A stretch of 64,000 nt of DNA, taken from the sequence record PQ898602.1. One strand, written 5' to 3'. This document shows positions 1 through 64,000 of the stretch, in pieces. A program made the position numbers and the translations under genes. Within the stretch, counting starts at the first letter, position 1; each line of letters starts with the position of its first letter. Under the pieces are notes generated by a model. That model searched no databases, was not told the DNA's origin, and worked only from the letters and a program-made list of their open reading frames with translations.

Positions 1-3000
1 AATAGCATTAAACTTGCATTTAGTAATTCTGATGTCTTTAACGAAAAGTTCATCTTTGCAAATCGTGGAATTACTGCTGATAAAGTTGTAAAAGCTGACT
101 ATTTTGGTAAGAAGATTGAAAACCAGAAGTTAGTAAAAACTTTCCCATATTCAAAGGTACAGAAAAAGTCTGAAGATATCAATGATAAAACTACTGACAG
201 CAAACCTGTTGGTCTCTTAGTTAATGGTACGGAAATTCTATCTCCAACTCTATTTGATGAGAACTATTATTATGGAAGAATTGAAGAGATTATCGTAACC
301 AATAGTGGTTCAGATTATGATGTTCTAGACCCACCACCAGTAGAAGTCAAAGATGAATTTGGTAGTGGATGTAAAGCACATGCAAACCTTTCTGGTGGTC
401 TTACAAGAGTCAAGATCATTTCTCCTGGTGTAGGTTATCAATCTAAACCTAAGATTAAAATTTCTGGTGGTAATGGTAGTGGTGCTGTACTTGAGTCCAA
501 CCTCGTTAGTTCTAGAATTTCTGTTGGTTTCAAGGGTGACACTGGTGTATCTGTTGCGGACAACACCCTGACTACAATTGATGATGTCTTATTTGTAAAT
601 GGCGAAGAAGTAATTTATAGTACCAATAACAACACCGACGTTCTTGGAATCGTTAATGGATCCTCTTATTTTGTTGGGATTGTAACTGACAAAAAAGTAA
701 AACTATACAATAACAAACAAGATGCAGTTGCTGGTAATAATGAAATCCAGATTACTGGTATTTCCTCTGGTTTCCATGCACTAGAGAGTTTAAAGAATAA
801 AAATACTATTACTGAGATCTATGTAAATGATCCTGGTGATGGATATTCTAATAGAGCGATCAAAGTTCCTTCCGTTGTTTCTTCTGACAATAGAACTCTT
901 GGTGTAAACACTTTTGACTCGTACATTTATGCAACAAATCATGGATTCCAAAATTCAGAATTTGTTGTTTATGAATATACCGACACTGAAATTTCTGGAT
1001 TAGATACTGGTAAGTATTATCAAGTCACCAAGATTGATGATAACAAGTTCCGCCTATCGGATGCTGGAACTGCAAGTAGTACAACAGATTACAACTATAT
1101 CAATAGAAAGTATGTTAAGTTTGAAAGTCTTGGTGTAGGAACTCACACTATTAAGTATCCACCAATTTCAATTTCTATTGAATCTACTTCTGAACTTGAA
1201 AGTATCCCTGTAATCACTCCTGTGGTTAAACCAATCGTATTGGGACAGATTGATGATGTCTTTGTGGAAGATGGTGGTGTTGGATATGGTGTTACTGACA
1301 TCATTAATTTCCACAGAAGACCAAACGTAGGTGTAGGTTCTATTCTTTCTAATGCGGTTCTTAAGCCCATTATTATTAATGGAAGTATTACTGACGTAAA
1401 AATCATTAACCGAGGAAAAGGATATAGAGTTGACTCGGATATTATCGTTCAGGGCGATGGTGACTTTGCTCAGTTGGATCCTGTTGTAGATTCTGAGGGT
1501 AAACTTCAGTCAATTAATATCGTCAATGGTGGTATCGGTTATGGAAGTAGTAATACATTCTTATCGATTCAAAATAGAGGCATTAATGCCAAGTTTATTG
1601 CTAATGTCAAGAGGTGGAAAGTAAACCAAGTTATTAAGAAAAAGAACACAATTAGTCCAGATGATGATGGTGTACTCTATCCATCCTTCAATCCAAACTT
1701 TGGGCTCCAGTTCTTCACTTTCTATCCTTCTAAAGTTCTAAGATTTGAAACTCAGGATAACTTCAATATCCTAAACAAAGAAGCAACCACAAATCTTCAA
1801 CACTCGCCCATTTTAGGTTTTGCGTATGATGGTAACCCCATCTATGGACCTTATGGTTACGACAAACCTGAAGGTGGTCCAATTCGTAGAATGACATCCA
1901 GTTATACTAATAACCCAACAGTCAATCCACAATTAAGACCTCCCCAACAACAAGGTTACTTTACCAATGACTATGTTTATGATGGTTCTGGAGATTTAGA
2001 CGAACATAATGGTAGATTCTGCGTAACTCCTCAGTTCCCAGATGGAACATATGCATATTTCTACACTGTTAGTGTTGACCAATCCCAAATTTCTACTCCT
2101 GTATATCCATATCTGGTTGGTCCAAGTTTCTATGATAATCCAATTTCAAATAACTTCTTACCAACTTATAACCAAGATGATTCGACCATCTTTACTACTG
2201 ATCTCGTAAGAAACGTTTCTAATTACTATCTAACCAATCCAAACTCCGATTATCCATACATTGATAGAGTTGGTGAATCTTTCAAACAGGAATTCCGAGT
2301 AACTGACATTCAGACATCTTCTATTGAAAATGCAATTGTCTTTACTGCTGGTAAGAACTATAAGATTGATGATATTGTACAAATTGATAATGGAAATTCA
2401 GGAGGCGGTGGTGCATCGGTTTCTGTATCTGAACTTGGTGGTAAAGAAATTGAATCTGTTGGTGTTACCGAAACTGAAATTAACAATGTAGAATTTAGAA
2501 TCAGAAGTACAGAAATTGAAGCAATCTGTTCACAACCTCACAACATTGAGGATCTGGAAGATGTCTTTATTTCTGGAGTTTCTACTATTACTGCAAGAGC
2601 AATTAATGGTGTCAAAGAAGCTAGAGTTAAATCCAAGTCAACAGAACTTCTAGAAGATATTCTAGATGCTGGAGCAACGGGAGTTTCTACGTTTATTAAA
2701 GTCAAGGATACTTCTGGATTTAAATCTAATGATTTTATTAGTGTCGATGGTGAAACACTATTAATCACTGGTGTTTCTTCTCAAAGATCTGGTTTCTATG
2801 TAAACCGAGTTAATAACACAGGTATTCATACTATTGGAGATGGTCTCGTAGCACTTCTACCAAATAGATTCTCATTCAGCATCGTTGGTGAGATTGATGA
2901 TTACACCTTTGAGAATACAACAACATTCTTTGATCCAAAAGAAACTGTAGGTACTGGTGCTGCAGGTACAGATAGAACTGTTGTTGGATTTGGTACCACA

Positions 3001-6000
3001 AGTTTTGCAAACAGATTCATTCCAACCAGAAGTATCTACATTCCAAATCATAACTTCTTTACTGGTGAAAAGGTAATCTATAACGTTGGTGCAAGTGGTG
3101 CTCCATTATATGTTAATAATGTTGGTGTTGCTCAATCTTTTGGATTGACTGATGGACAAGAACTCTATACAGTAAACTTGGGTCTGAATTACGTTGGACT
3201 ATCAACAGTCGGATTTACGACAAGTAGTTCTGATGGTATTGGAACAACCAAAAACTCTCTTGAGTTCTGGCCTTTCGATGACCAGTTTGGTATTGTTGGT
3301 GCTGCACATTCTCTAACTAAAACTAATCAAAGAATTACTGGTGATGTCTTTAGAAATATTGGCATTATTACAACTAAAACAGCACATGGACTTCAGATTG
3401 GTGATGATTTCAGACTGAAGTTTACTGGCAGTACGACGGATAGTTATAAAATTAAACTCGACACTATCAATAGAAAGGTACTAGTCGATGATATCTCTTT
3501 TGCGGATTCTAAAGTTGATCTGACAACAAATTCTATCGATATTTCTGGGTATTCTAAGTACAAGAAACTCAAGACAGGTGATAAAGTTGTTTATTATGCA
3601 GCAACTCCAATCACAGGACTATACAATGGAAAAACATATTATATTCTGAAAGACTCCACAGATAAGATCAAACTATGTGAGTTTGAAGCGGATATCAGTA
3701 CTACATCAGCAGTTGATCTGACTGCTGTTGGATCTGGAACTGCTCATATGTTCCATCTAATTAATCCACCTCTAGATTTCTTCAGAGGAACTATTATTGA
3801 GTTTGATGTTTCTGACACAACTCTTGCTCAACTTGATATGGTATTCTCTAAGGATGTCAATCTCACTAAGAGACTTGATCTTCTTGGAACTGACGCAGAT
3901 GGTTTTGCTATCGATAGAGATGGTCAACCTGGAACTGCAGATGCTAAGATCACTGTTGACACTAGAAGTAAGTTCGTACCAGATAGTTTCTTCTATACCT
4001 TAGTTCCTAAGGGTGCTGCAGAACAATACAAGAAAGAAATTTCTTCTGACGATAGTATTGTTTCTGCAAACAAGATTACAGTTAAACCTCATGGTTTGAA
4101 CGATGAATTTAGCGTAGTTGGTCTTTCTACAGATAATGATAAGAGACTTACATTCGTTGTTAGAAACCCCCTGAACATCGTTGAGAAATCTATTGTTGGG
4201 AATTCTACTTACGAGTATACTACGACCTCTCAGAACGTCACTGGACCTATCAGTAAGGTTAGAATTAACTTTGCTGGTAGAGGATATACAAAACTACCAA
4301 CAGTTTCCAGTATTGTTTCTGCTGCTGGTACAGATGGTGTTGTTAGATTTGAATCTTCTACAATCGGTAGAGTTGAAAGTCTAGAGAGAATTAAAGATGG
4401 ATTTGACTATCCAACAGATCCTACTCTAACACCTACTCTGAGTGTTCCAACTGTTGCAGGTATTAAGAACATTAGAACAATTGATAGAGTTGCAATTTCT
4501 ACAGGTGGTAATAATTATTCTAGTGCTCCCGAACTTGTAGTACCAGCAAAACCAAGTATTGAACTTATTGCAGTTACTCAGTTTGGTTCAGTTGTTGATG
4601 TTATTATCAACAAGAATGATACTGCACTTGCAGATCCACTCACAATTATTCCTATTCGTAATAGTAATGGATTTGATATTGATGAAATTAATCATAGTAA
4701 TGATGTAGTTACTTTTGAACTGAATAATGATCCAGAAGTTAATCCATTTATCACTCTTGGTTATGGTCAAACTGGATATACTTTCCCATTCGCAATCGGT
4801 GATGAAGTATTTGTAGAAAACTGCAGACTAACTAAAGATTCTAGAATCGCTGGTGAGAATAACTTCAACTCCATTCAGTATGATTATGCATTCTATCCTG
4901 TAACGGGAGTAAGTACTCTTAATCAAACTGTTACATGTGATCTCACTGGAATTTCTACTGGAACTCTTGGTGATTATGATGGTGAAATTACTCAAGGAAC
5001 CATCATCAACAAAAAAGACATGCCTGTCTTTAATATGGTTCTCAGTGATGATGTTAGATATCAGTCTGGGGAGAAAGTTACTGCACAATTCTTCAGTGGT
5101 AACGTAATGGAGAATGGTTGGGACAATGATGTCAACCAACTCAGAATTAACAACTCTATCGGTAACTTATTTGTCAATGACAAACTAAGAGGTGAAAACT
5201 CCAAGATTATTGGAACTGTTGATTACTTTAATACTTTTACCTTGAAGGCAAATCTTGGCGTTTCTAGAACCAAGACTCAAGTTGCAGATATGTCTTCTGG
5301 TATTCTAAATGATTACCTACAAAGTATTTCTGATAACTATTACTTCCAGAAGTTCTCTTATGAACTGAAGTCTACTATCCCATATTCTACTTGGAAGGAA
5401 TCTGTTAAATCTATTGTCCATCCATCTGGATTCAAAGAGTTCTCCAACTATAACATTGAAACTCAACCAACACTTGCAGAAGTAAATTCTGGTATTGCAA
5501 AGTCAACTTCGATGAAAGTTACTCTTGCAGATACTACACCTACTTTGAGTGTTAATATTGATAGTGAAATGAGTTTCTTCGATAAGACTAATTTCGGTCT
5601 TGTTTATGAAGATGAACCTCTTGCAGACGGAAGCGTTAAAAAGGTCTTCTTCCCTGAGGGTGTAGAACTACAACCATATATCATTAACAGAACAAATAAA
5701 GTTCTTGCAGTTGATGATATCTCAAGTCAGTTTGATGGAACTGTTACTCAACAACTTAGAGGTAGATATGCAGATGCTGCAGATTTACTTGGATTGAACC
5801 GAGACTTTATTGCAGAAGAAGTTGTTGCTAAAGTTGAGTACAACTATGTAAATGTTGGATTAAATACAGTTTACGATAGATCAAAACTTCTTTCAGAAGC
5901 AGGAAAACTCGTTGATTCTGTTGCCCATGATCTTAAGTACAATTCAAATAATGAAACTGTAGATTTTGGTCTTGAGTATTGGTCACAGGGTGGACCAACT

Positions 6001-9000
6001 GGATTTGCTAGAACTGAAAGTCTATATGGATATCATTACTTCAAGTTCCTTGGTCAATATGTAATTAATAATCAGACTCCACCAACTCTTTATCAGACTG
6101 GAACCCTTCAAAGATTTAACTTTGAGGTTATTGATGATCCAGCAAACTTCTACCTGACTAGAAACAAAGATTCTAGAGACCTGATTGTTTTCAACAAAGA
6201 AGAAATTCTTGACAAGTCTCTTGCATCTGTTTCTAAGGCATATCCTAACTTCTACTTCCCTGGTTCTCCTCAAACTGAAGCGAAGTCTAGATATCTTCGT
6301 TCCTACGGAATGATTCAAAATAACAGACAGGAAATCATTGATGAGGCATGGGATGAAACAGTTCTAATCTATAATAGTATTAGTAATAAGGAAGCCAAGT
6401 ACAAACGTGAAATGGGTAAACTGGTTGATGCAGTTTCCATTGATACATTCCTTGGTGGTAACACTTATACTAGAGATTTCTCTGGTTTCTATTTTGATGG
6501 TGCGGGTAATCCAATCACCGATCCAGAACGCACGTTTGTTGGTGAAGAGGCACAGACCATCTATGCATTCAGTCAGGCTAGAATCTTCATGGAGAAGGCG
6601 GTTTCTAACCAACTAACCATTAAAGATCTAACCGCACCTGTTGGACCTTCCACTTATGGTAGTGGTGGACCTAATGTTGCAATTACATCTACTGCTGCTT
6701 GTGCAGACGTTCAACAAACTCTCACAACATTAACTCAAATTACAGTTGACGTAATTTCTGCTGGATCTACAATTGGTCTACCAACTGCAAATGTTGGAAC
6801 ATACACCACAGGTGGTCTGAAGTGTCGTCGCGATCTTCAATACATTGTTGATGGCGTTGCACAGGATATTTCATATGATACTAATCAACACACAATAAGA
6901 AACACCAAGTTCTACTTTAAACCAGATGGTACTCAAAAACTTGATGGTCTTATTGGTGAAGAAGATGAGTCTATCTACATCTTCGAGTCCTCTGCGGACT
7001 ATATGCAACTTGCAATTACCAATAATCTTAACTATAAGGATCTGAGAATTGCTATTGATCCAGTAACTGGTGTAAACACTGATCCTAGCAATTACGCTGA
7101 CATTCAAACTGACATTGATACTTTAGTAGGTATCCTAACAGTTGCAATTGGAAACAGCAGTCTTGCAGGAATTCCAACAGTTGGATTCGGTACTGCAGAT
7201 TGTGCTGATGTAAGATTCTCTCTTGCAAATTATGTTGGTATTGCTACTGGCATTATTGGATTCGGTACAGCAGTTGCACCAGAGAAATATTTCCCCTCTA
7301 AGACCAGGGGTGGAATCGCGGTTGGACTATCCACATTCAGACTTAAGAACAATAACACAAGTCTATTCAAGCATGTCTTCAGTGAAGGTGCATTTGATAT
7401 CGCCAACAATATTATTAACATTGCTAACCACAATTTCCAAACTGGTCAAGAACTTCTCTTTGTTAAGGAGAATGGTGATGACGTTGGCATCGGAACAACT
7501 TCTTTCGTCGAAGATGCAACTACCGATGTTGTAATGAACATCTCCGACACCTTCGGTGGTACGGCAGTTCTTGAAAATGGATACAACATTGCAATCTCTG
7601 GAACCATTAGTGGTATTTCTACAACATCTGTAGTTGATGCAAACTCCACAACACAATTTGTTCAGTGTATTGGATCTAATGGTGGTACTGGAACAGACGC
7701 AGAGTTTAGAGTATCAATTAACTATGATGGTTCTGGTGTTCCTATCTCTACATCTATTCAACCAACAGCGGGTGGTAGTGGATACGCAGTAGGTGATACA
7801 ATCACAATTGCTGGAACAGAGATGCAAGCAGCGTCTCCTGCAAACGACTTGACTTTCGTTGTTACTAAGACTGGACCTTCTGCAGTCGCTACTCAGGCAA
7901 ATCAATCTTACTCTAATGTCACTGCAGGAACTGATCCTGCCGGTGGTACTGGTGCAATCTTCAATGTCACCAGAGGTTCTTCTGGATACATCAGTAATGT
8001 TGATGTTGTCAATGGTGGTTCTGGATATGCTTTAACTTCTGTAATTACAATTCCTCAGGCAGGTATCGGTGGTACAGATTCTACCGATGATATTACAGTT
8101 ACCCCAACACTAATGGGTGCGAAGACTATGCCTTCTACGGTATATTGCTTCAAGGTTACTGATAATCAGATCAAACTATTTGGTCTTTCTACCACCGCAA
8201 CTTTCATCGATGTAACTGATGTCGGTGTTGGTACTTATAGTGTTCAATATAAGGATCCAAATGCAAGTTCGATTATTACTATCGATGGTATCATTCAGAC
8301 TCCACTGAGATTTAAGTCTCTAAGTGTAGATCTTAAGAATTCTATTGGATCTGCAACTACTACAATTGCTAAACTTGCTACTGGAGTTTCTTCTGTCAGA
8401 ACTAATGATGTTCTGAATATTGGTGCAGAATATGCACTTATTAAGTCTATCGGAGTCGGTGCAACTAATGAAGTTGTTCTGGAAAGAGGTTCATTCGGAA
8501 CACCTGCTGCAGCACATACAGTTGGGGCAGCGGTAACAGTTCTAACGGGTGACTTTAACATTGTTGGTGATGTCATTCACTTCTCATCTCCACCATTCGG
8601 TAAGATTGGACCTGCAGGTCTACAGACTGGTTCTATCTTTGGCGGTAGAGTCTTCAGTAGAACCTTTGATGCAGCAACACCAGAAGATAAGAACATTCTG
8701 TTCGATGACCTCTCTCTATCTTTCACTGGTGTTGCTGCAACTGAGTTTGCAATTAAGTCTCAAAATCAGACGACAACAACAATCTTCAACGATGTAAACT
8801 CTGCTGTTGATATCAACAACAATCCTATCGTACTGATTAACAATGTACCACAGGATCCAATCGTTGATTATACAGTTGATGGACCTTCTGTGAACACTCT
8901 GAAGTTCCTCTCTGGAGTACCAAAGGCTGGTAAGATTTCCAAAGTTGAAATCACCAACAGCTTTGGATATGAACCAAAGATTGGCGCAGCTGCAACAGTC

Positions 9001-12000
9001 ACCATCGATGATTTTGGTCAAATTGACACTATTACAATCAACGAAGGTGGTACTGGATATCAGTCTGCACCTGATGTCAGTATTGCGTCCACAATCGGAT
9101 ATGGAGCAACAATCACTGCAACAGTCAGTGCTGCTGGTACAGTAAATGGACTGACAATCGTAAATGCAGGAACTGGATTCACTGGAACATCTCTACCAGA
9201 AATCAGAATTGGTATTCCAACAGGATATAGTAATCTGACCGCAGAATATACTGGCGGAACCAGTGGTGATGGACAAGATGCACGTCTTTCTGTAGTTGTT
9301 GGTCAGGGTTCCAGTGTCATTGACTTTAAGATTGATAATCCTGGTATTGGATATAAGGTTGGTGATGTTATCAAGGCATCTGGTCTTATCCAAGGTTCTG
9401 GATTTAGAACTGATTCTCTATCGATTACAAACCTAGTCTATGATGAGACTACTGGATTCACAACCATTACAACTGGTTCTGCACATAATCTATCTGTTCT
9501 TGATAATGTAAGAATCACTGGTGTTGGTTTGACTTGTGGATATGATGAAGTTGGTATTAAGTCCTTCACTTATGACAACGTAACTGGTATTTGCACAGTA
9601 ACTACCTGGGATCCACATGGTGTTCTCACCTCTGATGTTGAGAGAAGACTTACACCTTCGACTGCAACCTATTGTCCACATACTGGATTTACTACACTTA
9701 CAGTTTATGGACACAGCCTAGAAGAAGGAGACTTCATCAGACTAGAAGATAATTCACTCACATTTACTTGTGCTTTGGATGGTAATGCTACCAACCACAC
9801 ATATCCAAGATCCACTGATCCAGCTGCTGGTAAGTTCCTAGAGATTACGGATGTCACTGGTGATGAAGTTACAATCAATGTTGGTGCTGGTGGAACAGAT
9901 ACGAGCGCACATACATTTGTAAGTGCAACTCCTAACGCAATCACGGTCAAGGGTATTAAGTCCAATAAGACTGCTGACGAAGTTTATCTACACAACGTTA
10001 AGTTCATTTGTACTGAAGAACATGCAGGAGTAACAACAGACATCTTCCCAGATGGAACTGCTCCATATGGTTTCGTCTTCCCTGCAATCTCTTCTCCAGG
10101 TGTAACTACCTTCACAATGCAGGCAGGTGTTTCTACCATTCCTCATGTATTTGCAGGTTATACCGAACTGGGTATCTCGACATTTAACTACTCACAAAAC
10201 TCTGGTGTTTGTGTTATTGAAACTCATGATGCACATAACTTGGTCGCAAATGAGTGGGTAACTCTTGTGGATCTCAAACTGAAGTGTACCGATGCAAATT
10301 ATGATAACTATGCAGGCATTACCTCAACCCTGTTCCCATATCGTGCAGGTGTAAACACTTATGGTGATGCATATCCTGCATCTTCTCCATCTGGTTTCTC
10401 CTTCAAGGTTACTCAGGTTGATAATGCAAATACTTTCCGAGTCAATGCAGGTATCTCCACAATCGTACACGCATACGAAGGATTTGGTGCAATTGGTCTT
10501 TATGATCTAGATTATAATGAAGTCGTTGGTGTTACCACAATTACCCTAAATGAAGATCATGGATTCACTGCTGGTGATTGGGTACACCTTGAGGACATTG
10601 AACTATCTTGTACTTCTGAACATATTGGATTCTCTTCCACTAAGTTCCCATATCCTGCAGGTACTGATGATTATGGTGATGCATACCCTGCATCTTCTCC
10701 ACATGGAAGTACTTTCCTTGTAGAAAGTGTTGGTACAACAACTTCATTTGTAATCAATGCGGGTATTTCTACCATTGGTCATACTTATGTTTCTGGTGGT
10801 ACTGCACAAAGAGTCGGTATGACTCAAAAGGTACCAAGTGTACAGAGAGTTCTAAGATATACCGAAGATAGTACTGATGGAGCACTGGACTTCCTGGTTA
10901 CCAAGGTTAATAGTTCCACCCAATACACAGTAAGAGCAGGAGTCAATACGATTCCACACTTCTATACTGCAAACACGGGCGTAACAACCTTCAGACAATT
11001 TGAAGAGTTCCAACTCAAGATCACTGAAGTTCAAACCGACAAGTTCTTTGGATTCTATCCTGGTCAATTCATTGCTTTCAACAGCATTGAGGATCAGTTC
11101 AACGGATTCAAGAAGAAGTTTACTTTGAGTGCAAATATTGATGGTGTCAAGAAGATTCTCTCCCTGAGAGTTCCTGATGGAAGTGATCTAGACGTTACCA
11201 ATAACATCTTCATCTATCTGAATGATGTTCTTCAAGTCCCAGGTGTTGCATATGAGTTTAGAGGATCCAGAATCTTCTTCACTGAGGCACCACTTGAAGG
11301 ATCTAGTTGCAGTATCCTCTACTACAGAGGTTCTTCTGCAGACGTTGAAGAAATTGATCCACCTAAGACTATTAAAGTTGGTGATCAAATTCAAATCAAC
11401 GAAAGTCGTCTTGATGCTTATGACATTGATCAGTTTAATAGAACAGTACAAAAGATTGTTGCTACTGATCAACTAGAAACCTTCGTTTATGGTAGTATCG
11501 GAATCGACACCAATACAGATAAGCGTAGACCTCTGACTTGGAGAAAACAGAAGAATGATAAGATCATTACTGGATCACTATTCCCCAAATCCAGACCTCA
11601 ATACACATCCGTAATCAGACCAAGTGCAACTATTATTAATGAGATTCTACCAGGTGACACTACAATCTACGTAGACAATGCATTCCCAATCTTTACTGAT
11701 TTGGATAATCTGAATGAGAATGTTAGAGACATTTTGGTCATTGAAGATAAAGAAACAGAAAGTGCCGTCGCGGTTGCAAATGTTTCCACTTCTTCCAGTA
11801 TCACCTCCATTGGAGTATCCAGTGGTGGAGTTGGTTATGCAAATACTCTAAGTCCAATCGTAACAATTTCTGCTTCCGCGATTACAAGAAAAGATCCTAT
11901 CTTCAACTGGGAAGGTGGAAATATTAGTGGAATCACTGGTATTACAACCTACACTATTTTCAATCACATTGATAAGGGAACTGCACAGAGAAGATTTGTT

Positions 12001-13641
12001 GCAGTTGGTAATAGTTCACTATTTGCATCTTCACTTGATCTCGAAACATGGTCTGCTTCTGAAATCGTCACGGGCGCGGGCAATACGTACCACTTCAACT
12101 CCGTAGTTTCTACGGGTCTTGGAAATACTGATCATGTTGTTGCAGTTGGTCAATCCGCAATGATCTGGAAAGCAACTGCATCGGATATCGCAGTTACTTC
12201 GTTTGAAAGACTTCCAATCTTTGAACAACAATCTCTCGCAGGATTTGGTGTTATTAATACCAACCTGACTACGTTCACAGGTACAATCAATGATATTATC
12301 TACGAACCACTAAATGATAAGTATGTTGCAGTTGGTGCAGGTGGTTCTGCGTTTGTTGCAACTGGTATTGGATCTACGTGTTTCTTCAACAGATACACTG
12401 GAATTCTTAATAACATTAATGCAGTCGCACATAGTCCACAACTTGGTTATTTCGTTGGTGTTTGTAGTGGAGGTAAGATTATTAATTCTTCCACCGCAGA
12501 AATTTGGTCACAGAATCCAACTCCAACAATTAGGAACTTGGAATGTGTTATTTGGGATGGATCTAATTTCATTGCCGCGGGCGAAAATGGAACAATTGTT
12601 AAATCTGTTACCAGAGATCAATACGTTGTTGTCAACAATAACATCGGTGCTTCTAATATCATTGTTGATCTCCAATATCATGATGATCTTTATGTTGCAA
12701 TCACCGATAGTGGAAAACTCTTCTACTCCTTTGACCTTGCTGTTTGGGACGAGAGGGGAACTAAACAAAATAATGACTTGAAAACTATCTTCCATGATGT
12801 AGGATTCTCTACAGAGGGTGCATTTATTGCCGCGGGCGCCGGCGCGACTGCAATCTACGCAACACCAATTACACACAGAGCGACCGCAGAATCTTCTGTT
12901 CTGAATGGAATTGTAACCAGCATCACGGTTACTGATGGTGGTTTTGGATATTCTCAAAGTAATGTTCCATCCGTTATGGTTCAATCTGACACTTACAAGT
13001 TTGAGAATATTAGATCTATCAAGGCAGAAGGTGATCACGGCGTAATTGTTGGTGTTAATACTTTCCTCGCGGGCACGCCTGGAATCGGAACCACTTCACC
13101 TAAAATTGAGTTTGTTCTAAAATCTGAACAATATGATAATGGAACCCTGGGTGTTGGTTATTCCGCACTAAATGATTATGGAGTTACTGCATCTCAGATC
13201 ACTAAGGGCGATTACTTCGTCATCACCGATAGTAATGTTGGAATCGGTACTCAACTCACGGGTATCTCTACACTCTCTGGTGGTATGTCTAATTACCCCG
13301 CATCTGTTGTCGGTACAGCGAAGAGTTTCCTTGATGGTGTATATCGTGCGGATTTCGTAACACCTGCTTCTGCGGGTATCGTAACCGTAACATGTCACTT
13401 CGTTCCATCTCTCGGAGACAACAACAACTTTGTTCAAGTCTACGCAAGAGGTGAGGACTTCAGTGGTATTGGTACCAATGAGTTCTATGGTAGATATTCA
13501 TGGGGTAAGATCTATGATTATCAAAATAGAGCACTTACAACACTGAATCCTGTGAACTTTGATTCTTATCGTGATAATGGTCTAACTGGACTGAGCACTT
13601 CACCTAAAGTATTCAGAACAAGGGGACTATTAAGTCCATAA
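1..13641 (+). CDS. g7: Giant baseplate wedge initiator-like protein (cyanophage gp7 family), 5'-truncated, >=4546 aa
   Basis: Frame 1 reads without a stop from base 1 (NSIKLAFSNSDVFNEK...) into the tracked ORF at 1222, so the GTG at 1222 is not the true start. It lies directly upstream of gp8. It has a YHYH-type segment, many G-x-GY Ig-like repeats and the C-terminal GRYSWGKI motif typical of cyanomyovirus gp7. Confidence 0.8.
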   Translation, partial: NSIKLAFSNSDVFNEKFIFANRGITADKVVKADYFGKKIENQKLVKTFPYSKVQKKSEDINDKTTDSKPVGLLVNGTEILSPTLFDENYYYGRIEEIIVTNSGSDYDVLDPPPVEVKDEFGSGCKAHANLSGGLTRVKIISPGVGYQSKPKIKISGGNGSGAVLESNLVSSRISVGFKGDTGVSVADNTLTTIDDVLFVNGEEVIYSTNNNTDVLGIVNGSSYFVGIVTDKKVKLYNNKQDAVAGNNEIQITGISSGFHALESLKNKNTITEIYVNDPGDGYSNRAIKVPSVVSSDNRTLGVNTFDSYIYATNHGFQNSEFVVYEYTDTEISGLDTGKYYQVTKIDDNKFRLSDAGTASSTTDYNYINRKYVKFESLGVGTHTIKYPPISISIESTSELESIPVITPVVKPIVLGQIDDVFVEDGGVGYGVTDIINFHRRPNVGVGSILSNAVLKPIIINGSITDVKIINRGKGYRVDSDIIVQGDGDFAQLDPVVDSEGKLQSINIVNGGIGYGSSNTFLSIQNRGINAKFIANVKRWKVNQVIKKKNTISPDDDGVLYPSFNPNFGLQFFTFYPSKVLRFETQDNFNILNKEATTNLQHSPILGFAYDGNPIYGPYGYDKPEGGPIRRMTSSYTNNPTVNPQLRPPQQQGYFTNDYVYDGSGDLDEHNGRFCVTPQFPDGTYAYFYTVSVDQSQISTPVYPYLVGPSFYDNPISNNFLPTYNQDDSTIFTTDLVRNVSNYYLTNPNSDYPYIDRVGESFKQEFRVTDIQTSSIENAIVFTAGKNYKIDDIVQIDNGNSGGGGASVSVSELGGKEIESVGVTETEINNVEFRIRSTEIEAICSQPHNIEDLEDVFISGVSTITARAINGVKEARVKSKSTELLEDILDAGATGVSTFIKVKDTSGFKSNDFISVDGETLLITGVSSQRSGFYVNRVNNTGIHTIGDGLVALLPNRFSFSIVGEIDDYTFENTTTFFDPKETVGTGAAGTDRTVVGFGTTSFANRFIPTRSIYIPNHNFFTGEKVIYNVGASGAPLYVNNVGVAQSFGLTDGQELYTVNLGLNYVGLSTVGFTTSSSDGIGTTKNSLEFWPFDDQFGIVGAAHSLTKTNQRITGDVFRNIGIITTKTAHGLQIGDDFRLKFTGSTTDSYKIKLDTINRKVLVDDISFADSKVDLTTNSIDISGYSKYKKLKTGDKVVYYAATPITGLYNGKTYYILKDSTDKIKLCEFEADISTTSAVDLTAVGSGTAHMFHLINPPLDFFRGTIIEFDVSDTTLAQLDMVFSKDVNLTKRLDLLGTDADGFAIDRDGQPGTADAKITVDTRSKFVPDSFFYTLVPKGAAEQYKKEISSDDSIVSANKITVKPHGLNDEFSVVGLSTDNDKRLTFVVRNPLNIVEKSIVGNSTYEYTTTSQNVTGPISKVRINFAGRGYTKLPTVSSIVSAAGTDGVVRFESSTIGRVESLERIKDGFDYPTDPTLTPTLSVPTVAGIKNIRTIDRVAISTGGNNYSSAPELVVPAKPSIELIAVTQFGSVVDVIINKNDTALADPLTIIPIRNSNGFDIDEINHSNDVVTFELNNDPEVNPFITLGYGQTGYTFPFAIGDEVFVENCRLTKDSRIAGENNFNSIQYDYAFYPVTGVSTLNQTVTCDLTGISTGTLGDYDGEITQGTIINKKDMPVFNMVLSDDVRYQSGEKVTAQFFSGNVMENGWDNDVNQLRINNSIGNLFVNDKLRGENSKIIGTVDYFNTFTLKANLGVSRTKTQVADMSSGILNDYLQSISDNYYFQKFSYELKSTIPYSTWKESVKSIVHPSGFKEFSNYNIETQPTLAEVNSGIAKSTSMKVTLADTTPTLSVNIDSEMSFFDKTNFGLVYEDEPLADGSVKKVFFPEGVELQPYIINRTNKVLAVDDISSQFDGTVTQQLRGRYADAADLLGLNRDFIAEEVVAKVEYNYVNVGLNTVYDRSKLLSEAGKLVDSVAHDLKYNSNNETVDFGLEYWSQGGPTGFARTESLYGYHYFKFLGQYVINNQTPPTLYQTGTLQRFNFEVIDDPANFYLTRNKDSRDLIVFNKEEILDKSLASVSKAYPNFYFPGSPQTEAKSRYLRSYGMIQNNRQEIIDEAWDETVLIYNSISNKEAKYKREMGKLVDAVSIDTFLGGNTYTRDFSGFYFDGAGNPITDPERTFVGEEAQTIYAFSQARIFMEKAVSNQLTIKDLTAPVGPSTYGSGGPNVAITSTAACADVQQTLTTLTQITVDVISAGSTIGLPTANVGTYTTGGLKCRRDLQYIVDGVAQDISYDTNQHTIRNTKFYFKPDGTQKLDGLIGEEDESIYIFESSADYMQLAITNNLNYKDLRIAIDPVTGVNTDPSNYADIQTDIDTLVGILTVAIGNSSLAGIPTVGFGTADCADVRFSLANYVGIATGIIGFGTAVAPEKYFPSKTRGGIAVGLSTFRLKNNNTSLFKHVFSEGAFDIANNIINIANHNFQTGQELLFVKENGDDVGIGTTSFVEDATTDVVMNISDTFGGTAVLENGYNIAISGTISGISTTSVVDANSTTQFVQCIGSNGGTGTDAEFRVSINYDGSGVPISTSIQPTAGGSGYAVGDTITIAGTEMQAASPANDLTFVVTKTGPSAVATQANQSYSNVTAGTDPAGGTGAIFNVTRGSSGYISNVDVVNGGSGYALTSVITIPQAGIGGTDSTDDITVTPTLMGAKTMPSTVYCFKVTDNQIKLFGLSTTATFIDVTDVGVGTYSVQYKDPNASSIITIDGIIQTPLRFKSLSVDLKNSIGSATTTIAKLATGVSSVRTNDVLNIGAEYALIKSIGVGATNEVVLERGSFGTPAAAHTVGAAVTVLTGDFNIVGDVIHFSSPPFGKIGPAGLQTGSIFGGRVFSRTFDAATPEDKNILFDDLSLSFTGVAATEFAIKSQNQTTTTIFNDVNSAVDINNNPIVLINNVPQDPIVDYTVDGPSVNTLKFLSGVPKAGKISKVEITNSFGYEPKIGAAATVTIDDFGQIDTITINEGGTGYQSAPDVSIASTIGYGATITATVSAAGTVNGLTIVNAGTGFTGTSLPEIRIGIPTGYSNLTAEYTGGTSGDGQDARLSVVVGQGSSVIDFKIDNPGIGYKVGDVIKASGLIQGSGFRTDSLSITNLVYDETTGFTTITTGSAHNLSVLDNVRITGVGLTCGYDEVGIKSFTYDNVTGICTVTTWDPHGVLTSDVERRLTPSTATYCPHTGFTTLTVYGHSLEEGDFIRLEDNSLTFTCALDGNATNHTYPRSTDPAAGKFLEITDVTGDEVTINVGAGGTDTSAHTFVSATPNAITVKGIKSNKTADEVYLHNVKFICTEEHAGVTTDIFPDGTAPYGFVFPAISSPGVTTFTMQAGVSTIPHVFAGYTELGISTFNYSQNSGVCVIETHDAHNLVANEWVTLVDLKLKCTDANYDNYAGITSTLFPYRAGVNTYGDAYPASSPSGFSFKVTQVDNANTFRVNAGISTIVHAYEGFGAIGLYDLDYNEVVGVTTITLNEDHGFTAGDWVHLEDIELSCTSEHIGFSSTKFPYPAGTDDYGDAYPASSPHGSTFLVESVGTTTSFVINAGISTIGHTYVSGGTAQRVGMTQKVPSVQRVLRYTEDSTDGALDFLVTKVNSSTQYTVRAGVNTIPHFYTANTGVTTFRQFEEFQLKITEVQTDKFFGFYPGQFIAFNSIEDQFNGFKKKFTLSANIDGVKKILSLRVPDGSDLDVTNNIFIYLNDVLQVPGVAYEFRGSRIFFTEAPLEGSSCSILYYRGSSADVEEIDPPKTIKVGDQIQINESRLDAYDIDQFNRTVQKIVATDQLETFVYGSIGIDTNTDKRRPLTWRKQKNDKIITGSLFPKSRPQYTSVIRPSATIINEILPGDTTIYVDNAFPIFTDLDNLNENVRDILVIEDKETESAVAVANVSTSSSITSIGVSSGGVGYANTLSPIVTISASAITRKDPIFNWEGGNISGITGITTYTIFNHIDKGTAQRRFVAVGNSSLFASSLDLETWSASEIVTGAGNTYHFNSVVSTGLGNTDHVVAVGQSAMIWKATASDIAVTSFERLPIFEQQSLAGFGVINTNLTTFTGTINDIIYEPLNDKYVAVGAGGSAFVATGIGSTCFFNRYTGILNNINAVAHSPQLGYFVGVCSGGKIINSSTAEIWSQNPTPTIRNLECVIWDGSNFIAAGENGTIVKSVTRDQYVVVNNNIGASNIIVDLQYHDDLYVAITDSGKLFYSFDLAVWDERGTKQNNDLKTIFHDVGFSTEGAFIAAGAGATAIYATPITHRATAESSVLNGIVTSITVTDGGFGYSQSNVPSVMVQSDTYKFENIRSIKAEGDHGVIVGVNTFLAGTPGIGTTSPKIEFVLKSEQYDNGTLGVGYSALNDYGVTASQITKGDYFVITDSNVGIGTQLTGISTLSGGMSNYPASVVGTAKSFLDGVYRADFVTPASAGIVTVTCHFVPSLGDNNNFVQVYARGEDFSGIGTNEFYGRYSWGKIYDYQNRALTTLNPVNFDSYRDNGLTGLSTSPKVFRTRGLLSP

Positions 13642-13644
13642 ATA
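13638..13644 (+). promoter_or_regulatory. T4-type late promoter (ATAAATA) for g8
   Basis: ATAAATA overlaps the g7 stop codon, about 30 nt upstream of the g8 ATG. Confidence 0.7.
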
Positions 13645-13673
13645 AAATATAGAAAAAACCTAACTTTCTCAAA

Positions 13674-15269
13674 ATGCCTGCAATTATATCTGACCAGTTT
13701 AGAATCCTAAACGCTGAGAACTTTTTGAAGAGTGTTTCTGGAGTTGGGGACACTACCAATAAGTACTATACGTTTATTGGTCTTCCAAACGCAACCGCCC
13801 CCGAAACGGGCGGTTTTGCGGATTGGACGACAGATCCTCCTTCACCTTTAGATGGATTCCAAGAGGAAATCCAGGTAAGGGAGAGTATAATTGCATTGAA
13901 GCAAATTACCTCTCAAGATGTTAGACGACTTGTTAGAAAAGTCGAGTGGGTTGCTGGTCAAACCTACGAAATGTATAGACATGATTATACGGTATATAAC
14001 CCAACTCCTGTAACTGGTTCATCTTCACTATATGAAGGTAACTACTATGTAATTAATGATGATCTCAGAGTCTATGCTTGTTTGGCGAACGGAACGGACC
14101 CAGAAAACCCCAAGGGTCGTCCATCTTTCGATGAACCAACATTTGTTGACTTAGAACCCAGAGCTGCAGGTACCTCTGGAGATGGATATATTTGGAAATA
14201 CCTTTATACGATCAAACCATCTGAGATTGTTAAGTTCGATTCTATTGAATATGTTCCAGTCCCAGAAAACTGGGGTGAACTGGGTGAAAGTATTTCTGTC
14301 AAAGATAATGCAATTGACGGAAAAATCGAAACCATTTTGATTGACAATAGAGGATCTAATTATCAGCCAATCTCTACTTCCTTCTCAAATGTACCCATCT
14401 TGGGTGATGGTACTGGAGGTAAAGCAACTATCACTGTTGACTCTTTCGGAAAAGTATCCGAAGTATTTGTGACTGATGGTGGTAAGGGATACACATATGG
14501 AACAATTCAGTTCTATCCAGGTGCTCCTGGTTCCGAAACTGCTGGACCACTTGAAAAACTATCTAATGTTGGTGTAGGTACTACATCCTTCTCTGCATTC
14601 AAAGTTATTATCCCACCAAAAGGTGGACATGGATATGACATCTATCGTGAACTAGGTGCTTATAGAGTACTATTGTATTCTAGATTTGAAACTCTCGATT
14701 CAAACCCAGACATCATTTTGGGTAATGATTTTGCTAGAGTCGGTGTAATGAGAAATCCAAAAGTTGTTGGAAGTCAGGTAGAAAATCTCAATACCGCACT
14801 TGTCAGTGGACTGAATGCACTTAAACTTGCTGGTGTAACTACTACAACCACATATGCTGTTGACTCTGTTATTAAACAGACTGTTGGACTAGGTTCAACT
14901 GCTATTGGTTATGTTGCATCTTGGGATAACGTAACAGGTGTTCTGAAGTACTATCAACCAACTGGTCTCGCTTCTAGTGAAACCGCATTCAACATCATTC
15001 CGTTTACAGCGACACCTGATGTTGGTTATGGTGTTACTATTGAAAGTGAATCTCTAATTGGTCCTGCACTTCAGATCAATACCACATTTGGTGGTATCAC
15101 AACCACAATAAATAATAGAATATACCAGTTAGGACTGGACTTTTCTGCAGGTGTTTCTACCGCAGAGTATGATACTAAGTCGGGAGAAATTATCTACATA
15201 GATAATAGACCGCCGATCCCTAGATCTGCTAGCCAAAAAGAAGACATCAAGATCATTCTGGAGTTTTAA
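13674..15269 (+). CDS. g8: Baseplate wedge subunit gp8
   Basis: 531 aa. MPAIISDQFRILNA start, RKVEWVAGQTYEMYRHDY, DGYIWKYLYTI and SGEIIYIDNR..R...QKEDIKIILEF end are characteristic of T4-like gp8. Confidence 0.92.
   Translation: MPAIISDQFRILNAENFLKSVSGVGDTTNKYYTFIGLPNATAPETGGFADWTTDPPSPLDGFQEEIQVRESIIALKQITSQDVRRLVRKVEWVAGQTYEMYRHDYTVYNPTPVTGSSSLYEGNYYVINDDLRVYACLANGTDPENPKGRPSFDEPTFVDLEPRAAGTSGDGYIWKYLYTIKPSEIVKFDSIEYVPVPENWGELGESISVKDNAIDGKIETILIDNRGSNYQPISTSFSNVPILGDGTGGKATITVDSFGKVSEVFVTDGGKGYTYGTIQFYPGAPGSETAGPLEKLSNVGVGTTSFSAFKVIIPPKGGHGYDIYRELGAYRVLLYSRFETLDSNPDIILGNDFARVGVMRNPKVVGSQVENLNTALVSGLNALKLAGVTTTTTYAVDSVIKQTVGLGSTAIGYVASWDNVTGVLKYYQPTGLASSETAFNIIPFTATPDVGYGVTIESESLIGPALQINTTFGGITTTINNRIYQLGLDFSAGVSTAEYDTKSGEIIYIDNRPPIPRSASQKEDIKIILEF
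15108..15114 (+). promoter_or_regulatory. Possible internal late promoter for the 2505-aa gene
   Basis: ATAAATA inside the 3' end of g8, about 160 nt upstream of the next ATG. It uses an ATA Ile codon, which appears uncommon here. Confidence 0.4.
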
Positions 15270-15275
15270 TAAAAA

Positions 15276-18200
15276 ATGGCACAAAATACGAACCTCAATG
15301 CTTCTCCATATTTTGACGATTTTGATGTAGATAAAAATTATAAACGAGTACTATTCAAACCAGGAACTCCGATTCAAGCAAGAGAATTGACGACGATGCA
15401 GTCGATTCTCCAGAATCAGGTTGAAAAGTTTGGTAAACACTTCTTCAAAGAAGGAGAAGTTGTCATTCCTGGTAGTATTGCATACGACCCAGAGTATACT
15501 TGTGTCCAAATCGATGCCAATCACCTTGGTATCGATGTTTCTTTGTATATTGATAAACTAGTTGGTCAACTTATCAAGGGCGAAATTAGTGGTGTAACTG
15601 CGAAGGTAGAAAACTACATTTCAGACACCCAGTCGGAAGAAGGAAATTATACTTTATATGTAAAATATCAGAGCGCTGGAGAAGGCGACTTTGAAACTAA
15701 TACTTTTGTAGATGGTGAGAACCTTCTTTCTCTACAGAATATTGACTATGGTCTTTCTATTATTAAGGAAGATTCTTCTTTTGCAACTGCAATTGTTTCT
15801 GGTGCTATCAGAACTGGTTCTGCTGCAAAAATTGAAGAAGGTGTATATTTTATTAGAGGATTTTTCATTGACGTAAAATCTCAAACTATTCTTCTAGATC
15901 AATACGACAACTCTCCAAGTTATAGAGTTGGTCTATTCATTAACGAAGAAATTGCGGTTGCTTCCCAGAAGAACGCAGATCTATATGATAATGCTAGAGG
16001 ATTCTCTAACTTTGCTGCACCAGGTGCAGATAGACTAAAGATTTCTACTGAACTTACAAAGAAACCTCTAACAGATACCAACGATGAAGCTTTCATCGAG
16101 TTGATGAGAATTGAGAATGGTGTTCTCCTAAAGTTCTCCAAAAAACAAAACGTAAGTTCTCTAATTACAGATGAACTTGCTAGAAGAACTTATGATGAAT
16201 CTGGTAATTATTATGTAAATCCATTCAGAGTTATTGCTAAAGAGTCTGTAAACGATAGTCTTGGTAATAACGGCATTTATGGACCTAATGAAACTACTTC
16301 ACAGGGTAATACTCCATCCCCAGATCTCCTTGCACTTCAACTTTCTCCTGGTAAAGCATACGTAAAAGGTTATGAAGTAGAAACCATCAATACAATTTTT
16401 GTTGATGTACCCAAACCAAGAACTACTCAACAAGAACTAGATACGACTATTCCTTTCGCTTTTGGTAATCAGATTGAACTGAATAACGTTTATGGTGGCA
16501 CCCAAGTTGGATATGGAAGTAGTAGTCAGGTAACACTTTATAGTGAGAGAACTGCAAGTCCAGGAACTGCTAATGGTATCCCCATTGGTGTTGCTAGAGT
16601 CTATGACATGCAGCTAAAGAATGATTCATATTCTGGAGCTGATAGTATTTTTGTAGCCTCTCTGTATGACGTTAATACTTACACCTATATTACAATTAAT
16701 GCAGGTAAAGAAATTGCACTTCCAGCATTAATTGAGGGTACTAATTCTAATGCTCGTGGTTATCTGAAGACTGCGATGACTAGTACAGATACCCAAATGG
16801 TCCTGTATCAAGTTTCTGGAACTTTTAACGAGAGAGAACCACTGAGAGTTAATGGTAGAAAGCTTGGCAGAACAGTCAAAGACTTTAGAGATTATGGTTT
16901 TGGTGATGTAAGACAACTTGTAAGTCTCGACGGCAACATGACTGCCGATATTAGACTTTCTCAACCACTGGCAATCGCACCTCAAGGTACTGACTTTACT
17001 ATCAATGCAGCAGCAGGTGGAGAATCTGACGTTACATGTTCTTCCAATACCTTTGGTGTAGGTATTCAAACGGGTGATATTCTTGCTTATAACAAAAAAG
17101 GTGAAACAAGTATTACTCTCAACAGAGTAAAAGCAGTCAATGCAACTGGAAAAGAAATTACACTAGAAGCTACTACTAGTGTTACTGGTGTAAGTATTGG
17201 TGCTCTTCCTACTTCTGATATTGAAACTGGTAATCTATTCAAATTGGTTCCAGAATTATTCAATGCCAAAGATTCATACTTGTTTGCTGAACTTGAGTAT
17301 GCTGATGTTGCAACTGTAGATTTAAGTCAGGGAGATCTTGTATTCAAGAAATCTTATGATGTTACAGTTTCTGGAAACGCACTAAGTGCAACACTAGAAA
17401 GTGATCCAAACGTTGTATTGGAACCTTTTGATGAAGAGGATTATACTCTCGTTTATAATGATGGTACTATTGAAGGACTAGAACAAACTAATGCATCTAT
17501 TTCTGGTAGAACTATTACCCTTGGTGGTTTGAGTCAAAATGGTGCTGCGGTTCTTACTGCAACACTTAGAAAGAACAAACTTAAATCCAGAAATAAAGTC
17601 TTTAACAGATGTGCCACTCTTAATGTAGAACGTTCCAATACTAGAAAATCTGGAACGGGTGCTAAGTCAAATAAAGATGGTCTGACTTTTAGTAGAGTCT
17701 ATGGTACTAGAGTTCAGGATAATGAAATCTCCCTGTTAGTACCAGATGTACAAGCTGTTCTTGGAGTTTTTGAATCTGATGGTCCTAATGAGCCAACTTT
17801 ACCAAAACTAACTCTTGAGAATTTAAATGCAAACATTCTCAATGGTATTCAAGGTGAACAAATTGTTGGTCAAGATAGTGAAGCTATTGCTGTACTAGTA
17901 TCCAATAATGGAAGTAATGAAATTGATCTTGTATATCAAAATGAAAATAGTTTCATTAAGGGCGAAAGAGTTGTTTTCCAAGAATCCAATCTAACTGCAA
18001 ATGTAACTAAATTCACTGAGGGCGACAAGGATATTGCAAATGACTTTATCTTTAATCCTGCTCAATATCTTGAGTATGCTGACTATAGTTTCTTAGTTAG
18101 AAAAGAAGGTGTTACACCTCCAACAAGAAAACTAAAAATTGTCTTTAATCATTTTTATATTGAGCCAAGTGATGATGGAGATATCACCACTGTTTCTTCC

Positions 18201-21200
18201 TATGATGCATCTGTTTATACTTCGGAACTACCTTACATTGATTTCTATAGAGCAAATGAAATCCTTGATGCAAGACCAAGAGTAAAAGCTTACGATTTAG
18301 CTGTAGATACTCTATCTCCATTTGAATATAGTGCTAGAACTTTTGAAACTGCAAATGGATCTACTCCATTCTTCCTTTCAAGAGATAAGAATATCAAGGT
18401 ATCTTATGACTATTACCTTGGTAGAATTGATAAGTTATTTGTCAATAGATATGGTGAATTTTTCCTAAAACAGGGTGTTCCTGCACTAAATCCTAGAAAT
18501 CCAGAAGACGTTCCTACTGCTCTAGAGATTGCAACCATTGAGATGCCACCATATGTTTATAACATTAATGACATCACAATTGCACTTACGGATCACAAAC
18601 GCTTCCGAATGCAAGACATTGCAAGAATGGAAGATAGGTTAAAGAACGTTGAGTATTACACTTCCTTGTCTCTTCTTGAAAGTGAAACTAAGAACTTGAC
18701 TCTTAGAGATAGTGCTACTGGTCTTGATAAATTCAAGACTGGATTCTTTGTAGATAACTTCAGAAGTACTTCTGCTGGATCTCTTGGTGATCCTATGCAT
18801 AAGTGTTCTATTGATATGGAAGAGGGTCATCTCAGACCTCAACACTATTCCACACAGATTGACATGCTTCTGGGATCTGAAGCTGTCGTTGGAACTGCAG
18901 ATGGAGCTGCTAATCCTGATGCGGACTTGAGATTTGTTGAACAACTTGGAACTCCAAATTCAGTTAAGAAGGGAGATGTTATCTGTTTCAAGTATAAACA
19001 TGAGAAGTGGTTGGAAAATAAGTTTGCAACCAGATATGAAAATGTCAACCCATTCCACGTTGTCAACTGGATTGGTGCAATTGAGATGAATCCTGCAACG
19101 GATACTTGGATTGATACCAAGAAAACTAAGAAAACTATTGATCAAGAAGGTAACTACGAATCTACCATTCAAGAATTAGGTATTGATACTAATACTGGAC
19201 TTTCCCCAATCCAATGGGGTGCATGGGAAACTACTTGGACTGGTAAGAAGGTTATCGGTAAAAAGAACATGGGTTCTATTAAAGTTGGATCCAAGAAGGT
19301 TGGTACATCTACACATAAAGGAAAACAGATTAAAGGTCGTGGTATTCCCATTACAACTACTACTACATTTAGAGATAAGTATACTAAGTTTACAAATGTC
19401 ACTACTCTTACTACTAAGAAACAAGCTAGAGAGGGTATTCAATACAAAGTGAGTGAAGTATTTGAAACAGTTGAACTGGGTCCAAAGGTAGTTTCTACCG
19501 AAGTTCTCCATACAATGAGATCTAGAAATATTGAATTTGTTGCGAGAAGACTGAAGCCAACTACAAAACTCTTCGCATTCTTCGATAATATCTTAATGAC
19601 GAAGTATGCAGTTCCAAAACTCATCGAAATTCAGATGATTAGTGGAACGTTCCAGGTTGGCGAAGATATTAAAGGTTCTAGTGGAACTCATGCAATTAAG
19701 GCTAGACTTGCGAAACCAAATCATAAGTATGGTCCTTACAAGAAACCATCTCAGACATATACTATTAACCCATACAAGACTGGTCAAAAAATTCCAGGTT
19801 CTTATTCAAGTACTTCTACAATTCTGAACCTTGATACTGCTTCTCTAGAACTTCAATCTGCTTCTGGATATTATGGCAATATCGTGAAGGGTATGAAGAT
19901 TAAGGGTAAAACAAGTGGTGCAATTGCAAAAGTAACTAACGTTAGACTTGTTACTGACAATGCTGGTACTCTAATTGGGTCTCTATTCCTTCCAGATCCA
20001 AAACAAACTTCTAAACCTTCGTTTGAAACAGGAACTAAGACCTTTACTCTTACTACAAGTAAGGAAAATAGTACAATTTCTGGTGCAACCGATAGTACTG
20101 CAGAAAGCACATTTACCGCTTCTGGTACTCTTCAAAATATTGAAGAGACTACGTTGAGAATTAGAAATGCACAAGTTGATAGACTTATTAAGACTGATGA
20201 GAGAACCAAGAAGTCTAAGAGTACTAAACTCAAGGGAACGACCACATTTAAAGATAGAACCGTCAAACAAACAAGATGGGTTGACCCACTTGCACAATCG
20301 TTTGAGGTTCCAGATGAAAGAGGTGTATTCATCTCCAAGATTGAAGTCTACTTTAGAACCAAGGATAAGCAGGGACTTCCTGTTACTGGACAGATCAGAA
20401 CCATGCAAACTGGTCTACCAACCACAGAAATCCTTCCATTCGGTGAAGTAGTTCTTGAACCAGTTGATGTTAAAACTTCAAAGACTGGTACAGTTCCAAC
20501 AACATTTGAGTTCCCATCTCCTGTTTATCTTGAGACTGGTCAATCATATTGTTTCGTTCTTCTGTCTGCATCGAATGAATATACAGTCTTCATCTCTAGA
20601 ATGGGTGAAGAAGATGTGACTACAGTTGATAAACCAGAATCTGAGAAAATTATCGTTTCTTCTCAGCCACTTCTCGGTTCTCTATTCAAGTCTCAGAATG
20701 GTGCAACTTGGGATCCAAGTCAGTTGGAAGACCTTAAGTTCACAGTTTACAGATCCAAATTCAAGACTGGAGAGACTACTTTTAGATTCTATAACCCAGA
20801 TCTCGACTTGGGTAATGGTCAGATTGCAACTCTTAAGAATAATCCTGCGGATTCCATCGCAAGATCTGCGTTGGTTGGTATTGGTACAAGTCTAAGTTCT
20901 GCTGAACAAACGGACTTGACACCTGGTGTAACCATGTTGCAAGAAGCAAATTCTGGATTTAGTGCAACCCTCGATAGTGTAGTTGGTTCTATTGGTATTG
21001 GAAGTGATCTTACTCTAACTGCAGTTGGTTCAGGATTTACTACTCCATATACTGCATATGATAATGTCAGTCTAATTGCAATCACTGGTGAAGGTACTGG
21101 TGGTAAGGTTGAACTTTCAGTACAAAATGGAGTTGCAATTGCCGCGACAGTTTCTGCTGGAGGTACTGGTTATGCTTCTGGTGATGCTCTTACTATCAAC

Positions 21201-22793
21201 TACGATGAAACCGATGGAATTGGTAAGAACCTCATTTTAACAATTCCAGAGGAAGTTGGTGCGATCGGAGAGTTTAATGGATTCATCCTCACCAATATTC
21301 AAGGTGAGATTGAAGTTAATGCAACGGATGAAGTCTTCTATGTTGGAACTTCCAGTACTGTTAGTATTCCAAATGCAAATGTAACCTTTAATAGTATCCT
21401 CTCAGATGGTAGACACTTTAAGGTCACTCATAGAAACCATGGAATGTATGATACTCAAGATAGAGTTACACTATATGGTTTTGAACCTGATACTAAACCA
21501 GTTCAACTTACTGCAAATTACAAAGCATCCTCTACTGGTAACCTAACAGTTGAATCTGTTGGTATTTTCACAAGTTTCGAGAATCTACCAGTTGACTCGC
21601 TAAATCCAGGTTATGTATTAGTTGATGATGAAGTTATTAAGTACACTGGAGTTTCCACTTCAGCTGGTGCATTAACAGGTATTACTAGAGGTGTTGGTGA
21701 TTCTAAACCTGGTGATCATGAAACTGGAGATTCTGTATTCAAATATGAAATGTCTGGTGTTTCATTGAGAAGAATCAATAAAACACATATTATGAATAAC
21801 ACGGATTATACAAAGTATCCAACTGGACTTGATAACTATCATATCAAGTGGAATGCTGGTACTAATGGTGGTAAGGCAACTGATAGAACAAATAATAATC
21901 CTAATGATTTCCCCAAACTCTACTTCAAAGAAGATAAATCTTGCGGTTCTTATGATGTAGTTCCACTGAGTACTAATCTTGATAGGGGTGCAAAGGCAAC
22001 ACAAAATATCACATACGATGCGTTCCTACCTAACTTCCAGATGATGCTCCCAGAAGGAACAAATATTACTGCAAAGGCAAGAACTTTCTCGGGTTCCACA
22101 CCTGATAGTTCACTTTCTGCTTACATTGATCAGGGATTTGAGGATTGTGCAATTGGTGAGACCAATGAACTTACCAGCCCAAGAGTCATTGCTTCTCCTG
22201 TGAATGAAAATCTATATCTCCAGGATTACCCTGGTAAAAAGTCATTCACAATCGAACTTACATTTAGTACGGATGATGATTTTGTTTCGCCAATGATTGA
22301 CCTAGATAGAGTCAGTTTGATTCTTATCAATAATAGAATCAACGAACCTATCAAGAATTACGCAACTGATTTTAGAGCAAATTCTCTAACTGAAGATCCA
22401 ACTTCTGCAGTTTATCTGAGTAAGATTGTTGAACTGGCAAAATCTGCAGATAGTCTGAAAGTTTACTTTGATGCTTTCAAACATCCAAGTAGTGATATCA
22501 GAGTTGGATATAGACTCTTTAGAGTTGATGCACCCCAAGAACCTCTTTGGGAATTATTCCCTGGTTTTGAAAATCTTGACGTTAATGGTCAGGTTATTGA
22601 CCAAAGTAATAATGATGGACATCCAGATACTAGAGTACCATCATCGTCGTCTGTTGATGACTTTGGTTCTTACGAGTTCACTATTGAACACGTACCTCAG
22701 TTTGAAGGATTCCAACTTAAGATTTGGATGACTGGAAGTAATTCCGCATATGTACCTAAGATCAAAGACCTGAGAGCAATCGCTTCTATCTAA
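15276..22793 (+). CDS. Large virion structural protein, VrlC-like / DUF4815 family
   Basis: 2505 aa. MAQNTNLNASPYFDDF...YKRVLFKPG..QARELTTMQSILQNQ start, LARRTYDESGNY, and DPLAQSF..GVFISKIEVYF motifs. Located after g8, as in cyanomyoviruses. Confidence 0.82.
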   Translation: MAQNTNLNASPYFDDFDVDKNYKRVLFKPGTPIQARELTTMQSILQNQVEKFGKHFFKEGEVVIPGSIAYDPEYTCVQIDANHLGIDVSLYIDKLVGQLIKGEISGVTAKVENYISDTQSEEGNYTLYVKYQSAGEGDFETNTFVDGENLLSLQNIDYGLSIIKEDSSFATAIVSGAIRTGSAAKIEEGVYFIRGFFIDVKSQTILLDQYDNSPSYRVGLFINEEIAVASQKNADLYDNARGFSNFAAPGADRLKISTELTKKPLTDTNDEAFIELMRIENGVLLKFSKKQNVSSLITDELARRTYDESGNYYVNPFRVIAKESVNDSLGNNGIYGPNETTSQGNTPSPDLLALQLSPGKAYVKGYEVETINTIFVDVPKPRTTQQELDTTIPFAFGNQIELNNVYGGTQVGYGSSSQVTLYSERTASPGTANGIPIGVARVYDMQLKNDSYSGADSIFVASLYDVNTYTYITINAGKEIALPALIEGTNSNARGYLKTAMTSTDTQMVLYQVSGTFNEREPLRVNGRKLGRTVKDFRDYGFGDVRQLVSLDGNMTADIRLSQPLAIAPQGTDFTINAAAGGESDVTCSSNTFGVGIQTGDILAYNKKGETSITLNRVKAVNATGKEITLEATTSVTGVSIGALPTSDIETGNLFKLVPELFNAKDSYLFAELEYADVATVDLSQGDLVFKKSYDVTVSGNALSATLESDPNVVLEPFDEEDYTLVYNDGTIEGLEQTNASISGRTITLGGLSQNGAAVLTATLRKNKLKSRNKVFNRCATLNVERSNTRKSGTGAKSNKDGLTFSRVYGTRVQDNEISLLVPDVQAVLGVFESDGPNEPTLPKLTLENLNANILNGIQGEQIVGQDSEAIAVLVSNNGSNEIDLVYQNENSFIKGERVVFQESNLTANVTKFTEGDKDIANDFIFNPAQYLEYADYSFLVRKEGVTPPTRKLKIVFNHFYIEPSDDGDITTVSSYDASVYTSELPYIDFYRANEILDARPRVKAYDLAVDTLSPFEYSARTFETANGSTPFFLSRDKNIKVSYDYYLGRIDKLFVNRYGEFFLKQGVPALNPRNPEDVPTALEIATIEMPPYVYNINDITIALTDHKRFRMQDIARMEDRLKNVEYYTSLSLLESETKNLTLRDSATGLDKFKTGFFVDNFRSTSAGSLGDPMHKCSIDMEEGHLRPQHYSTQIDMLLGSEAVVGTADGAANPDADLRFVEQLGTPNSVKKGDVICFKYKHEKWLENKFATRYENVNPFHVVNWIGAIEMNPATDTWIDTKKTKKTIDQEGNYESTIQELGIDTNTGLSPIQWGAWETTWTGKKVIGKKNMGSIKVGSKKVGTSTHKGKQIKGRGIPITTTTTFRDKYTKFTNVTTLTTKKQAREGIQYKVSEVFETVELGPKVVSTEVLHTMRSRNIEFVARRLKPTTKLFAFFDNILMTKYAVPKLIEIQMISGTFQVGEDIKGSSGTHAIKARLAKPNHKYGPYKKPSQTYTINPYKTGQKIPGSYSSTSTILNLDTASLELQSASGYYGNIVKGMKIKGKTSGAIAKVTNVRLVTDNAGTLIGSLFLPDPKQTSKPSFETGTKTFTLTTSKENSTISGATDSTAESTFTASGTLQNIEETTLRIRNAQVDRLIKTDERTKKSKSTKLKGTTTFKDRTVKQTRWVDPLAQSFEVPDERGVFISKIEVYFRTKDKQGLPVTGQIRTMQTGLPTTEILPFGEVVLEPVDVKTSKTGTVPTTFEFPSPVYLETGQSYCFVLLSASNEYTVFISRMGEEDVTTVDKPESEKIIVSSQPLLGSLFKSQNGATWDPSQLEDLKFTVYRSKFKTGETTFRFYNPDLDLGNGQIATLKNNPADSIARSALVGIGTSLSSAEQTDLTPGVTMLQEANSGFSATLDSVVGSIGIGSDLTLTAVGSGFTTPYTAYDNVSLIAITGEGTGGKVELSVQNGVAIAATVSAGGTGYASGDALTINYDETDGIGKNLILTIPEEVGAIGEFNGFILTNIQGEIEVNATDEVFYVGTSSTVSIPNANVTFNSILSDGRHFKVTHRNHGMYDTQDRVTLYGFEPDTKPVQLTANYKASSTGNLTVESVGIFTSFENLPVDSLNPGYVLVDDEVIKYTGVSTSAGALTGITRGVGDSKPGDHETGDSVFKYEMSGVSLRRINKTHIMNNTDYTKYPTGLDNYHIKWNAGTNGGKATDRTNNNPNDFPKLYFKEDKSCGSYDVVPLSTNLDRGAKATQNITYDAFLPNFQMMLPEGTNITAKARTFSGSTPDSSLSAYIDQGFEDCAIGETNELTSPRVIASPVNENLYLQDYPGKKSFTIELTFSTDDDFVSPMIDLDRVSLILINNRINEPIKNYATDFRANSLTEDPTSAVYLSKIVELAKSADSLKVYFDAFKHPSSDIRVGYRLFRVDAPQEPLWELFPGFENLDVNGQVIDQSNNDGHPDTRVPSSSSVDDFGSYEFTIEHVPQFEGFQLKIWMTGSNSAYVPKIKDLRAIASI

Positions 22794-22794
22794 T

Positions 22795-23043
22795 ATGGAT
22801 GACAAGATGATACCAGTAGAGGGCAATCCCCAACTTTATAGGGATCCCTCTTCTGATGCAATTATAAACACCTCTGACACAGAGTATTCTGCATACATGA
22901 AATTGAGAGATAAAAAACTTCGTGAACTTGAGGAAAGAAACAAAAAACTCAAAAAGATTGATGAAATTGACAGTATCAAGTCGGAAGTTAGTGAAATTAA
23001 AGACATGATGAGATACATTGTATCTAAACTAGATGATAAATAA
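22795..23043 (+). CDS. Conserved small hypothetical protein with C-terminal coiled coil
   Basis: 82 aa, VEGNPQLYRDPSSDAIIN motif followed by a heptad-rich helix. Tightly coupled to the upstream stop. Confidence 0.72.
   Translation: MDDKMIPVEGNPQLYRDPSSDAIINTSDTEYSAYMKLRDKKLRELEERNKKLKKIDEIDSIKSEVSEIKDMMRYIVSKLDDK
23036..23042 (+). promoter_or_regulatory. Late promoter (ATAAATA)
   Basis: Overlaps the stop codon at 23041-23043, about 22 nt upstream of the ATG at 23065. Confidence 0.65.
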
Positions 23044-23064
23044 CTAAAAAAGTAACCTAAAATA

Positions 23065-23400
23065 ATGGCAGCAAGGGTTGTAAATCTGGTTTTGGAACAG
23101 GGGGCGGATTTTACTGCCTCTTTTTCCCTAGCGAACTCCAATGGTTCGCCATTAAATATGGTTGGTTATAGTGGTATTTCTTCCATCAGAAAACATCCAT
23201 CTTCATCAACTGCATTTCCTCTAACTCTATCTTTTCCTGATAGATTGCAAGGAATTGTTCAGGTTTCTATGGGTTACACTGCTACTGCAGCAATTGAAGG
23301 TGGAAGATATGTATATGATGTCATTCTAATTTCACCGAACGATTACAGAACTAGAGTGGTTCAAGGTAATGTTCTGGTAACTCCAGGGGTAACGAAATGA
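23065..23400 (+). CDS. Small structural/tail-associated hypothetical protein
   Basis: 111 aa. NLVLEQGADF...GRYVYDVILI...RVVQGNVLVTPGVT pattern seen in myovirus tail/baseplate-associated proteins. Confidence 0.75.
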   Translation: MAARVVNLVLEQGADFTASFSLANSNGSPLNMVGYSGISSIRKHPSSSTAFPLTLSFPDRLQGIVQVSMGYTATAAIEGGRYVYDVILISPNDYRTRVVQGNVLVTPGVTK

Positions 23401-24074
23401 GCATCAACGCAGTAAGTTTAGCTGGCAACGATCCATACAGAATTAGTGTTGACTACGAAGTCCCCACTAAATCGATTCAGTATGGAAATATTATCCTTGA
23501 TAGTATTGCATCCCAGTTTGATGGGGTAGCAACAAGTTTTGCATTGAAAAAGGATAATAACGCATATACCCCAGGAAATGCACAACAACTAATTGTTATT
23601 TTAGGTAATGATGCACAAAAACCAGATCAAGATTATGTAGTTTCTGGAACCAACATCGTATTCACAACAGCACCCGCTGCTTCCACTACAGTTTCGATTG
23701 TTGCACTTGCTACTACTGCAGATTTAACCAGAACTTTGAACTATGTTGTCGATAGCGGCAACCTTGCAATGACACCTGGTGATAAGGGATTTATTACTCT
23801 AGATGTAAGTGGAGTTATCGAACAACTTGTAATTTACTCTGAACAACAGGGTGATCTAGTTCTCGATATTCAAAAGGCAGATTTCACCACATACCCTACG
23901 TTTACTTCGATCTTGGGCGGTGGAAATATTCAGATGATAAATAATACGAAGCTGAAAGATGACGTTCTTACCAACTGGAACACAACTATAGTTGCTGGTG
24001 ATCTTCTTCAGTTTGATGTGGTTTCTGTCAGCAACATCACGAGATTCCTAATCTCTTTGAAATTAAAATTATAA
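23397..24074 (+). CDS. Virion structural protein
   Basis: 225 aa. Contains the DSIASQFDG..TSFAL...IVFTTAP module that also recurs in g7. ATGA overlap with the upstream ORF. Confidence 0.75.
   Translation: MSINAVSLAGNDPYRISVDYEVPTKSIQYGNIILDSIASQFDGVATSFALKKDNNAYTPGNAQQLIVILGNDAQKPDQDYVVSGTNIVFTTAPAASTTVSIVALATTADLTRTLNYVVDSGNLAMTPGDKGFITLDVSGVIEQLVIYSEQQGDLVLDIQKADFTTYPTFTSILGGGNIQMINNTKLKDDVLTNWNTTIVAGDLLQFDVVSVSNITRFLISLKLKL
23937..23943 (+). promoter_or_regulatory. Possible second late promoter for the 335-aa gene
   Basis: ATAAATA within the coding sequence, about 180 nt upstream of 24122. Confidence 0.35.
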
Positions 24075-24077
24075 ATA
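24070..24077 (+). promoter_or_regulatory. Perfect T4 late promoter TATAAATA
   Basis: Exact consensus overlapping the stop at 24072-24074. Followed by a GAAGGAG Shine-Dalgarno and the ATG at 24122. Confidence 0.85.
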
Positions 24078-24121
24078 ATGTTAGTTAAAAGTTTTTACCA
24101 TCTGTCGAAGGAGTTGTTTCA

Positions 24122-25129
24122 ATGGCACTACTAGTTCCAAATATTGGAGAACTTGAGTCACTAAGATACCTGATTGCAAATAATAATCACACCCCATCTC
24201 TTGCTGACCAGTCTCCTCGTAACCTCGTACTTAAGTTGTTCGTTAGTAACACAACACCTGCTGAGGGTGATGTACCATCGGCAACTGCGTACTTCGAGCC
24301 CTATACCTCAGGCGGTACCAATGGATATGGATCTGCTCCAGTCACTGGTTATCCCGCTTGTGTAAATAACAGAACTGACCAAGATTATACCAGCCAATAC
24401 GGCATCCTCCTGAATGGATCCCGCTGGGCAATCAATCAAGTTGGATCTGGTACAACCGCAACCTATCCAGAACAAACCTTCACCTTTACTGGTGCTGCAG
24501 GTGACGTTTATGGTTATCACGTTACCCGTGCAAACAACATGCCTGTAACCGTACAGGGTGTTGAAGACTTTGCATCTGTTGGTATCGGAACCACCGTAAC
24601 CAAGGGTGACAACATCAACCCAACCATCGGTGTTATCGGTAACTCCTACCTCACCATCAACAACGCATCTAACGTTGATGACATCACCCTAGGAATGGCT
24701 GTTGGAGGTAACGCTGGTCTTGCTGCAGATACTTCGGTTATTGGTATCGACAGAGCACTTAAGGTTGTCTATCTCGACAAACCACTTGTTGATAACATCC
24801 AGACTGCAACCGACTCTTCTGTTGAGTTCTCCTTCTCTAAGGTTACTGCAACCAACCATGGTCTAGTTGCTGGTGACGTTATCTATATTGCTGCAGGTGC
24901 TGCAAACACGACTACTGCTTCTAACACCTACACAGTATTCAACGTACCTAACGCAGACGAGTTCACTACAACTCCTGCTCTGAACGCAACTCAGAACAAC
25001 CTTGCTGGTGTCGGAACTGCAACTCTGTATAGTTCCATCATGTATGCTGAAAGATTCACCAATGGTCCATACAGCATTCAGAACAATGGTGACCAGATTA
25101 AGATCACTCTGAACGTCGCACTCGACTGA
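24122..25129 (+). CDS. Probably abundant virion structural protein
   Basis: 335 aa, MALLVPNIGELESLRYLI...YPEQTFTF...AERFTNGPY..NNGDQIKITL. C-ending codon bias resembles g23. Has its own promoter and a downstream terminator. Confidence 0.8.
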   Translation: MALLVPNIGELESLRYLIANNNHTPSLADQSPRNLVLKLFVSNTTPAEGDVPSATAYFEPYTSGGTNGYGSAPVTGYPACVNNRTDQDYTSQYGILLNGSRWAINQVGSGTTATYPEQTFTFTGAAGDVYGYHVTRANNMPVTVQGVEDFASVGIGTTVTKGDNINPTIGVIGNSYLTINNASNVDDITLGMAVGGNAGLAADTSVIGIDRALKVVYLDKPLVDNIQTATDSSVEFSFSKVTATNHGLVAGDVIYIAAGAANTTTASNTYTVFNVPNADEFTTTPALNATQNNLAGVGTATLYSSIMYAERFTNGPYSIQNNGDQIKITLNVALD

Positions 25130-25151
25130 TATTTGACTTTAGTCTGAACAT

Positions 25152-25158
25152 CTAAATA
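25152..25158 (+). promoter_or_regulatory. Late promoter variant CTAAATA
   Basis: Intergenic, between the 335-aa and 1369-aa genes. Confidence 0.55.
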
Positions 25159-25167
25159 CTTGCAGGT

Positions 25168-25203
25168 GAGGGGGTTCTTCTTTATGGGGCGACCCCCCTT
25201 TTT
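25168..25203 (+). terminator. Rho-independent terminator-like hairpin
   Basis: GAGGGGGTT...GACCCCCC followed by TTTTT. An alternative short stem GGG-GCGA-CCC is also possible. Confidence 0.6.
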
Positions 25204-25251
25204 CTTCGTCTATGGTATATGAACCTATGAAGAATCTGAATCGTCACCCTA

Positions 25252-28200
25252 ATGTCAAACCAGTTTAATTATAATCTTAATAGTATTAATTTCTTCATCC
25301 AGGAAAACTCTGGATCGATTACTGGTGTCTCAACAGAATTTGAAGACTATGGTGACGTTCAAGGTCTTCCCGTTCAGACGGCAGGACAAGTCTGGTTACC
25401 AGAACGTGAAGAAAGTATTCATGATTTTAGTTTCAATGATGTCAAGTTCTTCAACACCTTCGACTCTGAACTTACTAGATTTGATACTAACTTAGAATTA
25501 GAAGATTGGGGTGCAGACCTCAATATCACAGAAACACTATATCCCTTCGGTACATTATCCTCCGCAAACCTTGCTGGTCTTGCGGAGTCTTTCAATGTTT
25601 CCATCTCTGGACTTGCAATTCTGTTCAGAGCAATTGGAAATCTTGGAATCAGCTTTACACCCAGATACCCTGCTAGTGGTACAGCGACACTATCTGGCGA
25701 TGGTGGCATCCGCAGAGAGCGTGATTTCATCGCCAGTGGTACTCTATTCAAATTCGGTACTGCCGGTGAGTCCAAGTCCTTTGACTTCGTTGGCAGCGGT
25801 CTTAAGACCCTCTCAGGCGTTGCTGTCGAGCGCACAGCAATCGGTAGAGACGAAAATACTATCCTATTCGACTTCCTCGACGCTGCTGAGACAGCGCCAG
25901 TCGTCGTCTGGGGCGTCGATGATGAGGTTGGTGGTACTATCACCATCCTTGGGGAACTTACTCACCCAGACATTGATTATACCCCTCATTATGGTATCGA
26001 GAAGAACATCGGTATCGGAACAACTGGTATTCAGATTTCTGGTACTACATCTGCTCTGGAGGCATTCTCTGCACAGACTCCAGAAGATACTATTCTCTTC
26101 TCCTTCGGTTCTGCTGCAGTAGAGAAGTTTGGTGGAGATCCACCAGAGAACGCTCAACTATTCTCCTTCAGTGGAGAAATCGAGATTCCTCTCCGTACAT
26201 TTGCGGAACAACCAACAGGAACACTTAATGTTTCTGGTGAGGCTCTTGAGAAACAAGAATTTAGATATCGTGGTAGAGGACCAATTAACGTTGGTGTTCC
26301 ATTCAGTTATACAGATACTTACGACCTTGGACTCTCTGGTAGTTTTGCCGAGACGTTCATTGCACAATTCGGTTCAGCTATTGCTGCTACTGAAAATAAA
26401 GTCATCATCGGCGCACCAGGTAATGATGGTTCTGGTTCATACTATGCAGGTTCTGCATACATCTATAATCATGATGGAACTGGTATCACGACAGTCACTA
26501 GTGATGGTGGTACCGATTACTTCGGAACAAGTGTTGGTGCAAGTACCAGTGTAACACTCAGAGATGGTGTTTACAGCCCTGCATTTGCAGTTGGTGCATA
26601 TCAGGATCAAAGTCAAGGTCGTGTATACGTCTTCGATGAAAGTGGAAATCAACTTGTAGTTATTGATCCCAATCCAAATAGTTTTGGTGAATATTTTGGA
26701 TGGTCTGTTGCTGCAGGATCGGAAAGAATTGTTGTTGGTTCTCCTCGTGATGATGACAATGGAACGGATTCTGGTTCAGTATCTGTTGCAGCAGTTTCTT
26801 ATAACAATGGATCATCCTCTTGGGAATATACATTAACTAAGATTGTTCCTTCCGATGGAGCAGCTGGTGATAACTTTGGTGATGCAGTTGCAGTCGGAGA
26901 CGATAAGATTGTCGTTGGTTGTAAGAATAATAGATCTAATCGTGGTGCTGTATATGTCTATGATCTAGACGGCACAAATGAAATCAAGATTACCGCAAGT
27001 AATGAAGACGTAAACTTCAACTTCGGTTCTTGGGTTGCGATTGGTAGTAATAAGATTGCGGTTGGTGCTCCAGGAGTACATGGTAATAAGGGTGCGGTCT
27101 ATCTTTACGACTTAGATGGTAATAACGAGAAGATAATCGAAGCCTCTGATCAGGCGGTAGGTAGATACTTTGGTACTAGAGTTGCAATTAATGGCAATCA
27201 ACTTGCTGTTGGTGCCGATCCAGCTGTTTATGGTGCAGTTTATATCTACACCCTTGAGGGAACTAAGGAATTCAAGATCACTCACGATACAATCAATGAA
27301 AGATTCGGTGAGGCTGTTGAATTCGTTGGTGACGATCTCTGGGTTGGTGCAAGATATACATCTGATCCAGAATTCTACACGGGTAAAGTTCACAAATACA
27401 CCCGCAATGTTCTTCAGGCAGCTACAGAAGCATTCTCTGCACAGACTCCAGAAGATACGATTCTATTCAATGCTTCTGGCGAAGCAATCAAGAAAGCAAC
27501 TATCAGAGAAGTATTCTCTGGTGTTCTTACATTCTCTGGTGCTGCAACCAACGAACAATTCACTGGAGATCCTCCAGAAGAGACAATTCTCTTCGTTGCA
27601 AATGGTGATGCTCATACAACCAGAGCAAGAGATAAGGTCGGAACAGGTCTTGCATCTCTATCTGGTATTGCTTCTTGTAGAGAAATTGCAAATTATGGTT
27701 ATTATGGAGATGATAGAGATCCTGGTACATCTGGTCTCATCACAATCTCTGGTTCTCCACTAGCAGATCCAGACTCTGGTGTAACTTATATCCCACATTA
27801 TGGTATTGAAAGAAATATCGGTGTTGGAACCACTGGTATTCAGATTGAACCTAGAACTAGATTTGGTTTCAATACTGGATTTGACGCCGATGGTAATGAG
27901 CGTGGTGCAAGATACTACTCTAATGTCTATCCACGTAATGACGTTGCGGAACTCGATGGTGGTTCTGGTACTGGTGGATTCAGACTTAATGATGATAAAG
28001 AACTCACATTCTGTAGAGCACTACTTCCATATAAGGCATCTGGTCTTGGTGTATTCAGTGGAACTGGTAACGAAGCCTTCTGTATTGTTGGATATGAAGG
28101 TGATGCAGGAACCACATTCTTTAGTGGTGCTGCAGAAACCAGACAGATTGATGTCTTTGGATTCTATGGAGATGATGCAGATCCAGGAACAACTGGTCTG

Positions 28201-29361
28201 TTTACTATCTCTACTCAGACTCAGGGTATCGTATTCAGAAGAAGTTTCGCACATCTAGCGGAAGGTTCTCTGTTTGCAACTGGTGGAAACTCGGATATTC
28301 AACTTACATATGGATATCAGGGCGAAGGTCAAGTATCTACACTTTCTGGAGCTGCGGAAGCATTCGGTGCGGACGAAGTACAGAATGTTGTTCTTTACGA
28401 GACTCATGGTCATGGTACCGAGAGTTTTGTTGCACAACCAACCGAAGATACGGCACAATTTACGTATCAAGGTCAACTCGAATCGGAAAGAACAACCAAG
28501 TCCTACCTTGGTCAAGTTGCATTCCCAACAACAATTGGTGGGGCAGCAGAATCTATTGAAAGAAATGTCGTCGGAACAGTTCTGTTCTCCTTCGACACTG
28601 GAACGACAGATTCTGAAGTTAGAAAAGTTGATTCTAGTATTTCTGTTGATAGAGACGACGTTGCATTCAATGCATTCGTCAAACAGACTGAAGATGTTGC
28701 GAGAACTATTCTCTTCGATATTACAAATTCTGCAGAAACAGTACTCAATACTCTCAAAGTATACGATGGTGCTGGTTCAACTGCACTATCTGGTGCATAT
28801 TCAGAACTCAAGTTCACTGCAGCACATGTTGGTCTTGGTGGACTTGCAAAACATGGAGTTGCAGTCAAGAAACAAGTATTTGGTTATGTGGGCGAAGGTT
28901 CCCTCAACACACTTACTGGAGCTTCCGAAAGTTTCGCGAGAGAATCTACTGCGGGAACGATTCTTTACTCCGCGACTGGTTCTGCATCGGTCAGAGTCGA
29001 GAGCGACTTTATCTACGCCAGCGCAGGAACATTCCTACCAACAGGAGCAGCAACAGAAACCAGATATGTTCCCCTCTACCCCGCTTCTGGAACAATCACT
29101 CTTTCTGGAGAACTCACTCATCCAGAGATTCAATATATTCCCGCAGTTACAGCTGGTGGACTATCAACAGTATCTGGAGCTGCAACAGTTGCGAACGTTA
29201 TCGTACCATTTGCATCTGGTCGTTTCTTCAGTATTGGATCTGGAGACGAAGCATACGCAAGAAATACTTATGTCGGTATCGGAAGTATGAGTATTACCGA
29301 CGAAGGTTCAACTATAAACGATCCATTCAGAATTCCACGCACATTTACCATCATCGTTTAA
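25252..29361 (+). CDS. Large structural protein with 7-bladed FG-GAP (integrin-alpha-like) beta-propeller
   Basis: 1369 aa. Seven FG.S/A.V...VGA...G.VYVY repeats at about 26368-27410, embedded in low-complexity G/S/T/A/E/F repeats. Confidence 0.8.
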   Translation: MSNQFNYNLNSINFFIQENSGSITGVSTEFEDYGDVQGLPVQTAGQVWLPEREESIHDFSFNDVKFFNTFDSELTRFDTNLELEDWGADLNITETLYPFGTLSSANLAGLAESFNVSISGLAILFRAIGNLGISFTPRYPASGTATLSGDGGIRRERDFIASGTLFKFGTAGESKSFDFVGSGLKTLSGVAVERTAIGRDENTILFDFLDAAETAPVVVWGVDDEVGGTITILGELTHPDIDYTPHYGIEKNIGIGTTGIQISGTTSALEAFSAQTPEDTILFSFGSAAVEKFGGDPPENAQLFSFSGEIEIPLRTFAEQPTGTLNVSGEALEKQEFRYRGRGPINVGVPFSYTDTYDLGLSGSFAETFIAQFGSAIAATENKVIIGAPGNDGSGSYYAGSAYIYNHDGTGITTVTSDGGTDYFGTSVGASTSVTLRDGVYSPAFAVGAYQDQSQGRVYVFDESGNQLVVIDPNPNSFGEYFGWSVAAGSERIVVGSPRDDDNGTDSGSVSVAAVSYNNGSSSWEYTLTKIVPSDGAAGDNFGDAVAVGDDKIVVGCKNNRSNRGAVYVYDLDGTNEIKITASNEDVNFNFGSWVAIGSNKIAVGAPGVHGNKGAVYLYDLDGNNEKIIEASDQAVGRYFGTRVAINGNQLAVGADPAVYGAVYIYTLEGTKEFKITHDTINERFGEAVEFVGDDLWVGARYTSDPEFYTGKVHKYTRNVLQAATEAFSAQTPEDTILFNASGEAIKKATIREVFSGVLTFSGAATNEQFTGDPPEETILFVANGDAHTTRARDKVGTGLASLSGIASCREIANYGYYGDDRDPGTSGLITISGSPLADPDSGVTYIPHYGIERNIGVGTTGIQIEPRTRFGFNTGFDADGNERGARYYSNVYPRNDVAELDGGSGTGGFRLNDDKELTFCRALLPYKASGLGVFSGTGNEAFCIVGYEGDAGTTFFSGAAETRQIDVFGFYGDDADPGTTGLFTISTQTQGIVFRRSFAHLAEGSLFATGGNSDIQLTYGYQGEGQVSTLSGAAEAFGADEVQNVVLYETHGHGTESFVAQPTEDTAQFTYQGQLESERTTKSYLGQVAFPTTIGGAAESIERNVVGTVLFSFDTGTTDSEVRKVDSSISVDRDDVAFNAFVKQTEDVARTILFDITNSAETVLNTLKVYDGAGSTALSGAYSELKFTAAHVGLGGLAKHGVAVKKQVFGYVGEGSLNTLTGASESFARESTAGTILYSATGSASVRVESDFIYASAGTFLPTGAATETRYVPLYPASGTITLSGELTHPEIQYIPAVTAGGLSTVSGAATVANVIVPFASGRFFSIGSGDEAYARNTYVGIGSMSITDEGSTINDPFRIPRTFTIIV
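26062..27458 (+). repeat. 29-bp perfect direct repeat pair (26062-26090 and 27430-27458)
   Basis: GCATTCTCTGCACAGACTCCAGAAGATAC is present twice, 1368 nt apart (in frame), flanking the FG-GAP propeller. Confidence 0.9.
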
Positions 29362-29366
29362 TTATA

Positions 29367-29373
29367 CTAAATA
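29367..29373 (+). promoter_or_regulatory. Late promoter CTAAATA for the tail fibre gene
   Basis: Intergenic, about 37 nt upstream of the ATG at 29411. Confidence 0.65.
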
Positions 29374-29410
29374 AATCAGAAGAAAATAGCTATTTGAGTC
29401 GGATAACGCT

Positions 29411-32400
29411 ATGACCAAGCAGGTACAGCTAAGACGAGGTTCGCACTCGCAACATTCTACATTTACGGGTGCTGTTGGCGAACCAACTATCGATACAACT
29501 AATGTAGTAATCGTTATCCATGATGGGGTGACCGCAGGCGGTCATAGCATGGTCGGTGAAAAATCTGTCCAAGATATTGTTAATAAACGCACGATTGCGA
29601 TTGGAAAGTCAGAAGCGTCTGATGCACTAGACGCTCAACTGGATGTATTGGGTAATACTTTAGTTTCAGATGATGTTGATACTGGTGGATTAAAAGTTCT
29701 ATACAGAGCTCCTCTAGTAAGAACTGGTTTTACTAGTGCAACCTCAAGTACTCTTGTTACTTTATCGACAGCTACAGATATCAGAGCAGGTTGGGGAGTT
29801 ACTGCTAATAACGTTACTGTTGGTACACAAATTCTAGATGTAGACGTAGCTACAGGAATTGTAACCCTCACTGATTTAACCACAGATTCTACAGTCGAAT
29901 ATTCAGATGTTTACTTTACAGTAGCAAATGGAAGATCTATTAGTGGTATTGCTACTGATAGTTTAGAAGTAGGAGATATTATTGAAGATCCAGATGATCT
30001 CTTATTCTTCAGTGGAACTACAATTTCCGAAATTAGAGACGAAGAAATCATCATCAGTGGAAACACTGCAGGAACTACAACTGGTGTTAGTACCTTTAGT
30101 TGTACTGGTACTGCTGGTGGAACGACTCTTACACTAAGTAATACTTCTAGTTTGAATGATGGAGATCTTCTCCTAGCTGATGAAGTTTTCATTCCAGATA
30201 ATTGTAGTATCGTAACTGTTGATAGTGGCACTCAAATTACAATTAGTGCTGCACTACTTGATAGTGGAACAAACAACGTTGCTTTTGCATCACCAGTAAC
30301 AATCAAACACGTTTCAACTGGTATCGAAGAAGAATACGAATTCTTCTATCCTGATAGTGGTATTGCAACTATCACTAGAGCCTATATTAACGATGCAATA
30401 ATTGATACTCTTAATATCACCACTCTGAATGGTGGCAATCTCCAATTAGAAACTACTACTACCAATCTTGCTAACATCAACGTTGGTATTCATACTTTCG
30501 CATTTATTGGTACCTCATACGTTGATCAAGCAAATCTAAACGTTGCAATTACAACAAGTGCTTTTATTAGTTCTTCTTATATTAGCACTTCCTACGTCAA
30601 TGTTGCAATTACTACTGATGCATTCATCGGTACTGCATTTGTTGACAATGCAAATCTGAACGTTGGTATTCAAACCTTTGCGTTTATTTCGACTTCGTAT
30701 GTTGATGAACAAAATGTAAATCTTGGTCTTGCAACCGACTATACTTTCCAGACTAGTAGAAATATCCTTGGTCTAACTGATGTTGGTATTACTACCACTC
30801 AGTTTACAAATGTAGAATATGTAGATACCGCAAATATTAACCTTGGTATCTCCACTCTTGCAAGAATGTTTGATGCTCTTGCAGATAATATCAACATTGA
30901 CGTTGGTATTGCATCTTACTTCAATGCAGGATTTGCTGGTATTGATACCGCACAAATCAAGACTGGTTTCGGTACATTCTTCAATATCGAGAACTCTACA
31001 ATCGATAGTCTGTTTGTTGCAACAGGTATTGGTTCAACAACATTCTCAAACGAGTCTTATGTAGATCAAGGTTATATCAATGTCGGTATTATGACCGAAG
31101 TTGGTATTACAACCGCTAATATTGATAATGCAAATATCGATGTCGGTATCACTTCCGTAGGATTTGCAAATACAACGTATACAGATCATGAAAATGTAAA
31201 CGTTGGATTTACGACAACTGCATATCTTGATACTGCAAATATTAATGTAGGTATTGGTACAACTGTTGGTATTGCAAGTTTCAGAGCCGAAACTGCGTAT
31301 ATCGATGTTGGTATCGCAACCCAGATGACAGTCACGACTTCGATTGTCTCTGTTGGTCAGGCAACAACCTCCTTTACAGAAGAAGATTACGTTAATCTGT
31401 CCAATGTAAACACTGGGCTCACAACGATGTCCTTTGTTGAGACAGAATATGTCAATCTGTCTAACGTAAATGTTGGTATTGGTACAACTCTATTCCAAGA
31501 ACTTTCTTATACCGATACTGGATATGTAAGATCTGGTATTAACACCTATCTTGATGTAACTGGAATTGGTACAGTTCAAGATCTTAAGGCTGCAGTTGGT
31601 GTTATTACACAACTTACTGGTACCGATCTAAACTACACTGGATTCTCAACTATCGGTCAATTTACTGCAGGTGTTGGTAATACTGATGTTATCGTTGATG
31701 GTGATTTTAGAGTTTCTGGTCTCGTAACCTTTGGTCAAGGTGATGTAACCATTAATGATGATGGTGACCTCTATAATATTGGCACTTTGATGGCACCAGT
31801 TGGTGTTATCACCAATATGTCTGGTACCAACCTCAACTACACTGGTATTTCTACGATTGGTGTTGCATCTGCATCCCAAGTTACCATTACTGGACAAAAT
31901 ACTGCACTTAACCAAGATAAGTCGGTCAGAATCAAACTATCTAATGCAGGTATTGCATCTGACTATGACTTCATCTTACCTTCTAAATTTGGTAGTGCTG
32001 GTCAGTTACTTGCAATTCAAACTGACGGAACACTAGGTTTCACCACGAACGGCGCAGGTCTGTTTGAATCAAGATACTATGTTTCTGAACAGAATGGTTC
32101 TGACACTTTCGATGGTAGGGCACTTCCTGTTGCAACTATTAAGAAGGCAACACAACTTGCATCTTTTGACTCCTTCGTTATTCCTGGTCAGAGATACCTC
32201 GATGCAGGTGACCTGATTGAGAACAACGTAGACTTCATTGTTGAAGAAGCATTTGGTGCTCTAGAATTCAACTATGAGAATCTTACCACTGATTTCCCAG
32301 AATATAATAGAAATAACTGGAAGGATAAGATTGTCCTACTCCTAGAAAACCTCCAGTATGACATTAGATTCGGTGGTAATAGTAAAGCTGTTGAGACCGC

Positions 32401-35400
32401 AAAAGATCTCTATAAGAACGGAATTGAGTATTATGATGGAGAAGAGGTAATTGCAATCTACCTCTACAACTATATTAAGTTCATTGTTCAGTATATTGTA
32501 AATAACCAGACTCCTCCAACTCTTTATGGACCTGGTATTTCCACGACTGGTATTTCTTCTCAGACTCAGTACTTTGATCTGACGATCACTCAAGACCCCG
32601 AGAATACTAATCTCAACTACTTCCATACATCTAAGGATGCAAGAAATCTAATCCTTGCAAACAAACTGGAAATTGTTGATAAGTCTCTTGCAGCAATCGC
32701 TGTTGGTGTTACCAATGGTAATGACTTCTACTTCCCAGGTGATACTCAGAGCAACGAAAGATCTAGATTCTACTCTGCATATCGTCTGATCCAGAAGAAC
32801 AGACAAGAAATCATTGATTATGCATGGGCAGATACCGTTGCAACTTATCCTGGCATTTCTGCTACTGAAGATAAGTGTAAGAGAGACATTGGATATTTTG
32901 TTGACGCAGTTTCTACTGACGTATTCACTGGTGGTAACAACTACGCTAGATCGTTTGTTGGTTTCTACTTTGATAGTGGAGCACCTCTAGGAAATGGACT
33001 TCTCGGTGAAGAGGTTGAATCCAACCATGCATTTACCGAGGCTGCAGTTGGTATGTCTTCGGCACTTACCAACAACTTGACAATTGTTGATAACACCATT
33101 CCTGCTGACCCTGCAACTGGATCCAATACTGATACTGCATCTTGTGCTAACGTAAGATCTACAGTCAATACACTTCTCGGAATTGTTACCACTTCCGTTG
33201 CAGCAGGTTCTACTGCAGGTATTGGTACCACTAGTAACTATGGTTACTTCCTGATCTCCCCAACTCTAAACGTAAGTGATAGTGTTGGTATTGGATCTAC
33301 TAATATCTTCGGTGGTCGTAAGTGTGCAAGAGACCTCAACTACTTTGTTGATACAATTGCACAGGATATTGCTTTCGATAGTAATCAAAATACAATTTAC
33401 AGCACCAAACTATACTTCGATGGTGCAGGTAATCTACTCTCCAATGGTGTTGCTGGAGAACAATTCGAGTCAATACTTGCATTTAATGCATCCAGAGACT
33501 TGATGAAGAAGGCGATCACGAATCAGTTGAATAATCGTGATCTAACCGTTATTGCTGATAACAACACTGGATTTAATACCGATCCAAACTCCTGTTCTAC
33601 AACTCAGACTCAGATCGGTAACCTTGTCGGTATTCTGACTACCGCACTTGATACTGCATCTCTTGCAGGTATCGGTTCTACAAGTTTCGGTATCACAGAT
33701 TGTACTGATGTAAGACAAGCTCTTGTCAACTACATTGGTATTGTCACCGCAGTTATTGGTGCAGGATCTACTGCTGGTTTACCTGAAGTTGTACTACCAG
33801 AAACTCAGTCGAAACCAATTTGTATCTTCGTTGAGGCGGGTAACTACGTTGAAGACAACCCAATGATCGTCTATGATGACGTTGCGATCGTTGGCGACAA
33901 CCTAAGAAACACGATTATCAGACCTGCTAATGCTGGTAAGGACTTGTTCCGTGTTAGAAATGGTTGTTATGTTACTGGTTTCGCGATGAAGGATAACATC
34001 GACGCTGCTGGTGTTCCACAATTTACGTTTAAGAACGCAGTTGCATACGATGATCCTGCAGACCAATTCACTTCCAGAACTGGTTATGCAACGAAACTCG
34101 ATAAACCACTAATCACCAGATCTCCATACATCCAAAACTGCTCGATTCTATCGTTCTTGGGTGGTAATGGTATTCTTGTTGATGGTAACTTGGTTAGATC
34201 TCCAAACTCTCCAATTGTTGCGGAAGAGGCAGAAGTCGATCCAGATAACATTCAACCAGAACAGGGTAAATCCATGGTTGCTGCGGCATTTACCATGGTT
34301 TCCTTCGGTGGTATTGGTTGGCGTGTTATTAACGATGGTTATTCACAGGTTGTTTCCTGTTTCCAAATCTTCTGTAGATATGGTTCTCTAACCCAGTCTG
34401 GTGGTTACCTATCCATTACGAACTCCGCGACCAACTTCGGTCTGTTCGCACTAAGATCTACTGGATTCAGCCCAGCGTCCTTCAAGTTTGATAGAGGTAG
34501 AATTGCAGAGACTGGTACCTCTGGTGGTCTGACAACCCTCAAGGTTGTTGGTCTCGGTAACTCCACTCAGGACCTTTACGTTACAAGATTCTTTGATAAT
34601 GACAACAATGACGTAACCGCTAACTTCAAGACTTCTCCAACAGTTGTCGAGTTCATCGGTGCGGCATCTACTCAAGGTGGTGCAGTTGACCTGAACCTTG
34701 ATCAAATTACTCTAACTGCACACCCATTCCAGAATGGTGATTCTGTCATCTATGAAGGTGACGAACAAGATGTTCCTATCAGAGTTCTGGGTGGTCTGGT
34801 TTCTCAGAACCAGTATTACCTGAAGGTCATTGACGTTAATACAGTTGAGATCTTTGAGGATGATGGTCTTGCAACTAAGGTTAATCTGACCGAAACTACC
34901 ACTGGTATTAACACCTTCAAGAAGAATACTCAAGAATTCTTCGCTAGTGAAGTTCTAACGAGACATAACATCTATCAGAGTCTGACTCTTGCAACTGGAA
35001 TTGGAACAGTCAACTTTGTTTCTGGTAGACAAGTTACTCAGGCAATTTCTGGTGGTACCGCAGTTGGTATCGCACTGACATATAATAATTCATCCAGACA
35101 ACTGGTTGTTTCTGTTGAATTGTCTGGTGATGTTAGAAGAAACTTCCAGGTAACCGATGGTGTTAATAACCTGAATATTTCTTCTCACGATGGATCTCCA
35201 GTTTCCGCTGGTATTACTCAGATCACTGGTATTTCCACATATTGGACAACTAATTCTAAGATTGATTCTACCCTAACTGGTGGCAACATCGTTGGTGTTT
35301 CCAATCTACCCGAAACTTACAAACTACACTTCCACAGACCATCCATTATTAACTCCTCCTCACATACGTGGGAATATTCTGGATCTGGTGTTGACTATAA

Positions 35401-38400
35401 CGCACTACCACAAAACGGCGGTCAGACTGATACCAGTACTGAACAGGTTGCAGAAGGTGGTGGACGAGTCTTCTCCTCTGGTACTAACGAACTGGGTGAC
35501 TTTAAGATTGGTGACTTCATTACTGCGTTCAACAGAACTGGTAACATCATCTTCAACAACACTGTTTCGATTGGTAACTTGGATTCTATCCGACTATCAC
35601 TCTCTGGTGGTGTTGCTGTTGAAGAATTCTCCACAGACCAAGACCTCGGTGATAATGAAATCGGTGGTCCACTGAACAAGAGAGTTTCTACTCAGTTGGC
35701 AGTCAGAGGATTCCTCAACAACAGACTGGGTGGTTTCATCGATAAGAACGTATCTACCAACGCAGTTCCTGGTGCAATTGTCCAGTTGAACAACATTGGT
35801 CAGATCAACCCCGATCTAATTCCACCTAAGACGGTTAACTTCTTCAGATCGAAAGTTGATGATGGAAGAACTCAACTAGTCAACCAGATTCCTGCAGTTA
35901 ATCTACAAACTGGTGACACGGTTGTTGAACCATCCTTCAGTTATGTTCTTGTTACTGACGTTCTGTCTCAGTATCTGATTCTAGATAACGACACCATTTA
36001 TGACTTCAATAATGGTGATGAAGTCAAGGGTACAGTTTCTGATGGTGGTGCAGTTGGTATCGTTACCGCACCTCCTGCAATTGGCATTAACACTGATACA
36101 CTTTCCTTCCCAGAAGTTGGATATGGTTCAACGGGTCTTGTACGTGGTGTTGCATTAACACTAACGAACTTGACTGGTGGTACTGAATATCCTACCGCTG
36201 GTATCTACACGGGCGTCAGACTTGATACCGTCTCTGGTATTGGTACTGGTATTACTGGTGAAGTTACAGTTGGTGGTTCTGGAACAGTTACTTCTCTTGG
36301 TATTAACACTGGTGGTCGCAACTTCGCAGTTGGTGATGTTGTTACACTTTACGACCACTCGGAAGTTGGTGGTGCAGCAGGTGTAGGTACACCATTCACC
36401 GCAACAATCGGTCTTGTCGAAACAAGACTATATCTGAAACTAACCAATAACCAGAAGTTTACTGGTTCTGCTGTATTGACCGACTACATCGCTGACGGAA
36501 ACGCAGTTGCAATCACAACATCTCAGGTTGGTTCTGCAGTATCCTTCACCTTTACTCCAACTGATATTGCAGTTGGTGGTGATATTGACTTCGCTCAGGA
36601 TAGAATCCTTTGTGGTGCAGCAACTGCAGCACTATTCGAGAACGGAGACCCACTCTTCTTCACAGTTGATTCTGGAACTCCAATCTCTCCTCTTGCACTT
36701 GCAGATACTTACTACGTCAAGAAAGTTGGTGTTGGTACTACCGCAATTGAACTTTATACTAACTATGCTCTAACCACCAAGATCGACCTCGATGCATCTG
36801 GTACTGGTACTTCTAACAGACTGACTAGAAGAGCATTCGATGTTGATACAAATCAGATCGTAGTTCCTGCACACGGACTCACACAAGGTGATCCTCTGTA
36901 TGTTGATAAAGTTGGATCTGGAAGTTCCCTACCTACGGGTATTGATACAGGATTCTACTTCGCGGGTTCTATAACCACAAACTCCTTCACTCTACACGAT
37001 TCCAGACAGGACTCCTTGAACTCCATCAACGGACTTCTGTTTGCAACTCAGAACTTCAGTGCAGTAGGTTTCGGAACAGTTTCCTTCACGAAACAGAACG
37101 TCACTTACGAGGCAACAGTTAATACATCTTCTTCGGATGCAACTAACTGGTCCTTGAATGCAAGTTCTTCGATTGACGCATCTAACATCATTAGTGGTAC
37201 AGTTGATCCATCCAGACTTGGTTCTGGTGAGGCAAACACCGATACATTCCTAAGAGGTGATTCTTCTTTCCAGAAGGTAACTACCTCGGTTGGTATTGGT
37301 ACCACACAACCATTCGACGTAACTTCTACTCTAACCACATTCGCGCCTAACGGAGTTGGAATCAACACCTATCAAGGTAAGATTACACTTGGTCTGAATA
37401 GAGTTCAATCTACACTCGATGAGTATTCCACTCTGGGTATTGCTCAATACAAGTTGTCAACGTTTAGCGTTGGTGACGATGGTAGACTTCAAGTCAAGAA
37501 CGCAGCCTCGGGCGGCGATATTGACGCCGCAACCTTCGATGGTAATGGTTCTGCATTCTACCTAGACATCAACAACATTCAGGGTAATATCCCAATCGCT
37601 AGAGGTGGTACTGGTCTCCAGGCACTTCCATCGAATGGCGCAATCCTGATTGGTAATGGTGTTTCTTATGACCTGACCGCAAATCCTGAGTTCGCGGGCG
37701 ATGTTACCTTCTCTGGTGGTAACAATGCAATGGTACTCTCCGCGAACTGCGACTTCGCACTAACGAATAGTGGTACATGGACTGGAGAGAAATCATTTAA
37801 GATTCAGGCATACAACAGCAGTCTATATGCTCAGTATTCCAGTAACTTCATTCTAAGAAACTCTTCTGGTACTAATAGACTTACATTAACAGCCGCGGGC
37901 ACGCTTACGCTCGCGGGCACGGCTAGCATGTCCAGATTGACTCTAACTCAGGCAACTGGTACTGCACCAATGACCATTACGTCCACGACGTTGGTCAGCA
38001 ACCTGAACGCAGATAGAGTTGATAACCTCCACGCATCTTCGTTCCTGAGATCTGACGCGAACGATACCACGACTGGTCAAATCATCTTCACGAAGGCAAA
38101 TAACACTGGAAGTGGTGGCGGTCAGATTTACCTGAATGGTGGTACTGGCAACAGAATTGATTGGAACACCAATGGTGTTGCATCGCCAACCAATACCACC
38201 AGATCTGTTGGTACTAAGTTGGTTCTTTATCCTGCAGTCACCTCAAGCACCGTTGATTACGCACTTGGTATTGCGTCTGGTACACTTTGGTATTCAGTCA
38301 ATAGCACCTCTGCTGCTCATAAGTGGTATGGTGGTACTCAAACGATGATGTCCCTCTCGAGCAATAATCTTGACGTTACTGGAACCGTTAGAGGTACTCA

Positions 38401-39622
38401 GTTCATCTCCGATATCGCTCAAGGAACTGCACCATTCGTTGTTACTTCCACAACCAAGGTCACGAACCTCAACGCTGACCTACTTGATGGATTGAGCACA
38501 TCTTCCACCGCTACAACTGGAAGCAGCGTTGTTACTAGATCCAGTGGTAACTTCAGTGGAAATAACATTACCGCAAATCACTTCATCCGTGGTTCTCAAA
38601 TCGGTAACTCTTCTCTATCGATTTCTACAACTGATGGTGATAATGACTCGCATATTGCGCTTTCACACCCAGGCGGGCAGACATTTGGTATCCTGACATG
38701 GGATGCACAAACTTATCTGACTTCTGGAGTTTATTATAGTAATGGTGCTTGGGTCCACCAGAACTCCAATAATAACAACCAGATGTTTGTTCTGAATCCT
38801 GGTACTGGTGCCAGATGGTTCGCATCTAATAACGGATCTGGTTCTTGGAACGTTTCTTCTAATAAAACACTCTGGAATGACTCGGGCGTATGGCAACAAC
38901 CCCTGAATAGAACTCTAACCATGAACACCAGTGGTAATGGTATTTCTGGTTCTACATCATTCAACAACTCGGGCAATGCAACCTTCACGGTCACATCTAA
39001 CGCGACCTCGAGCAACGCTGTCAACTCGATTGTTTTTAGAAATGGTAGTGGTGATTTCAACGCCAGATATATTACTGCAGAGCGTTTCAGAGTTACTGCA
39101 GATACCAACACCAGACTAGAAAATGATCAATTGATTATTAGAGGTGGTTCACCAACCGTTATCTTCCGCGATACGAACCACAACTCTGGAATGGTCCATG
39201 TCAACTCTAACATCTTCTACGTCCTGCGTGGTGGTAATGATACGGAGTCTTGGACACAGGTCAACAGCGTCTGGCCTCTGCAGATCAACCTCACCAACAA
39301 CAATGCAACGTTTGGTGGAACAGTTACTGCATCGTCTGACGTAAGATTCAAGAAGAACATTACCACAATCGAAGGCGCGCTCGATAGAGTCCTGAGAATG
39401 CGTGGTGTATTCTTCGAGAGACTTGAAACACCTGGTACTGAGTGTGGTGTTATCGCCCAGGAGGTCCAGGAGGTTCTACCTGAAGTTGTTACCGAAACCG
39501 ATGGTGGACATCTGTCCGTCGCATACGGAAACATCTCAGGTCTCCTGATTCAAGCGATCAAGGAACAACAAGAGCAGATCGAAGAACTCCGTGAGGAGAT
39601 CAGAAAACTTAAGGGTGAGTGA
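29411..39622 (+). CDS. Long tail fibre with Mtd_N-like N-terminus, beta-helix domain and C-terminal S74 intramolecular chaperone
   Basis: 3403 aa. N-terminal QVQLRRG....STFTGAVGE.TIDT....IHDGVTAGG. Pectin-lyase-like beta-helix at about 33820-34500. C-terminal SDVRFKKNI..IEGAL..V..MRGV...GVIAQEVQEVLPEVV...VAYGNISGLLIQAIKEQQ plus coiled coil. Confidence 0.9.
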   Translation: MTKQVQLRRGSHSQHSTFTGAVGEPTIDTTNVVIVIHDGVTAGGHSMVGEKSVQDIVNKRTIAIGKSEASDALDAQLDVLGNTLVSDDVDTGGLKVLYRAPLVRTGFTSATSSTLVTLSTATDIRAGWGVTANNVTVGTQILDVDVATGIVTLTDLTTDSTVEYSDVYFTVANGRSISGIATDSLEVGDIIEDPDDLLFFSGTTISEIRDEEIIISGNTAGTTTGVSTFSCTGTAGGTTLTLSNTSSLNDGDLLLADEVFIPDNCSIVTVDSGTQITISAALLDSGTNNVAFASPVTIKHVSTGIEEEYEFFYPDSGIATITRAYINDAIIDTLNITTLNGGNLQLETTTTNLANINVGIHTFAFIGTSYVDQANLNVAITTSAFISSSYISTSYVNVAITTDAFIGTAFVDNANLNVGIQTFAFISTSYVDEQNVNLGLATDYTFQTSRNILGLTDVGITTTQFTNVEYVDTANINLGISTLARMFDALADNINIDVGIASYFNAGFAGIDTAQIKTGFGTFFNIENSTIDSLFVATGIGSTTFSNESYVDQGYINVGIMTEVGITTANIDNANIDVGITSVGFANTTYTDHENVNVGFTTTAYLDTANINVGIGTTVGIASFRAETAYIDVGIATQMTVTTSIVSVGQATTSFTEEDYVNLSNVNTGLTTMSFVETEYVNLSNVNVGIGTTLFQELSYTDTGYVRSGINTYLDVTGIGTVQDLKAAVGVITQLTGTDLNYTGFSTIGQFTAGVGNTDVIVDGDFRVSGLVTFGQGDVTINDDGDLYNIGTLMAPVGVITNMSGTNLNYTGISTIGVASASQVTITGQNTALNQDKSVRIKLSNAGIASDYDFILPSKFGSAGQLLAIQTDGTLGFTTNGAGLFESRYYVSEQNGSDTFDGRALPVATIKKATQLASFDSFVIPGQRYLDAGDLIENNVDFIVEEAFGALEFNYENLTTDFPEYNRNNWKDKIVLLLENLQYDIRFGGNSKAVETAKDLYKNGIEYYDGEEVIAIYLYNYIKFIVQYIVNNQTPPTLYGPGISTTGISSQTQYFDLTITQDPENTNLNYFHTSKDARNLILANKLEIVDKSLAAIAVGVTNGNDFYFPGDTQSNERSRFYSAYRLIQKNRQEIIDYAWADTVATYPGISATEDKCKRDIGYFVDAVSTDVFTGGNNYARSFVGFYFDSGAPLGNGLLGEEVESNHAFTEAAVGMSSALTNNLTIVDNTIPADPATGSNTDTASCANVRSTVNTLLGIVTTSVAAGSTAGIGTTSNYGYFLISPTLNVSDSVGIGSTNIFGGRKCARDLNYFVDTIAQDIAFDSNQNTIYSTKLYFDGAGNLLSNGVAGEQFESILAFNASRDLMKKAITNQLNNRDLTVIADNNTGFNTDPNSCSTTQTQIGNLVGILTTALDTASLAGIGSTSFGITDCTDVRQALVNYIGIVTAVIGAGSTAGLPEVVLPETQSKPICIFVEAGNYVEDNPMIVYDDVAIVGDNLRNTIIRPANAGKDLFRVRNGCYVTGFAMKDNIDAAGVPQFTFKNAVAYDDPADQFTSRTGYATKLDKPLITRSPYIQNCSILSFLGGNGILVDGNLVRSPNSPIVAEEAEVDPDNIQPEQGKSMVAAAFTMVSFGGIGWRVINDGYSQVVSCFQIFCRYGSLTQSGGYLSITNSATNFGLFALRSTGFSPASFKFDRGRIAETGTSGGLTTLKVVGLGNSTQDLYVTRFFDNDNNDVTANFKTSPTVVEFIGAASTQGGAVDLNLDQITLTAHPFQNGDSVIYEGDEQDVPIRVLGGLVSQNQYYLKVIDVNTVEIFEDDGLATKVNLTETTTGINTFKKNTQEFFASEVLTRHNIYQSLTLATGIGTVNFVSGRQVTQAISGGTAVGIALTYNNSSRQLVVSVELSGDVRRNFQVTDGVNNLNISSHDGSPVSAGITQITGISTYWTTNSKIDSTLTGGNIVGVSNLPETYKLHFHRPSIINSSSHTWEYSGSGVDYNALPQNGGQTDTSTEQVAEGGGRVFSSGTNELGDFKIGDFITAFNRTGNIIFNNTVSIGNLDSIRLSLSGGVAVEEFSTDQDLGDNEIGGPLNKRVSTQLAVRGFLNNRLGGFIDKNVSTNAVPGAIVQLNNIGQINPDLIPPKTVNFFRSKVDDGRTQLVNQIPAVNLQTGDTVVEPSFSYVLVTDVLSQYLILDNDTIYDFNNGDEVKGTVSDGGAVGIVTAPPAIGINTDTLSFPEVGYGSTGLVRGVALTLTNLTGGTEYPTAGIYTGVRLDTVSGIGTGITGEVTVGGSGTVTSLGINTGGRNFAVGDVVTLYDHSEVGGAAGVGTPFTATIGLVETRLYLKLTNNQKFTGSAVLTDYIADGNAVAITTSQVGSAVSFTFTPTDIAVGGDIDFAQDRILCGAATAALFENGDPLFFTVDSGTPISPLALADTYYVKKVGVGTTAIELYTNYALTTKIDLDASGTGTSNRLTRRAFDVDTNQIVVPAHGLTQGDPLYVDKVGSGSSLPTGIDTGFYFAGSITTNSFTLHDSRQDSLNSINGLLFATQNFSAVGFGTVSFTKQNVTYEATVNTSSSDATNWSLNASSSIDASNIISGTVDPSRLGSGEANTDTFLRGDSSFQKVTTSVGIGTTQPFDVTSTLTTFAPNGVGINTYQGKITLGLNRVQSTLDEYSTLGIAQYKLSTFSVGDDGRLQVKNAASGGDIDAATFDGNGSAFYLDINNIQGNIPIARGGTGLQALPSNGAILIGNGVSYDLTANPEFAGDVTFSGGNNAMVLSANCDFALTNSGTWTGEKSFKIQAYNSSLYAQYSSNFILRNSSGTNRLTLTAAGTLTLAGTASMSRLTLTQATGTAPMTITSTTLVSNLNADRVDNLHASSFLRSDANDTTTGQIIFTKANNTGSGGGQIYLNGGTGNRIDWNTNGVASPTNTTRSVGTKLVLYPAVTSSTVDYALGIASGTLWYSVNSTSAAHKWYGGTQTMMSLSSNNLDVTGTVRGTQFISDIAQGTAPFVVTSTTKVTNLNADLLDGLSTSSTATTGSSVVTRSSGNFSGNNITANHFIRGSQIGNSSLSISTTDGDNDSHIALSHPGGQTFGILTWDAQTYLTSGVYYSNGAWVHQNSNNNNQMFVLNPGTGARWFASNNGSGSWNVSSNKTLWNDSGVWQQPLNRTLTMNTSGNGISGSTSFNNSGNATFTVTSNATSSNAVNSIVFRNGSGDFNARYITAERFRVTADTNTRLENDQLIIRGGSPTVIFRDTNHNSGMVHVNSNIFYVLRGGNDTESWTQVNSVWPLQINLTNNNATFGGTVTASSDVRFKKNITTIEGALDRVLRMRGVFFERLETPGTECGVIAQEVQEVLPEVVTETDGGHLSVAYGNISGLLIQAIKEQQEQIEELREEIRKLKGE
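30470..31550 (+). repeat. Pentapeptide-period protein repeat array in the tail fibre
   Basis: ANINV GIHTF AFIGT SYVDQ ANLNV AITTS AFISS SYIST..., a 5-residue register with about 20-residue super-repeats. Confidence 0.75.
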
Positions 39623-39638
39623 TAACTCACTCTCCGTT

Positions 39639-39646
39639 TATAAATA
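39639..39646 (+). promoter_or_regulatory. Perfect T4 late promoter TATAAATA for g13
   Basis: Exact consensus, about 28 nt upstream of the g13 ATG. Confidence 0.85.
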
Positions 39647-39673
39647 CCTCTAGGAAACTAGGGGTATTTTTTT
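39645..39673 (+). terminator. Rho-independent terminator after the tail fibre gene
   Basis: TACCTCTAG-GAAA-CTAGGGGTA is a 9-bp stem with a GNRA loop, followed by T7. Confidence 0.8.
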
Positions 39674-39674
39674 T

Positions 39675-40499
39675 ATGGCGCAGCCATCTAGTAGAGCGGA
39701 GTTGAAAGAATACTGCCTAAAACAACTAGGTAAGCCAGTTTTAGAAATTAACGTAGATGATGATCAAATTGATAATTTGATGGATGATGCAATCCAGTAT
39801 TTTCATGAACATCATTTTGATGGTATTGATAGAGTATTTCTGAAACACAAACTAACTCCCGCAACCAAAGATACACTTACCCAAGCAGGAGTCTCTACAA
39901 CAACCTCCGCAAGCGTTGTAGGGGCGGGATTGAGTACGATTCAATATACTGAAGGTGTCAACTACCTACCCCTGCCAGACACGATTATAGGCGTCAATCA
40001 GGTATTGAAGATCGATCAGAATACTATTTCTGCAGGTCTGTTTAATATCAAATATCAGTTATTTTTGAATGACGTTTATTACTATGGTGCTCTCGATCTA
40101 TTGAATTATTCAATGGTCAAGAGATATTTGGAAGATCTCGATTTCTTACTAAATCCTAAGACACAAGTCAGATTTAATAAGGCAAACCACAAATTATACT
40201 TGGATGTTGATTGGAACAACGTAGGTCAGAACGAGTATCTGGTCATTGATTGTTTCAGAATCTTGGATGGCGCAGATGCACCAAAACTCTATAACGATTC
40301 CTGGTTGAAGAAATATCTAACCGCATTGATTAAGAAACAATGGGGTATGAACATGATGAAATTCCAAGGTGTTACTCTACCAGGTGGAGTTCAATTAAAT
40401 GGAAGACAAATCTATGAAGATGGTGTTCAAGAGATAGAAAAACTAGAGCTCAAACTCAGAACTGATTATGAACTCCCACCAATGGATCTAATAGGTTGA
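39675..40499 (+). CDS. g13: Neck protein gp13
   Basis: 274 aa. PSSRAELKEYCLKQLGKPVLEINV, WLKKYLTALIKKQWG, GVTLPGGVQLNGRQIY and YELPPMDLIG motifs. Confidence 0.95.
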   Translation: MAQPSSRAELKEYCLKQLGKPVLEINVDDDQIDNLMDDAIQYFHEHHFDGIDRVFLKHKLTPATKDTLTQAGVSTTTSASVVGAGLSTIQYTEGVNYLPLPDTIIGVNQVLKIDQNTISAGLFNIKYQLFLNDVYYYGALDLLNYSMVKRYLEDLDFLLNPKTQVRFNKANHKLYLDVDWNNVGQNEYLVIDCFRILDGADAPKLYNDSWLKKYLTALIKKQWGMNMMKFQGVTLPGGVQLNGRQIYEDGVQEIEKLELKLRTDYELPPMDLIG

Positions 40500-40500
40500 T

Positions 40501-41940
40501 ATGTCACCACTCAATTCTTACTTTTTGCAAGGATCTCCTGGGGAACAGAGACTTGTCCAGGATTTGATCAATGAACAACTCAAAATGTATGGGCAAGACG
40601 TTCTATACATGCCGAGGAAAATTATTGGCGAAAATACTGTAATTAAAGAGATTACTGCGTCTAAGTTTGACGATAGTTTTCGTATTGAAGCGTATTTGAT
40701 GAACTTTGAAGGATTCTCTGGTAACGGAGAACTCCTGACTCAGTTTGGTATCAGAAATAATGACGAGGTAAATCTTGTTATCTCAAAGGAGAGATATAAC
40801 GAGTTCATCTTACCAAAGATGAGCATGATTCCCCAATCAGAGAGGAAGTCTATAAGTAGACCCGCTGAAGGAGATCTAATCTATTTCCCTCTCGATGAAT
40901 CACTATTTGAAATCAAATATGTAGAAGGTAAGAAACCTTTTTATCAACTACAGGAACTTTATGTTTATGAACTCAGATGTGAGAGATTTGAGTTTGAAGA
41001 TGAGGTTATTGATATTCAGAATCAGGGAGATCTTGGTGAAGAGATCAACGAGTCTGTTAAGGACTTTGGAAATATCTACACTCTGAATATGGTTGGAACT
41101 GCAACAACAATTGCAGAAGCAACTGTCGGATTGAGAACTTCCGATTATACATCCAAGTCTGTTCAGTATATTGATCTAGTCAATGATGGTCATGGATATA
41201 AGTTTGCACCAAATGTTGCAATTTCTACCGCAGGACCTAATGGTGTAACTGCAACGGCAGTTGCAATCATGACGAGTAGAAATCAGAATAATACTGATCT
41301 TTCTATTGATAGAATTCTAATTACTGAACCTGGTTACGGATATACCACTCCACCAAAAGTTACCATCAGTGGTGGTCAAGGTGAAGGTGGTATTGCAACC
41401 GCAGTTATCCGTACTGGAGTCCTTGGTCTGGTTTCCATCTCAACTGGTGGAGTCGGATATACAACAGTTCCACAAGTTATCTTCAGTGGAGTTGCTAGAA
41501 CCGATAACGCAGTTGCAGAGGCAACAATCAATATCAATGGTCAGATTTCTGATGTCAGATATTCCAATGCAGGCGCTGGATACACTTCTGGTAGTGTAGT
41601 TGGTGCAGGTCAGACTATACTTCCTACAATTACATTCACCGATCCATCCAACCCACAATCGTTTGGTGATTACAAGTATGGAATGTTGGTAACTGGTTCT
41701 CAGACAGGAACTGAGGCATATGTGAAAGACTGGAATGCATACACCAGAGTTCTTAAACTTTCTTCCGTTGGAGGAAACTTTGCACTCGGTGAAGCGATTA
41801 CAGGTGCAGGTGTAAGTTATAGACTTGCAAGTATTCAGGACAATGATTTTGCGGATGAATTTGCAGACAACATCGATATCGAGTCTGAAGCAGACGCAAT
41901 TTTAGACTTCAGTGAAAGAAACCCATTTGGTGAGTACTAA
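40501..41940 (+). CDS. g14: Neck protein gp14 (with Ig-like insertion)
   Basis: 479 aa. EQRLVQDLINEQLKMYG, PAEGDLIYFP..LFEIKYVE and DFSERNPFGEY end. Confidence 0.93.
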   Translation: MSPLNSYFLQGSPGEQRLVQDLINEQLKMYGQDVLYMPRKIIGENTVIKEITASKFDDSFRIEAYLMNFEGFSGNGELLTQFGIRNNDEVNLVISKERYNEFILPKMSMIPQSERKSISRPAEGDLIYFPLDESLFEIKYVEGKKPFYQLQELYVYELRCERFEFEDEVIDIQNQGDLGEEINESVKDFGNIYTLNMVGTATTIAEATVGLRTSDYTSKSVQYIDLVNDGHGYKFAPNVAISTAGPNGVTATAVAIMTSRNQNNTDLSIDRILITEPGYGYTTPPKVTISGGQGEGGIATAVIRTGVLGLVSISTGGVGYTTVPQVIFSGVARTDNAVAEATININGQISDVRYSNAGAGYTSGSVVGAGQTILPTITFTDPSNPQSFGDYKYGMLVTGSQTGTEAYVKDWNAYTRVLKLSSVGGNFALGEAITGAGVSYRLASIQDNDFADEFADNIDIESEADAILDFSERNPFGEY

Positions 41941-41943
41941 ATA
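41937..41943 (+). promoter_or_regulatory. Late promoter CTAAATA for g15
   Basis: Overlaps the g14 stop, about 25 nt upstream of the g15 ATG. Confidence 0.65.
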
Positions 41944-41968
41944 ATTGATATAACCTTGGAATCTGATA

Positions 41969-43024
41969 ATGTTAGGAACTTATTATTACCACGAAATTTT
42001 GAGGAAAACCATTGTAGCCTTTGGTACCCTCTTCAATGACATTGAGATCAAACATAGAAACAATGCAGGTGGGGACTTTAGTATTATCAAAGTTCCCATT
42101 GCATATGGACCTGTTCAAAAGTTTCTAGCAAGAATCGAACAATCTCCTAATGTAAGAAAGGAAGTTGCGATTACTTTGCCTAGAATGTCATTTGAAATGA
42201 CTGGATTATCTTATGATCCTTCTAGAAAGTCTTCGACAATGCAGACTTTCAAAGCAATTGATAAAACTTCCAAGAATGCGACAAAGGTATTGATGCCTGT
42301 CCCATACAACATGAGTATGAGACTTTCTATTCTGTCAAAACTCAACGAGGATGCGTTGCAGATTATTGAACAGATTCTTCCAATATTCCAACCACACTTT
42401 AATATAACTGTTGATCTTGTTTCTACCATTGGAGAAAAAAGAGATATTCCAATTACTCTCAATGGTATCACTATGGATGATCAATATGAAGGAGATTTTA
42501 CAACTAGAAGAGCACTGACATATACCCTAGATTTTACAGTTAAAACTTACTTGTTCGGTCCAGTCGCAAGTTCTTCCGATGGTCTCATCAGAGAGGTTCA
42601 GGTTGACTATCATGGAGATCCTGTCAATCGTAAGAATTCTTCTAGAATGCTCAGATACAAGACTGAGGTCAGAGCAATCAAAGACTACGATAGTGACGAA
42701 ACAACTACGATCACCGAGGATCTTAACATCAGAGAAACTGCTATTGATCTGACTTATGCAGGTCAACTAGTAGAGGGTGCATACATCCAAATCGATTCCG
42801 AATCGATGAGAATTAAATCCATCACTGGAAATCAACTATTGGTTGAAAGAGGTGCAGATGGTACAACTATTGCAGAACACGCAGCAGGTACCGCAGTCAA
42901 CGTCATCGATAATAGAGACGATATTCTCATCTCTCTTGATGATGAATTTGGTTTCAGTGAGTATCGTTATGAATACGATAGTGATGGAAAAGTTTTCAGT
43001 CCAAGTAAGGGTCAAGACGTATGA
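41969..43024 (+). CDS. g15: Tail sheath stabiliser/completion protein gp15
   Basis: 351 aa. YYYHEILRKTIVAFGTLFNDI, VPIAYGP.QKFLARI, ITLPRMSFE and RDIPI.L motifs. Confidence 0.93.
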   Translation: MLGTYYYHEILRKTIVAFGTLFNDIEIKHRNNAGGDFSIIKVPIAYGPVQKFLARIEQSPNVRKEVAITLPRMSFEMTGLSYDPSRKSSTMQTFKAIDKTSKNATKVLMPVPYNMSMRLSILSKLNEDALQIIEQILPIFQPHFNITVDLVSTIGEKRDIPITLNGITMDDQYEGDFTTRRALTYTLDFTVKTYLFGPVASSSDGLIREVQVDYHGDPVNRKNSSRMLRYKTEVRAIKDYDSDETTTITEDLNIRETAIDLTYAGQLVEGAYIQIDSESMRIKSITGNQLLVERGADGTTIAEHAAGTAVNVIDNRDDILISLDDEFGFSEYRYEYDSDGKVFSPSKGQDV

Positions 43025-43452
43025 ATTTTGAAGACATCGACAAGGCTTTAGATATTGAGAGTAAACCAGTAGAAACTGAAGTTGTAAAGAAAGAGAAAAA
43101 ACCTGAAATTAAAAAAGTTCACTCTCAGGAGGAACAGATTCAGAAAGATTATGAATATACTCGTGGAAACCTTTACTCTATTATTGAAAAGGGTCAAGAA
43201 GCTATCGATGGTATTTTAGAACTTGCACAGGAATCAGACTCTCCTAGAGCATATGAAGTTGCAGGTCAGTTGATCAAGAGTGTTGCAGATTCAACTGATA
43301 AATTGATGGATCTTCAGAAGAAATTGAAGGATGTCAATAAAGAAGAAAAAGGTGCAACACCTACTAACGTTACTAATAACGCCGTATTTTTGGGTTCAAC
43401 TGCAGAGTTACAAAAGTACTTAAAGAGTTCAATGAAACCCGATACTAAATAA
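43021..43452 (+). CDS. g16: Terminase small subunit gp16
   Basis: 143 aa. DYEYTRGNLYSIIEKGQEAI..ILELAQESDSPRAYEVAGQLIK and NNAVFLGSTAELQK. Confidence 0.92.
   Translation: MNFEDIDKALDIESKPVETEVVKKEKKPEIKKVHSQEEQIQKDYEYTRGNLYSIIEKGQEAIDGILELAQESDSPRAYEVAGQLIKSVADSTDKLMDLQKKLKDVNKEEKGATPTNVTNNAVFLGSTAELQKYLKSSMKPDTK
43445..43451 (+). promoter_or_regulatory. Late promoter CTAAATA for the 724-aa gene operon
   Basis: Overlaps the g16 3' end, about 26 nt upstream of the ATG at 43478. Confidence 0.65.
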
Positions 43453-43477
43453 TAATACGCAAAGTATTAGTATAAGA

Positions 43478-45652
43478 ATGGAAAGGCTTTCTTTTAAAGA
43501 GTGGCAAGTTCTGTCCGACCTAGAAGTACTCGATTCTATTCCCGAGGATTTCGAGTTTGCAATGGCTCGTGGAGAACTCAAAACTATCAAGAGATCTGTT
43601 GATAGAATCATGAAGCACCTCGGCGGCGAAGGTGATCTAGAGGCATGGGTTCAGTCTAAAATTACCAAGGCTAATGATTATCTGAATAGTGTCTCCAACC
43701 ACATGGATGGTGGTGAAGATGATACTAAGAAAGAAGTAAAAGAAGGTAAGTCAAAGTGCGACTGCGATTGTGGTAAGGTTCCTTGCGTAGAGTGTGGTGG
43801 TGATCATCACAAAAATGAACTCAAGGAAGAGAAGTGTGGTGATGGAATGTATTACTGCAAGACCAGTAAGAAGTGTAAGAAGATCCCCAAGGGTCATCGT
43901 GTCGGTAAAGACGGAATGCTTGTAAAGGGTGTCCGTTGGCAGGATTCGGATGGCGATGGTAAGTGGTACGAACCAGGTGATGATGTCTCTGAAGGCGTTA
44001 TGCCAGAACCCATTGATCCTAAGAAGCACAGGGATGCACAAAAGAAACAAAAGATGAGGAATCTTGCCATCGGCAATGAGAATCCTAATGAGAAGAAAGT
44101 TGCAGAAAAGAAAGCAGGCGGACCCAAGATGATTGGTGAAGGTGCAGTAGAAGATCTAGAAAAGGGAATGGAAACTCTTAAGTCCATTACCTATGATTCT
44201 ATTGATGGTCTGATGAAGAGAATCGCAGAAGATCATGACATCTCTACGACCAAACTTCATTACATGTTTAAAGCAAAGCATGACATGACACCCGATGATT
44301 GGGCAGAGAAGAATCTCAAAGAAGAAATGTCTAACTGGAGACAGGACTTGGATGAGAAGTGCTGGAAGGGTTATGAGAAGAAAGGTATGAAGACCATGTT
44401 TGGTAAGAGATATCCAAACTGCGTCAAGAAAGAAGAAGTTGAACAGATTCAGGAAAAACCAGGTGATGGTTATCTTGGACCAACAATGAAAGTAGGTGGT
44501 TCTGAAGTTGGTGTTCCCAACCCTATTCGTATTGCTAAGGATGCTGCAGATAATACAAACAGGGCAAACCAAAGAAAGGTAGATGCAGTTAAAGCTCATG
44601 GCGGAACCGCATCAATGCCTCCATACAAACTCCATAACAAACAAACTAGTAAAGCTAGTCAAACACTTTTTGGAATGCAGAAGCAGTCCTATGAACCACA
44701 AGGTGAGGTAATCGGTGAAGAAGGTGATAACAAAGTTACACCAATTAATAAAAAGAAGAGGATGGATGCTAAGAAGCAAGCCACCAAAGATATGAGTAAA
44801 GAACCATATGATACCAATACTGCTAGAAGGAGGGCTAAGGGTCAAGGGATCCTGGATAATCTGCTGGGAAAGCCCCCAACGACTGAAGAAGTCGTTTTAG
44901 AAAAGAGAGATGGTAAATCTGCCAAGTCCAAGGGTTATTCCCTCCGTGACTGGTTCAAAGGTGGTGGATGGGTACAAGCAGGTGGTAAGTACGATGGAAA
45001 ACCATGTGCAAAGCAACCAGGTCAAACCACAAAACCTTTCTGTCGTGATGCAGACGATCGTGCTGCAATGACTAAAGACGAGAGGGAAAAGAGAGCTGCA
45101 AAGAAACGCAGAGAAGATCCAAATCCAGAAAGAAAGGGTAAGGCAAAGATCGTCACCGCAGAGGAAGTAGTTGCCGAAAAGAAAGATGCTTGCTATCATA
45201 AGGTCAAATCACGTTACTCCGTGTGGCCTTCTGCATATGCATCTGGTGCTCTAGTCAAGTGTCGCAAAGTCGGTGCAAAGAACTGGGGCAACAAAACCAA
45301 AAAAGAAGGTTATGAATTTTCTGATTGGAGAGATGATTTCAAACCAACAGAAATTCAATCATTCGACATCGTAAAGGCAGAACCTCTGGTTGATGTTAAT
45401 TCCATCACCGAACCCGTACAATTGGCAACAGAAGATTATCAAAGACTACAATCTACTGGTAACGTTTTCTGTATAATGCTAACGTGGAGAGGTCAACCTT
45501 ATAAGGTGCAACTTTTCTTCCCAGGTGGGTCTAGACCTTCCAGAGAAGAAGTCAAGGGTGAAGTAGATAAACTTTATCCTGGTGCAGTAATCTCGCATTA
45601 CTATCCAGCTCCTACTGACCCCACTCAACCAATTGTAGTTATTCAGAGGTAA
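43478..45652 (+). CDS. Modular Lys/Cys-rich hypothetical protein (candidate internal head polyprotein)
   Basis: 724 aa made of short modules (AWVQSKITKA; KCWKGY..KG.K...GK..PNCVK; SLRDWFK..GWVQ; DACYHKVK.RY.VWPSAYASGALVKCRK) separated by [ILV]-x-E motifs. Confidence 0.8.
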   Translation: MERLSFKEWQVLSDLEVLDSIPEDFEFAMARGELKTIKRSVDRIMKHLGGEGDLEAWVQSKITKANDYLNSVSNHMDGGEDDTKKEVKEGKSKCDCDCGKVPCVECGGDHHKNELKEEKCGDGMYYCKTSKKCKKIPKGHRVGKDGMLVKGVRWQDSDGDGKWYEPGDDVSEGVMPEPIDPKKHRDAQKKQKMRNLAIGNENPNEKKVAEKKAGGPKMIGEGAVEDLEKGMETLKSITYDSIDGLMKRIAEDHDISTTKLHYMFKAKHDMTPDDWAEKNLKEEMSNWRQDLDEKCWKGYEKKGMKTMFGKRYPNCVKKEEVEQIQEKPGDGYLGPTMKVGGSEVGVPNPIRIAKDAADNTNRANQRKVDAVKAHGGTASMPPYKLHNKQTSKASQTLFGMQKQSYEPQGEVIGEEGDNKVTPINKKKRMDAKKQATKDMSKEPYDTNTARRRAKGQGILDNLLGKPPTTEEVVLEKRDGKSAKSKGYSLRDWFKGGGWVQAGGKYDGKPCAKQPGQTTKPFCRDADDRAAMTKDEREKRAAKKRREDPNPERKGKAKIVTAEEVVAEKKDACYHKVKSRYSVWPSAYASGALVKCRKVGAKNWGNKTKKEGYEFSDWRDDFKPTEIQSFDIVKAEPLVDVNSITEPVQLATEDYQRLQSTGNVFCIMLTWRGQPYKVQLFFPGGSRPSREEVKGEVDKLYPGAVISHYYPAPTDPTQPIVVIQR

Positions 45653-45657
45653 TTTAA

Positions 45658-45825
45658 ATGGACGACAAAATCGAACTCTCAAACTTAAGTAAAGCGCTCG
45701 AGTTTGAGAAACAATCTAGGGAAATTGATAAAATGACTCTAACTGAAGCGAGAGAGTTCGCAAAGTCCTACCTCAAACTTTACTTCAAGCAACAAGAAGT
45801 AGTAATGTCAATCGCAAATATGTAA
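45658..45825 (+). CDS. 55-aa NblA-like protein (possible phycobilisome degradation adaptor), not in the ORF track
   Basis: Manual translation: MDDKIELSNLSKALEFEKQSREIDKMTLTEAREFAKSYLKLYFKQQEVVMSIANM. GAGGT Shine-Dalgarno at 45646-45650. Exactly fills the gap between neighbouring genes. Aligns by eye in register with cyanobacterial NblA. Confidence 0.55.
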   Translation: MDDKIELSNLSKALEFEKQSREIDKMTLTEAREFAKSYLKLYFKQQEVVMSIANM

Positions 45826-45826
45826 G

Positions 45827-46102
45827 ATGAATGTAGTAAAAATCCTAGGCACGTCAACCCAGGTTAATGCAGGGTCTGGATCATCAGTTCCTAATGGAGA
45901 TGGTATTGGTGCAGAATATGTAATGATTCAACATAGTCACTCTTCTGATCGTGTAATTGAAGTTAGAACAGGTGCTGGCGTAACATATGGAAGTTTTCAT
46001 ATGGCTGGAAATAATCCCATCATTATACATAAACAAAGAGACGAGTTAGTTTATTCATCTGCAGCTGATGTATATGCAACTTCGGTAGCACATATGGGAT
46101 AA
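45827..46102 (+). CDS. Small hypothetical protein upstream of the terminase
   Basis: 91 aa, beta-rich. Starts 1 nt after the upstream stop and ends 7 nt before g17. Confidence 0.75.
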   Translation: MNVVKILGTSTQVNAGSGSSVPNGDGIGAEYVMIQHSHSSDRVIEVRTGAGVTYGSFHMAGNNPIIIHKQRDELVYSSAADVYATSVAHMG

Positions 46103-46109
46103 TTTTTTT

Positions 46110-47759
46110 ATGACTGATCAGGTATATCTTGGTAACCCCAATCTGAAAAAAGCCAACGTTGCAGTTGAGTTTACTCAGGAACAGGTTATTGAATTTATTA
46201 AGTGCAAAGAGGATCCCGTTTATTTTGCAAAAAACTACATCAAGATCGTTTCTCTTGATGAAGGTGAGATCCCCTTTAACATGTATAAGTTCCAAGAAAA
46301 ATTAATTGAGAACTTCCATAATAATAGATTTAATATCTGTAGAATGCCTCGACAGACGGGTAAGTCCACTACATGTGTGTCTTACCTTTTGCATTATGCA
46401 GTGTTTAATGATAATGTAAATATTGCAATTCTTGCTAACAAAGCTTCCACCGCACAGGACCTTCTCGGAAGGTTACAATTTGCGTATGAGAAGTTACCTA
46501 AATGGATGCAACAGGGTATTGTATCTTGGAACAAACGATCGCTTGAACTGGAGAATGGATCAAAGATTATCGCCGCGTCTACTTCTGCATCTGCTGTCCG
46601 TGGTGGCTCCTATAATGTCATCTTTCTGGACGAGTTCGCATTCATCCCGAATCACATTGCTGATGACTTCTTTGCCTCTGTTTATCCTACTATCTCGTCA
46701 GGTAAGTCTACAAAAGTCCTAATCGTTTCTACCCCTAAGGGTATGAACCACTTCTACCGCATGTGGCATGATGCGGAGAAAGGGAAGAACGAATATATTC
46801 CAACTGATGTCCATTGGTCTGAAGTCCCAGGTAGGGATGCGAAGTGGAAAGCACAGACCATTGCAAACACATCTGAACAACAATTCAAGGTTGAGTTTGA
46901 GTGCGAATTCCTTGGATCTGTTGATACTCTGATCTCAGCACCTAAGTTGAGGTCGATGACTTATGACGATCCAATCAAGAGAAACGCAGGGTTGGACGTT
47001 TATAAGGAACCAATTAAAGATCACAACTACATCATGACTGTTGACGTTGCTCGTGGTGTAGAAAAAGATTACTCAGCATTTACCATTTTTGATACGACAG
47101 AATTTCCATATCAACTTGTAGCAAAATATAGGAACAATCAAATCAAACCGATGTTGTTCCCAAACATCATTAAAGATGTTGCAATATCATATAATAGAGC
47201 ATTCGTTTTAGTTGAAGTTAATGACCTAGGAGAACAAGTAGGTCAGATTCTTCATATGGATCTCGAATACGATAATATCCTGATGTGTTCCATGAGAGGG
47301 CGTGCGGGTCAGATTGTTGGTCAAGGATTCTCTGGTAAAAAATCCCAGATGGGAGTCAAGATGTCCAAGACTGTCAAAAAGACAGGATGCATGAATCTCA
47401 AGACTCTGCTTGAAGATGATAAACTTATTATTAACGACTACGATATTATTAGTGAACTAACTACTTTCATTCAAAAGTCAAATTCATTTGAAGCGGAAGA
47501 TGGATGTAACGACGACCTTGCAATGTGTCTAGTTATTTTTGCATGGTTGGTCATGCAAGATTATTTCAAGGAGATGTCCGATCAGGATGTCCGTAAGAGA
47601 ATCTATGAAGATCAGAGGGATCAAATTGAAGCAGACATGGCACCATTTGGATTCATCTCTGATGGTTTAGAAGGTGGAGAAAGTTTTATAGATGAGAATG
47701 GTGATAGATGGCATATGGATGAATATGGTGATCAATCATATATGTGGGAGTTCAACTGA
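46110..47759 (+). CDS. g17: Terminase large subunit gp17
   Basis: 549 aa. YLGNPNLK, MPRQTGKST Walker A, VIFLDEFAF Walker B, VSTPKGMNHFY, VDVARGV.KDYSAF and DDLAMCL nuclease motifs. Confidence 0.98.
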   Translation: MTDQVYLGNPNLKKANVAVEFTQEQVIEFIKCKEDPVYFAKNYIKIVSLDEGEIPFNMYKFQEKLIENFHNNRFNICRMPRQTGKSTTCVSYLLHYAVFNDNVNIAILANKASTAQDLLGRLQFAYEKLPKWMQQGIVSWNKRSLELENGSKIIAASTSASAVRGGSYNVIFLDEFAFIPNHIADDFFASVYPTISSGKSTKVLIVSTPKGMNHFYRMWHDAEKGKNEYIPTDVHWSEVPGRDAKWKAQTIANTSEQQFKVEFECEFLGSVDTLISAPKLRSMTYDDPIKRNAGLDVYKEPIKDHNYIMTVDVARGVEKDYSAFTIFDTTEFPYQLVAKYRNNQIKPMLFPNIIKDVAISYNRAFVLVEVNDLGEQVGQILHMDLEYDNILMCSMRGRAGQIVGQGFSGKKSQMGVKMSKTVKKTGCMNLKTLLEDDKLIINDYDIISELTTFIQKSNSFEAEDGCNDDLAMCLVIFAWLVMQDYFKEMSDQDVRKRIYEDQRDQIEADMAPFGFISDGLEGGESFIDENGDRWHMDEYGDQSYMWEFN

Positions 47760-47989
47760 TGGATATTGAAGACCAGTTTGAACTTGGTCATCTATTTTTA
47801 GCGCAGAGAACTTGTAGAAGTTGCGGTCAAACTAAAGACTTATTAGATGGATTTTACCTGACGAGAAAGAGTAGAGGCAGTCTGCCATCTGCATATTCAT
47901 ATGAATGTAAAGTCTGTACTATTGATAGGATTACTAAGAGAAGACGTGTTGCAAGAGACCATACACGTTGGGAATATCCTGACTGGTAA
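47759..47989 (+). CDS. Small CxxC...CxxC zinc-finger protein
   Basis: The likely start is the ATG at 47759 (TGATG overlap with g17, GGGAG Shine-Dalgarno), giving 76 aa. RTCRSCGQTK...FY...YECKVC motif. Confidence 0.72.
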   Translation: MDIEDQFELGHLFLAQRTCRSCGQTKDLLDGFYLTRKSRGSLPSAYSYECKVCTIDRITKRRRVARDHTRWEYPDW

Positions 47990-48030
47990 AGGGTTCATGT
48001 GTTGTTTCCCCTCTGAAAAAGGTCAAAATT

Positions 48031-48037
48031 CTAAATA
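48031..48037 (+). promoter_or_regulatory. Late promoter CTAAATA for g18
   Basis: Intergenic, about 36 nt upstream of the g18 ATG. Lies between the arms of an inverted repeat. Confidence 0.7.
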
Positions 48038-48073
48038 TTAGCAGTCATATGAATCTTCTTCAGAGGGAAAGAC

Positions 48074-50476
48074 ATGTCGCTTAATCTAGTATCACCAGGC
48101 GTAAAGGTTAGGGAAGTTGACCTAACTGTCGGAAGAATTGATCCTGTATTTGACCAAGTTGGTGGTTTCGTCGGACCCTTTGCTAAAGGTCCAGTTGGAG
48201 TACCAGTTCTGATCGAAACGGAGCAAGATCTTCTAGCAACATTTGGTAAGCCCAGCGAGGTTGATGGTCAAAACGAGTATTGGCTGACCGCTTCCGCTTA
48301 CCTTTCTTATGGTGGAGTACTAAACGTAGTTAGAGCAGACTCTTCTAGTTTAGTAAACTCCCACGTATCAGTAACCGACTCTGCAGTAGCAGGTCTTAAG
48401 ATTACTGGAACCGAAGACTACGAAAACAATCATATTAATGATACTACTTGGAAGTTCGCAGCAAGAAACCCAGGTAGTTGGGCAGATGAACTAAAAATCG
48501 CAGTTATCGATAACGCAGCTGACCAAAGACTAGGACTTGGTACCTTCGGTCTTCAAGTCGGTTATGCAGTAACAGTTGGTGTTTCCACTTCCTATGCAGG
48601 AACAGATGGAACAGTTAAGACATTCAACGGATATCTAAAGAGTATCATTACTCAGATTAACGTTGGTAGTGTTGACGTTAAGATTCTCAGTAAGTACGAC
48701 ATCGACAATGATGAGTGGTCAGAAGCTGAGTACACCCAGAGTGGTTTAGGTAGAATCCTTGGTGGATCAAACCAATACATCCAAGCGTTTAACAACGTTG
48801 GTGTTGCAGATTCCTTGGAGAAACTAAGATCTACAGATGGTGGAACAGTTTCTTCTGGTTCTACTTCTATCCAGTTCCCAAGTGGTTTTGATCTTACCAT
48901 CCTAGATGAGAACGATTTTATCACTTCTCTGAACGGAACATTCACTGGAAGAATTCATTCTGTTGATAATACCAACAACATTGTTTTCTCCGATACTGCA
49001 TCTCCAGTATCCCTTGCATCTACGACCATCGTATTTAAGTATGCAAGAAGTGCAAATGATGGTACTGATGCTAGAGGTGAAGGTCTTCTAACTGATAGTG
49101 GATTCACTGCAATTGACTGGTATGAGCAACAGAAGATTTCCCTAGCAAGTGGTGATGTCTTCTGGAAGAACATTGCTCCAAAACCAGGTACTTCCAATTA
49201 CGCTGCAGAAAGAAAGACCAAGAATGATGAAGTCAACATCGTTGTCATTGACGATAAAGGTGCAGTAAGTGGTGTTGCAGGTAATATCCTTGAGAAGTTT
49301 AACTCACTTTCCAAGGCAAATGACGGAAGAGTCACTCCTGCACAGAATGTACACTATAAGACATTCCTGGCACAAAGATCTGCATATGTCTTTGCTGGAA
49401 ACCAAGATACTCTACTCTCTCCTGGATTTACTTCTCTAGGTGGATATGCACTTCAAAGTGGTGCTTCTATTGCATGGAACCAAGATGCAACCTCGGTAAC
49501 ATTTGGTGTTCTAGGTAATAAGACATACACTCTTGCACATGGTGGAGACTATGGTGTCACCAAGTATGATGTAACTCTAGGTGATATCCTCACTGGTTAC
49601 GAGAAGTTCAGAAATCCTTCTGATGTTTCTGTCAACTATCTGATCAATGGACCTTCTGGTGGAGATACAATTTTTGAATCTCAAGCAAAGATCAACAAAC
49701 TGATTGATATTGCAAATGAGAGAAAGGATTGTGTTGTAACTGCATCCCCACATAAAGGTGGTGTTGTCAACGTAACTAACCCAGATACTCAAACAAGAAA
49801 CGTCATCGACTTCTTCGATGGTTGTACTTCTTCTTCCTATGCAGTATTTGATTCTGGTTATAAGTACACCTTTGATAGATTTAACAACAAGTTCCTCTAT
49901 ATCCCACTAAACGGAGATATTGCAGGTCTGATGTGCAGAACTTCTATCTCCAGTTTCCCATGGTTCTCGCCAGCGGGTGCTCAGAGAGGCACAATCAACA
50001 ATGCAGTTAAACTTGCATATAACCCATCCCAAACACAGAGAGATCTCCTCTATCCACAGAGAATTAACCCAGTTATCTTCTCGCCTGGTGCAGGTGTCAT
50101 CCTCTTCGGTGATAAGACCGCACTATCCTATTCATCTGCATTCGATAGAATCAACGTCCGTCGTCTATTCCTCACTATTGAGTCTGCAATCCAACGTGCT
50201 GCTCGCGCTCAACTCTTCGAGTTCAACGATGTTATCACAAGAACTAACTTCTTGAATATTGTCGAACCATATCTCCGTGATGTTCAAGCGAAGAGAGGAA
50301 TCACTGAGTTCCTAGTTGTTTGCGACGAGTCAAATAACACTCCAGATGTTGTTGACGCAAACCAGTTCAGAGCAGACATCTTCGTCAAACCAGCAAGATC
50401 GATCAACTTCATCGGTCTCACATTCGTAGCTAACAGAACTGGAGTTAGCTTTGAAGAGGTTGTTGGAACCGTCTGA
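48074..50476 (+). CDS. g18: Tail sheath protein gp18
   Basis: 800 aa. LVSPGVKVREVDLT, FAKGPV, SSYAVFDSGYKY.FDRFN, PWFSPAG.QRG, FDRINVRRLF and IFVKPARSINFIGLTFVA. Confidence 0.97.
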   Translation: MSLNLVSPGVKVREVDLTVGRIDPVFDQVGGFVGPFAKGPVGVPVLIETEQDLLATFGKPSEVDGQNEYWLTASAYLSYGGVLNVVRADSSSLVNSHVSVTDSAVAGLKITGTEDYENNHINDTTWKFAARNPGSWADELKIAVIDNAADQRLGLGTFGLQVGYAVTVGVSTSYAGTDGTVKTFNGYLKSIITQINVGSVDVKILSKYDIDNDEWSEAEYTQSGLGRILGGSNQYIQAFNNVGVADSLEKLRSTDGGTVSSGSTSIQFPSGFDLTILDENDFITSLNGTFTGRIHSVDNTNNIVFSDTASPVSLASTTIVFKYARSANDGTDARGEGLLTDSGFTAIDWYEQQKISLASGDVFWKNIAPKPGTSNYAAERKTKNDEVNIVVIDDKGAVSGVAGNILEKFNSLSKANDGRVTPAQNVHYKTFLAQRSAYVFAGNQDTLLSPGFTSLGGYALQSGASIAWNQDATSVTFGVLGNKTYTLAHGGDYGVTKYDVTLGDILTGYEKFRNPSDVSVNYLINGPSGGDTIFESQAKINKLIDIANERKDCVVTASPHKGGVVNVTNPDTQTRNVIDFFDGCTSSSYAVFDSGYKYTFDRFNNKFLYIPLNGDIAGLMCRTSISSFPWFSPAGAQRGTINNAVKLAYNPSQTQRDLLYPQRINPVIFSPGAGVILFGDKTALSYSSAFDRINVRRLFLTIESAIQRAARAQLFEFNDVITRTNFLNIVEPYLRDVQAKRGITEFLVVCDESNNTPDVVDANQFRADIFVKPARSINFIGLTFVANRTGVSFEEVVGTV

Positions 50477-50527
50477 TACATTTTCTAATTCACTTTCAAT
50501 CTCTAATTTACCGAGGAACCAAGAACA

Positions 50528-51220
50528 ATGAAATTCCCAAATTCTCCTACTTTTAATACCAGAACACTGGAGGACTTTAAAGCAAGACTCAAGGGAGGGG
50601 GCGCACGCCCCAACCTTTTTGAGTGTGTTATCAAATTCCCTGAATTGCTCGATGCAAAACTGAGCAATGATGAGCAGAATTCGATTAAGGAAGACACCAG
50701 ATTTATGATTAAGGCAGCTAATCTGCCTGCATCTAATGTCAACGTAATCGATGTTCCTTTCAGAGGAAGAAACCTCAAAGTTGCTGGTGATAGAACGTTC
50801 GATGTCTGGACCATTACAGTCATCAACGATGTTGATTTCAATATCAGAACCGCTTTCGAGAAGTGGATGAATATGATCAACAAGCATGACGACAACAGCG
50901 GTATTACTCGCCCTGGTCAATATCAAACTGACGCTTATGTCTACCAACTAGGTAGAAATGAAGGAGCAACTGCTCAACCACAAAAAATTCCTACTGGTGG
51001 TAGTCAGATCCCAGTTCTCAAGTCCTATAGATTCTATGGAGTCTTCCCAACTAATGTAAGTTCTATTGAACTTTCTTACGATCAGGCAGACACCATCGAA
51101 GAATTCACAGTTGATCTACAAGTTCAATGGTGGGATGCTCTCGATAACGAGGGTAACAGCCAACTGAACCCTGGTGATACTGAACAGGCTGGTGGAGGAA
51201 CCACAGGCGCAGGACTCTGA
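50528..51220 (+). CDS. g19: Tail tube protein gp19
   Basis: 230 aa. FKARLKGGGARPNLFE, KAANLPASN, VPFRGR.LKVAGDRTFD.WTITVIND and IEEFTVDLQVQWW. Confidence 0.96.
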   Translation: MKFPNSPTFNTRTLEDFKARLKGGGARPNLFECVIKFPELLDAKLSNDEQNSIKEDTRFMIKAANLPASNVNVIDVPFRGRNLKVAGDRTFDVWTITVINDVDFNIRTAFEKWMNMINKHDDNSGITRPGQYQTDAYVYQLGRNEGATAQPQKIPTGGSQIPVLKSYRFYGVFPTNVSSIELSYDQADTIEEFTVDLQVQWWDALDNEGNSQLNPGDTEQAGGGTTGAGL

Positions 51221-51232
51221 TATTTTGACCTA

Positions 51233-51239
51233 ATAAATA
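51233..51239 (+). promoter_or_regulatory. Late promoter ATAAATA for g20
   Basis: Intergenic, about 28 nt upstream of the g20 ATG. Overlaps the left arm of an 11-bp inverted repeat. Confidence 0.7.
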
Positions 51240-51267
51240 GTAAAAAGGAATTTTACTATTTTGAAGG

Positions 51268-52977
51268 ATGCCTGCTAAATTATTTGGTTTTAAAATCCAA
51301 GACGATGGAAACGACAGATCTAAAAAATCTGTCGTTTCTCCTGTGCCGGAGAATCAAGAAGATTCTTCGGATTTTTATGTGTCTAGTGGTTTTTATGGGC
51401 AATATGTAGATATTGAGGGTGTTTATAAATCCGAGTACGATTTAATTAAGAGATATAGAGAAATGGCACTGCATCCCGAGGTGGATGGTGCTATTGAAGA
51501 CGTTATTAACGAGGCAATCGTTTCTGATCAAAACGATTCTCCAGTACAGATCGATCTACAGAATTTACCTGCGTCGGACAGACTCAAGGACGCAATTAGA
51601 AACGAGTTTAGATATATCAAAGAGATTTTAGATTTTGACAAGAGATGTCATGAGATTATGAGAAACTGGTATGTAGATGGAAGAATCTACTACCATAAAG
51701 TTATTGATCTTGAAAAACCACAAGAGGGAATCAAAGAGGTCAGATACATTGACCCAATGAAAATTAAGTTGGTCAGAAAGATCAAGAAAGATGCAAAGAC
51801 TGCGATCAACCCATCATTTTCAGTAAGTGGTACGCAAAATGGTACGGGTTCTTTTGCAACCCCAGAAGTAGAAGAATTTTATGAATATAACCCAAATACT
51901 AGAGGCAGTGCGATCAATACTTCCCAATACAAATCGGGAATGGGAGGGGCAGCAAGAATTGCAAAGGATGCGATTACTTATGTACACTCTGGTCTTGTAG
52001 ATAGAAATAAGCAAGCAGTTCTTTCTTATCTCCACAAAGCAATCAAGGCACTCAATCAACTCAGAATGATTGAAGATTCTCTTGTCATCTATAGACTATC
52101 AAGAGCACCAGAACGTAGAATCTTCTATATTGATGTTGGCAATCTACCGAAGATCAAAGCGGAACAATACCTCCGCGATGTGATGAGTCGTTATCGCAAC
52201 AAACTAGTCTACGATTCTGCGACTGGTGAAATGCGTGATGATAAGAAGCATATGAGTATGCTTGAAGATTTCTGGCTCCCTAGACGCGAAGGTGGTCGTG
52301 GAACAGAAATTACTACCTTACCAGGTGGTCAAAATCTTGGCGAACTTACTGACGTTCAGTATTTCCAAAAGAAATTATACAGAGCACTTGGAGTTCCTGA
52401 GTCACGTCTTGGTGGTGAAGGTGGTTTCAATCTTGGTCGTTCTTCTGAAATTATAAGAGACGAAATCAAGTTTACCAAGTTCGTCGGAAGAATGAGAAAG
52501 AGATTTTCAGGAGTATTCCTGGATATGCTCAAGACTCAACTTATCCTTAAGAATATCGTAACTCCTGAAGATTGGAAACTACTTTCTGATCACATTCAAT
52601 TCGATTATGTCTACGACAATCATTTTGCAGAACTCAAAGAAGCAGAACTAATTCAAAATAGACTGGGTGTTCTTGCTGCTGCAGAACCTTATGTCGGTAC
52701 ATATTTCTCTGTTGATTATCTGAGAAGACATGTTCTAAAACAGACTGATTACGAAATTACAGAGATCGACGAAAGAATTGCATTTGAAAAAGAGATGGGT
52801 ATCATCCCTGGTGCAGAAGAAATGGAAGGTGAACTTCCAGCGGAAGAAGATCCCGCAGCTTCTGATGCAGCAATGGGTGAACCTGCAATGGATCCTGAGA
52901 TTGATGCATCTGCGGTTGAAGATGAACCAACTCAAGAGGCACCAAAAGCTAAAATGCCTAAGGGTGGCAGGATCTGA
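51268..52977 (+). CDS. g20: Portal protein gp20
   Basis: 569 aa. YREMALHPEVDGAIEDVINEAI, RNWYVDGRIYYHK, IYRLSRAPERRIFYIDVGNLPK.KAEQYL and EDFWLPRREGGRGTEITTLPGGQNLG. Confidence 0.98.
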   Translation: MPAKLFGFKIQDDGNDRSKKSVVSPVPENQEDSSDFYVSSGFYGQYVDIEGVYKSEYDLIKRYREMALHPEVDGAIEDVINEAIVSDQNDSPVQIDLQNLPASDRLKDAIRNEFRYIKEILDFDKRCHEIMRNWYVDGRIYYHKVIDLEKPQEGIKEVRYIDPMKIKLVRKIKKDAKTAINPSFSVSGTQNGTGSFATPEVEEFYEYNPNTRGSAINTSQYKSGMGGAARIAKDAITYVHSGLVDRNKQAVLSYLHKAIKALNQLRMIEDSLVIYRLSRAPERRIFYIDVGNLPKIKAEQYLRDVMSRYRNKLVYDSATGEMRDDKKHMSMLEDFWLPRREGGRGTEITTLPGGQNLGELTDVQYFQKKLYRALGVPESRLGGEGGFNLGRSSEIIRDEIKFTKFVGRMRKRFSGVFLDMLKTQLILKNIVTPEDWKLLSDHIQFDYVYDNHFAELKEAELIQNRLGVLAAAEPYVGTYFSVDYLRRHVLKQTDYEITEIDERIAFEKEMGIIPGAEEMEGELPAEEDPAASDAAMGEPAMDPEIDASAVEDEPTQEAPKAKMPKGGRI

Positions 52978-52983
52978 TAAATA
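52977..52983 (+). promoter_or_regulatory. Late promoter ATAAATA
   Basis: Adjacent to the g20 stop, about 30 nt upstream of the ATG at 53013. Confidence 0.65.
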
Positions 52984-53012
52984 AATTTACGTATCATTAA
53001 TTTCTACAAAAC

Positions 53013-53273
53013 ATGGATGATCTAATTGACATGATGGTGAAAGATGCTTCTGCGTCTGCAATCAGCGACAAGATTAAAGATATCTTGATGCAAAAGTCCG
53101 CAGCAAATATTGATGCGGTTAGACCTCAAGTTGCAGCTTCAATGTTTGGTGCAACTGGTGCAGAAGTTGAAGCAGACGCTGCAGAAGCAGAAGTCGAAAC
53201 GGAACCATCTGCAGAACTGGAAACTGAAGTAGATTCTGAAGAAGAAGAAACCCCAGAAGAGGAAACTGACTAA
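53013..53273 (+). CDS. Small acidic prohead core-like protein (gp67 position)
   Basis: 86 aa, DDLIDMMVKDASASAISDKIKDIL followed by a Glu-rich tail. Sits between portal and protease, like T4 g67. Confidence 0.7.
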   Translation: MDDLIDMMVKDASASAISDKIKDILMQKSAANIDAVRPQVAASMFGATGAEVEADAAEAEVETEPSAELETEVDSEEEETPEEETD

Positions 53274-53554
53274 TGGCTAATACTGGATATGTCCGTTATG
53301 ATGAGAACAATGATCAGGATTCTAGTCAACCAGGATCTGCGACAACTTCATATCTTGGCGGAACGACTGGTTGGTCAACGGTAACTCATAGAGATTTTAA
53401 CGCTGATTATATTGCATACACTTATAATAGTGCAGCAGGTATCGGAACTAGAACTCCAGCAGCGTATCAAAGACACGATGCTAACAATAATCCAGTTGGT
53501 GTCGGTACTTATCAACGACACGACGCAGACAATAATCCAGTAACAAGTCCATAG
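53273..53554 (+). CDS. Small hypothetical protein with YQRHDA-N-NNPV repeats
   Basis: 93 aa. TAATG overlap with the upstream gene. A 15-aa unit is duplicated (53465-53496 and 53510-53541). Confidence 0.7.
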   Translation: MANTGYVRYDENNDQDSSQPGSATTSYLGGTTGWSTVTHRDFNADYIAYTYNSAAGIGTRTPAAYQRHDANNNPVGVGTYQRHDADNNPVTSP

Positions 53555-53558
53555 TTTA

Positions 53559-53565
53559 ATAAATA
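53559..53565 (+). promoter_or_regulatory. Late promoter ATAAATA for g21
   Basis: Intergenic, about 28 nt upstream of the g21 ATG. Confidence 0.65.
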
Positions 53566-53593
53566 AAATATAAGACCTTAAGTAAGTAGTGAA

Positions 53594-54244
53594 ATGAAAC
53601 TTATTACGGAAGAGATTTCTAATGTAAAAATTATCACTGAAGGTAAGGGTTCTAACAAGAAACTCTATATCGAAGGTGTATTTTTACAGGGTGAGATCAA
53701 GAACAGAAACGGAAGAATGTATCCCATCGAAACTCTGAGAAGAGAAGTCGAAAGATACAACGAATCCTTTGTCCAAAAGGGAAGAGCTCTTGGAGAACTC
53801 GGTCACCCCGATGGTCCAACTGTAAACCTTGATCGTGTTTCCCATAAGATCACTTCACTAGTGCAAGAGGGTAACAACTTCAAAGGAAAAGCACAAATCC
53901 TCAATACCCCTATGGGTAAGATTGCATCTTCTCTTTTAGATGAAGGTGTAATGTTGGGTGTTTCCTCCCGTGGAGTTGGTTCACTCAAGATGACAAACGA
54001 AGGTCATAAAGTTGTCGGTGAAGATTTCATGTTAGCAACTGCTGCTGATATCGTCGCTGACCCTTCCGCTCCTGATGCATTTGTATCTGGAATCATGGAA
54101 GGTAAAGAGTGGGTTTGGGAAGGAGGTATCCTTCGTGAACAACTCGCTGAAAGAACTGAGAAGAGAATTAACACACTCGTCGATCAAAAAAGACTCGAAG
54201 AGCACAAGTTAAATCTGTTCCAAGAGTTTCTTTCAAATCTATAA
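53594..54244 (+). CDS. g21: Prohead core scaffold/protease gp21
   Basis: 216 aa. MKLITEE, LYIEGVFLQ...NRNGRMYP, ALGELGHPDGP, GVSSRGVGS and DIVADPSAPDAFV. Confidence 0.97.
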   Translation: MKLITEEISNVKIITEGKGSNKKLYIEGVFLQGEIKNRNGRMYPIETLRREVERYNESFVQKGRALGELGHPDGPTVNLDRVSHKITSLVQEGNNFKGKAQILNTPMGKIASSLLDEGVMLGVSSRGVGSLKMTNEGHKVVGEDFMLATAADIVADPSAPDAFVSGIMEGKEWVWEGGILREQLAERTEKRINTLVDQKRLEEHKLNLFQEFLSNL

Positions 54245-54246
54245 TT

Positions 54247-54258
54247 TATAAATAAATA
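54247..54258 (+). promoter_or_regulatory. Tandem late promoters TATAAATA/ATAAATA for g22-g23
   Basis: TATAAATAAATA upstream of a GGAG Shine-Dalgarno and the ATG at 54290. Confidence 0.85.
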
Positions 54259-54289
54259 CAGATTATACTAAGGTAATCGGAGAGTACAA

Positions 54290-55444
54290 ATGTCCAGTGG
54301 TAACGATTTACAAGAAATGGAAGTAGGCACTACACAATCCAAAACCGCAGTAAACGCAGGTGCTAAGCCAGCTGAACCAATGGTAAAACCATCAGGTGCT
54401 GCTGTCGAAGACCTCGGCGGTCCTACTCCAGAAAATAGCAAGCCAGACGATGACTCTAATAAAGTCAAAGAACCTGGTGCAACCCTTAAGCAAGTTAAGG
54501 ACGTTGTAAATGCTAAGGCAAAGCCTGCAGAGCCTATGGCTGCTGCAATGAAGGAAGAGGAAGTTGAGACGGAAGTCGAAGCTGACCAGGAAGTAGTTGC
54601 TGAAGCTGAAGAGGAAGTTACCTCTGAAGTTGAAGAGGTTGTATCCGAAGAAGAGACTACCGAAGAGGAAGTCGTTTCTGAAGAAGAAACTTCTGAAGAC
54701 GAAGTTGTTGTAGAGTACAACGTCGAAGAAGATGTTGAAGCACTACTTCAAGGCGAAGAACTCTCCGAAGAGTTTAGAGAGAAGGCTAAGACCATTTTCG
54801 AGGCTGCTCTCCACGCTAAAGCCAAAGAAATCCAGACCTCTCTGGAAGAGCAGTATGCTACTGCACTTGCAGAAGAAGTTGAAGAAATCAAAGTCGCTCT
54901 GACCGAACGTGTTGATTCATACCTTGAGTATGTTTCTTCCGAATGGTTAGAAGAGAATGCTCTCGCTGTTGAGAGTGGTCTTAAGACTGAGATCACCGAG
55001 TCCTTCATGGATGGCATGAAGACACTCTTTGAAGAACATTATGTATCAATGCCTGAAGAAAAATATGATGTACTAGAGAGCATGGTACAGAAACTAGATG
55101 ATATGGAGACGAAACTCAACGAGCAGATCGAGCGCAATATTGCACTCAATGGTAAGCTCTCCGAGAGTTCTGCTGACAGAATTTTCGGTCAAGTTGCTGA
55201 AGGTCTCGCAATCTCCCAAAAGGATAAGTTTGCAACCCTCGCAGAAAGTGTTGAGTTTGAGAGTGAAGAGAACTATAGAGAGAAACTAGAAACTCTGAAG
55301 AAGTCTTACTTCTCTGAGCATGCTAGTGCTCCTGCTGACGAAACGGAAAATCTAACCGAAGAGGCAGATTTCAGCGAAGAGACCAAAGTGTCTTCTACAA
55401 TGGATGCCTATCTGAAAGCACTTTCCAACGTTACTAACAAGTGA
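54290..55444 (+). CDS. g22: Prohead core (scaffold) protein gp22
   Basis: 384 aa, Glu-rich. LSEEFREKAKTIFEAA, VDSYLEYV..EWLEEN.LAVE.G and YREKLETLKKSYF. Confidence 0.95.
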   Translation: MSSGNDLQEMEVGTTQSKTAVNAGAKPAEPMVKPSGAAVEDLGGPTPENSKPDDDSNKVKEPGATLKQVKDVVNAKAKPAEPMAAAMKEEEVETEVEADQEVVAEAEEEVTSEVEEVVSEEETTEEEVVSEEETSEDEVVVEYNVEEDVEALLQGEELSEEFREKAKTIFEAALHAKAKEIQTSLEEQYATALAEEVEEIKVALTERVDSYLEYVSSEWLEENALAVESGLKTEITESFMDGMKTLFEEHYVSMPEEKYDVLESMVQKLDDMETKLNEQIERNIALNGKLSESSADRIFGQVAEGLAISQKDKFATLAESVEFESEENYREKLETLKKSYFSEHASAPADETENLTEEADFSEETKVSSTMDAYLKALSNVTNK

Positions 55445-55503
55445 GTTTTAGATAATACTCAAACCGCAGCTAAACAACACACCTACGAGGTTTAAAAGTT
55501 AAA

Positions 55504-56868
55504 ATGGACCAAAATACCCAACAATTAATGGAGAAGTGGGCTCCAATCCTGGACTATGAAGGTGCAGGTGAAATCAAGGATGCTCACCGCCGTGCAGTTA
55601 CCGCACAACTTCTAGAGAACCAAGAGCGCGAAGCACATGAACAGGCTAGCTTCCTCGGAGAGGCAGCACCTGCTAACTCTGGTCACGCTCCTGCAGGATC
55701 CAACGTTGATGGATTCGACCCTGTTCTGATCTCCCTGATCAGACGCTCCATGCCTAACCTCATCGCATACGACGTATGTGGTGTTCAGCCAATGTCTGGT
55801 CCTACTGGACTGATCTTCGCAATGCGCTCCCGCCGCGATGGTCAGACTGGTGCTGAGACCTTCTACGATGAAGTAGATTCCACCTTCTCTGCACAGAACA
55901 ACAGCCGTGACCTCACTGGCGGTTTCTCTGGTGCTGCAGTTGGTATGGGTACTACCAACCAAGACGGAACCAACCCTGGTGTTCTGAACCCAACTGGTTC
56001 TGCTGATCAGACCGCATATAACGTCGGTCAGGGTATGACCACTGCTGAGGCAGAGGCACTCGGAGATGCATCTGACAATGCATTCAACCAGATGGCATTC
56101 TCGATCGAGAAAGTCACCGTAACCGCTAAGTCTAGAGCACTGAAGGCAGAATACAGCCTTGAGCTTGCACAAGACCTGAAGGCGATCCATGGTCTGAACG
56201 CTGAGGCTGAACTCGCAAACATTCTCTCCACCGAGATTCTTGCTGAGATCAACCGCGAAGTCATCAGAACCATCTACAAGACCGCTGAACAGGGTGCAAC
56301 TGCTAACGTTGCTAACGGCGGTACCTTCGACCTCGACGTTGACTCTAACGGACGTTGGAGTGTTGAGAAGTTCAAGGGTCTTCTGTTCCAAATCGAGCGC
56401 GATGCAAACGCAATCGCACAAAGAACTCGTCGCGGAAAGGGCAACACCATCATCTGCTCTGCTGATGTTGCGTCTGCTCTAACCATGGCTGGTGTTCTCG
56501 ATTACACCCCTGCACTCAACGCTAACCTGAACGTTGATGACACTGGTAACACCTTCGCTGGTGTTCTCCAAGGTAAGTATCGCGTCTACATCGATCCTTA
56601 TGCTGCAAACGTAGATTCTAACCAGTACTACGTTGTTGGTTATAAGGGTTCTAGCGCATACGACGCAGGTCTCTTCTACTGCCCATATGTACCTCTCCAG
56701 ATGGTACGTGCAGTTGGACAAGACACCTTCCAGCCCAAGATTGGCTTCAAGACCCGCTATGGTATTGTTGCTAACCCATTCGCAGAAGGTACCAACGCAG
56801 GTCTCGGTGCTCTCACCGTTAACGCTAACCGCTACTATCGTCGCGTCAAGGTTGCTAACCTCATGTGA
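55504..56868 (+). CDS. g23: Major capsid protein gp23
   Basis: 454 aa. EKWAPILD, LLENQE, FDPVLISLIRRSMPNLIAYDVCGVQPMSGPTGLIFAMR, KSRALKAEYS.ELAQDLKAIHGL and FQPKIGFKTRYG. Strong C-ending codon bias. Confidence 0.99.
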   Translation: MDQNTQQLMEKWAPILDYEGAGEIKDAHRRAVTAQLLENQEREAHEQASFLGEAAPANSGHAPAGSNVDGFDPVLISLIRRSMPNLIAYDVCGVQPMSGPTGLIFAMRSRRDGQTGAETFYDEVDSTFSAQNNSRDLTGGFSGAAVGMGTTNQDGTNPGVLNPTGSADQTAYNVGQGMTTAEAEALGDASDNAFNQMAFSIEKVTVTAKSRALKAEYSLELAQDLKAIHGLNAEAELANILSTEILAEINREVIRTIYKTAEQGATANVANGGTFDLDVDSNGRWSVEKFKGLLFQIERDANAIAQRTRRGKGNTIICSADVASALTMAGVLDYTPALNANLNVDDTGNTFAGVLQGKYRVYIDPYAANVDSNQYYVVGYKGSSAYDAGLFYCPYVPLQMVRAVGQDTFQPKIGFKTRYGIVANPFAEGTNAGLGALTVNANRYYRRVKVANLM

Positions 56869-56889
56869 TCGATACCCCTTAGGGGAAAC

Positions 56890-56923
56890 AAAAAGAGGTG
56901 GGTCTTCGGACCCCCCTTTTTTT
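56890..56923 (+). terminator. Strong, probably bidirectional, terminator after g23
   Basis: AAAAAGAGGTGGGTC-TTCG-GACCCCCCTTTTTTT has a C(UUCG)G tetraloop with a T-tract on the + strand and an A-tract upstream. Confidence 0.9.
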
Positions 56924-56927
56924 ATGT

Positions 56928-56934
56928 CTAAATA
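56928..56934 (+). promoter_or_regulatory. Late promoter CTAAATA downstream of the g23 terminator
   Basis: Followed by an AAAGGA Shine-Dalgarno-like sequence and the ATG at 56957. Confidence 0.7.
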
Positions 56935-56956
56935 TAGAAAAGGATAGTAATTTCCA

Positions 56957-57115
56957 ATGAAACCAACTCCAAGACAAAGCAAAGAAATTCATGAGAACTA
57001 CGAGAAAGTAGTTGATCATCTTATTTCTGAAGGATATTCAGAAGATAAAGAATCTGCAGATTCCATCATCAATGGAATGAGTGAATCCTGGTACAACCTA
57101 ATCATCTCTGAATGA
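56957..57115 (+). CDS. 52-aa hypothetical protein with L..EGY...A..I...MSE.W motif, not in the ORF track
   Basis: MKPTPRQSKEIHENYEKVVDHLISEGYSEDKESADSIINGMSESWYNLIISE. Has its own late promoter and stops 3 nt before g3. Confidence 0.7.
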   Translation: MKPTPRQSKEIHENYEKVVDHLISEGYSEDKESADSIINGMSESWYNLIISE

Positions 57116-57118
57116 TAA

Positions 57119-57658
57119 ATGATTGATCCGTTTTATAAGCAAGTTGCCAATAGAAACTTCCTAGCAACAACTGGGTTTAAGTTTACATTGGCACGAGCAC
57201 CGAAAGCCGACTTTTTCTCCAATCAGGTAAACATTCCTGGATTTAGTCTTGGGGTTGCGATTCAACCAACGTACCTCAAGAATATTCCTGTACCTGGAGA
57301 TAAGTTGGAGTTCAATGACTTCACAATGAGATTCATGATTGATGAAGATCTTGTCAATTACAATGTAATTTCAAACTGGATGAGAGGTCTTGGTTATCCA
57401 GAGAACGTCAAAGAATACTCGGATTGGATTTACGACGATCATAGAGGCAACATCAACAACGATCCAAACATCTCAGATGGATCACTAATTGTCTATAATA
57501 GTAACTTCCAACCAACTCTAACTTGCAAATTCCAAGGAATGTTCCCAACTTCCTTATCTGATATTGAATTTGATGCAAGTGCTACCGATGAAGCGTATGC
57601 GACTGCATCTGTAACTTTTAAGTATGTAATTTATGACCTCCTTGAATATGAATCTTGA
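57119..57658 (+). CDS. g3: Tail tube terminator/completion protein gp3
   Basis: 179 aa. NRNFLATTGFKF, VNIPGFSLG, PGDKLEFNDFTMRFMIDEDLVNY..I.NWMRGLG and FPTSLS.IEFD. Confidence 0.92.
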   Translation: MIDPFYKQVANRNFLATTGFKFTLARAPKADFFSNQVNIPGFSLGVAIQPTYLKNIPVPGDKLEFNDFTMRFMIDEDLVNYNVISNWMRGLGYPENVKEYSDWIYDDHRGNINNDPNISDGSLIVYNSNFQPTLTCKFQGMFPTSLSDIEFDASATDEAYATASVTFKYVIYDLLEYES

Positions 57659-58076
57659 TGAAATTCAAAAACTATGGGAAGAAGACTCAAAAATAGATGA
57701 AGACAATCTCCACACAGAATCCACAAAGATTCCAAGTCTTCATGCAAAATATTATCGTCTCTTCAATACTATCCTGACTCTGAAGAAAGCTCAGGAAAAT
57801 AAGTACAAGATTTTAAGAAAAGAAAAGTGGCAATATTACACAGGGAAAGCAGAACCCGATGTGTATATTGAAAAACCCTTTGATCATAAGGTTCTAAAGA
57901 ATGACCTAGACAAATATCTTGATGCAGATGAAGATCTGATCAGGTGTCAGACCAAGATGGAATATTATCAGATGATGTTGAACTATCTGGACAGCATCAT
58001 CAAAACTATCTTAAATAGAACATACCAGTTGAAAAATGCCATTGAATGGCAGAAATTTATTAGAGGATATGACTGA
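57648..58076 (+). CDS. uvsY: Recombination mediator UvsY
   Basis: Likely start is MNLDEIQ at 57648. WEEDSKID.DNLH.ES.KIP.LHAKY and RTYQLKNAIEWQKF motifs. Confidence 0.92.
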   Translation: MNLDEIQKLWEEDSKIDEDNLHTESTKIPSLHAKYYRLFNTILTLKKAQENKYKILRKEKWQYYTGKAEPDVYIEKPFDHKVLKNDLDKYLDADEDLIRCQTKMEYYQMMLNYLDSIIKTILNRTYQLKNAIEWQKFIRGYD

Positions 58077-59532
58077 TATTGTAATTGCAAAGAAGAACGA
58101 AGTATTTCTGAAACTGAAGGCAGAACCTCATATTTTTCAGGAATTATCTGAACACTTTACTTTTGATGTACCAGGGGCAAAGTTTATGCCTCAGTACAGA
58201 AGTAAGTATTGGGATGGAAAAATTAGATTGTTCTCTACTCACACGGGAGAAATCTATGTCGGTCTTCTCGACAAGGTAGTTTCTTGGGCAAAAAGATACG
58301 ATTACAATATTGAGTTTGAAAATAATAAGTTCTACGGAACTCCTTTAGAAGAGAATGAAATGATTTCTCGTGAAGGGGTCAAAGACTATATGACCAGAAT
58401 CTCAAAACACAAACCAAGAGATTATCAGGTCGATGCAGTATATGATGCACTTAGATATAATCGCAAGTTGTTAATCTCTCCAACTGCGTCAGGTAAGTCA
58501 TTGATGATTTACTCTGTTGTTAGATATTTTGCAGAAAGAAATCAAAAGACTCTTCTAGTTGTTCCTACAACGTCTTTGGTTGAACAGATGTTCAAGGACT
58601 TCCAAGACTATGGATGGAATGCAGAGGATTACTGCCACCGCATCTACAGCGGTCGTGAAAAGACGAATGAGTTCCCTGTAGTGATTACCACCTGGCAGTC
58701 CATCTATAAACTGCCTAGAGGATTCTACGATGCATTCGATGTAGTCATTGGTGATGAAGCACACCAGTTCAAATCAAAGTCTCTGGTCAATATCATGACC
58801 AAACTTGCAGATGCAAAATATCGTTTTGGTTTCACAGGAACTCTCGATGGAACACAAACACATAAATGGGTTCTGGAAGGATTGTTTGGTCCATCTTATA
58901 AAGTTACGCAGACAAAAGAACTCATTGATAAAGGTCATCTATCCAAATTACAAATCAAGATTATTATCTTAAAACACAATCCTCAAGAGTTTGAAGCTTT
59001 TGAAGATGAAGTTCAATTCATCATTCAACATCAAAAACGGAATAACTTTATCAAGAATCTTGCATTAGATCTGAAGGGTAATACTCTTGTCCTTTTCCAA
59101 AGAGTAGAAACTCATGGACAACCTTTATATGAATCGATAAATAGTTCTGTGAAGGATGGAAGAAAAGTATTTTACGTTCATGGAGGAGTGGACGCAGAAG
59201 AAAGGGAATATATCAGAGCAATCACAGAAAAGGAAAACAATGCAATCATTGTTGCATCTTACGGAACATTTTCCACAGGTATCAATATCAAGAACCTTCA
59301 TAATGTGATCTTTGCTTCTCCATCCAAATCTAGAATTAGAAATCTGCAGAGTATTGGTAGAGTTCTCAGGAAGGGAGACAACAAGACACAAGCAGTTTTG
59401 TATGACATTGCTGATGATTGTACAAAAAATTCAAGAAAGAACTACACACTAAATCATTTGATTGAAAGAGTTAAGATCTATAATGAAGAGAACTTTAACT
59501 ATGAATTCATTCAAGTAAACCTCAAAGAATAA
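58069..59532 (+). CDS. uvsW: SF2 DNA/RNA helicase UvsW
   Basis: Likely start is at 58069 after an AGAGGA Shine-Dalgarno. WDGKIRLF, SPTASGKS, VIGDEAH, GFTGTL, ASYGTFSTGINI and LQSIGRVLR motifs. Confidence 0.97.
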   Translation: MTDIVIAKKNEVFLKLKAEPHIFQELSEHFTFDVPGAKFMPQYRSKYWDGKIRLFSTHTGEIYVGLLDKVVSWAKRYDYNIEFENNKFYGTPLEENEMISREGVKDYMTRISKHKPRDYQVDAVYDALRYNRKLLISPTASGKSLMIYSVVRYFAERNQKTLLVVPTTSLVEQMFKDFQDYGWNAEDYCHRIYSGREKTNEFPVVITTWQSIYKLPRGFYDAFDVVIGDEAHQFKSKSLVNIMTKLADAKYRFGFTGTLDGTQTHKWVLEGLFGPSYKVTQTKELIDKGHLSKLQIKIIILKHNPQEFEAFEDEVQFIIQHQKRNNFIKNLALDLKGNTLVLFQRVETHGQPLYESINSSVKDGRKVFYVHGGVDAEEREYIRAITEKENNAIIVASYGTFSTGINIKNLHNVIFASPSKSRIRNLQSIGRVLRKGDNKTQAVLYDIADDCTKNSRKNYTLNHLIERVKIYNEENFNYEFIQVNLKE

Positions 59533-59535
59533 CTT

Positions 59536-59949
59536 ATGGAAGAAGACTTCTATGCAGTAGTAAAATTAATATCTGGTGAAGAGATCTTTGCAATTGTCTG
59601 TCCTACATTTGAGGATGAAAGACAAATGTTGATTCTTAATAATCCAGTGACCATTGAAATTATTGCAATGAAAAATATCGGAATGCAAGGTTATAAAATT
59701 GATCCTTGGTTACGATTTGCTGATGATGATACATTTCTACTGAGCATGGATAGAGTAATTACTATCAGTGAAGTCAGAGATGATGAAACGATTGAGATGT
59801 ATCACAAATTTATAAGACAACAAGAACAGAGAAATAGTGCTCCTCAACTCAAGAGTCAGCAAGGTTACGTAAATTCAGTAACCGATGCAAGAAAAATGTT
59901 TGAGAAACTCTATAACTCTAAAGAAGAAGAATCTAAAGATAATAGCTGA
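59536..59949 (+). CDS. Cyanophage Sm-like fold protein (putative RNA binding)
   Basis: 137 aa. VVKLISGEEI...DPWLRFADDDTFLLSMDRVITISE matches the KL..GE.I / PW......VIT pattern of phage Sm-like proteins. Confidence 0.65.
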   Translation: MEEDFYAVVKLISGEEIFAIVCPTFEDERQMLILNNPVTIEIIAMKNIGMQGYKIDPWLRFADDDTFLLSMDRVITISEVRDDETIEMYHKFIRQQEQRNSAPQLKSQQGYVNSVTDARKMFEKLYNSKEEESKDNS

Positions 59950-59970
59950 TCTTTGAAACTCCACAGAGTA

Positions 59971-59999
59971 ATTGTATCGATTATCAGAGGTGTTGTCAA
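59971..59999 (-). promoter_or_regulatory. Antisense sigma70-type promoter TTGACA-N17-TACAAT
   Basis: Reverse complement of 59994-59999 is TTGACA and of 59971-59976 is TACAAT, with a 17-nt spacer. Confidence 0.65.
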
Positions 60000-60021
60000 G
60001 TCTTTCGGATAATGTTATAAT
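59993..60021 (+). promoter_or_regulatory. Sigma70-type promoter for g55: TTGTCA-N17-TATAAT with extended TG
   Basis: TTGTCA at 59993-59998 and TG-T-TATAAT at 60013-60021. AAGGA Shine-Dalgarno-like sequence before the g55 ATG. Confidence 0.8.
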
Positions 60022-60056
60022 TTGAACAACTTAGTATAAAAAGGACTCATGGAACC

Positions 60057-60530
60057 ATGCAAAAACGTAAAAGATCCGAACATTATGTAAACAACAAAGA
60101 GTTTCTTGCAGCAATCATTGCTTACAAAGATAGTGTTGCTCTTGCTGAAACCAGAGGTGAACCAAAACCACGTATTACCAATTACCTTGGTGAGTGTTTC
60201 TTGAAGATCGCTACTCATCTTTCTTACAAACCAAACTTTGTCAATTATATGTTCCGTGAGGACATGATCTGTGATGGAATCGAAAATTGCGTTCAGTACA
60301 TTCATAATTTTAATCCTGAGAAATCCTCGAATCCTTTTGCTTACTTTACGCAGATCATTCATTATGCATTTCTCCGTAGAATCCAGAAGGAGAAAAAACA
60401 AATGGAGATCCGTACCAAAATCATTGAGAGGTCTGGTTACGACGAAGTGTTCACCGTAGATGGTGACAGTTACAATTCTGCAGAGTATAATTCCATTAAA
60501 GACGCTATTCAGACAAAGATGTATCAATGA
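60057..60530 (+). CDS. g55: Late transcription sigma factor gp55
   Basis: 157 aa. HYVNNKEFL, YLGECFLKIATHLSYKPNFVNY, EDMICDGIENC.QY..NFNPEKS.NPFAYFTQI..YAFLRRIQKEK. Confidence 0.97.
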   Translation: MQKRKRSEHYVNNKEFLAAIIAYKDSVALAETRGEPKPRITNYLGECFLKIATHLSYKPNFVNYMFREDMICDGIENCVQYIHNFNPEKSSNPFAYFTQIIHYAFLRRIQKEKKQMEIRTKIIERSGYDEVFTVDGDSYNSAEYNSIKDAIQTKMYQ

Positions 60531-61573
60531 GTTCTATTGCACTGATTACTGACACCCATTACGGAGGACGTAAGGGTAGTAAAACCTTTCATGATTATTT
60601 TAAAAGATTCTACGAAGACATCTTTTTCCCAGAACTAGAGAAACGGAAGATCAAGGATGTAATTCACCTCGGTGATGCATTTGATAGTCGGAAGTCTATT
60701 GACTTCTGGTGTCTTGATTGGGCAAAGGAAAATGTCTATGACAGGTTCCGAGATCTGGGTATCAAGGTTCACCAGATTGTCGGTAATCATGATGCATATT
60801 ATAAGAACACTAACGATGTCAACTCCATCGAGTCCCTTTTAAGAGAGTATGACAATATCGTTCCTATTTCTGGACCAGGTGAATATAATGTTGGTGGATG
60901 CAAAACCTTCTTGATTCCTTGGATCTCTGCAGAGAATCGTGAAGAGACTCTTGAGAAGATGTCTAAAACCAAAGCAAAAGTCGCATTTGGTCATCTAGAA
61001 CTCAAAGGATTTGCAGTATATCCTGGTAATGTTCAACATCATGGTATGGAGACTGATGTCTTCGATAAGTTCAACGCAGTTTATTCTGGTCACTATCACA
61101 CCAGATCAAACGATGGAAAGATCTTCTACATCGGTAATCCGTACCAACTCTTTTGGAATGATTGCAATGACAAGAGAGGATTTAGTTTCTTCGATACAGA
61201 AACGTTTGAACTTGAGTTTGTTCAGAATCCATACACTATCTTTGAGAAAGTATATTACGAAGATACTAACTACAAACTTTACAACACAACAGATCTAAAA
61301 GATAAGATTGTAAAACTTATCGTTCGCAAAAAGTCAGATCAACTTCAGTTTGAGAAGTTTGTTGATAAGGTTTACAAGTCTGGTGTTCATGATTTAAAGA
61401 TCGTTGAAAACCTTGATGTCTATGACGAAGAAGTCGAACTAGACTCTGAAAAGGTAGAAGACACTATCACCATTTTAAATAAATATGTTCAAGACTCTGA
61501 TTTTGAACTGGACAAAGAGAAAGTCAAATCACTATTAAGAGAGGTTTACCAGGAAGCTTGCGAGGTAGAGTAA
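60527..61573 (+). CDS. g47: Recombination endonuclease subunit gp47 (SbcD/Mre11-like)
   Basis: 348 aa. ITDTHYG, HLGDAFD, VGNHD, FGHLE and SGHYH phosphoesterase motifs. Confidence 0.97.
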   Translation: MSSIALITDTHYGGRKGSKTFHDYFKRFYEDIFFPELEKRKIKDVIHLGDAFDSRKSIDFWCLDWAKENVYDRFRDLGIKVHQIVGNHDAYYKNTNDVNSIESLLREYDNIVPISGPGEYNVGGCKTFLIPWISAENREETLEKMSKTKAKVAFGHLELKGFAVYPGNVQHHGMETDVFDKFNAVYSGHYHTRSNDGKIFYIGNPYQLFWNDCNDKRGFSFFDTETFELEFVQNPYTIFEKVYYEDTNYKLYNTTDLKDKIVKLIVRKKSDQLQFEKFVDKVYKSGVHDLKIVENLDVYDEEVELDSEKVEDTITILNKYVQDSDFELDKEKVKSLLREVYQEACEVE

Positions 61574-61837
61574 ATGTTCATGCTAACTGCAATTGAAGAG
61601 GATGGTGCATATGCAGTAGTCGAAGAAGACGGCGAAAAGACTCTATACTTTTTTCAAGATCAAGACGATGCTTTCAGATATGCTCTACTTCTAGAAGCAG
61701 ATGGACACCCAGAGATGGAAGTTGCAGAAATAGATCCTGCACTTGCAATTAAGACATGTCATGAGTATAATTATAACTATACAATAATTACTCCTGAGGA
61801 GTTCGTTATACCACCTAGACCTGATGATAGTTTTTGA
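61574..61837 (+). CDS. Small acidic hypothetical protein between g47 and g46
   Basis: 87 aa, GAYAV...GEKTLYFFQDQDDAFRYA.LLEA. Abuts both neighbours. Confidence 0.75.
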   Translation: MFMLTAIEEDGAYAVVEEDGEKTLYFFQDQDDAFRYALLLEADGHPEMEVAEIDPALAIKTCHEYNYNYTIITPEEFVIPPRPDDSF

Positions 61838-63539
61838 TAGGATTCGTTGGAAGAACTTCCTGAGTACGGGAAATAACTTCACCGAAGTGAATTTTCAAGA
61901 TGCACAAACAAATCTAATCCTCGGAACGAATGGTTCTGGTAAGAGTACGATTCTTGATGCTCTTACCTTTTCTTTGTATAATAAACCATTCAGGAAGATC
62001 AATAAACCCCAACTAGTCAACTCTGTGAACGAGAAGGAGTGTCTAGTTGAGGTTGAGTTTTCTATTGGATCTAGAGAATATAAAGTAATTCGTGGTATCA
62101 GACCAAATATTTTTGAGATCTGGGTCGATGGTAAGGTTCAGGATCAAGATGCTGCAGCCGCAGATCAACAGAAAAAACTCGAAGAGAGTATCCTGAAACT
62201 TAATTACAAGTCTTTTACTCAAACTGTCATTCTGGGCTCTGCAACGTTTGTTCCCTTCATGCAGTTGACATCTTCAAACCGCAGGGACATTGTTGAAGAT
62301 CTGTTGGATATTAAGATCTTTTCCACCATGAGTTCTATCCTGAAAGACAGGATGCGTAGAACTAATGAACTCATTAGGGAGTTTTCGATCAAGAAAGATA
62401 TGATCGAAGACAAGATTGAGATGCAAGAGAACTTTATCAAAGATATTGAGAAGAGTGGTAGAGAACGCATCCAGAAAAAAGAATCAAATATTGAATCTCT
62501 TGATGGTGAAATTGTAACTATTACCAAAGAGAATGAGTCTCTTATGACTCGTATTGATACAGAACTCAAACCCAAGTTAGAGAATCTTAACAACTCTAAG
62601 AAAACTCTTAAGAAACTGAACACAATTAAAGCGAAACTGGAACAGAAGATACAAAATTTAGTATCAGAACACCAGTTTTTCCAAGAGAATTCGGTTTGCC
62701 CTACCTGTACCCAGTCTATTGAGGAGCAGTTTCGCCTAGATAAAATTGTAGACATCGAGAAGAACTCAAAAGAACTCAATGACGGATACAAAGAACTTGA
62801 GGATGCGATCAATGTAGAACAAGAAAAGGACCAAAAGTTTTTAACTTATTCTACGGAGATAAACAGACTCAACAATGACATTTCTACAAACAATGTTAAG
62901 GTCACTGGTCTTAATAGACAAATCAGAACTCTCAGAAATGAAGTTCAAGAAATTACCAACCAAATACAGAACAGAAATTCTGAAAAGTGTGTACTTGAAG
63001 GTTTAGTCAAAGATCTTAGCAAAACTGAAGAAAGTTCAGCACAAGAACGAGAACAATCTACTTATTATGAGTTCGCTCATTCACTCATGAAGGATGGTGG
63101 AGTAAAGTCTAAAATCATCAAAAAGTATCTGCCTGTTATGAACCAGCAGATAAACAAGTATCTACAGATGATGGACTTTTACATCAACTTCACGTTGGAT
63201 GAAGAGTTTAAGGAGGTTATCAAATCACCAGTCCATGAGGACTTTAGTTATGAATCGTTCAGTGAAGGTGAGAAGATGCGTATTGACCTGGCGCTACTAT
63301 TCACTTGGCGGGATATTGCCAAGATGCGAAATTCAGCCAGTACAAATCTTCTCATCCTGGACGAGATCTTCGATAGTTCACTAGACGATGCAGGAACTGA
63401 GTTCTTCACCAAGATTATCAGATATGTGATTCAAGATGCCCACGTATTCGTAATCTCACACAAGACTGACGGAATCATTGATCAGTTCGATAAAGTCATG
63501 AGGTTCGATAAAGTCAAAGGGTTTAGTAAACTACTATAG
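61824..63539 (+). CDS. g46: Recombination ATPase subunit gp46 (SbcC/Rad50-like)
   Basis: 571 aa. WKNFLSTGN, GTNGSGKST Walker A, CPTCTQ zinc hook, FSEGEKMRIDLAL signature, LILDEIFDSSLD and VISH. Confidence 0.98.
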   Translation: MIVFDRIRWKNFLSTGNNFTEVNFQDAQTNLILGTNGSGKSTILDALTFSLYNKPFRKINKPQLVNSVNEKECLVEVEFSIGSREYKVIRGIRPNIFEIWVDGKVQDQDAAAADQQKKLEESILKLNYKSFTQTVILGSATFVPFMQLTSSNRRDIVEDLLDIKIFSTMSSILKDRMRRTNELIREFSIKKDMIEDKIEMQENFIKDIEKSGRERIQKKESNIESLDGEIVTITKENESLMTRIDTELKPKLENLNNSKKTLKKLNTIKAKLEQKIQNLVSEHQFFQENSVCPTCTQSIEEQFRLDKIVDIEKNSKELNDGYKELEDAINVEQEKDQKFLTYSTEINRLNNDISTNNVKVTGLNRQIRTLRNEVQEITNQIQNRNSEKCVLEGLVKDLSKTEESSAQEREQSTYYEFAHSLMKDGGVKSKIIKKYLPVMNQQINKYLQMMDFYINFTLDEEFKEVIKSPVHEDFSYESFSEGEKMRIDLALLFTWRDIAKMRNSASTNLLILDEIFDSSLDDAGTEFFTKIIRYVIQDAHVFVISHKTDGIIDQFDKVMRFDKVKGFSKLL

Positions 63540-63549
63540 ACACCTCAAG

Positions 63550-63594
63550 AAGTGTCACATAACCTCTGGGAGACCAGGGGTTTTGTCGTATATT
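63550..63594 (+). promoter_or_regulatory. Cyanomyovirus early-type promoter (AAGTGTCACA box, palindrome, TATATT -10); the hairpin may also terminate g46
   Basis: AAGTGTCACA at 63550-63559. AACCTCTGG-GAGA-CCAGGGGTT 9-bp stem at 63561-63582. TATATT at 63589-63594. Confidence 0.65.
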
Positions 63595-63616
63595 GGATTC
63601 ATACGAAAGGAAGTCC

Positions 63617-64000
63617 ATGCCCGTCAACAAAGAAATCAAAGGAAACCTTGCTCGTCTTCTTGCAACCGAAGATCTGGTTGTGGAACACAAGAACGTTGCA
63701 ACTGCATCCTTCAATGTTGACACTCGCGTCTTGATCCTCCCTCAGTGGGACAGGGCTTCCAATGAAGTCTATGACATGTTGGTGGGTCACGAAGTTGGTC
63801 ATGCACTCTACACTCCGAATCAAGATATTCCCAAATCCATTCCCCACCAGTTTGTGAACGTGGTTGAGGATGCTCGTATCGAGAAACTAATGAAACGTCG
63901 GTACGGAGGTTTGAACAAAACTTTCTTCCGTGGATACACCGAACTACATGAAGAAGATTTCTTCCAAGTAAAAGACGACGATATCTCTACTTTCAATCTT
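63617..64000 (+). CDS. HExxH metallopeptidase / CobT-like protein, 3'-truncated, not in the ORF track
   Basis: Manual translation: MPVNKEIKGNLARLLATEDLVVEH...TASFNVDTRVLILPQW...YDMLVGHEVGHALYTP...NVVEDARIEKLMKRRY. GAAAGGAAG Shine-Dalgarno upstream. Open to the window end. Confidence 0.88.
   Translation, partial: MPVNKEIKGNLARLLATEDLVVEHKNVATASFNVDTRVLILPQWDRASNEVYDMLVGHEVGHALYTPNQDIPKSIPHQFVNVVEDARIEKLMKRRYGGLNKTFFRGYTELHEEDFFQVKDDDISTFNL

Follow-up and report, generated by a model that had tools for sequence, protein, structure and literature searches.

Gene content and packing of the locus

The window, which is the whole 64,000-nucleotide stretch of sequence record PQ898602.1 that was analysed, is 100% identical to Synechococcus phage S-SCSM2R. 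Between its two terminase genes, gp16 and gp17, lies a 55-aa open reading frame (ORF), surrounded by the following genes and signals:

43021-43452, + strand: gp16, small terminase subunit, bounding the slot on the left (PF11053, E 3.9e-12; phrog_445, E 4.3e-54)
43445-43451, + strand: CTAAATA, a T4-type late-promoter-like motif 26 nt 5' of the ATG of the 724-aa gene and the nearest such motif upstream of the 55-aa ORF
43478-45652, + strand: Lys/Cys-rich hypothetical protein of 724 aa (phrog_727 and other PHROGs of unknown function)
45646-45650, + strand: GAGGT, Shine-Dalgarno-like, read from the sequence, 7 nt 5' of the ATG of the 55-aa ORF
45658 (ATG) to 45825 (TAA), + strand: the 55-aa NblA-like gene, SSCSM2R_118 or S-SCSM2R ORF118 (ORF listing, GenBank CDS, phrog_27081)
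45827-46102, + strand: hypothetical gene of 91 aa (phrog_18571)
46110-47759, + strand: gp17, large terminase subunit, bounding the slot on the right (PF03237, E 1.3e-22; PF17289, E 4.4e-11)

A complete 55-aa ORF preceded by GAGGT had been proposed in a sequence-only reading of the window, and the peptide translated here is exactly the one given there. The tight packing it described is also borne out: GAGGT overlaps the TAA stop codon (45650-45652) of the 724-aa gene, and the ATG of the next gene, at 45827, follows one base after the stop of the 55-aa ORF. The 724-aa gene and the 55-aa ORF are probably co-transcribed and translationally coupled. That the ORF was uncalled is true of the scan's own gene track and not of GenBank PQ898602.1, where it is called as CDS SSCSM2R_118 with the product "NblA". 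NblA is an adaptor by which the light-harvesting antenna of cyanobacteria is tagged for degradation. The nblA gene ORF118 of S-SCSM2R is already in print, under an annotation rule of HHpred probability >90% (PMC12801897). Because the gene has been both annotated and published as nblA for S-SCSM2R, no new kind of system is added here.

The six CTAAATA sites of the window are all on the + strand, about 25-185 nt 5' of gene starts. The site at 43445 had been taken for a late promoter; its placement, like that of the motifs before other late genes, agrees with this, and we infer the promoter activity itself. Near the 55-aa gene there is no canonical T4 late promoter TATAAATA, and no terminator-like site was found on the + strand between 43451 and 45658, the scans for sigma-70-like promoters and terminators being at chance level overall. 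Judging from the motif and its position, late expression of the 55-aa gene from CTAAATA at 43445 is plausible.

A conserved phage family under purifying selection

The 55-aa ORF matches phrog_27081 with an E value of 1.3e-15, its residues 3-52 falling on profile positions 4-54 of 59, which was counted as a full-length match. This family is a small cyanophage protein without assigned function in PHROGs v4. At least 578 stretches in IMG/VR encode relatives of the phrog_27081 type, and a search of 1.84 billion proteins returned 229 clusters (50% identity) at E<=0.001. Comparison of the ORF with five relatives of 82-87% amino acid identity gave pN of 0.10-0.14 and pS of 0.67-0.81, corresponding to dN/dS <=0.08 with synonymous sites saturated. 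The gene is real, conserved and under strong purifying selection. Its shortness, under the scan's 60-aa calling threshold, is what a chance open frame without a product would offer; the hundreds of conserved contigs and the dN/dS rule this out, the Shine-Dalgarno sequence, the tight packing on the coding strand and an AlphaFold2 pLDDT of 93 speak against it as well, and its probability is practically nil.

Members of the family occur in 22 phage records, compared with about 460 records of T4-like cyanophages with a close gp17, and are scattered over unrelated cyanophage lineages, namely T4-like phages, S-TIM5-like phages and the siphovirus S-SKS1. So patchy a spread is typical of accessory genes directed at the host, not of core virion genes. 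All 22 records have Synechococcus hosts, which is uninformative because Prochlorococcus phages make up only about 5% of T4-like cyanophage records. A scan for host copies with a single peptide pattern, which divergent picocyanobacterial NblAs could escape, found none in cyanobacterial genome contigs and only four phage contigs mis-binned into metagenome-assembled genomes.

Some domain fusions were also observed. A natural fusion of tandem duplicates, P0017, is present on at least four contigs; it would suit a protein active as a dimer and gives the one indirect hint of dimerisation.

Position within late modules

Late modules, for the virion or for packaging, house the gene at 85 of 93 homologous loci. 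There it occupies one or the other of two fixed slots, often abutting or overlapping its neighbours. In slot A the gene comes after a giant VrlC-like protein and a small protein of the virion and before gp13; slot B has gp16/hyp724 on one side and gp17 on the other. Of the 23 loci with slot B, most keep the C-terminal part of the 724-aa protein 5' of the gene, wherever the upstream sequence reaches far enough. This fixed and crowded placement favours a small helical hairpin serving virion morphogenesis or DNA packaging, for example as an assembly chaperone of the large structural proteins next to it or as an accessory factor of terminase or neck, whose likeness to NblA would be convergent. Several observations argue against such a role, which we regard as improbable. 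Most T4-like cyanophages do without the gene, as the record counts above indicate, and in the S-TIM5, S-SKS1, S-B43, DSL-LC03 and P0017 contigs it stands among small accessory or metabolic genes and not among structural ones. In addition, the NblA-like product is not among the proteins listed for the S-SCSM2R virion proteome, which comprises 23 proteins, and the S-SCSM1 record marks neighbouring ORFs as virion proteins and leaves the NblA-like ORF unmarked.

Sequence similarity to NblA

Curated models give no match to the 55-aa ORF. The check proposed in the sequence-only reading, a search with the Pfam NblA HMM, fails: PF04485 leaves the ORF unmatched even at E<=10, matches one of 13 relatives (E 0.029), and is missing from the 25 families listed for 74 representatives. 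NCBIfam likewise has no match for the ORF, whereas true NblA controls do match NF045916, and when the family alignment was used as a profile against PDB sequences, nothing came up at E<=10, NblA chains included. In PHROGs, true NblAs sit in a separate family, phrog_23930.

A different picture emerged when 10 bona fide NblA/ycf18 proteins were made into an HMM and this was run with filters off. The 55-aa ORF ranked first of the 138 ORFs in the window, with 15.3 bits against 1.7 for the next, and when 1417 ORFs from all loci were ranked, family members took the first 13 places, the best decoy reaching 9.7 bits. The median was 0.8 bits for the whole family against 9.5 bits for the clade located between g16 and g17, which includes the 55-aa ORF; by these scores, this clade alone within the family is detectably NblA-like. 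Profile-profile alignment with hhalign (match columns from the first sequence) gave a score of 26.0 between family and NblA profiles, with P 5.3e-5 and a probability of 66.7%, compared with a mean of 10.1 (sd 2.5, maximum 19.6) for 200 column-shuffled NblA profiles and 11.6 for the reversed profile. With two further NblAs in the profile the score rose to as much as 27.6 (probability 76.6%, P 2.2e-5). Default hhalign returned 4% with a ragged 74-sequence alignment and 21% with alignments A2 and A5, over about 30 columns. In a large protein search meant to widen the true-NblA profile, the matches listed were almost all Nostoc-like, and the IMG/VR scan contributed only two diverse NblAs.

The misses by curated models, and the scores near 0 bits of most family members with the true-NblA HMM, are also in line with a hairpin devoted to morphogenesis, against which counts a similarity above all 200 shuffled controls and the reversed one. 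Published HHpred results for a relative point towards NblA: S-SCSM1 ORF237, 55% identical to the 55-aa ORF, was matched with 95.5% probability to NblA of Nostoc PCC 7120 and with 95% to NblA of S. elongatus. The Nostoc NblA sequence used for comparison in the earlier reading agrees with PDB 1OJH.

Predicted structure and signature residues

AlphaFold2 predicts a helix-loop-helix protein, and the two helices correspond to the following codons:

45685-45729, + strand: helix 1, residues 10-24 (AlphaFold2)
45739-45819, + strand: helix 2, residues 28-54, with K40-L41-Y42 and Q45-Q46-E47 (AlphaFold2; 36-sequence alignment A2)

The single-chain model, with a mean pLDDT of 93.3, consists of a 15-residue helix (H10-24) and a 27-residue helix (H28-54) joined by a loop of three residues; in the model of a true NblA control the helices are H9-23 and H27-53, again with three loop residues between them. 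At 55 aa the protein has the size of NblA (about 54-65 aa), and its predicted helices follow the same order, a short first and a longer second one. A Foldseek search of the model against PDB and BFVD returned nothing under E 3. We rejected this failure as an argument against NblA, and regard Foldseek as uninformative here, because the model of the true NblA control likewise retrieved no NblA structure.

NblA is summarized in PMC4103541 as binding ClpC through an N-terminal motif and phycobiliproteins through a C-terminal motif. In the region of the ClpC motif, L7, L10 and F14 of the 55-aa protein align with L7, L9 and F13 of NblA, and E10, Q11 and R16 are replaced by S, K and E. Hydrophobic positions L7, F14, I23 and V48 fit NblA, whereas the polar residues that are near-invariant or invariant in true NblAs (E10, Q11, R16, D20, K53 and W56) are unmatched. 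K53 and W56 are invariant in true NblAs, and the 55-aa protein stops at residue 55, before or at this region; no clear equivalent of either residue is seen, the register of helix 2 being ambiguous and the C-terminal tail variable in the family. The profiles align over residues 1-40, or up to 54 with permissive settings, with a matching I/V-D/Q-x-M loop entry, and the full-length hhalign alignment needs a 4-residue insertion in helix 2. The family also has a motif of its own, KLY..QQE, absent from true NblAs: K40-L41-Y42 and Q45-Q46-E47 are invariant in alignment A2, which comprises the 55-aa ORF and 35 relatives.

The NblA-like identity put forward in the sequence-only reading therefore survives in part. 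Remote homology is upheld by the first rank with the true-NblA HMM, the hhalign score above the shuffled profiles, the same predicted helices, a homologue with 95.5% in HHpred and the deposited and published annotation; against it stand the missing PF04485 match and the absence of evident conservation in the polar signature residues and in the C-terminal region that binds phycobiliproteins. On this sequence evidence, support for remote homology is moderate, and the 55-aa ORF is probably a divergent NblA.

Discussion

We propose, with a probability of roughly 0.6, that the product of the 55-aa ORF belongs to the NblA superfamily as a divergent member specific to phages and would be a dimeric Clp adaptor turning the antenna into amino acids for the phage. 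In this scheme, CTAAATA at 43445 probably drives the gene together with the late packaging genes, and translation would proceed by coupling to the upstream 724-aa gene. The resulting 55-residue helix-loop-helix protein most likely forms dimers and serves as a proteolysis adaptor in the infected cell. There it would deliver phycobiliproteins, and possibly further proteins of the host, to the ClpC-ClpP protease, and the degraded antenna protein may supply amino acids for phage production. Dimerisation, binding of ClpC and phycobiliproteins, antenna degradation and late timing are all presumptive steps.

The protein could also keep an NblA-derived fold and do another job, either as an adaptor that brings non-phycobiliproteins to Clp or as a modulator or blocker that heterodimerises with host NblA; the latter version is raised because conservation of the C-terminal motif that binds phycobiliproteins is not evident. 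The same homology evidence (HMM, hhalign and shuffled controls) applies to this explanation, and it would accommodate the unmatched K53/W56 region, the unmatched polar N-terminal signature and the family's own invariant motif. Hosts and relatives also speak for it. The hosts of S-SCSM2R also include Prochlorococcus (PMC12801897), and most Prochlorococcus have no phycobilisomes; the viral NblA of phage S-TIP37 brings about the breakdown of proteins outside the phycobilisome as well, and nblA is found in Prochlorococcus phages too. On the other side, helix lengths and the four hydrophobic positions fit NblA, and marine NblAs keep their activity despite strong divergence from the freshwater consensus. 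A change of job is possible but unlikely. Similarly, the whole of phrog_27081 may be a re-purposed NblA-derived hairpin with other Clp targets, action on host NblA or a function as assembly factor, an idea that follows from its late-module placement, its own KLY..QQE motif and the apparent lack of a canonical phycobiliprotein-binding end, and to which we give only a small chance. If it were true, "nblA" as published would be a misleading name as regards function, and other host-protein targets would be relevant to a phage whose hosts also include Prochlorococcus without phycobilisomes.

The antenna-directed role carries a different implication. The viral NblA of a T7-like phage speeds infection and reduces light harvesting by marine Synechococcus (PMC12695635), and if the family in T4-like cyanophages acts alike, this ecological effect would reach another abundant phage group. 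What the present analysis adds is a calibrated strength for the nblA annotation, moderate and under all curated thresholds, together with the two fixed late-module slots and the restriction of detectable NblA likeness to the g16-g17 clade.

Comparison with known NblA systems

The closest known proteins are those of phrog_27081 in other cyanomyoviruses, including S-SCSM1 ORF237 (QFG06501.1), named nblA on HHpred evidence, S-TIM5 (AEZ65625.1), Bellamy, S-SM2, S-SRM01 and others. These relatives are 54-66 aa long, are 40-55% identical to the 55-aa ORF over the full length and share K-L-Y...Q-Q-E. Unlike the 55-aa ORF, most of them lie 5' of gp13 or in accessory-gene regions, and the g16-g17 clade of the ORF differs from them in a loop one residue shorter and in noticeably higher similarity to canonical NblA.

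Canonical NblA/Ycf18 (PF04485; 1OJH, 2Q8V, 2QDO, 3CS5) is alike in size (about 55-65 aa) and in the predicted helix-loop-helix. In contrast to it, the 55-aa ORF falls under every curated threshold and shows neither the polar signature LSLEQxFxLR nor a clear counterpart of the C-terminal YxxLLKxxW region, and phrog_27081 was seen in phage contigs only, in a single-pattern search. The best pairwise match is the phage-borne NblA of Ma-LMM01 and MaMV-DC, myoviruses of freshwater Microcystis: BLASTP against Ma-LMM01 NblA gave 45% identity over 31 residues (pairwise E 5e-6), with IDKMTL.EAR in common. Unlike the 55-aa ORF, Ma-LMM01 NblA is a clear PF04485 member of host-like source; it has an N-terminal extension, and its gene adjoins nrdA among genes described as early-expressed.

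Among marine phage NblAs, only that of the T7-like phage S-TIP37 is supported by a knockout. This protein falls into another sequence group, and no search from the 55-aa ORF retrieved it. Its gene is expressed with DNA-metabolism genes before morphogenesis, whereas the 55-aa gene lies in a late packaging cluster, a contrast that counts against the scheme proposed above. The two genes are nevertheless alike in being accessory genes of marine Synechococcus phages, and the same role is proposed for both, namely antenna degradation and faster infection.

ORF118 is a conserved gene of the packaging operon

The features on which the analysis draws are as follows.

1222-13641, + strand: giant ORF of 4139 aa, upstream of the neck genes
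15276-22793, + strand: giant ORF of 2505 aa, upstream of the neck genes
29411-39622, + strand: giant ORF of 3403 aa, upstream of the neck genes
43445-43451, + strand: CTAAATA late-promoter-like motif, 26 nt upstream of the ATG of the 724-aa gene
43478-45652: 724-aa protein, rich in Lys and with a stretch rich in Cys, between gp16 and ORF118
45646-45650, + strand: Shine-Dalgarno-like GAGGT, overlapping the stop codon of the 724-aa gene (end 45652)
45658-45825, + strand: ORF118, ATG at 45658, TAA at 45823-45825, 55 residues, read from sequence
47744-47989: endonuclease VII-like small gene (phrog_4723, E 3.7e-36)

The sequence-only reading had described a 55-residue ORF on the + strand from 45658 to 45825, preceded by GAGGT at 45646-45650, and both the peptide and the motif are present as claimed. 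Only 1 base separates its stop from the ATG (45827) of a 91-aa hypothetical gene. Profile scans and GenBank identify the neighbours as gp15 (PF16724), gp16 small terminase (PF11053), the 724-aa and 91-aa hypotheticals, gp17 large terminase (PF03237/PF17289), the endonuclease VII-like gene and gp18 sheath; given these flanking genes, ORF118 is indeed embedded in the packaging operon. The endonuclease VII-like gene overlaps the end of gp17, and its GenBank version starts at 47759 under the name 'PacI protein'. The 724-aa protein has no Pfam match; piecewise, it resembles several PHROGs labelled as of unknown function (phrog_727, 3477, 10346 and others). Two large 'exoproteins' of the virion proteome (ORF104 and ORF112; PMC12801897) may correspond to giant ORFs of the window.

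The window matches Synechococcus phage S-SCSM2R (PQ898602.1) at 100% identity; in that record GenBank calls ORF118 as CDS SSCSM2R_118, product 'NblA'. The genome paper, whose annotation criterion was an HHpred probability >90%, counts 'nblA (ORF118)' among twelve photosynthesis-related genes (PMC12801897). The ORF was therefore uncalled only under the 60-aa threshold of the earlier scan, and nothing is novel in its identity, since both the GenBank record and the genome paper name it nblA. The contribution of this analysis is a calibrated strength for that annotation, with further observations on where the genes lie and on fusions.

ORF118 matches phrog_27081 in PHROGs (E 1.3e-15). Its relatives occur in 22 phage records by tblastn (T4-like Kyanoviridae, the S-TIM5 group and siphovirus S-SKS1), in at least 578 IMG/VR stretches, and in 229 clusters at E<=0.001 when the family profile was searched against 1.84 billion proteins. 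Compared with five relatives of 82-87% aa identity, ORF118 shows 0.10-0.14 non-synonymous and 0.67-0.81 synonymous differences per site, hence a dN/dS of at most 0.08. The phrog_27081 match, the hundreds of relatives and this ratio exclude a spurious chance ORF.

Resemblance to NblA and its limits

The best reading, to which we assign a probability of about 0.6, is that ORF118 encodes a divergent NblA-superfamily adaptor that would promote Clp-dependent breakdown of antenna proteins. We built an HMM from 10 bona fide NblA/ycf18 proteins, encoded on plasmids of Nostoc, Chroococcidiopsis and Acaryochloris and by Microcystis phages. Run without heuristic filters, it ranked ORF118 first among the window's 138 ORFs that start with ATG and measure 40-120 aa (15.3 bits, E 1.2e-4; the second scored 1.7 bits). 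Among 1417 phage ORFs from all loci, the best 13 were family members throughout, and the top decoy reached 9.7 bits. Alignment of a 36-sequence family profile with the NblA profile by hhalign scored 26.0 (P 5.3e-5, probability 66.7%), compared with a mean of 10.1 (sd 2.5, maximum 19.6) for 200 column-shuffled NblA profiles and 11.6 for the reversed profile; two more viral NblAs in the profile raised the probability to 76.6%. A permissive alignment covered 49 columns, with a 4-residue insertion in helix 2. BLASTP found 45% identity over 31 residues with Ma-LMM01 NblA, IDKMTL.EAR being common to both. S-SCSM1 ORF237, reported to match Nostoc NblA with HHpred 95.5% (S-SCSM1 paper), is 55% identical to ORF118. 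AlphaFold2 predicts helices at 10-24 and 28-54 joined by a 3-residue loop (pLDDT 93), near the layout of a true NblA modelled identically (9-23, 3-residue loop, 27-53).

The NblA likeness noted by eye thus stands in our own HMM, in hhalign and in the predicted helices, but not in Pfam, NCBIfam or PDB searches, nor in signature residues. The proposed check against the Pfam NblA HMM gave no PF04485 match for ORF118; this family was reached by only 1 of 13 relatives, at E 0.029, and is missing from the 25 families listed for 74 cluster representatives. ORF118 and its relatives have no NCBIfam match, whereas true NblAs match NF045916, and the family profile retrieved no chain from PDB sequences. 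Foldseek with the ORF118 model retrieved nothing from PDB or BFVD, a negative that carries no weight because the model of a bona fide NblA likewise retrieves no NblA structure. PHROGs assigns bona fide NblAs (Ma-LMM01, the Nostoc plasmid copy) to phrog_23930 and the myoviral family to phrog_27081; both are labelled 'unknown function' in PHROGs v4, so annotation based on PHROGs misses phage nblA altogether.

The (near-)invariant E10, Q11, R16, D20, K53 and W56 of true NblAs have no counterpart in ORF118; the aligned positions are mostly hydrophobic ones and K40, and the register of helix 2 is ambiguous, its offset differing between hhalign and BLASTP. The family has an invariant motif of its own, K40-L41-Y42 and Q45-Q46-E47. 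In NblA, ClpC binding is reportedly due to an N-terminal motif and phycobiliprotein binding to a C-terminal one (PMC4103541); neither is clearly kept in ORF118. It is here that the first rival enters, in which the protein derives from NblA but has other targets or acts as a modulator; this explanation would share the profile similarity to NblA, and we regard it as unlikely.

Placement and fusions across cyanophages

We sorted 93 homologous loci by tblastn with the neighbouring genes of the window. Slot A (62 of 93) has a VrlC-like giant structural protein and a small virion protein upstream and gp13 downstream; slot B (23 of 93) lies, as in the window, between gp16/hyp724 (the 724-aa gene) and gp17, and the remaining 8 loci lie amid small accessory genes. 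The family thus has two fixed slots within T4-like cyanophage late modules (window 45658-45825; L004, L005, L008, L010, L012-L091 and L099-L102). The C-terminal part of the 724-aa protein is kept in slot-B loci. The true-NblA HMM gives a median of 9.5 bits for slot-B proteins vs 0.2 for slot A; by this HMM, a likeness to NblA is detectable in the slot-B clade only. The family is patchy: 22 records carry it, against about 460 records of T4-like cyanophages that have a close gp17.

The second rival, a morphogenesis or packaging helper with convergent NblA likeness, has to be set beside both the packaging-gene neighbourhood and the hhalign score above all shuffled controls; ORF118 is absent from the list of 23 S-SCSM2R virion proteins. 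We hold this explanation to be less likely still than the first rival and retain the adaptor reading.

A genome scan with one peptide pattern found no family copy in cyanobacterial genomes, its 4 matches being phage contigs inside mis-binned MAGs. L099, L100, L101 and L102 are T4-like cyanophage contigs (gp13-gp17, VrlC-like) within GTDB species-representative MAGs labelled Acetobacteraceae, Crocinitomicaceae, Methanobacteriota and Pirellulaceae, probably through mis-binning.

Two kinds of fusion were observed. The 134-aa P0017 (L103:4001-4405 and L104:4001-4405) comprises two tandem NblA-like units, a natural 'covalent dimer'. At least 4 independent metagenome contigs encode it, and its neighbours are tail-fibre (Peptidase_S74), HNH, peptide deformylase and Band_7 genes. 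Elsewhere (L055:3907-4308, L063:1240-1641, L089:3986-4387) the unit is joined to a ~70-residue phrog_3426 domain that has no sequence match in Pfam or PDB; the domain follows the unit in P0051 and precedes it in P0071.

Expression and comparison with S-TIP37

The late promoter proposed at 43445 is borne out in its placement, but its activity is only inferred. The six CTAAATA sites in the window (25152, 29367, 41937, 43445, 48031 and 56928) are all on the + strand, with gene starts ~25-185 nt downstream. TATAAATA sites (24070, 39639 and 54247, all + strand) and ATAAATA sites are placed likewise before gp13, gp20 and other genes. Most of the CTAAATA and TATAAATA sites have a late gene start ~25-50 nt downstream, whereas those at 25152 and 56928 are farther from one; the motif totals do not exceed the shuffled expectation, and the late-promoter case depends solely on placement. 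No terminator-like site was found on the + strand between 43445 and ORF118, which, with the placement of CTAAATA, makes late co-transcription of ORF118 from 43445 plausible. Such timing would differ from that of S-TIP37, whose nblA is expressed alongside DNA-metabolism genes, ahead of morphogenesis.

What the first reader, a model, noticed from the sequence alone, without database searches (positions are those of the whole stretch)
43478..45652. Candidate capsid-targeted polyprotein cut by prohead protease into many basic/Cys-rich peptides
Seen: module boundaries repeatedly end in [ILV]-x-E (EVKE, ELKE, DVSE, MIGE, NLKE, DLDE, QIQE, VIGE, VVLE, VVAE, LATE). Between them are short Lys/Arg-rich or Cys-rich units (CDCDCGKVPCVEC; KCGDGMYYCKTSKKCKK; KCWKGY...NCVK; DACYHKVK...VKCRK). 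An S[ND]WR motif occurs twice. The N-terminus MERLSFKEW resembles the T4 internal-protein leader MKTYQEFIAE. Known: T4 gp21 cleaves after Glu in [IL]-x-E, and the gp23 here has the matching FLGE/AAP site. Inference: a packaged polyprotein matured into a set of DNA-binding or ejected effector peptides, which would be a modular cargo system.
Basis: inference. Interest (0 to 1): 0.7.

Follow-up and report, generated by a model that had tools for sequence, protein, structure and literature searches.

The report
Cyanophage head-cargo polyprotein with protease-site joints
This gene of a marine cyanophage encodes a string of small, interchangeable protein modules separated by the cutting motif of the phage's own head-maturation protease, which makes it the likely cyanophage counterpart of the T4 "internal proteins" that are packed into the capsid with the DNA.

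Summary
The window is Synechococcus phage S-SCSM2R.

**Anatomy**
- The gene lies between the small and large terminase genes.
- It has no Pfam domain, and AlphaFold gives mean pLDDT 39.5, so it looks like small folded units joined by disordered linkers.
- More than 7,900 metagenomic relatives carry the same modules in different orders.

**Evidence for packaging and cleavage**
- Across relatives, module N-termini are preceded by [I/L/V/M]-x-Glu even when the upstream neighbour differs. Examples are 51/51, 78/90 and 16/16, against a background of 1.8% per position.
- Upstream of the C-terminal beta domain, Glu is kept in 131 of 141 representatives.
- Genes in the same slot in other cyanophages begin with MKTFQEFILE-type leaders, nearly the T4 capsid-targeting sequence MKTYQEFIAE.
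- Homologues were found by mass spectrometry in S-SM1 and S-SCSM1 virions.
- The phage has an S77 prohead protease, and its gp23 carries an FLGE/AAP site.

**Limits**
- Cleavage, location inside the head and module function are all untested.

**Verdict:** a new variant of a known kind, namely CTS-targeted, gp21-processed head proteins. Confidence is about 0.6.

The parts
43478..45652 (+). ORF117 (SSCSM2R_117), 724 aa, pI 8.9, 81.5 kDa: candidate head-cargo polyprotein
   Evidence: PHROG 727 E 6e-54 and five other unknown-function PHROGs, no Pfam hit
43478..43546 (+). aa 1-23 acidic leader (MERLSFKEW...SIPE), proposed capsid-targeting/propeptide ending in I-P-E
   Evidence: Leader class M..[ST]F[KT][DE]W is found in 72 of 268 relatives. 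[IL]xE before D[FY]EF.MAR is kept in 64/64, and in 7/7 in a different context. It is the only ORF in the window, in six frames, that matches a CTS-like leader pattern.
43547..43744 (+). aa 24-89 helical module (DFEFAMARGELK...)
   Evidence: AF2 helices 33-48 and 54-76, pLDDT about 55. The module is internal in other relatives, where it is preceded by YSDWRxE[LI]FE.
43745..43828 (+). aa 90-117 five-Cys knuckle (CDCDCGKVPCVEC)
   Evidence: variants such as CPVCGNDPCQC occur in relatives; the upstream VKE site is not conserved
43829..43993 (+). aa 118-172 three-Cys beta module (CGDGMYYCKTSKKCKK...)
   Evidence: Best-modelled island in the full-length model, pLDDT 63-71, four short strands. It is N-terminal in many relatives.
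43994..44140 (+). aa 173-221 basic unstructured segment ending in MIGE
   Evidence: pI 9.6-9.7; 89% nucleotide identity to S-SSM7 over about 110 bp; the junction before [GD]AVE.LE is kept in 12/13 different contexts
44141..44356 (+). aa 222-293 helical module followed by the portable leader MSNWRQDLDE
   Evidence: AF2 helices 241-291. The leader Ar-S-[DN]-W-R-x-[DE]-[LIF]-x-E precedes at least 10 different modules in relatives.
44357..44455 (+). aa 294-326 two-Cys beta-hairpin module (KCWKGYEKKGMKTMFGKRYPNCVKK)
   Evidence: [IL]xE directly upstream in 78/90 different contexts, and 12 more with IEE two residues further up. 94-97% nucleotide identity to three distant phages. AF2 hairpin 299-317.
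44456..44719 (+). aa 327-414 module KPGDGYLGP..., ending in VIGE
   Evidence: [IL]QE upstream in 16/16 different contexts
44720..44902 (+). aa 415-475 basic segment ending in VVLE
   Evidence: I[GR]E upstream in 12/12 different contexts; pI 9.6
44903..45178 (+). aa 476-567 very basic two-Cys module (KRDGKS..GYSLRDWF..GKPC..FC..), 25 K/R
   Evidence: [IV]xE upstream in 51/51 different contexts; present in 117 of 120 relatives
45179..45433 (+). aa 568-652 two-Cys module DACYHKVKSRYSVWPSAYASGALVKCRK plus the FSDWR segment, ending in LATE
   Evidence: Upstream joint is VAE, or [IV]xE shifted by one residue, in most relatives, and VATE in 32. Weak sub-threshold DUF5872 hit, E 0.01. 83-87% nucleotide identity to P-TIM68 and S-MS29.
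45434..45649 (+). aa 653-724 beta-beta-alpha-beta domain
   Evidence: 371 clusters at E <= 0.001. AF2 with 141 sequences gives pLDDT 79. Upstream P1 Glu in 131/141 and P3 V/I/L/M in 96/141. It is a stand-alone CTS-bearing gene in S-SCSM1, S-RIM2 and S-SKS1.
53594..54244 (+). gp21 prohead protease (Peptidase_S77), the proposed processing enzyme
   Evidence: Pfam PF03420 E 4e-37. Aligns with T4 gp21 5JBL at E 3.5e-26. Motifs GELGHP at aa 67 and GVSSRG at aa 122.
54290..55444 (+). gp22 scaffold (T4_CASP), dense in [ILV]xE sites
55651..55662 (+). FLGE (followed by AAP) in gp23, the expected maturation cleavage site
43021..43452 (+). gp16 small terminase (left border of the slot)
46110..47759 (+). 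gp17 large terminase (right border of the slot)

Best explanation
ORF117 is a late-expressed cargo polyprotein of the T4-type prohead. The proposed mechanism has four steps, all of them inferred:
1. The N-terminal 23-residue leader, a long form of the T4 capsid-targeting sequence (CTS), and possibly the internal Ar-S-[DN]-W-R...[LI]-x-E leaders, bring the precursor into the gp22 scaffold core.
2. After shell assembly the S77 protease gp21 cuts after Glu at the conserved hydrophobic-x-Glu joints. The best-supported sites are after residues 23, 221, 293, 326, 414, 475, 567 and 652.
3. This releases about eight to ten small, mostly basic units with pI around 9 or above, several of which carry a Cys pair.
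4. These units stay with the DNA in the mature head and probably leave with it at infection.

What is shown here: the modular anatomy, module shuffling, conservation of the joint motif, CTS-type leaders on positional orthologues, virion presence of homologues, and a protease with its catalytic motifs in place.

The architecture looks like a fusion of formerly separate 'leader + module' internal-protein genes. The C-terminal beta domain of ORF117 is a separate CTS-bearing gene right next to the polyprotein gene in S-SCSM1, S-RIM2 and S-SKS1.
For: 1. **Joint motif.** [ILVM]xE immediately precedes unrelated modules whatever lies upstream: 51/51 for KRDGKS, 78/90 for KCWxGY, 16/16 for KPGDGY, 12/12 for EGDNK, 12/13 for [GD]AVE and 7/7 for D[FY]EF. 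The background rate is 1.8% per position.
2. **Beta domain.** In 141 non-redundant instances the residue just upstream is Glu in 131, and P3 is V/I/L/M in 96, while the flanking positions vary. The Glu lies in the unstructured leader outside the fold.
3. **T4 specificity.** T4 gp21 cleaves after L/I-x-E (PMC9026906). This phage's gp21 is an S77 protease aligned with T4 gp21. gp23 has FLGE|AAP, and gp22 is dense in such sites.
4. **Leaders.** Canonical 10-residue leaders (MKTFQEFILE, MKTFADFINE, MKTFKQFISE and others) start 10 of 268 relatives and match 0 of 3516 internal Met positions. P0156 and P0220 occupy the same gp15-gp16-X-gp17 slot as ORF117. Small genes beside the polyprotein gene in five phages start MK[TSN][FYL].QF..E, and 137 phage records hold that gene. 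T4's CTS is MKTYQEFIAE; its residues 4 and 7 matter for targeting and 8 and 10 for processing.
5. **Virion presence of homologues.** T4-GC119 was detected in S-SM1 with 13 peptide counts, and SSCSM1_29 is annotated 'virion protein' on mass-spectrometry evidence.
6. **Disorder.** AF2 gives pLDDT 39.5 and pTM 0.19 with only small folded islands. The ESM Atlas model has pLDDT 0.53.
7. **Distribution.** In the phage collection the family is confined to T4-like cyanomyoviruses.
8. **Operon context.** The gene lies in a co-directional late structural cluster, with TATAAATA 36 bp before gp13.
Against: - There is no direct evidence of cleavage in any phage.
- ORF117's own leader is not the canonical 10-mer, and many relatives start directly with a Cys module and have no leader.
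- Sites 89 and 282 (and the extra ITE at 645) are not conserved, 32 relatives have VATE and a few AAG at the DACY joint, and the beta-domain joint in ORF117 itself has Ala at P3.
- The Syn9 homologue was annotated but not detected in virions.
- The 13 peptide counts in S-SM1 resemble a low-copy protein rather than the roughly 1000 copies of T4 IPs.
- The joint motif could be inherited along with each module without being used today.
- The protease-peptide complex prediction gave no answer.
Confidence: 0.6

Rival explanations
1. ORF117 is an uncleaved, largely disordered multi-module virion protein. It would be a head-internal DNA-condensing protein or a neck-associated accessory protein, in which the acidic hydrophobic-x-Glu stretches are only linker composition.
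For: Shotgun mass spectrometry of homologues cannot tell whole protein from fragments. The gene sits next to neck and terminase genes. The protein is Lys-, Glu- and Asp-rich, so x-E tripeptides are common.
Against: The Glu is kept at one exact position before unrelated modules (93% before the beta domain) while neighbouring linker positions vary. Positional orthologues begin with a T4-type cleavable leader.
Confidence: 0.17
2. The joints are evolutionary scars. Formerly separate leader-bearing internal-protein genes were fused, and the leader remnants persist or serve as recombination joints, but only the N-terminal leader, or none, is still processed.
For: There is a fusion/fission relation between the ORF117 C-terminal domain and stand-alone CTS genes. 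The portable YSDWRxELxE leader resembles a decapitated CTS. Module-sized islands of 83-97% nucleotide identity indicate recent exchange.
Against: P3 and P2 residues change (ILE, ITE, VLE, ISE; LGE, LNE, LDE, IVE) while the pattern is kept. That points to selection at the protein level rather than DNA homology or recent common descent.
Confidence: 0.15
3. The protein is not packaged in the head. It would be a non-structural protein, or a contaminant co-purifying with virions, whose Cys-pair mini-domains act in the infected cell or outside it and are cut, if at all, by another Glu-specific protease.
For: The S-SCSM2R authors note that some proteins found in their virion preparation may be carried over. 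Cys pairs suggest an oxidising setting. There is no evidence for ORF117 itself in the S-SCSM2R virion.
Against: Two independent virion proteomes detected homologues. CTS-type leaders are present. The family is restricted to phages with T4-type heads. The sequence shows no signal peptide or hydrophobic segment.
Confidence: 0.08

Closest known systems
T4 internal proteins IPI, IPII, IPIII (and the polymorphic IP loci of T-even phages)
   Same: The phage has a T4-type prohead with gp21, gp22 and gp23. The 10-residue N-terminal leader is almost the same (MKTYQEFIAE in T4, against MKTFQEFILE, MKTFKQFMSE or MKTYNQFVLE here), with an aromatic at residue 4, Phe at residue 7, a hydrophobic residue at 8 and Glu at 10. 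The mature parts are basic, small and highly diverse between related phages, while only the leader is conserved (PMC3012670; PMC9026906).
   Different: The mature parts share no sequence similarity with T4 IPs. ORF117 is a 724-residue string of about ten modules with internal cut sites, not one leader plus one protein. Its own leader is a 23-residue variant. The locus lies between g16 and g17. Copy number and ejection are unknown.
T4 prohead core proteins gp22, gp67 and gp68
   Same: They are cut by gp21 at several L/I-x-E sites into small peptides, some of which stay in the head (PMC9026906).
   Different: Those are scaffold and size-determining proteins that are mostly degraded and expelled. 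ORF117 is not homologous to them: the T4_CASP domain hits gp22 at 54290-55444, not ORF117. Its pieces are conserved, Cys-paired mini-domains rather than acidic debris.
Inner-body and ejection proteins of giant phages phiKZ, 201phi2-1 and SPN3US
   Same: These are many head-internal proteins processed C-terminal to Glu by a gp21-related protease, with several redundant sites per protein, and they are packaged with the DNA and ejected (PMC9026906).
   Different: Their motif is S/A-x-E rather than hydrophobic-x-E. They are large proteins with removed propeptides, not shuffled mini-modules. There is no sequence relation.
Adenovirus core precursors pVII and pX(mu) (from general knowledge, not tested here)
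   Same: Basic DNA-condensing peptides are released inside the capsid by the virion maturation protease.
   Different: The virus, protease and motif are unrelated, and these are not modular polyproteins.

Membership tests
T4-type CTS-targeted, gp21-processed head internal proteins (functional class) | Encoded by a phage with a T4-type prohead: S77 protease gp21, gp22 scaffold, gp23 shell, gp20 portal | tested here: met
   Pfam Peptidase_S77, T4_CASP and Gp23; T4 gp21 structure 5JBL at E 3.5e-26; portal annotated
T4-type CTS-targeted, gp21-processed head internal proteins (functional class) | About 10-residue N-terminal capsid-targeting sequence of the MKTYQEFIAE type | tested here: inconclusive
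   ORF117 starts MERLSFKEW...IPE (23 aa), keeping only the Ar-x-E-Ar core. Positional orthologues P0156 and P0220, and neighbouring small genes in five phages, carry the canonical 10-mer.
T4-type CTS-targeted, gp21-processed head internal proteins (functional class) | L/I-x-E cleavage site(s) used by the prohead protease | tested here: inconclusive
   The motif is present and conserved at module joints. Actual cleavage cannot be tested with these tools, and the complex prediction gave no answer.
T4-type CTS-targeted, gp21-processed head internal proteins (functional class) | Present in mature virions, inside the head | tested here: inconclusive
   Homologues were detected in S-SM1 (13 counts) and S-SCSM1 virions and not in Syn9. 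The status of ORF117 in S-SCSM2R could not be read. Location within the virion is unknown.
T4-type CTS-targeted, gp21-processed head internal proteins (functional class) | Bound to DNA and ejected into the host | not testable with these tools
   Only composition is available: pI 8.9 overall, and most predicted fragments at pI 9.1-9.8
T4 IPI / IPII / IPIII sequence families | Sequence similarity of the mature part | tested here: not met
   No Pfam hit for ORF117 or its nine pieces above threshold; only unknown-function PHROGs match
PHROG 727 / T4-like gene cluster 119 of Sullivan et al. 2010 | Profile match and syntenic position upstream of g17 | tested here: met
   phrog_727 E 6e-54. The S-SM2, S-SSM7 and S-SM1 homologues are annotated T4-LIKE GC 119.
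Pfam DUF5872 / DUF6321 / DUF5661 module families | Score above the Pfam gathering threshold | tested here: not met
   In ORF117 only DUF5872 is hit, at 16.9 bits against a cutoff of 27.5. Relatives do carry DUF6321, DUF5661 and DUF5872, and according to the Atlas also DUF192.
T4 gp22-type scaffold (T4_CASP) | T4_CASP domain | tested here: not met
   The domain is found in the gene at 54290-55444, not in ORF117

The most novel reading that the evidence does not exclude
The g16-g17 slot of marine cyanomyoviruses would be a combinatorial effector cassette. Dozens of interchangeable mini-proteins, each preceded by a capsid-targeting-derived leader and a protease site, are strung into one precursor. 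The prohead protease releases them inside the capsid and they are injected with the DNA as host-takeover or anti-defence factors. Recombination at the conserved joints would then give ocean phage populations thousands of cargo combinations; more than 7,900 variants are already in metagenomes. This would be the polyprotein counterpart of the polymorphic T-even IP loci.
Probability: 0.3. Interest if true: 0.85.

Novelty: new variant of a known kind. Interest (0 to 1): 0.68.

Why it matters
T4-like cyanophages are among the most abundant viruses in the ocean, yet their genome annotations list no internal head proteins. If this reading is right, three things follow:
- The T4 capsid-targeting sequence and the gp21 cut rule are conserved from coliphages to marine cyanophages.
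- A very large family of "hypothetical" virion proteins gets a concrete, testable role. The family has more than 7,900 relatives and matches PHROG 727 and the gene cluster T4-GC119.
- A new architecture appears, in which a multi-cargo polyprotein has its modules reshuffled at protease-site joints.

It also offers a natural set of leaders and cleavable linkers for packaging foreign proteins into cyanophage capsids. Finally, it gives a list of small, conserved, Cys-paired modules to screen for anti-defence or DNA-condensing activity in laboratory phage-host pairs.

Tried and rejected
- **Pfam.** A scan of the whole protein and of nine pieces found nothing above threshold.
- **Full-length AlphaFold2.** A run with a 104-row fragment alignment gave a low-confidence model (pLDDT 39.5), unusable for fold search. 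A first alignment (A1) was discarded because MAFFT misplaced the shuffled fragments.
- **Protease-peptide complex.** gp21 was folded with a 24-residue joint peptide. The tool returned 'no answer' (score 0.00), which is not evidence either way.
- **Fold search of the beta domain.** There was no significant PDB match. The best hit was T7 Gp2 at E 0.25 and is only a lead. BFVD returned only cyanophage relatives.
- **C-terminal anchor idea.** The beta domain as a fixed C-terminal anchor was rejected: it is N-terminal in S-PRM1 and stand-alone elsewhere.
- **S-SCSM2R virion proteome.** No supplementary files are held for the S-SCSM2R paper, so whether ORF117 is its one unknown-function virion protein is open. 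The S-SCSM1 supplement has no peptide-level data.
- **Module catalogue.** In-silico cutting followed by single-linkage clustering merged most fragments into one cluster (134 clusters, 16 with five or more members). It gives only a rough lower bound on module diversity.
- **Spurious hits.** P0133 and P0136 in the representative search are repetitive and unrelated, and were left out.
- **Literature.** Searches found no paper describing a capsid-targeting sequence or internal proteins in cyanophages.
Full report
**Identity and context**

The window matches Synechococcus phage S-SCSM2R (PQ898602.1, 244 kb, a T4-like cyanomyovirus) at 100% identity; window position equals record position minus 62000. 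The finding corresponds exactly to the annotated CDS SSCSM2R_117, 'hypothetical protein', at 43478-45652 on the + strand, 724 aa.

The gene lies in a co-directional late structural cluster, in this order:
- gp13
- gp14 (40501-41940)
- gp15 (41969-43024)
- gp16 small terminase (43021-43452)
- ORF117
- a 55-aa ORF
- a 91-aa ORF
- gp17 large terminase (46110-47759)
- gp18, gp19 and gp20
- two small ORFs
- gp21 protease (53594-54244)
- gp22 scaffold (54290-55444)
- gp23 (55504-56868)

A TATAAATA box lies 36 bp before gp13 and another 43 bp before gp22. This fits late transcription but is not statistically enriched.

**Check of the observation**

In the single sequence [ILV]xE occurs 14 times against 8.6 +/- 2.6 in composition-preserving shuffles (p about 0.03). 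On its own that is a weak signal.

**What the protein looks like**

- It has no Pfam domain. It matches PHROG 727 (E 6e-54) and five other PHROGs of unknown function, each over a different part.
- It is Lys-rich (100 K), with pI 8.9.
- AlphaFold2 with a 104-row alignment gives mean pLDDT 39.5 and pTM 0.19. Confidence is moderate only in small islands: helices 13-70, a Cys3 beta unit at 121-150, the CWKGY hairpin at 294-320, and the C-terminal beta-beta-alpha-beta unit.
- The ESM Atlas model of the same sequence has pLDDT 0.53.

So the protein is beads on a string, not a globular protein.

**Relatives and shuffling**

The word-indexed search returned 7,909 relatives among 8,000 scored candidates. 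Local alignments show the same modules in different orders and numbers. One relative, for example, has query parts 1-352, 452-616, 98-218 and 636-723 in that order.

In sequenced phages the family is confined to cyanomyoviruses: 371 records, almost all Synechococcus or Prochlorococcus phages. It usually sits in the g16-g17 slot, as in S-SM2, S-SM1, S-SCSM1, S-RIM2, S-SKS1 and S-MbCM6, but lies elsewhere in S-SSM7.

Other members carry modules that ORF117 lacks, including DUF6321, DUF5661, DUF5872 and DUF192.

At the DNA level, ORF117 shares only module-sized islands of 90-130 bp with otherwise distant phages, at 83-97% identity.

**The joints**

This is the main result. I anchored on the first residues of each module and separated occurrences whose upstream ten residues differ from the query's. 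[ILVM]xE then immediately precedes the module as follows:

| Module start | Different-context occurrences with the motif |
|---|---|
| KRDGKS..GYSLRDWF | 51/51 |
| KCWxGY | 78/90, and 12 more with IEE two residues upstream |
| KPGDGYLGP | 16/16 |
| EGDNK | 12/12 |
| [GD]AVE.LE | 12/13 |
| D[FY]EF.MAR | 7/7 |

The motif's background rate in these proteins is 1.8% per position. The tripeptides vary (ILE, ITE, VLE, ISE; LGE, LNE, LDE, IVE, IDE), so the pattern is kept at the protein level, not as a fixed DNA joint.

For the DACY module the motif is present at the same or a one-residue-shifted position in most relatives, but 32 have VATE.

For the C-terminal beta domain I collected 371 clusters by an exhaustive HMMER search and aligned 141 representatives. 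The residue that corresponds to E652 of ORF117 is Glu in 131 of 141. The residue two positions before it is V, I, L or M in 96 and T in 23. All other leader positions are variable. The AlphaFold2 model of this domain (pLDDT 79) places that Glu in an unstructured leader outside the fold. About half the instances also end in [VTAIM]-G-E.

Three more (172, 210, 251) have only same-context relatives and give no independent information.

**The leader**

T4's capsid-targeting sequence is MKTYQEFIAE (PMC8442874). Residues 4 and 7 matter for targeting and residues 8 and 10 for processing (PMC9026906).

- Ten of 268 collected relatives begin with M-[KR]-[TSN]-[FYLW]-x-x-[FYW]-x-x-[ED]: MKTFQEFILE, MKTFADFINE, MKTFKQFISE, MKTFSQFLLE, MKSFSEFIYE and others. 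None of 3,516 internal Met positions in the same proteins fits that pattern.
- Two of these (P0156, P0220) lie on contigs in the same gp15-gp16-X-small ORF-gp17 slot as ORF117.
- In P0220 the leader runs straight into a module (INE|SKSGDSSLRDWF) that is internal in other members behind an equivalent joint.
- In five sequenced phages a small gene next to the polyprotein gene starts in the same way: MKTFKQFMSE (S-SCSM1_30), MKSYKQFMSE (S-RIM2), MKNFKQFLSE (S-SKS1), MKTLKQFLKE (S-SM2) and MKTYNQFVLE (S-PRM1). The S-SCSM1_30 type occurs in 137 phage records and is aligned from residue 1.
- The mature part of S-SCSM1_30 is the same beta domain that forms the C-terminus of ORF117. That is a fusion/fission relation.
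- ORF117's own N-terminus (MERLSFKEW...SIPE|D) belongs to a second, longer leader class found in 72 of 268 relatives. It keeps the Ar-x-E-Ar core (FKEW against YQEF).
- ORF117 is the only ORF in all six frames of the window that fits a CTS-like leader pattern.
- Inside the proteins, a portable element Ar-S-[DN]-W-R-x-[DE]-[LIF]-x-E precedes at least ten different modules. In ORF117 it is MSNWRQDLDE|KCWKGY.

**Virion evidence**

- In Sullivan et al. 2010 (PMC3037559, Table S8), T4-GC119 was detected in purified S-SM1 virions with 13 peptide counts. It was annotated but not detected in Syn9, and not present in S-PM2.
- The S-SCSM1 family member (SSCSM1_29, 517 aa) is annotated 'virion protein' on the basis of mass spectrometry.
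- The S-SCSM2R paper reports 23 virion proteins, one of unknown function, but no supplementary files are held, so its identity could not be read.

**The enzyme**

- gp21 of this phage is a Peptidase_S77 (E 4e-37) and aligns with T4 gp21 (5JBL, E 3.5e-26).
- The motifs GELGHP and GVSSRG are present.
- T4 gp21 cuts after L/I-x-E (PMC9026906).
- gp22 here is dense in such sites, and gp23 has FLGE|AAP.

**Interpretation**

The most economical reading is that ORF117 is the cyanophage counterpart of the T-even internal proteins. Those are described as a highly diverse set sharing only the CTS (PMC3012670). Here they are built as a polyprotein whose modules are released by the prohead protease.

The anatomy, the conservation and the homologues' virion presence are shown. 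Targeting, cleavage, retention and ejection are inferred.

The predicted products are mostly basic (pI 9.1-9.8), and five of them contain a Cys pair or a Cys cluster. Their functions are unknown. The beta domain has no significant structural match.

Against the reading:
- Many relatives lack any leader.
- Some joints deviate from the motif.
- Peptide counts suggest modest copy number.
- The motif might be an inherited scar.

I put the polyprotein-cleavage model at about 0.6. The rivals are an uncleaved disordered virion protein (0.17), scars of gene fusion with at most N-terminal processing (0.15), and a protein that is not head-packaged (0.08).

**Novelty**

Full-text searches found no description of a capsid-targeting sequence, internal proteins or a cargo polyprotein in cyanophages. 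The kind is known: CTS-targeted, gp21-processed head proteins, and multi-site processing in T4 core proteins and giant-phage inner-body proteins. The multi-module, shuffled polyprotein form and its presence in marine cyanophages appear to be new.

Noticed in passing
window 45658-45825 (+): The 55-aa ORF just downstream of ORF117 is annotated 'NblA' in GenBank. Here it gives no Pfam NblA hit, only weak unrelated hits, and matches unknown-function PHROG 27081.
   Followed up: no
window 54209-54241 (+), C-terminal tail of gp21: The last residues of the protease read ...LNLFQEFLSNL. The FQEF[IL] core is the same as in the capsid-targeting leaders (MKTFQEFILE). The protease may enter the scaffold core through the same contact.
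   Followed up: no
metagenomic relative P0230 (623 aa): There is an intein-like insertion of about 240 residues inside the DACY module, between ...WPSAYA and SGAVVKCRK. P0156 keeps a short remnant (GNGVITITGN) at the same place. This suggests the module is a conserved homing target.
   Followed up: no
window 44016-44127, 44353-44443, 45182-45308: Three module-sized islands of ORF117 share 83-97% nucleotide identity with otherwise distant cyanophages (S-SSM7, S-8S55/56, SynMITS9220M01, P-TIM68, S-MS29), while the rest of the gene has no DNA match.
   Followed up: partly
window 40501-41940 (+), gp14 neck protein: The 479-aa gp14 homologue has a C-terminal extension of about 250 residues with repeated G-x-G-Y-T..P motifs. 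The extension matches PHROGs of large virion, fibre and baseplate proteins. Other cyanophages have shorter gp14 proteins.
   Followed up: no
L006 (S-RIM2 KX349271.1) 3851-5224: The annotated family member Sn250709_101 starts at an internal Met. The 102 codons upstream are open in frame and encode further family modules, so the gene is probably longer than annotated.
   Followed up: partly
L008 (S-SM1) 3091-3627; absent from the window: T4-GC403, a 178-aa protein encoded between g16 and the polyprotein gene in S-SM1, S-RIM2 and S-MbCM6, gave 60 peptide counts in S-SM1 virions. S-SCSM2R has no such gene in this slot.
   Followed up: no
window 39639-39646 and 54247-54254 (+): Exact TATAAATA boxes (T4 late-promoter type) lie 36 bp before gp13 and 43 bp before gp22. 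A third is at 24070. The count is not above chance.
   Followed up: partly

Follow-up and report, generated by a model that had tools for sequence, protein, structure and literature searches.

Immediately upstream of g55, the gene for the late sigma factor, we found an element that on its pattern of conservation is very probably a real sigma70-type promoter and that points away from g55 into the end of the preceding late operon. It forms part of a cassette of about 52 nt (cTTGACAag, 17 nt, TAnnnT, palindrome) which is present in one to four copies per genome. The copy at g55 is the universal one, while extra copies are often sense-oriented and head gene clusters. Our analysis started from a window of 64,000 nt of S-SCSM2R (PQ898602.1), to whose positions all coordinates refer unless another record is named; record positions 121500–122600 are 100% identical to 59500–60600 of the window. 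There the whole cassette, made up of an extended -35, a 17-nt spacer, a -10, the palindrome and the first transcribed bases, occupies 59950–60001 on the minus strand.

The gene names assigned to this neighbourhood in the first-pass annotation were borne out by PHROG and Pfam matches. On the plus strand g23 (55504–56868) is followed by a g3-like gene of the tail-tube family (57119–57658), uvsY (57633–58076), uvsW (58036–59532), an Sm-like gene as the last of the late unit (59536–59949; phrog_471, E=2.5e-36; Pfam Sm_like PF16243, 31.3 bits) and g55 (60057–60530, ATG at 60057; phrog_234, E=1.3e-69). The genes g47, starting at 60527, and g46 lie 3' of g55 on the same strand. The gap from g23 to the g3-like gene contains a 52-aa ORF (56957–57115, plus strand) with no match to a PHROG family. 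The Sm-like gene is a constant neighbour of the g55 cassette; its family phrog_471 is labelled 'methylamine utilization' in many records, although its product is more likely an Sm/Hfq-like RNA-binding protein, since it scores above the Pfam Sm_like threshold.

In RNA-seq classes published for P-HM2, g3, uvsY, uvsW and the Sm-like homologue PHM2_128 are Late (D) and g55, the next gene and g47 are Middle (C); these supplements give gene timing without phage antisense counts (Thompson et al. 2016, S2 Table). These classes place the cassette at a late-to-middle boundary. It lies 8–15 nt past the last stop codon of the late unit (g23...uvsY-uvsW-Sm-like), into which it is aimed, and the promoter of the middle unit g55-g47-g46 stands back-to-back with it. 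A plus-strand intrinsic terminator between the Sm-like gene and g55 was not found in the window.

Two promoters overlap at this boundary. The forward one, assigned to g55, has a -35-like hexamer TTGTCA (59993–59998, plus strand, 5/6) and an extended -10, TGtTATAAT (60013–60021, with TG at 60013–60014 and TATAAT at 60016–60021), and its predicted start is at about 60028. The reverse one has the -35 hexamer TTGACA (59999→59994, minus strand, 6/6), which shares five bases with the forward hexamer, and the -10 hexamer TACAAT (59976→59971, 5/6). Both pairs, TTGTCA-17-TATAAT and TTGACA-17-TACAAT with their overlap at 59993–59999, proved exact in coordinates and sequence as originally described. The two -10 hexamers (59971–59976 and 60016–60021) are 40 bp apart and the predicted starts about 64 bp. 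Sigma70 geometry puts the predicted antisense start at a G at 59964, seven nt past the -10 and in the middle of a conserved TGT, which is near-invariant in relatives at this distance from the reverse -10. The reverse promoter is antisense to annotated genes, facing the 3' end of the Sm-like gene and uvsW.

Both promoters have a 17-nt spacer and match at 11/12 positions, and they are the top two matches in 50000–64000. Only four 11/12 sites occur on both strands of the 64-kb window, the other two being located within coding sequence. The complete cassette stands out clearly, with a PWM score of 37.2 against -4.6 for the next-best site in the 64-kb window and a covariance model score of 45.5 bits (E=6.7e-9). 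Promoter-like sites as such were not enriched, 25 being found where 30.8 were expected from shuffles, so that chance is ruled out by conservation in relatives and not by the site count. This matters because TTGACA is nearly its own reverse complement, and a good forward -35 in AT-rich DNA could thus easily yield a spurious reverse promoter. The count at shuffle level and the 11/12 sites inside genes agree with such a chance by-product. We nevertheless consider it highly implausible: the reverse element is family-wide and rigid in geometry, it is kept more strictly than the forward promoter and persists where the forward promoter has a -35 of its own, and the loci in which it is found are not near-identical recent copies (gp55 identity 59–94%).

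Conservation was assessed in 80 IMG/VR loci retrieved by gp55 protein similarity alone (72–94% identity), to which five isolates with a gp55 identity of 59–69% were added (S-PM2, P-SSM2, S-RIM2, S-SZBM1 and the Pelagibacter myophage HTVC008M). The 83 distinct sequences were aligned with MAFFT, anchored on the reverse -35 hexamer, and the covariance model was built from this alignment. The model found exactly one cassette match per locus in 85/85 g55 loci, scoring between 28.5 and 69 bits, and the cassette lies on the strand opposite g55 in all 85 loci as well as in the window. P-HM2 also carries it at g55. When g55 upstream regions are anchored on TGTCAA, essentially every locus displays an ungapped, position-locked block which reads, opposite to g55, cTTGACAag, 14 variable bases, G, TAnAAT, AAC, pyrimidines, TGT and a G-rich arm ending in GTT. 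The predicted antisense start corresponds to about position 84439 in S-PM2 and 120709 in P-HM2.

Within the alignment the reverse -35 TTGACA is present in 83/83 sequences; the alignment is anchored on this hexamer, yet each locus had one. In the -10, T-12, A-11 and T-7 are invariant (83/83) and the middle three positions vary, giving TACAAT, TAGAAT, TAGACT, TATAAT, TACACT, TATGAT and others. The spacer measures 17 nt in 74 of the 83 sequences, 18 nt in seven and 16 nt in two, and its sequence is free and not conserved as a whole. Conserved bases outside the hexamers are the C and the AG that flank the -35 on its 5' and 3' sides, AAA(T) within the spacer and the G that precedes the -10. The fixed T, A and final T, the variable middle and the fixed spacer length are the signature of selection on sigma70 promoter function. 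The reverse element has the sequence features of a sigma70 promoter, namely TTGACA, TAnnnT with T-12, A-11 and T-7, and a spacer of 17 ± 1 nt. The first-pass annotation had made its antisense promoter depend on conservation of the -10 at 59971–59976, and this hexamer is kept in every relative examined. HTVC008M carries the cassette at 2307–2358 of the retrieved locus, where TTGACA-17-TATAAT is perfect and the palindrome differs (AGGCATGTGCCT); its occurrence in a phage of an alphaproteobacterial host indicates that the element is not tied to cyanobacterial hosts.

Compared with the reverse promoter, the forward one is freer in position. Its -10 reads TATAAT in 65/83 relatives and carries the TG extension in 71/83, but the distance from TTGTCA to this -10 is 16–18 nt in only 56 of the 83, 7–8 nt in 14, 25–31 nt in 11, and 43 and 81 nt in the remaining two. 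Relatives in which this distance is off-length have another -35-like hexamer 17 nt upstream of the forward -10. S-PM2 and P-HM2 have their own separate forward TTGACA for g55, and in HTVC008M the forward promoter is located about 95 nt away. Conservation of both hexamer pairs and both 17-nt spacers, which the first-pass annotation had proposed as a check, held for the reverse promoter, at 17 nt in most relatives, but not for the forward spacing. Since the forward -10 lies at a usable distance in just these 56 relatives, the shared TTGTCAA core is not what is under selection. The overlap is one arrangement among several, and with the variable distance and the separate -35 hexamers the proposed mutual exclusion with g55 transcription is not a conserved property of the family.

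Two further sites around g55 were noted. In the g55 leader, TATAAAAA lies at 60035–60042 (plus strand) between the forward -10 and the ribosome-binding site, with one mismatch to the T4 late-promoter core TATAAATA; on inspection, its conservation in relatives was not apparent. Inside the 3' end of g55 lies the 11/12 promoter-like site GTGACA-17-TATAAT (60463–60491, plus strand), with g47 beginning about 36 nt further on at 60527. It may serve g47 and g46 as an internal promoter or may have arisen by chance.

The cassette ends in a palindrome that surrounds the predicted antisense start. In the window it reads ACTC-CACA-GAGT (59958–59969), a 4-bp stem centred on the predicted start and the weakest form in the family. 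In relatives the stem has 5–7 bp with compensatory variants, and its loop holds the conserved TGT. The variants include AACTCT/AGAGTT, AACTCT/AGGGTT, AACCTT/GAGGTT, AACAGT/GCTGTT, AACCGT/GCGGTT and GCTCT/AGAGC, and AGGC/GCCT in the pelagiphage. Mean folding energy is -3.3 kcal/mol, compared with -1.1 kcal/mol for shuffles and -0.4 to -1.1 kcal/mol for flanking segments. In 60 of 82 sequences G-T pairs make the promoter-strand stem the more stable one. Column-wise covariation in the model-based alignment was marginal, with 78.3% paired against 76.6% for shuffles, a value reached by 12/500 shuffles; the model misses a one-base register shift between stem variants, and per-sequence folding gave the clearer result. 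Taken together, a structure of the palindrome is supported but not proven.

Several readings of these bases were discarded. A 5' RNA hairpin of the antisense transcript is out on geometry, because the predicted start comes only after the left arm. A role as terminator of the late unit on the plus strand is unlikely, as the plus-strand stem is weaker (mean -1.9 versus -3.3 kcal/mol) and the sense copies have no T-run. By eye, the conserved bases fit neither an NtcA site (GTA-N8-TAC) nor a LexA-like box.

The palindrome matches within genomes. Among six two-copy genomes, identity over the 19 nt past the -10 is 82% for copies of one genome and 59% between genomes, and the true pairing of copies is the best of 720 permutations, whereas the spacers of the same genomes lack this effect (40% within versus 37% between). 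In S-SCSM2R three copies have an identical 17-mer in common, and the fourth (record 54033–54084) has the family-consensus palindrome. This matching suggests a genome-encoded recognising factor or local gene conversion. The palindrome might be where control is exerted, through a phage-encoded factor that uses it as an operator or through a hairpin specific to one strand. The entire element could instead be a regulatory site for g55 that binds a protein, whether as an upstream site of an activator or repressor or as an operator independent of RNAP, and that only resembles a sigma70 promoter. A palindrome that varies between genomes and matches within them would be expected of operators of phage-encoded regulators, and extra bases are conserved outside the hexamers. 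Against this, the invariant positions are those critical for sigma70, the 17-nt spacing is fixed and the spacer sequence free, sense copies lie at promoter distance from genes, and the distance to the g55 promoter ranges from overlap to about 95 nt. We judge this possibility to be distinctly improbable.

The other copies of the cassette define its scope. A PWM scan of the complete S-PM2 genome gave two matches, scoring 54.5 and 47.2 against 2.8 for the next-best site and a genome mean of -78. These are the antisense g55 copy and, just past the gp5 region, a sense copy that precedes S-PM2p214 by 53 nt. S-PM2 has dozens of sigma70-like sites, with the palindrome at these two only. Sense copies also head small- or auxiliary-gene clusters in S-MbCM6, SynMITS9220M01, S-SM1 (CP12, cpeT) and S-RIM12, and in IMG/VR contigs one lies after nrdA-nrdB, in front of a RusA-like gene. 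Many IMG/VR matches to the bare pattern are unrelated generic consensus promoters or coding sequence.

The complete scan of S-SCSM2R revealed four cassette copies including the one at g55. Two are in sense orientation on the plus strand, one at record 54033–54084 in a 490-nt gap within a small-gene array and one at record 178470–178521, 79 nt upstream of a segE-like GIY-YIG homing-endonuclease gene; sense copies in S-PM2 and S-SCSM2R lie 53–80 nt upstream of the ATG. The remaining one is a second antisense copy (record 37726→37674, minus strand), TTGACA-18-TATAAT with the 17-mer of the g55 copy. It is located just after a tail-fibre gene and a 64-aa ORF and back-to-back with a forward promoter, TTGACT-17-TATATT, which drives SSCSM2R_47, and so repeats the boundary architecture seen at g55. 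With these other copies, a g55-specific element is out. A general early promoter is out as well, since the early-gene region of P-HM2 (30–62 kb) has no match even with filters off; in the 84 kb of P-HM2 that were scanned there is no copy beyond the one at g55.

We also analysed what follows the predicted antisense start. Conservation stops about 20 nt past it, still in the intergenic region and before the coding region is reached. Minus-strand ORFs downstream of the reverse promoter are limited to 40–41 aa, begin with TTG and lie inside the Sm-like gene, and among the 83 relatives the longest minus-strand ORF beginning at most 150 nt from the predicted start has a median length of 23 aa, in line with the earlier statement that no credible minus-strand gene follows. 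A conserved minus-strand terminator was not found: terminator-like sites within 1.5 kb are absent from 52 of 82 relatives and vary in position among the others. An Rfam scan of 56500–61000 on both strands at E≤1 returned nothing but a chance-level RAGATH-19 match (56840–56952, 24.7 bits versus a gathering threshold of 85.6), which overlaps the g23 hairpin.

This GC-rich hairpin after g23 (56900–56913) is flanked by a T-run on either strand and looks like a bidirectional terminator; its distance to the predicted start is about 3.05 kb. In the first-pass annotation it was the first minus-strand terminator noticed; hairpin and T-runs are real, but weaker sites lie nearer. One is a weak terminator-like site about 1.16 kb from the predicted start (58803–58782, minus strand), and another, the nearest reasonably convincing one at about 1.9 kb, is a terminator-like hairpin with a 6-bp stem followed by TTTTT (58051–58037, minus strand), which is not conserved in relatives. 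An antisense RNA of about 3 kb ending at the g23 hairpin is thus not implied, given these nearer sites, none of which is conserved in relatives. The hairpin at 58037–58051 is perfect (TGCCAT-TGA-ATGGCA) and lies exactly at the uvsW start codon within the uvsY/uvsW overlap, where it could have an effect on translational coupling. With no conserved terminator, ORF or RNA structure past the start, the product of the reverse promoter is undefined; the defined 3' end or conserved RNA structure of a discrete cis-antisense RNA was not found.

These observations bear on whether the promoter acts as an antisense brake specific to the Sm-like gene, uvsW or uvsY. The transcript itself, or head-on collisions with it, would hold these late genes in check until transcription of the host type declines. 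They lie antisense to the promoter, and in P-HM2 they are late while g55 is middle. A conserved pairing region or terminator is missing, however, as conservation ends so soon after the start, and the second antisense copy of S-SCSM2R follows a tail-fibre gene and not uvsW. The architecture therefore tracks late-operon ends and not UvsW, which makes a UvsW-specific brake less likely. Such a brake, which overlaps with the explanation that we prefer below, appears improbable to us.

Another function of a promoter without a gene would be a transcription-primed replication origin of the T4 oriF/oriG type, in which the geneless RNA would be kept as an R-loop, prime the leftward leading strand and be removed by late UvsW. 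We rate this as rather unlikely. An inflection of GC skew is rare in T4-like phages, and skew is not defining for R-loop origins. The skew of S-PM2, uniformly positive and with no inflection at 84 or 163 kb, the sites of its two copies, is uninformative here. Against an origin stand the modest size of the AT enrichment and the ordinary-looking promoters that the other copies form before genes. In its favour, a geneless promoter is universal beside uvsY/uvsW and aimed into late genes, a G-cluster lies past the start site, and the region from +26 to +50 is 75% AT compared with about 66% in the flanks (82 relatives); in the window, +26 to +75 is 72–76% AT versus 60% overall. T4 R-loop origins consist of a middle promoter and an AT-rich unwinding element, lie in late-gene regions and are silenced by late UvsW (PMC3016281). 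Like ori(uvsY) and ori(34) the cassette comprises a promoter without an obligatory gene product in a late-gene neighbourhood with uvsY/uvsW, with a possible link to UvsW, whereas the T4 origins have a MotA-dependent promoter and a clear A+T-rich unwinding element, and the cassette has no MotA box and weak AT enrichment (PMC3016281). Since the reverse promoter possesses a canonical sigma70 -35 and not a MotA-type -30 element, the MotA-box definition of T4 is inapplicable to it.

The element can be compared with other known arrangements. Host-like sigma70-type middle promoters have reportedly been described in T4-like cyanophages, with Syn9 as the example. The cassette resembles them in its TTGACA/TAnnnT pattern and the predicted use of unmodified host RNA polymerase, and g55 and its neighbours are middle genes; it differs as a rare subclass of one to four per genome versus dozens of sigma70-like sites, adds the start-site palindrome, and its universal copy faces no gene. 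In lambda PR/PRM-type arrangements back-to-back divergent promoters compete for RNA polymerase. Close outward-facing promoters are also present in the window, where the -35s have five bases in common and about 64 bp separate the predicted starts, but the overlap at the g55 locus is not conserved in relatives and one partner has no gene. Bidirectional promoters are said to arise from -10 symmetry, with a shared -10 region and starts about 18 bp apart. Divergent transcription from near-palindromic promoter elements is predicted here as well; the g55 pair, in contrast, shares the -35, each promoter has its own -10, and the reverse unit is separately conserved. CfrI of S-PM2, an annotated misc_RNA, is likewise antisense in a lytic T4-like cyanophage and overlaps a gene end, as predicted for the g55 locus, yet CfrI is a mapped discrete RNA at psbA/F-CphI, while the g55-locus transcript is a prediction without a defined 3' end.

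Weighing these readings, we consider it probable, if by no means certain, that the cassette is a functional promoter for host RNA polymerase directed head-on into the end of the late operon, acting by interference or insulation and by local competition at the overlap. Within this explanation the promoter function is to be trusted above the interference or insulation role. Host RNA polymerase with its group-1 sigma (sigma70) would bind the reverse element and start an untranslated transcript near 59964 that runs antisense across the Sm-like gene into uvsW. Being strong, occupied and head-on, such a promoter would oppose read-through from the late unit into g55, so that transcriptional interference or insulation at the late/middle boundary is its most likely role. 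Where the two promoters overlap, as in the window, it would also compete with the g55 promoter. Unlikely, though less so than the alternatives discussed above, is a cassette that is a dedicated boundary element of the Kyanoviridae, an operator or hairpin promoter centred on the start site that would bring in host RNA polymerase head-on to late operons. It would either prime replication by an R-loop directed into the late-gene block or act as a polymerase-based terminator and timer for g55, in both cases under the control of a phage-encoded factor co-evolving with the palindrome.

Sigma70-type promoters, antisense promoters and divergent pairs are all already known. The apparent novelty lies in a cassette that bears a palindrome and of which the universal copy, antisense and without a gene of its own, keeps its place next to g55 throughout the family; an earlier description was not found in the literature searched, which did not extend to the Syn9 start-site study (Doron et al. 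2016).

The element is small, intergenic and precisely placed, and mutations in it would hence leave all proteins unaltered. The marine cyanomyoviruses rank among the most abundant ocean viruses, and gp55 is the master switch of late gene expression in T4-like phages. To our knowledge, the middle-to-late timing of cyanomyoviruses, which lack the MotA/AsiA system of T4, is poorly understood. A geneless, backwards host-type promoter that the whole family keeps beside g55, and keeps more strictly than the promoter of g55, makes a strong candidate component of middle-to-late control; alternatively, the cassette could be a cyanomyovirus replication origin.
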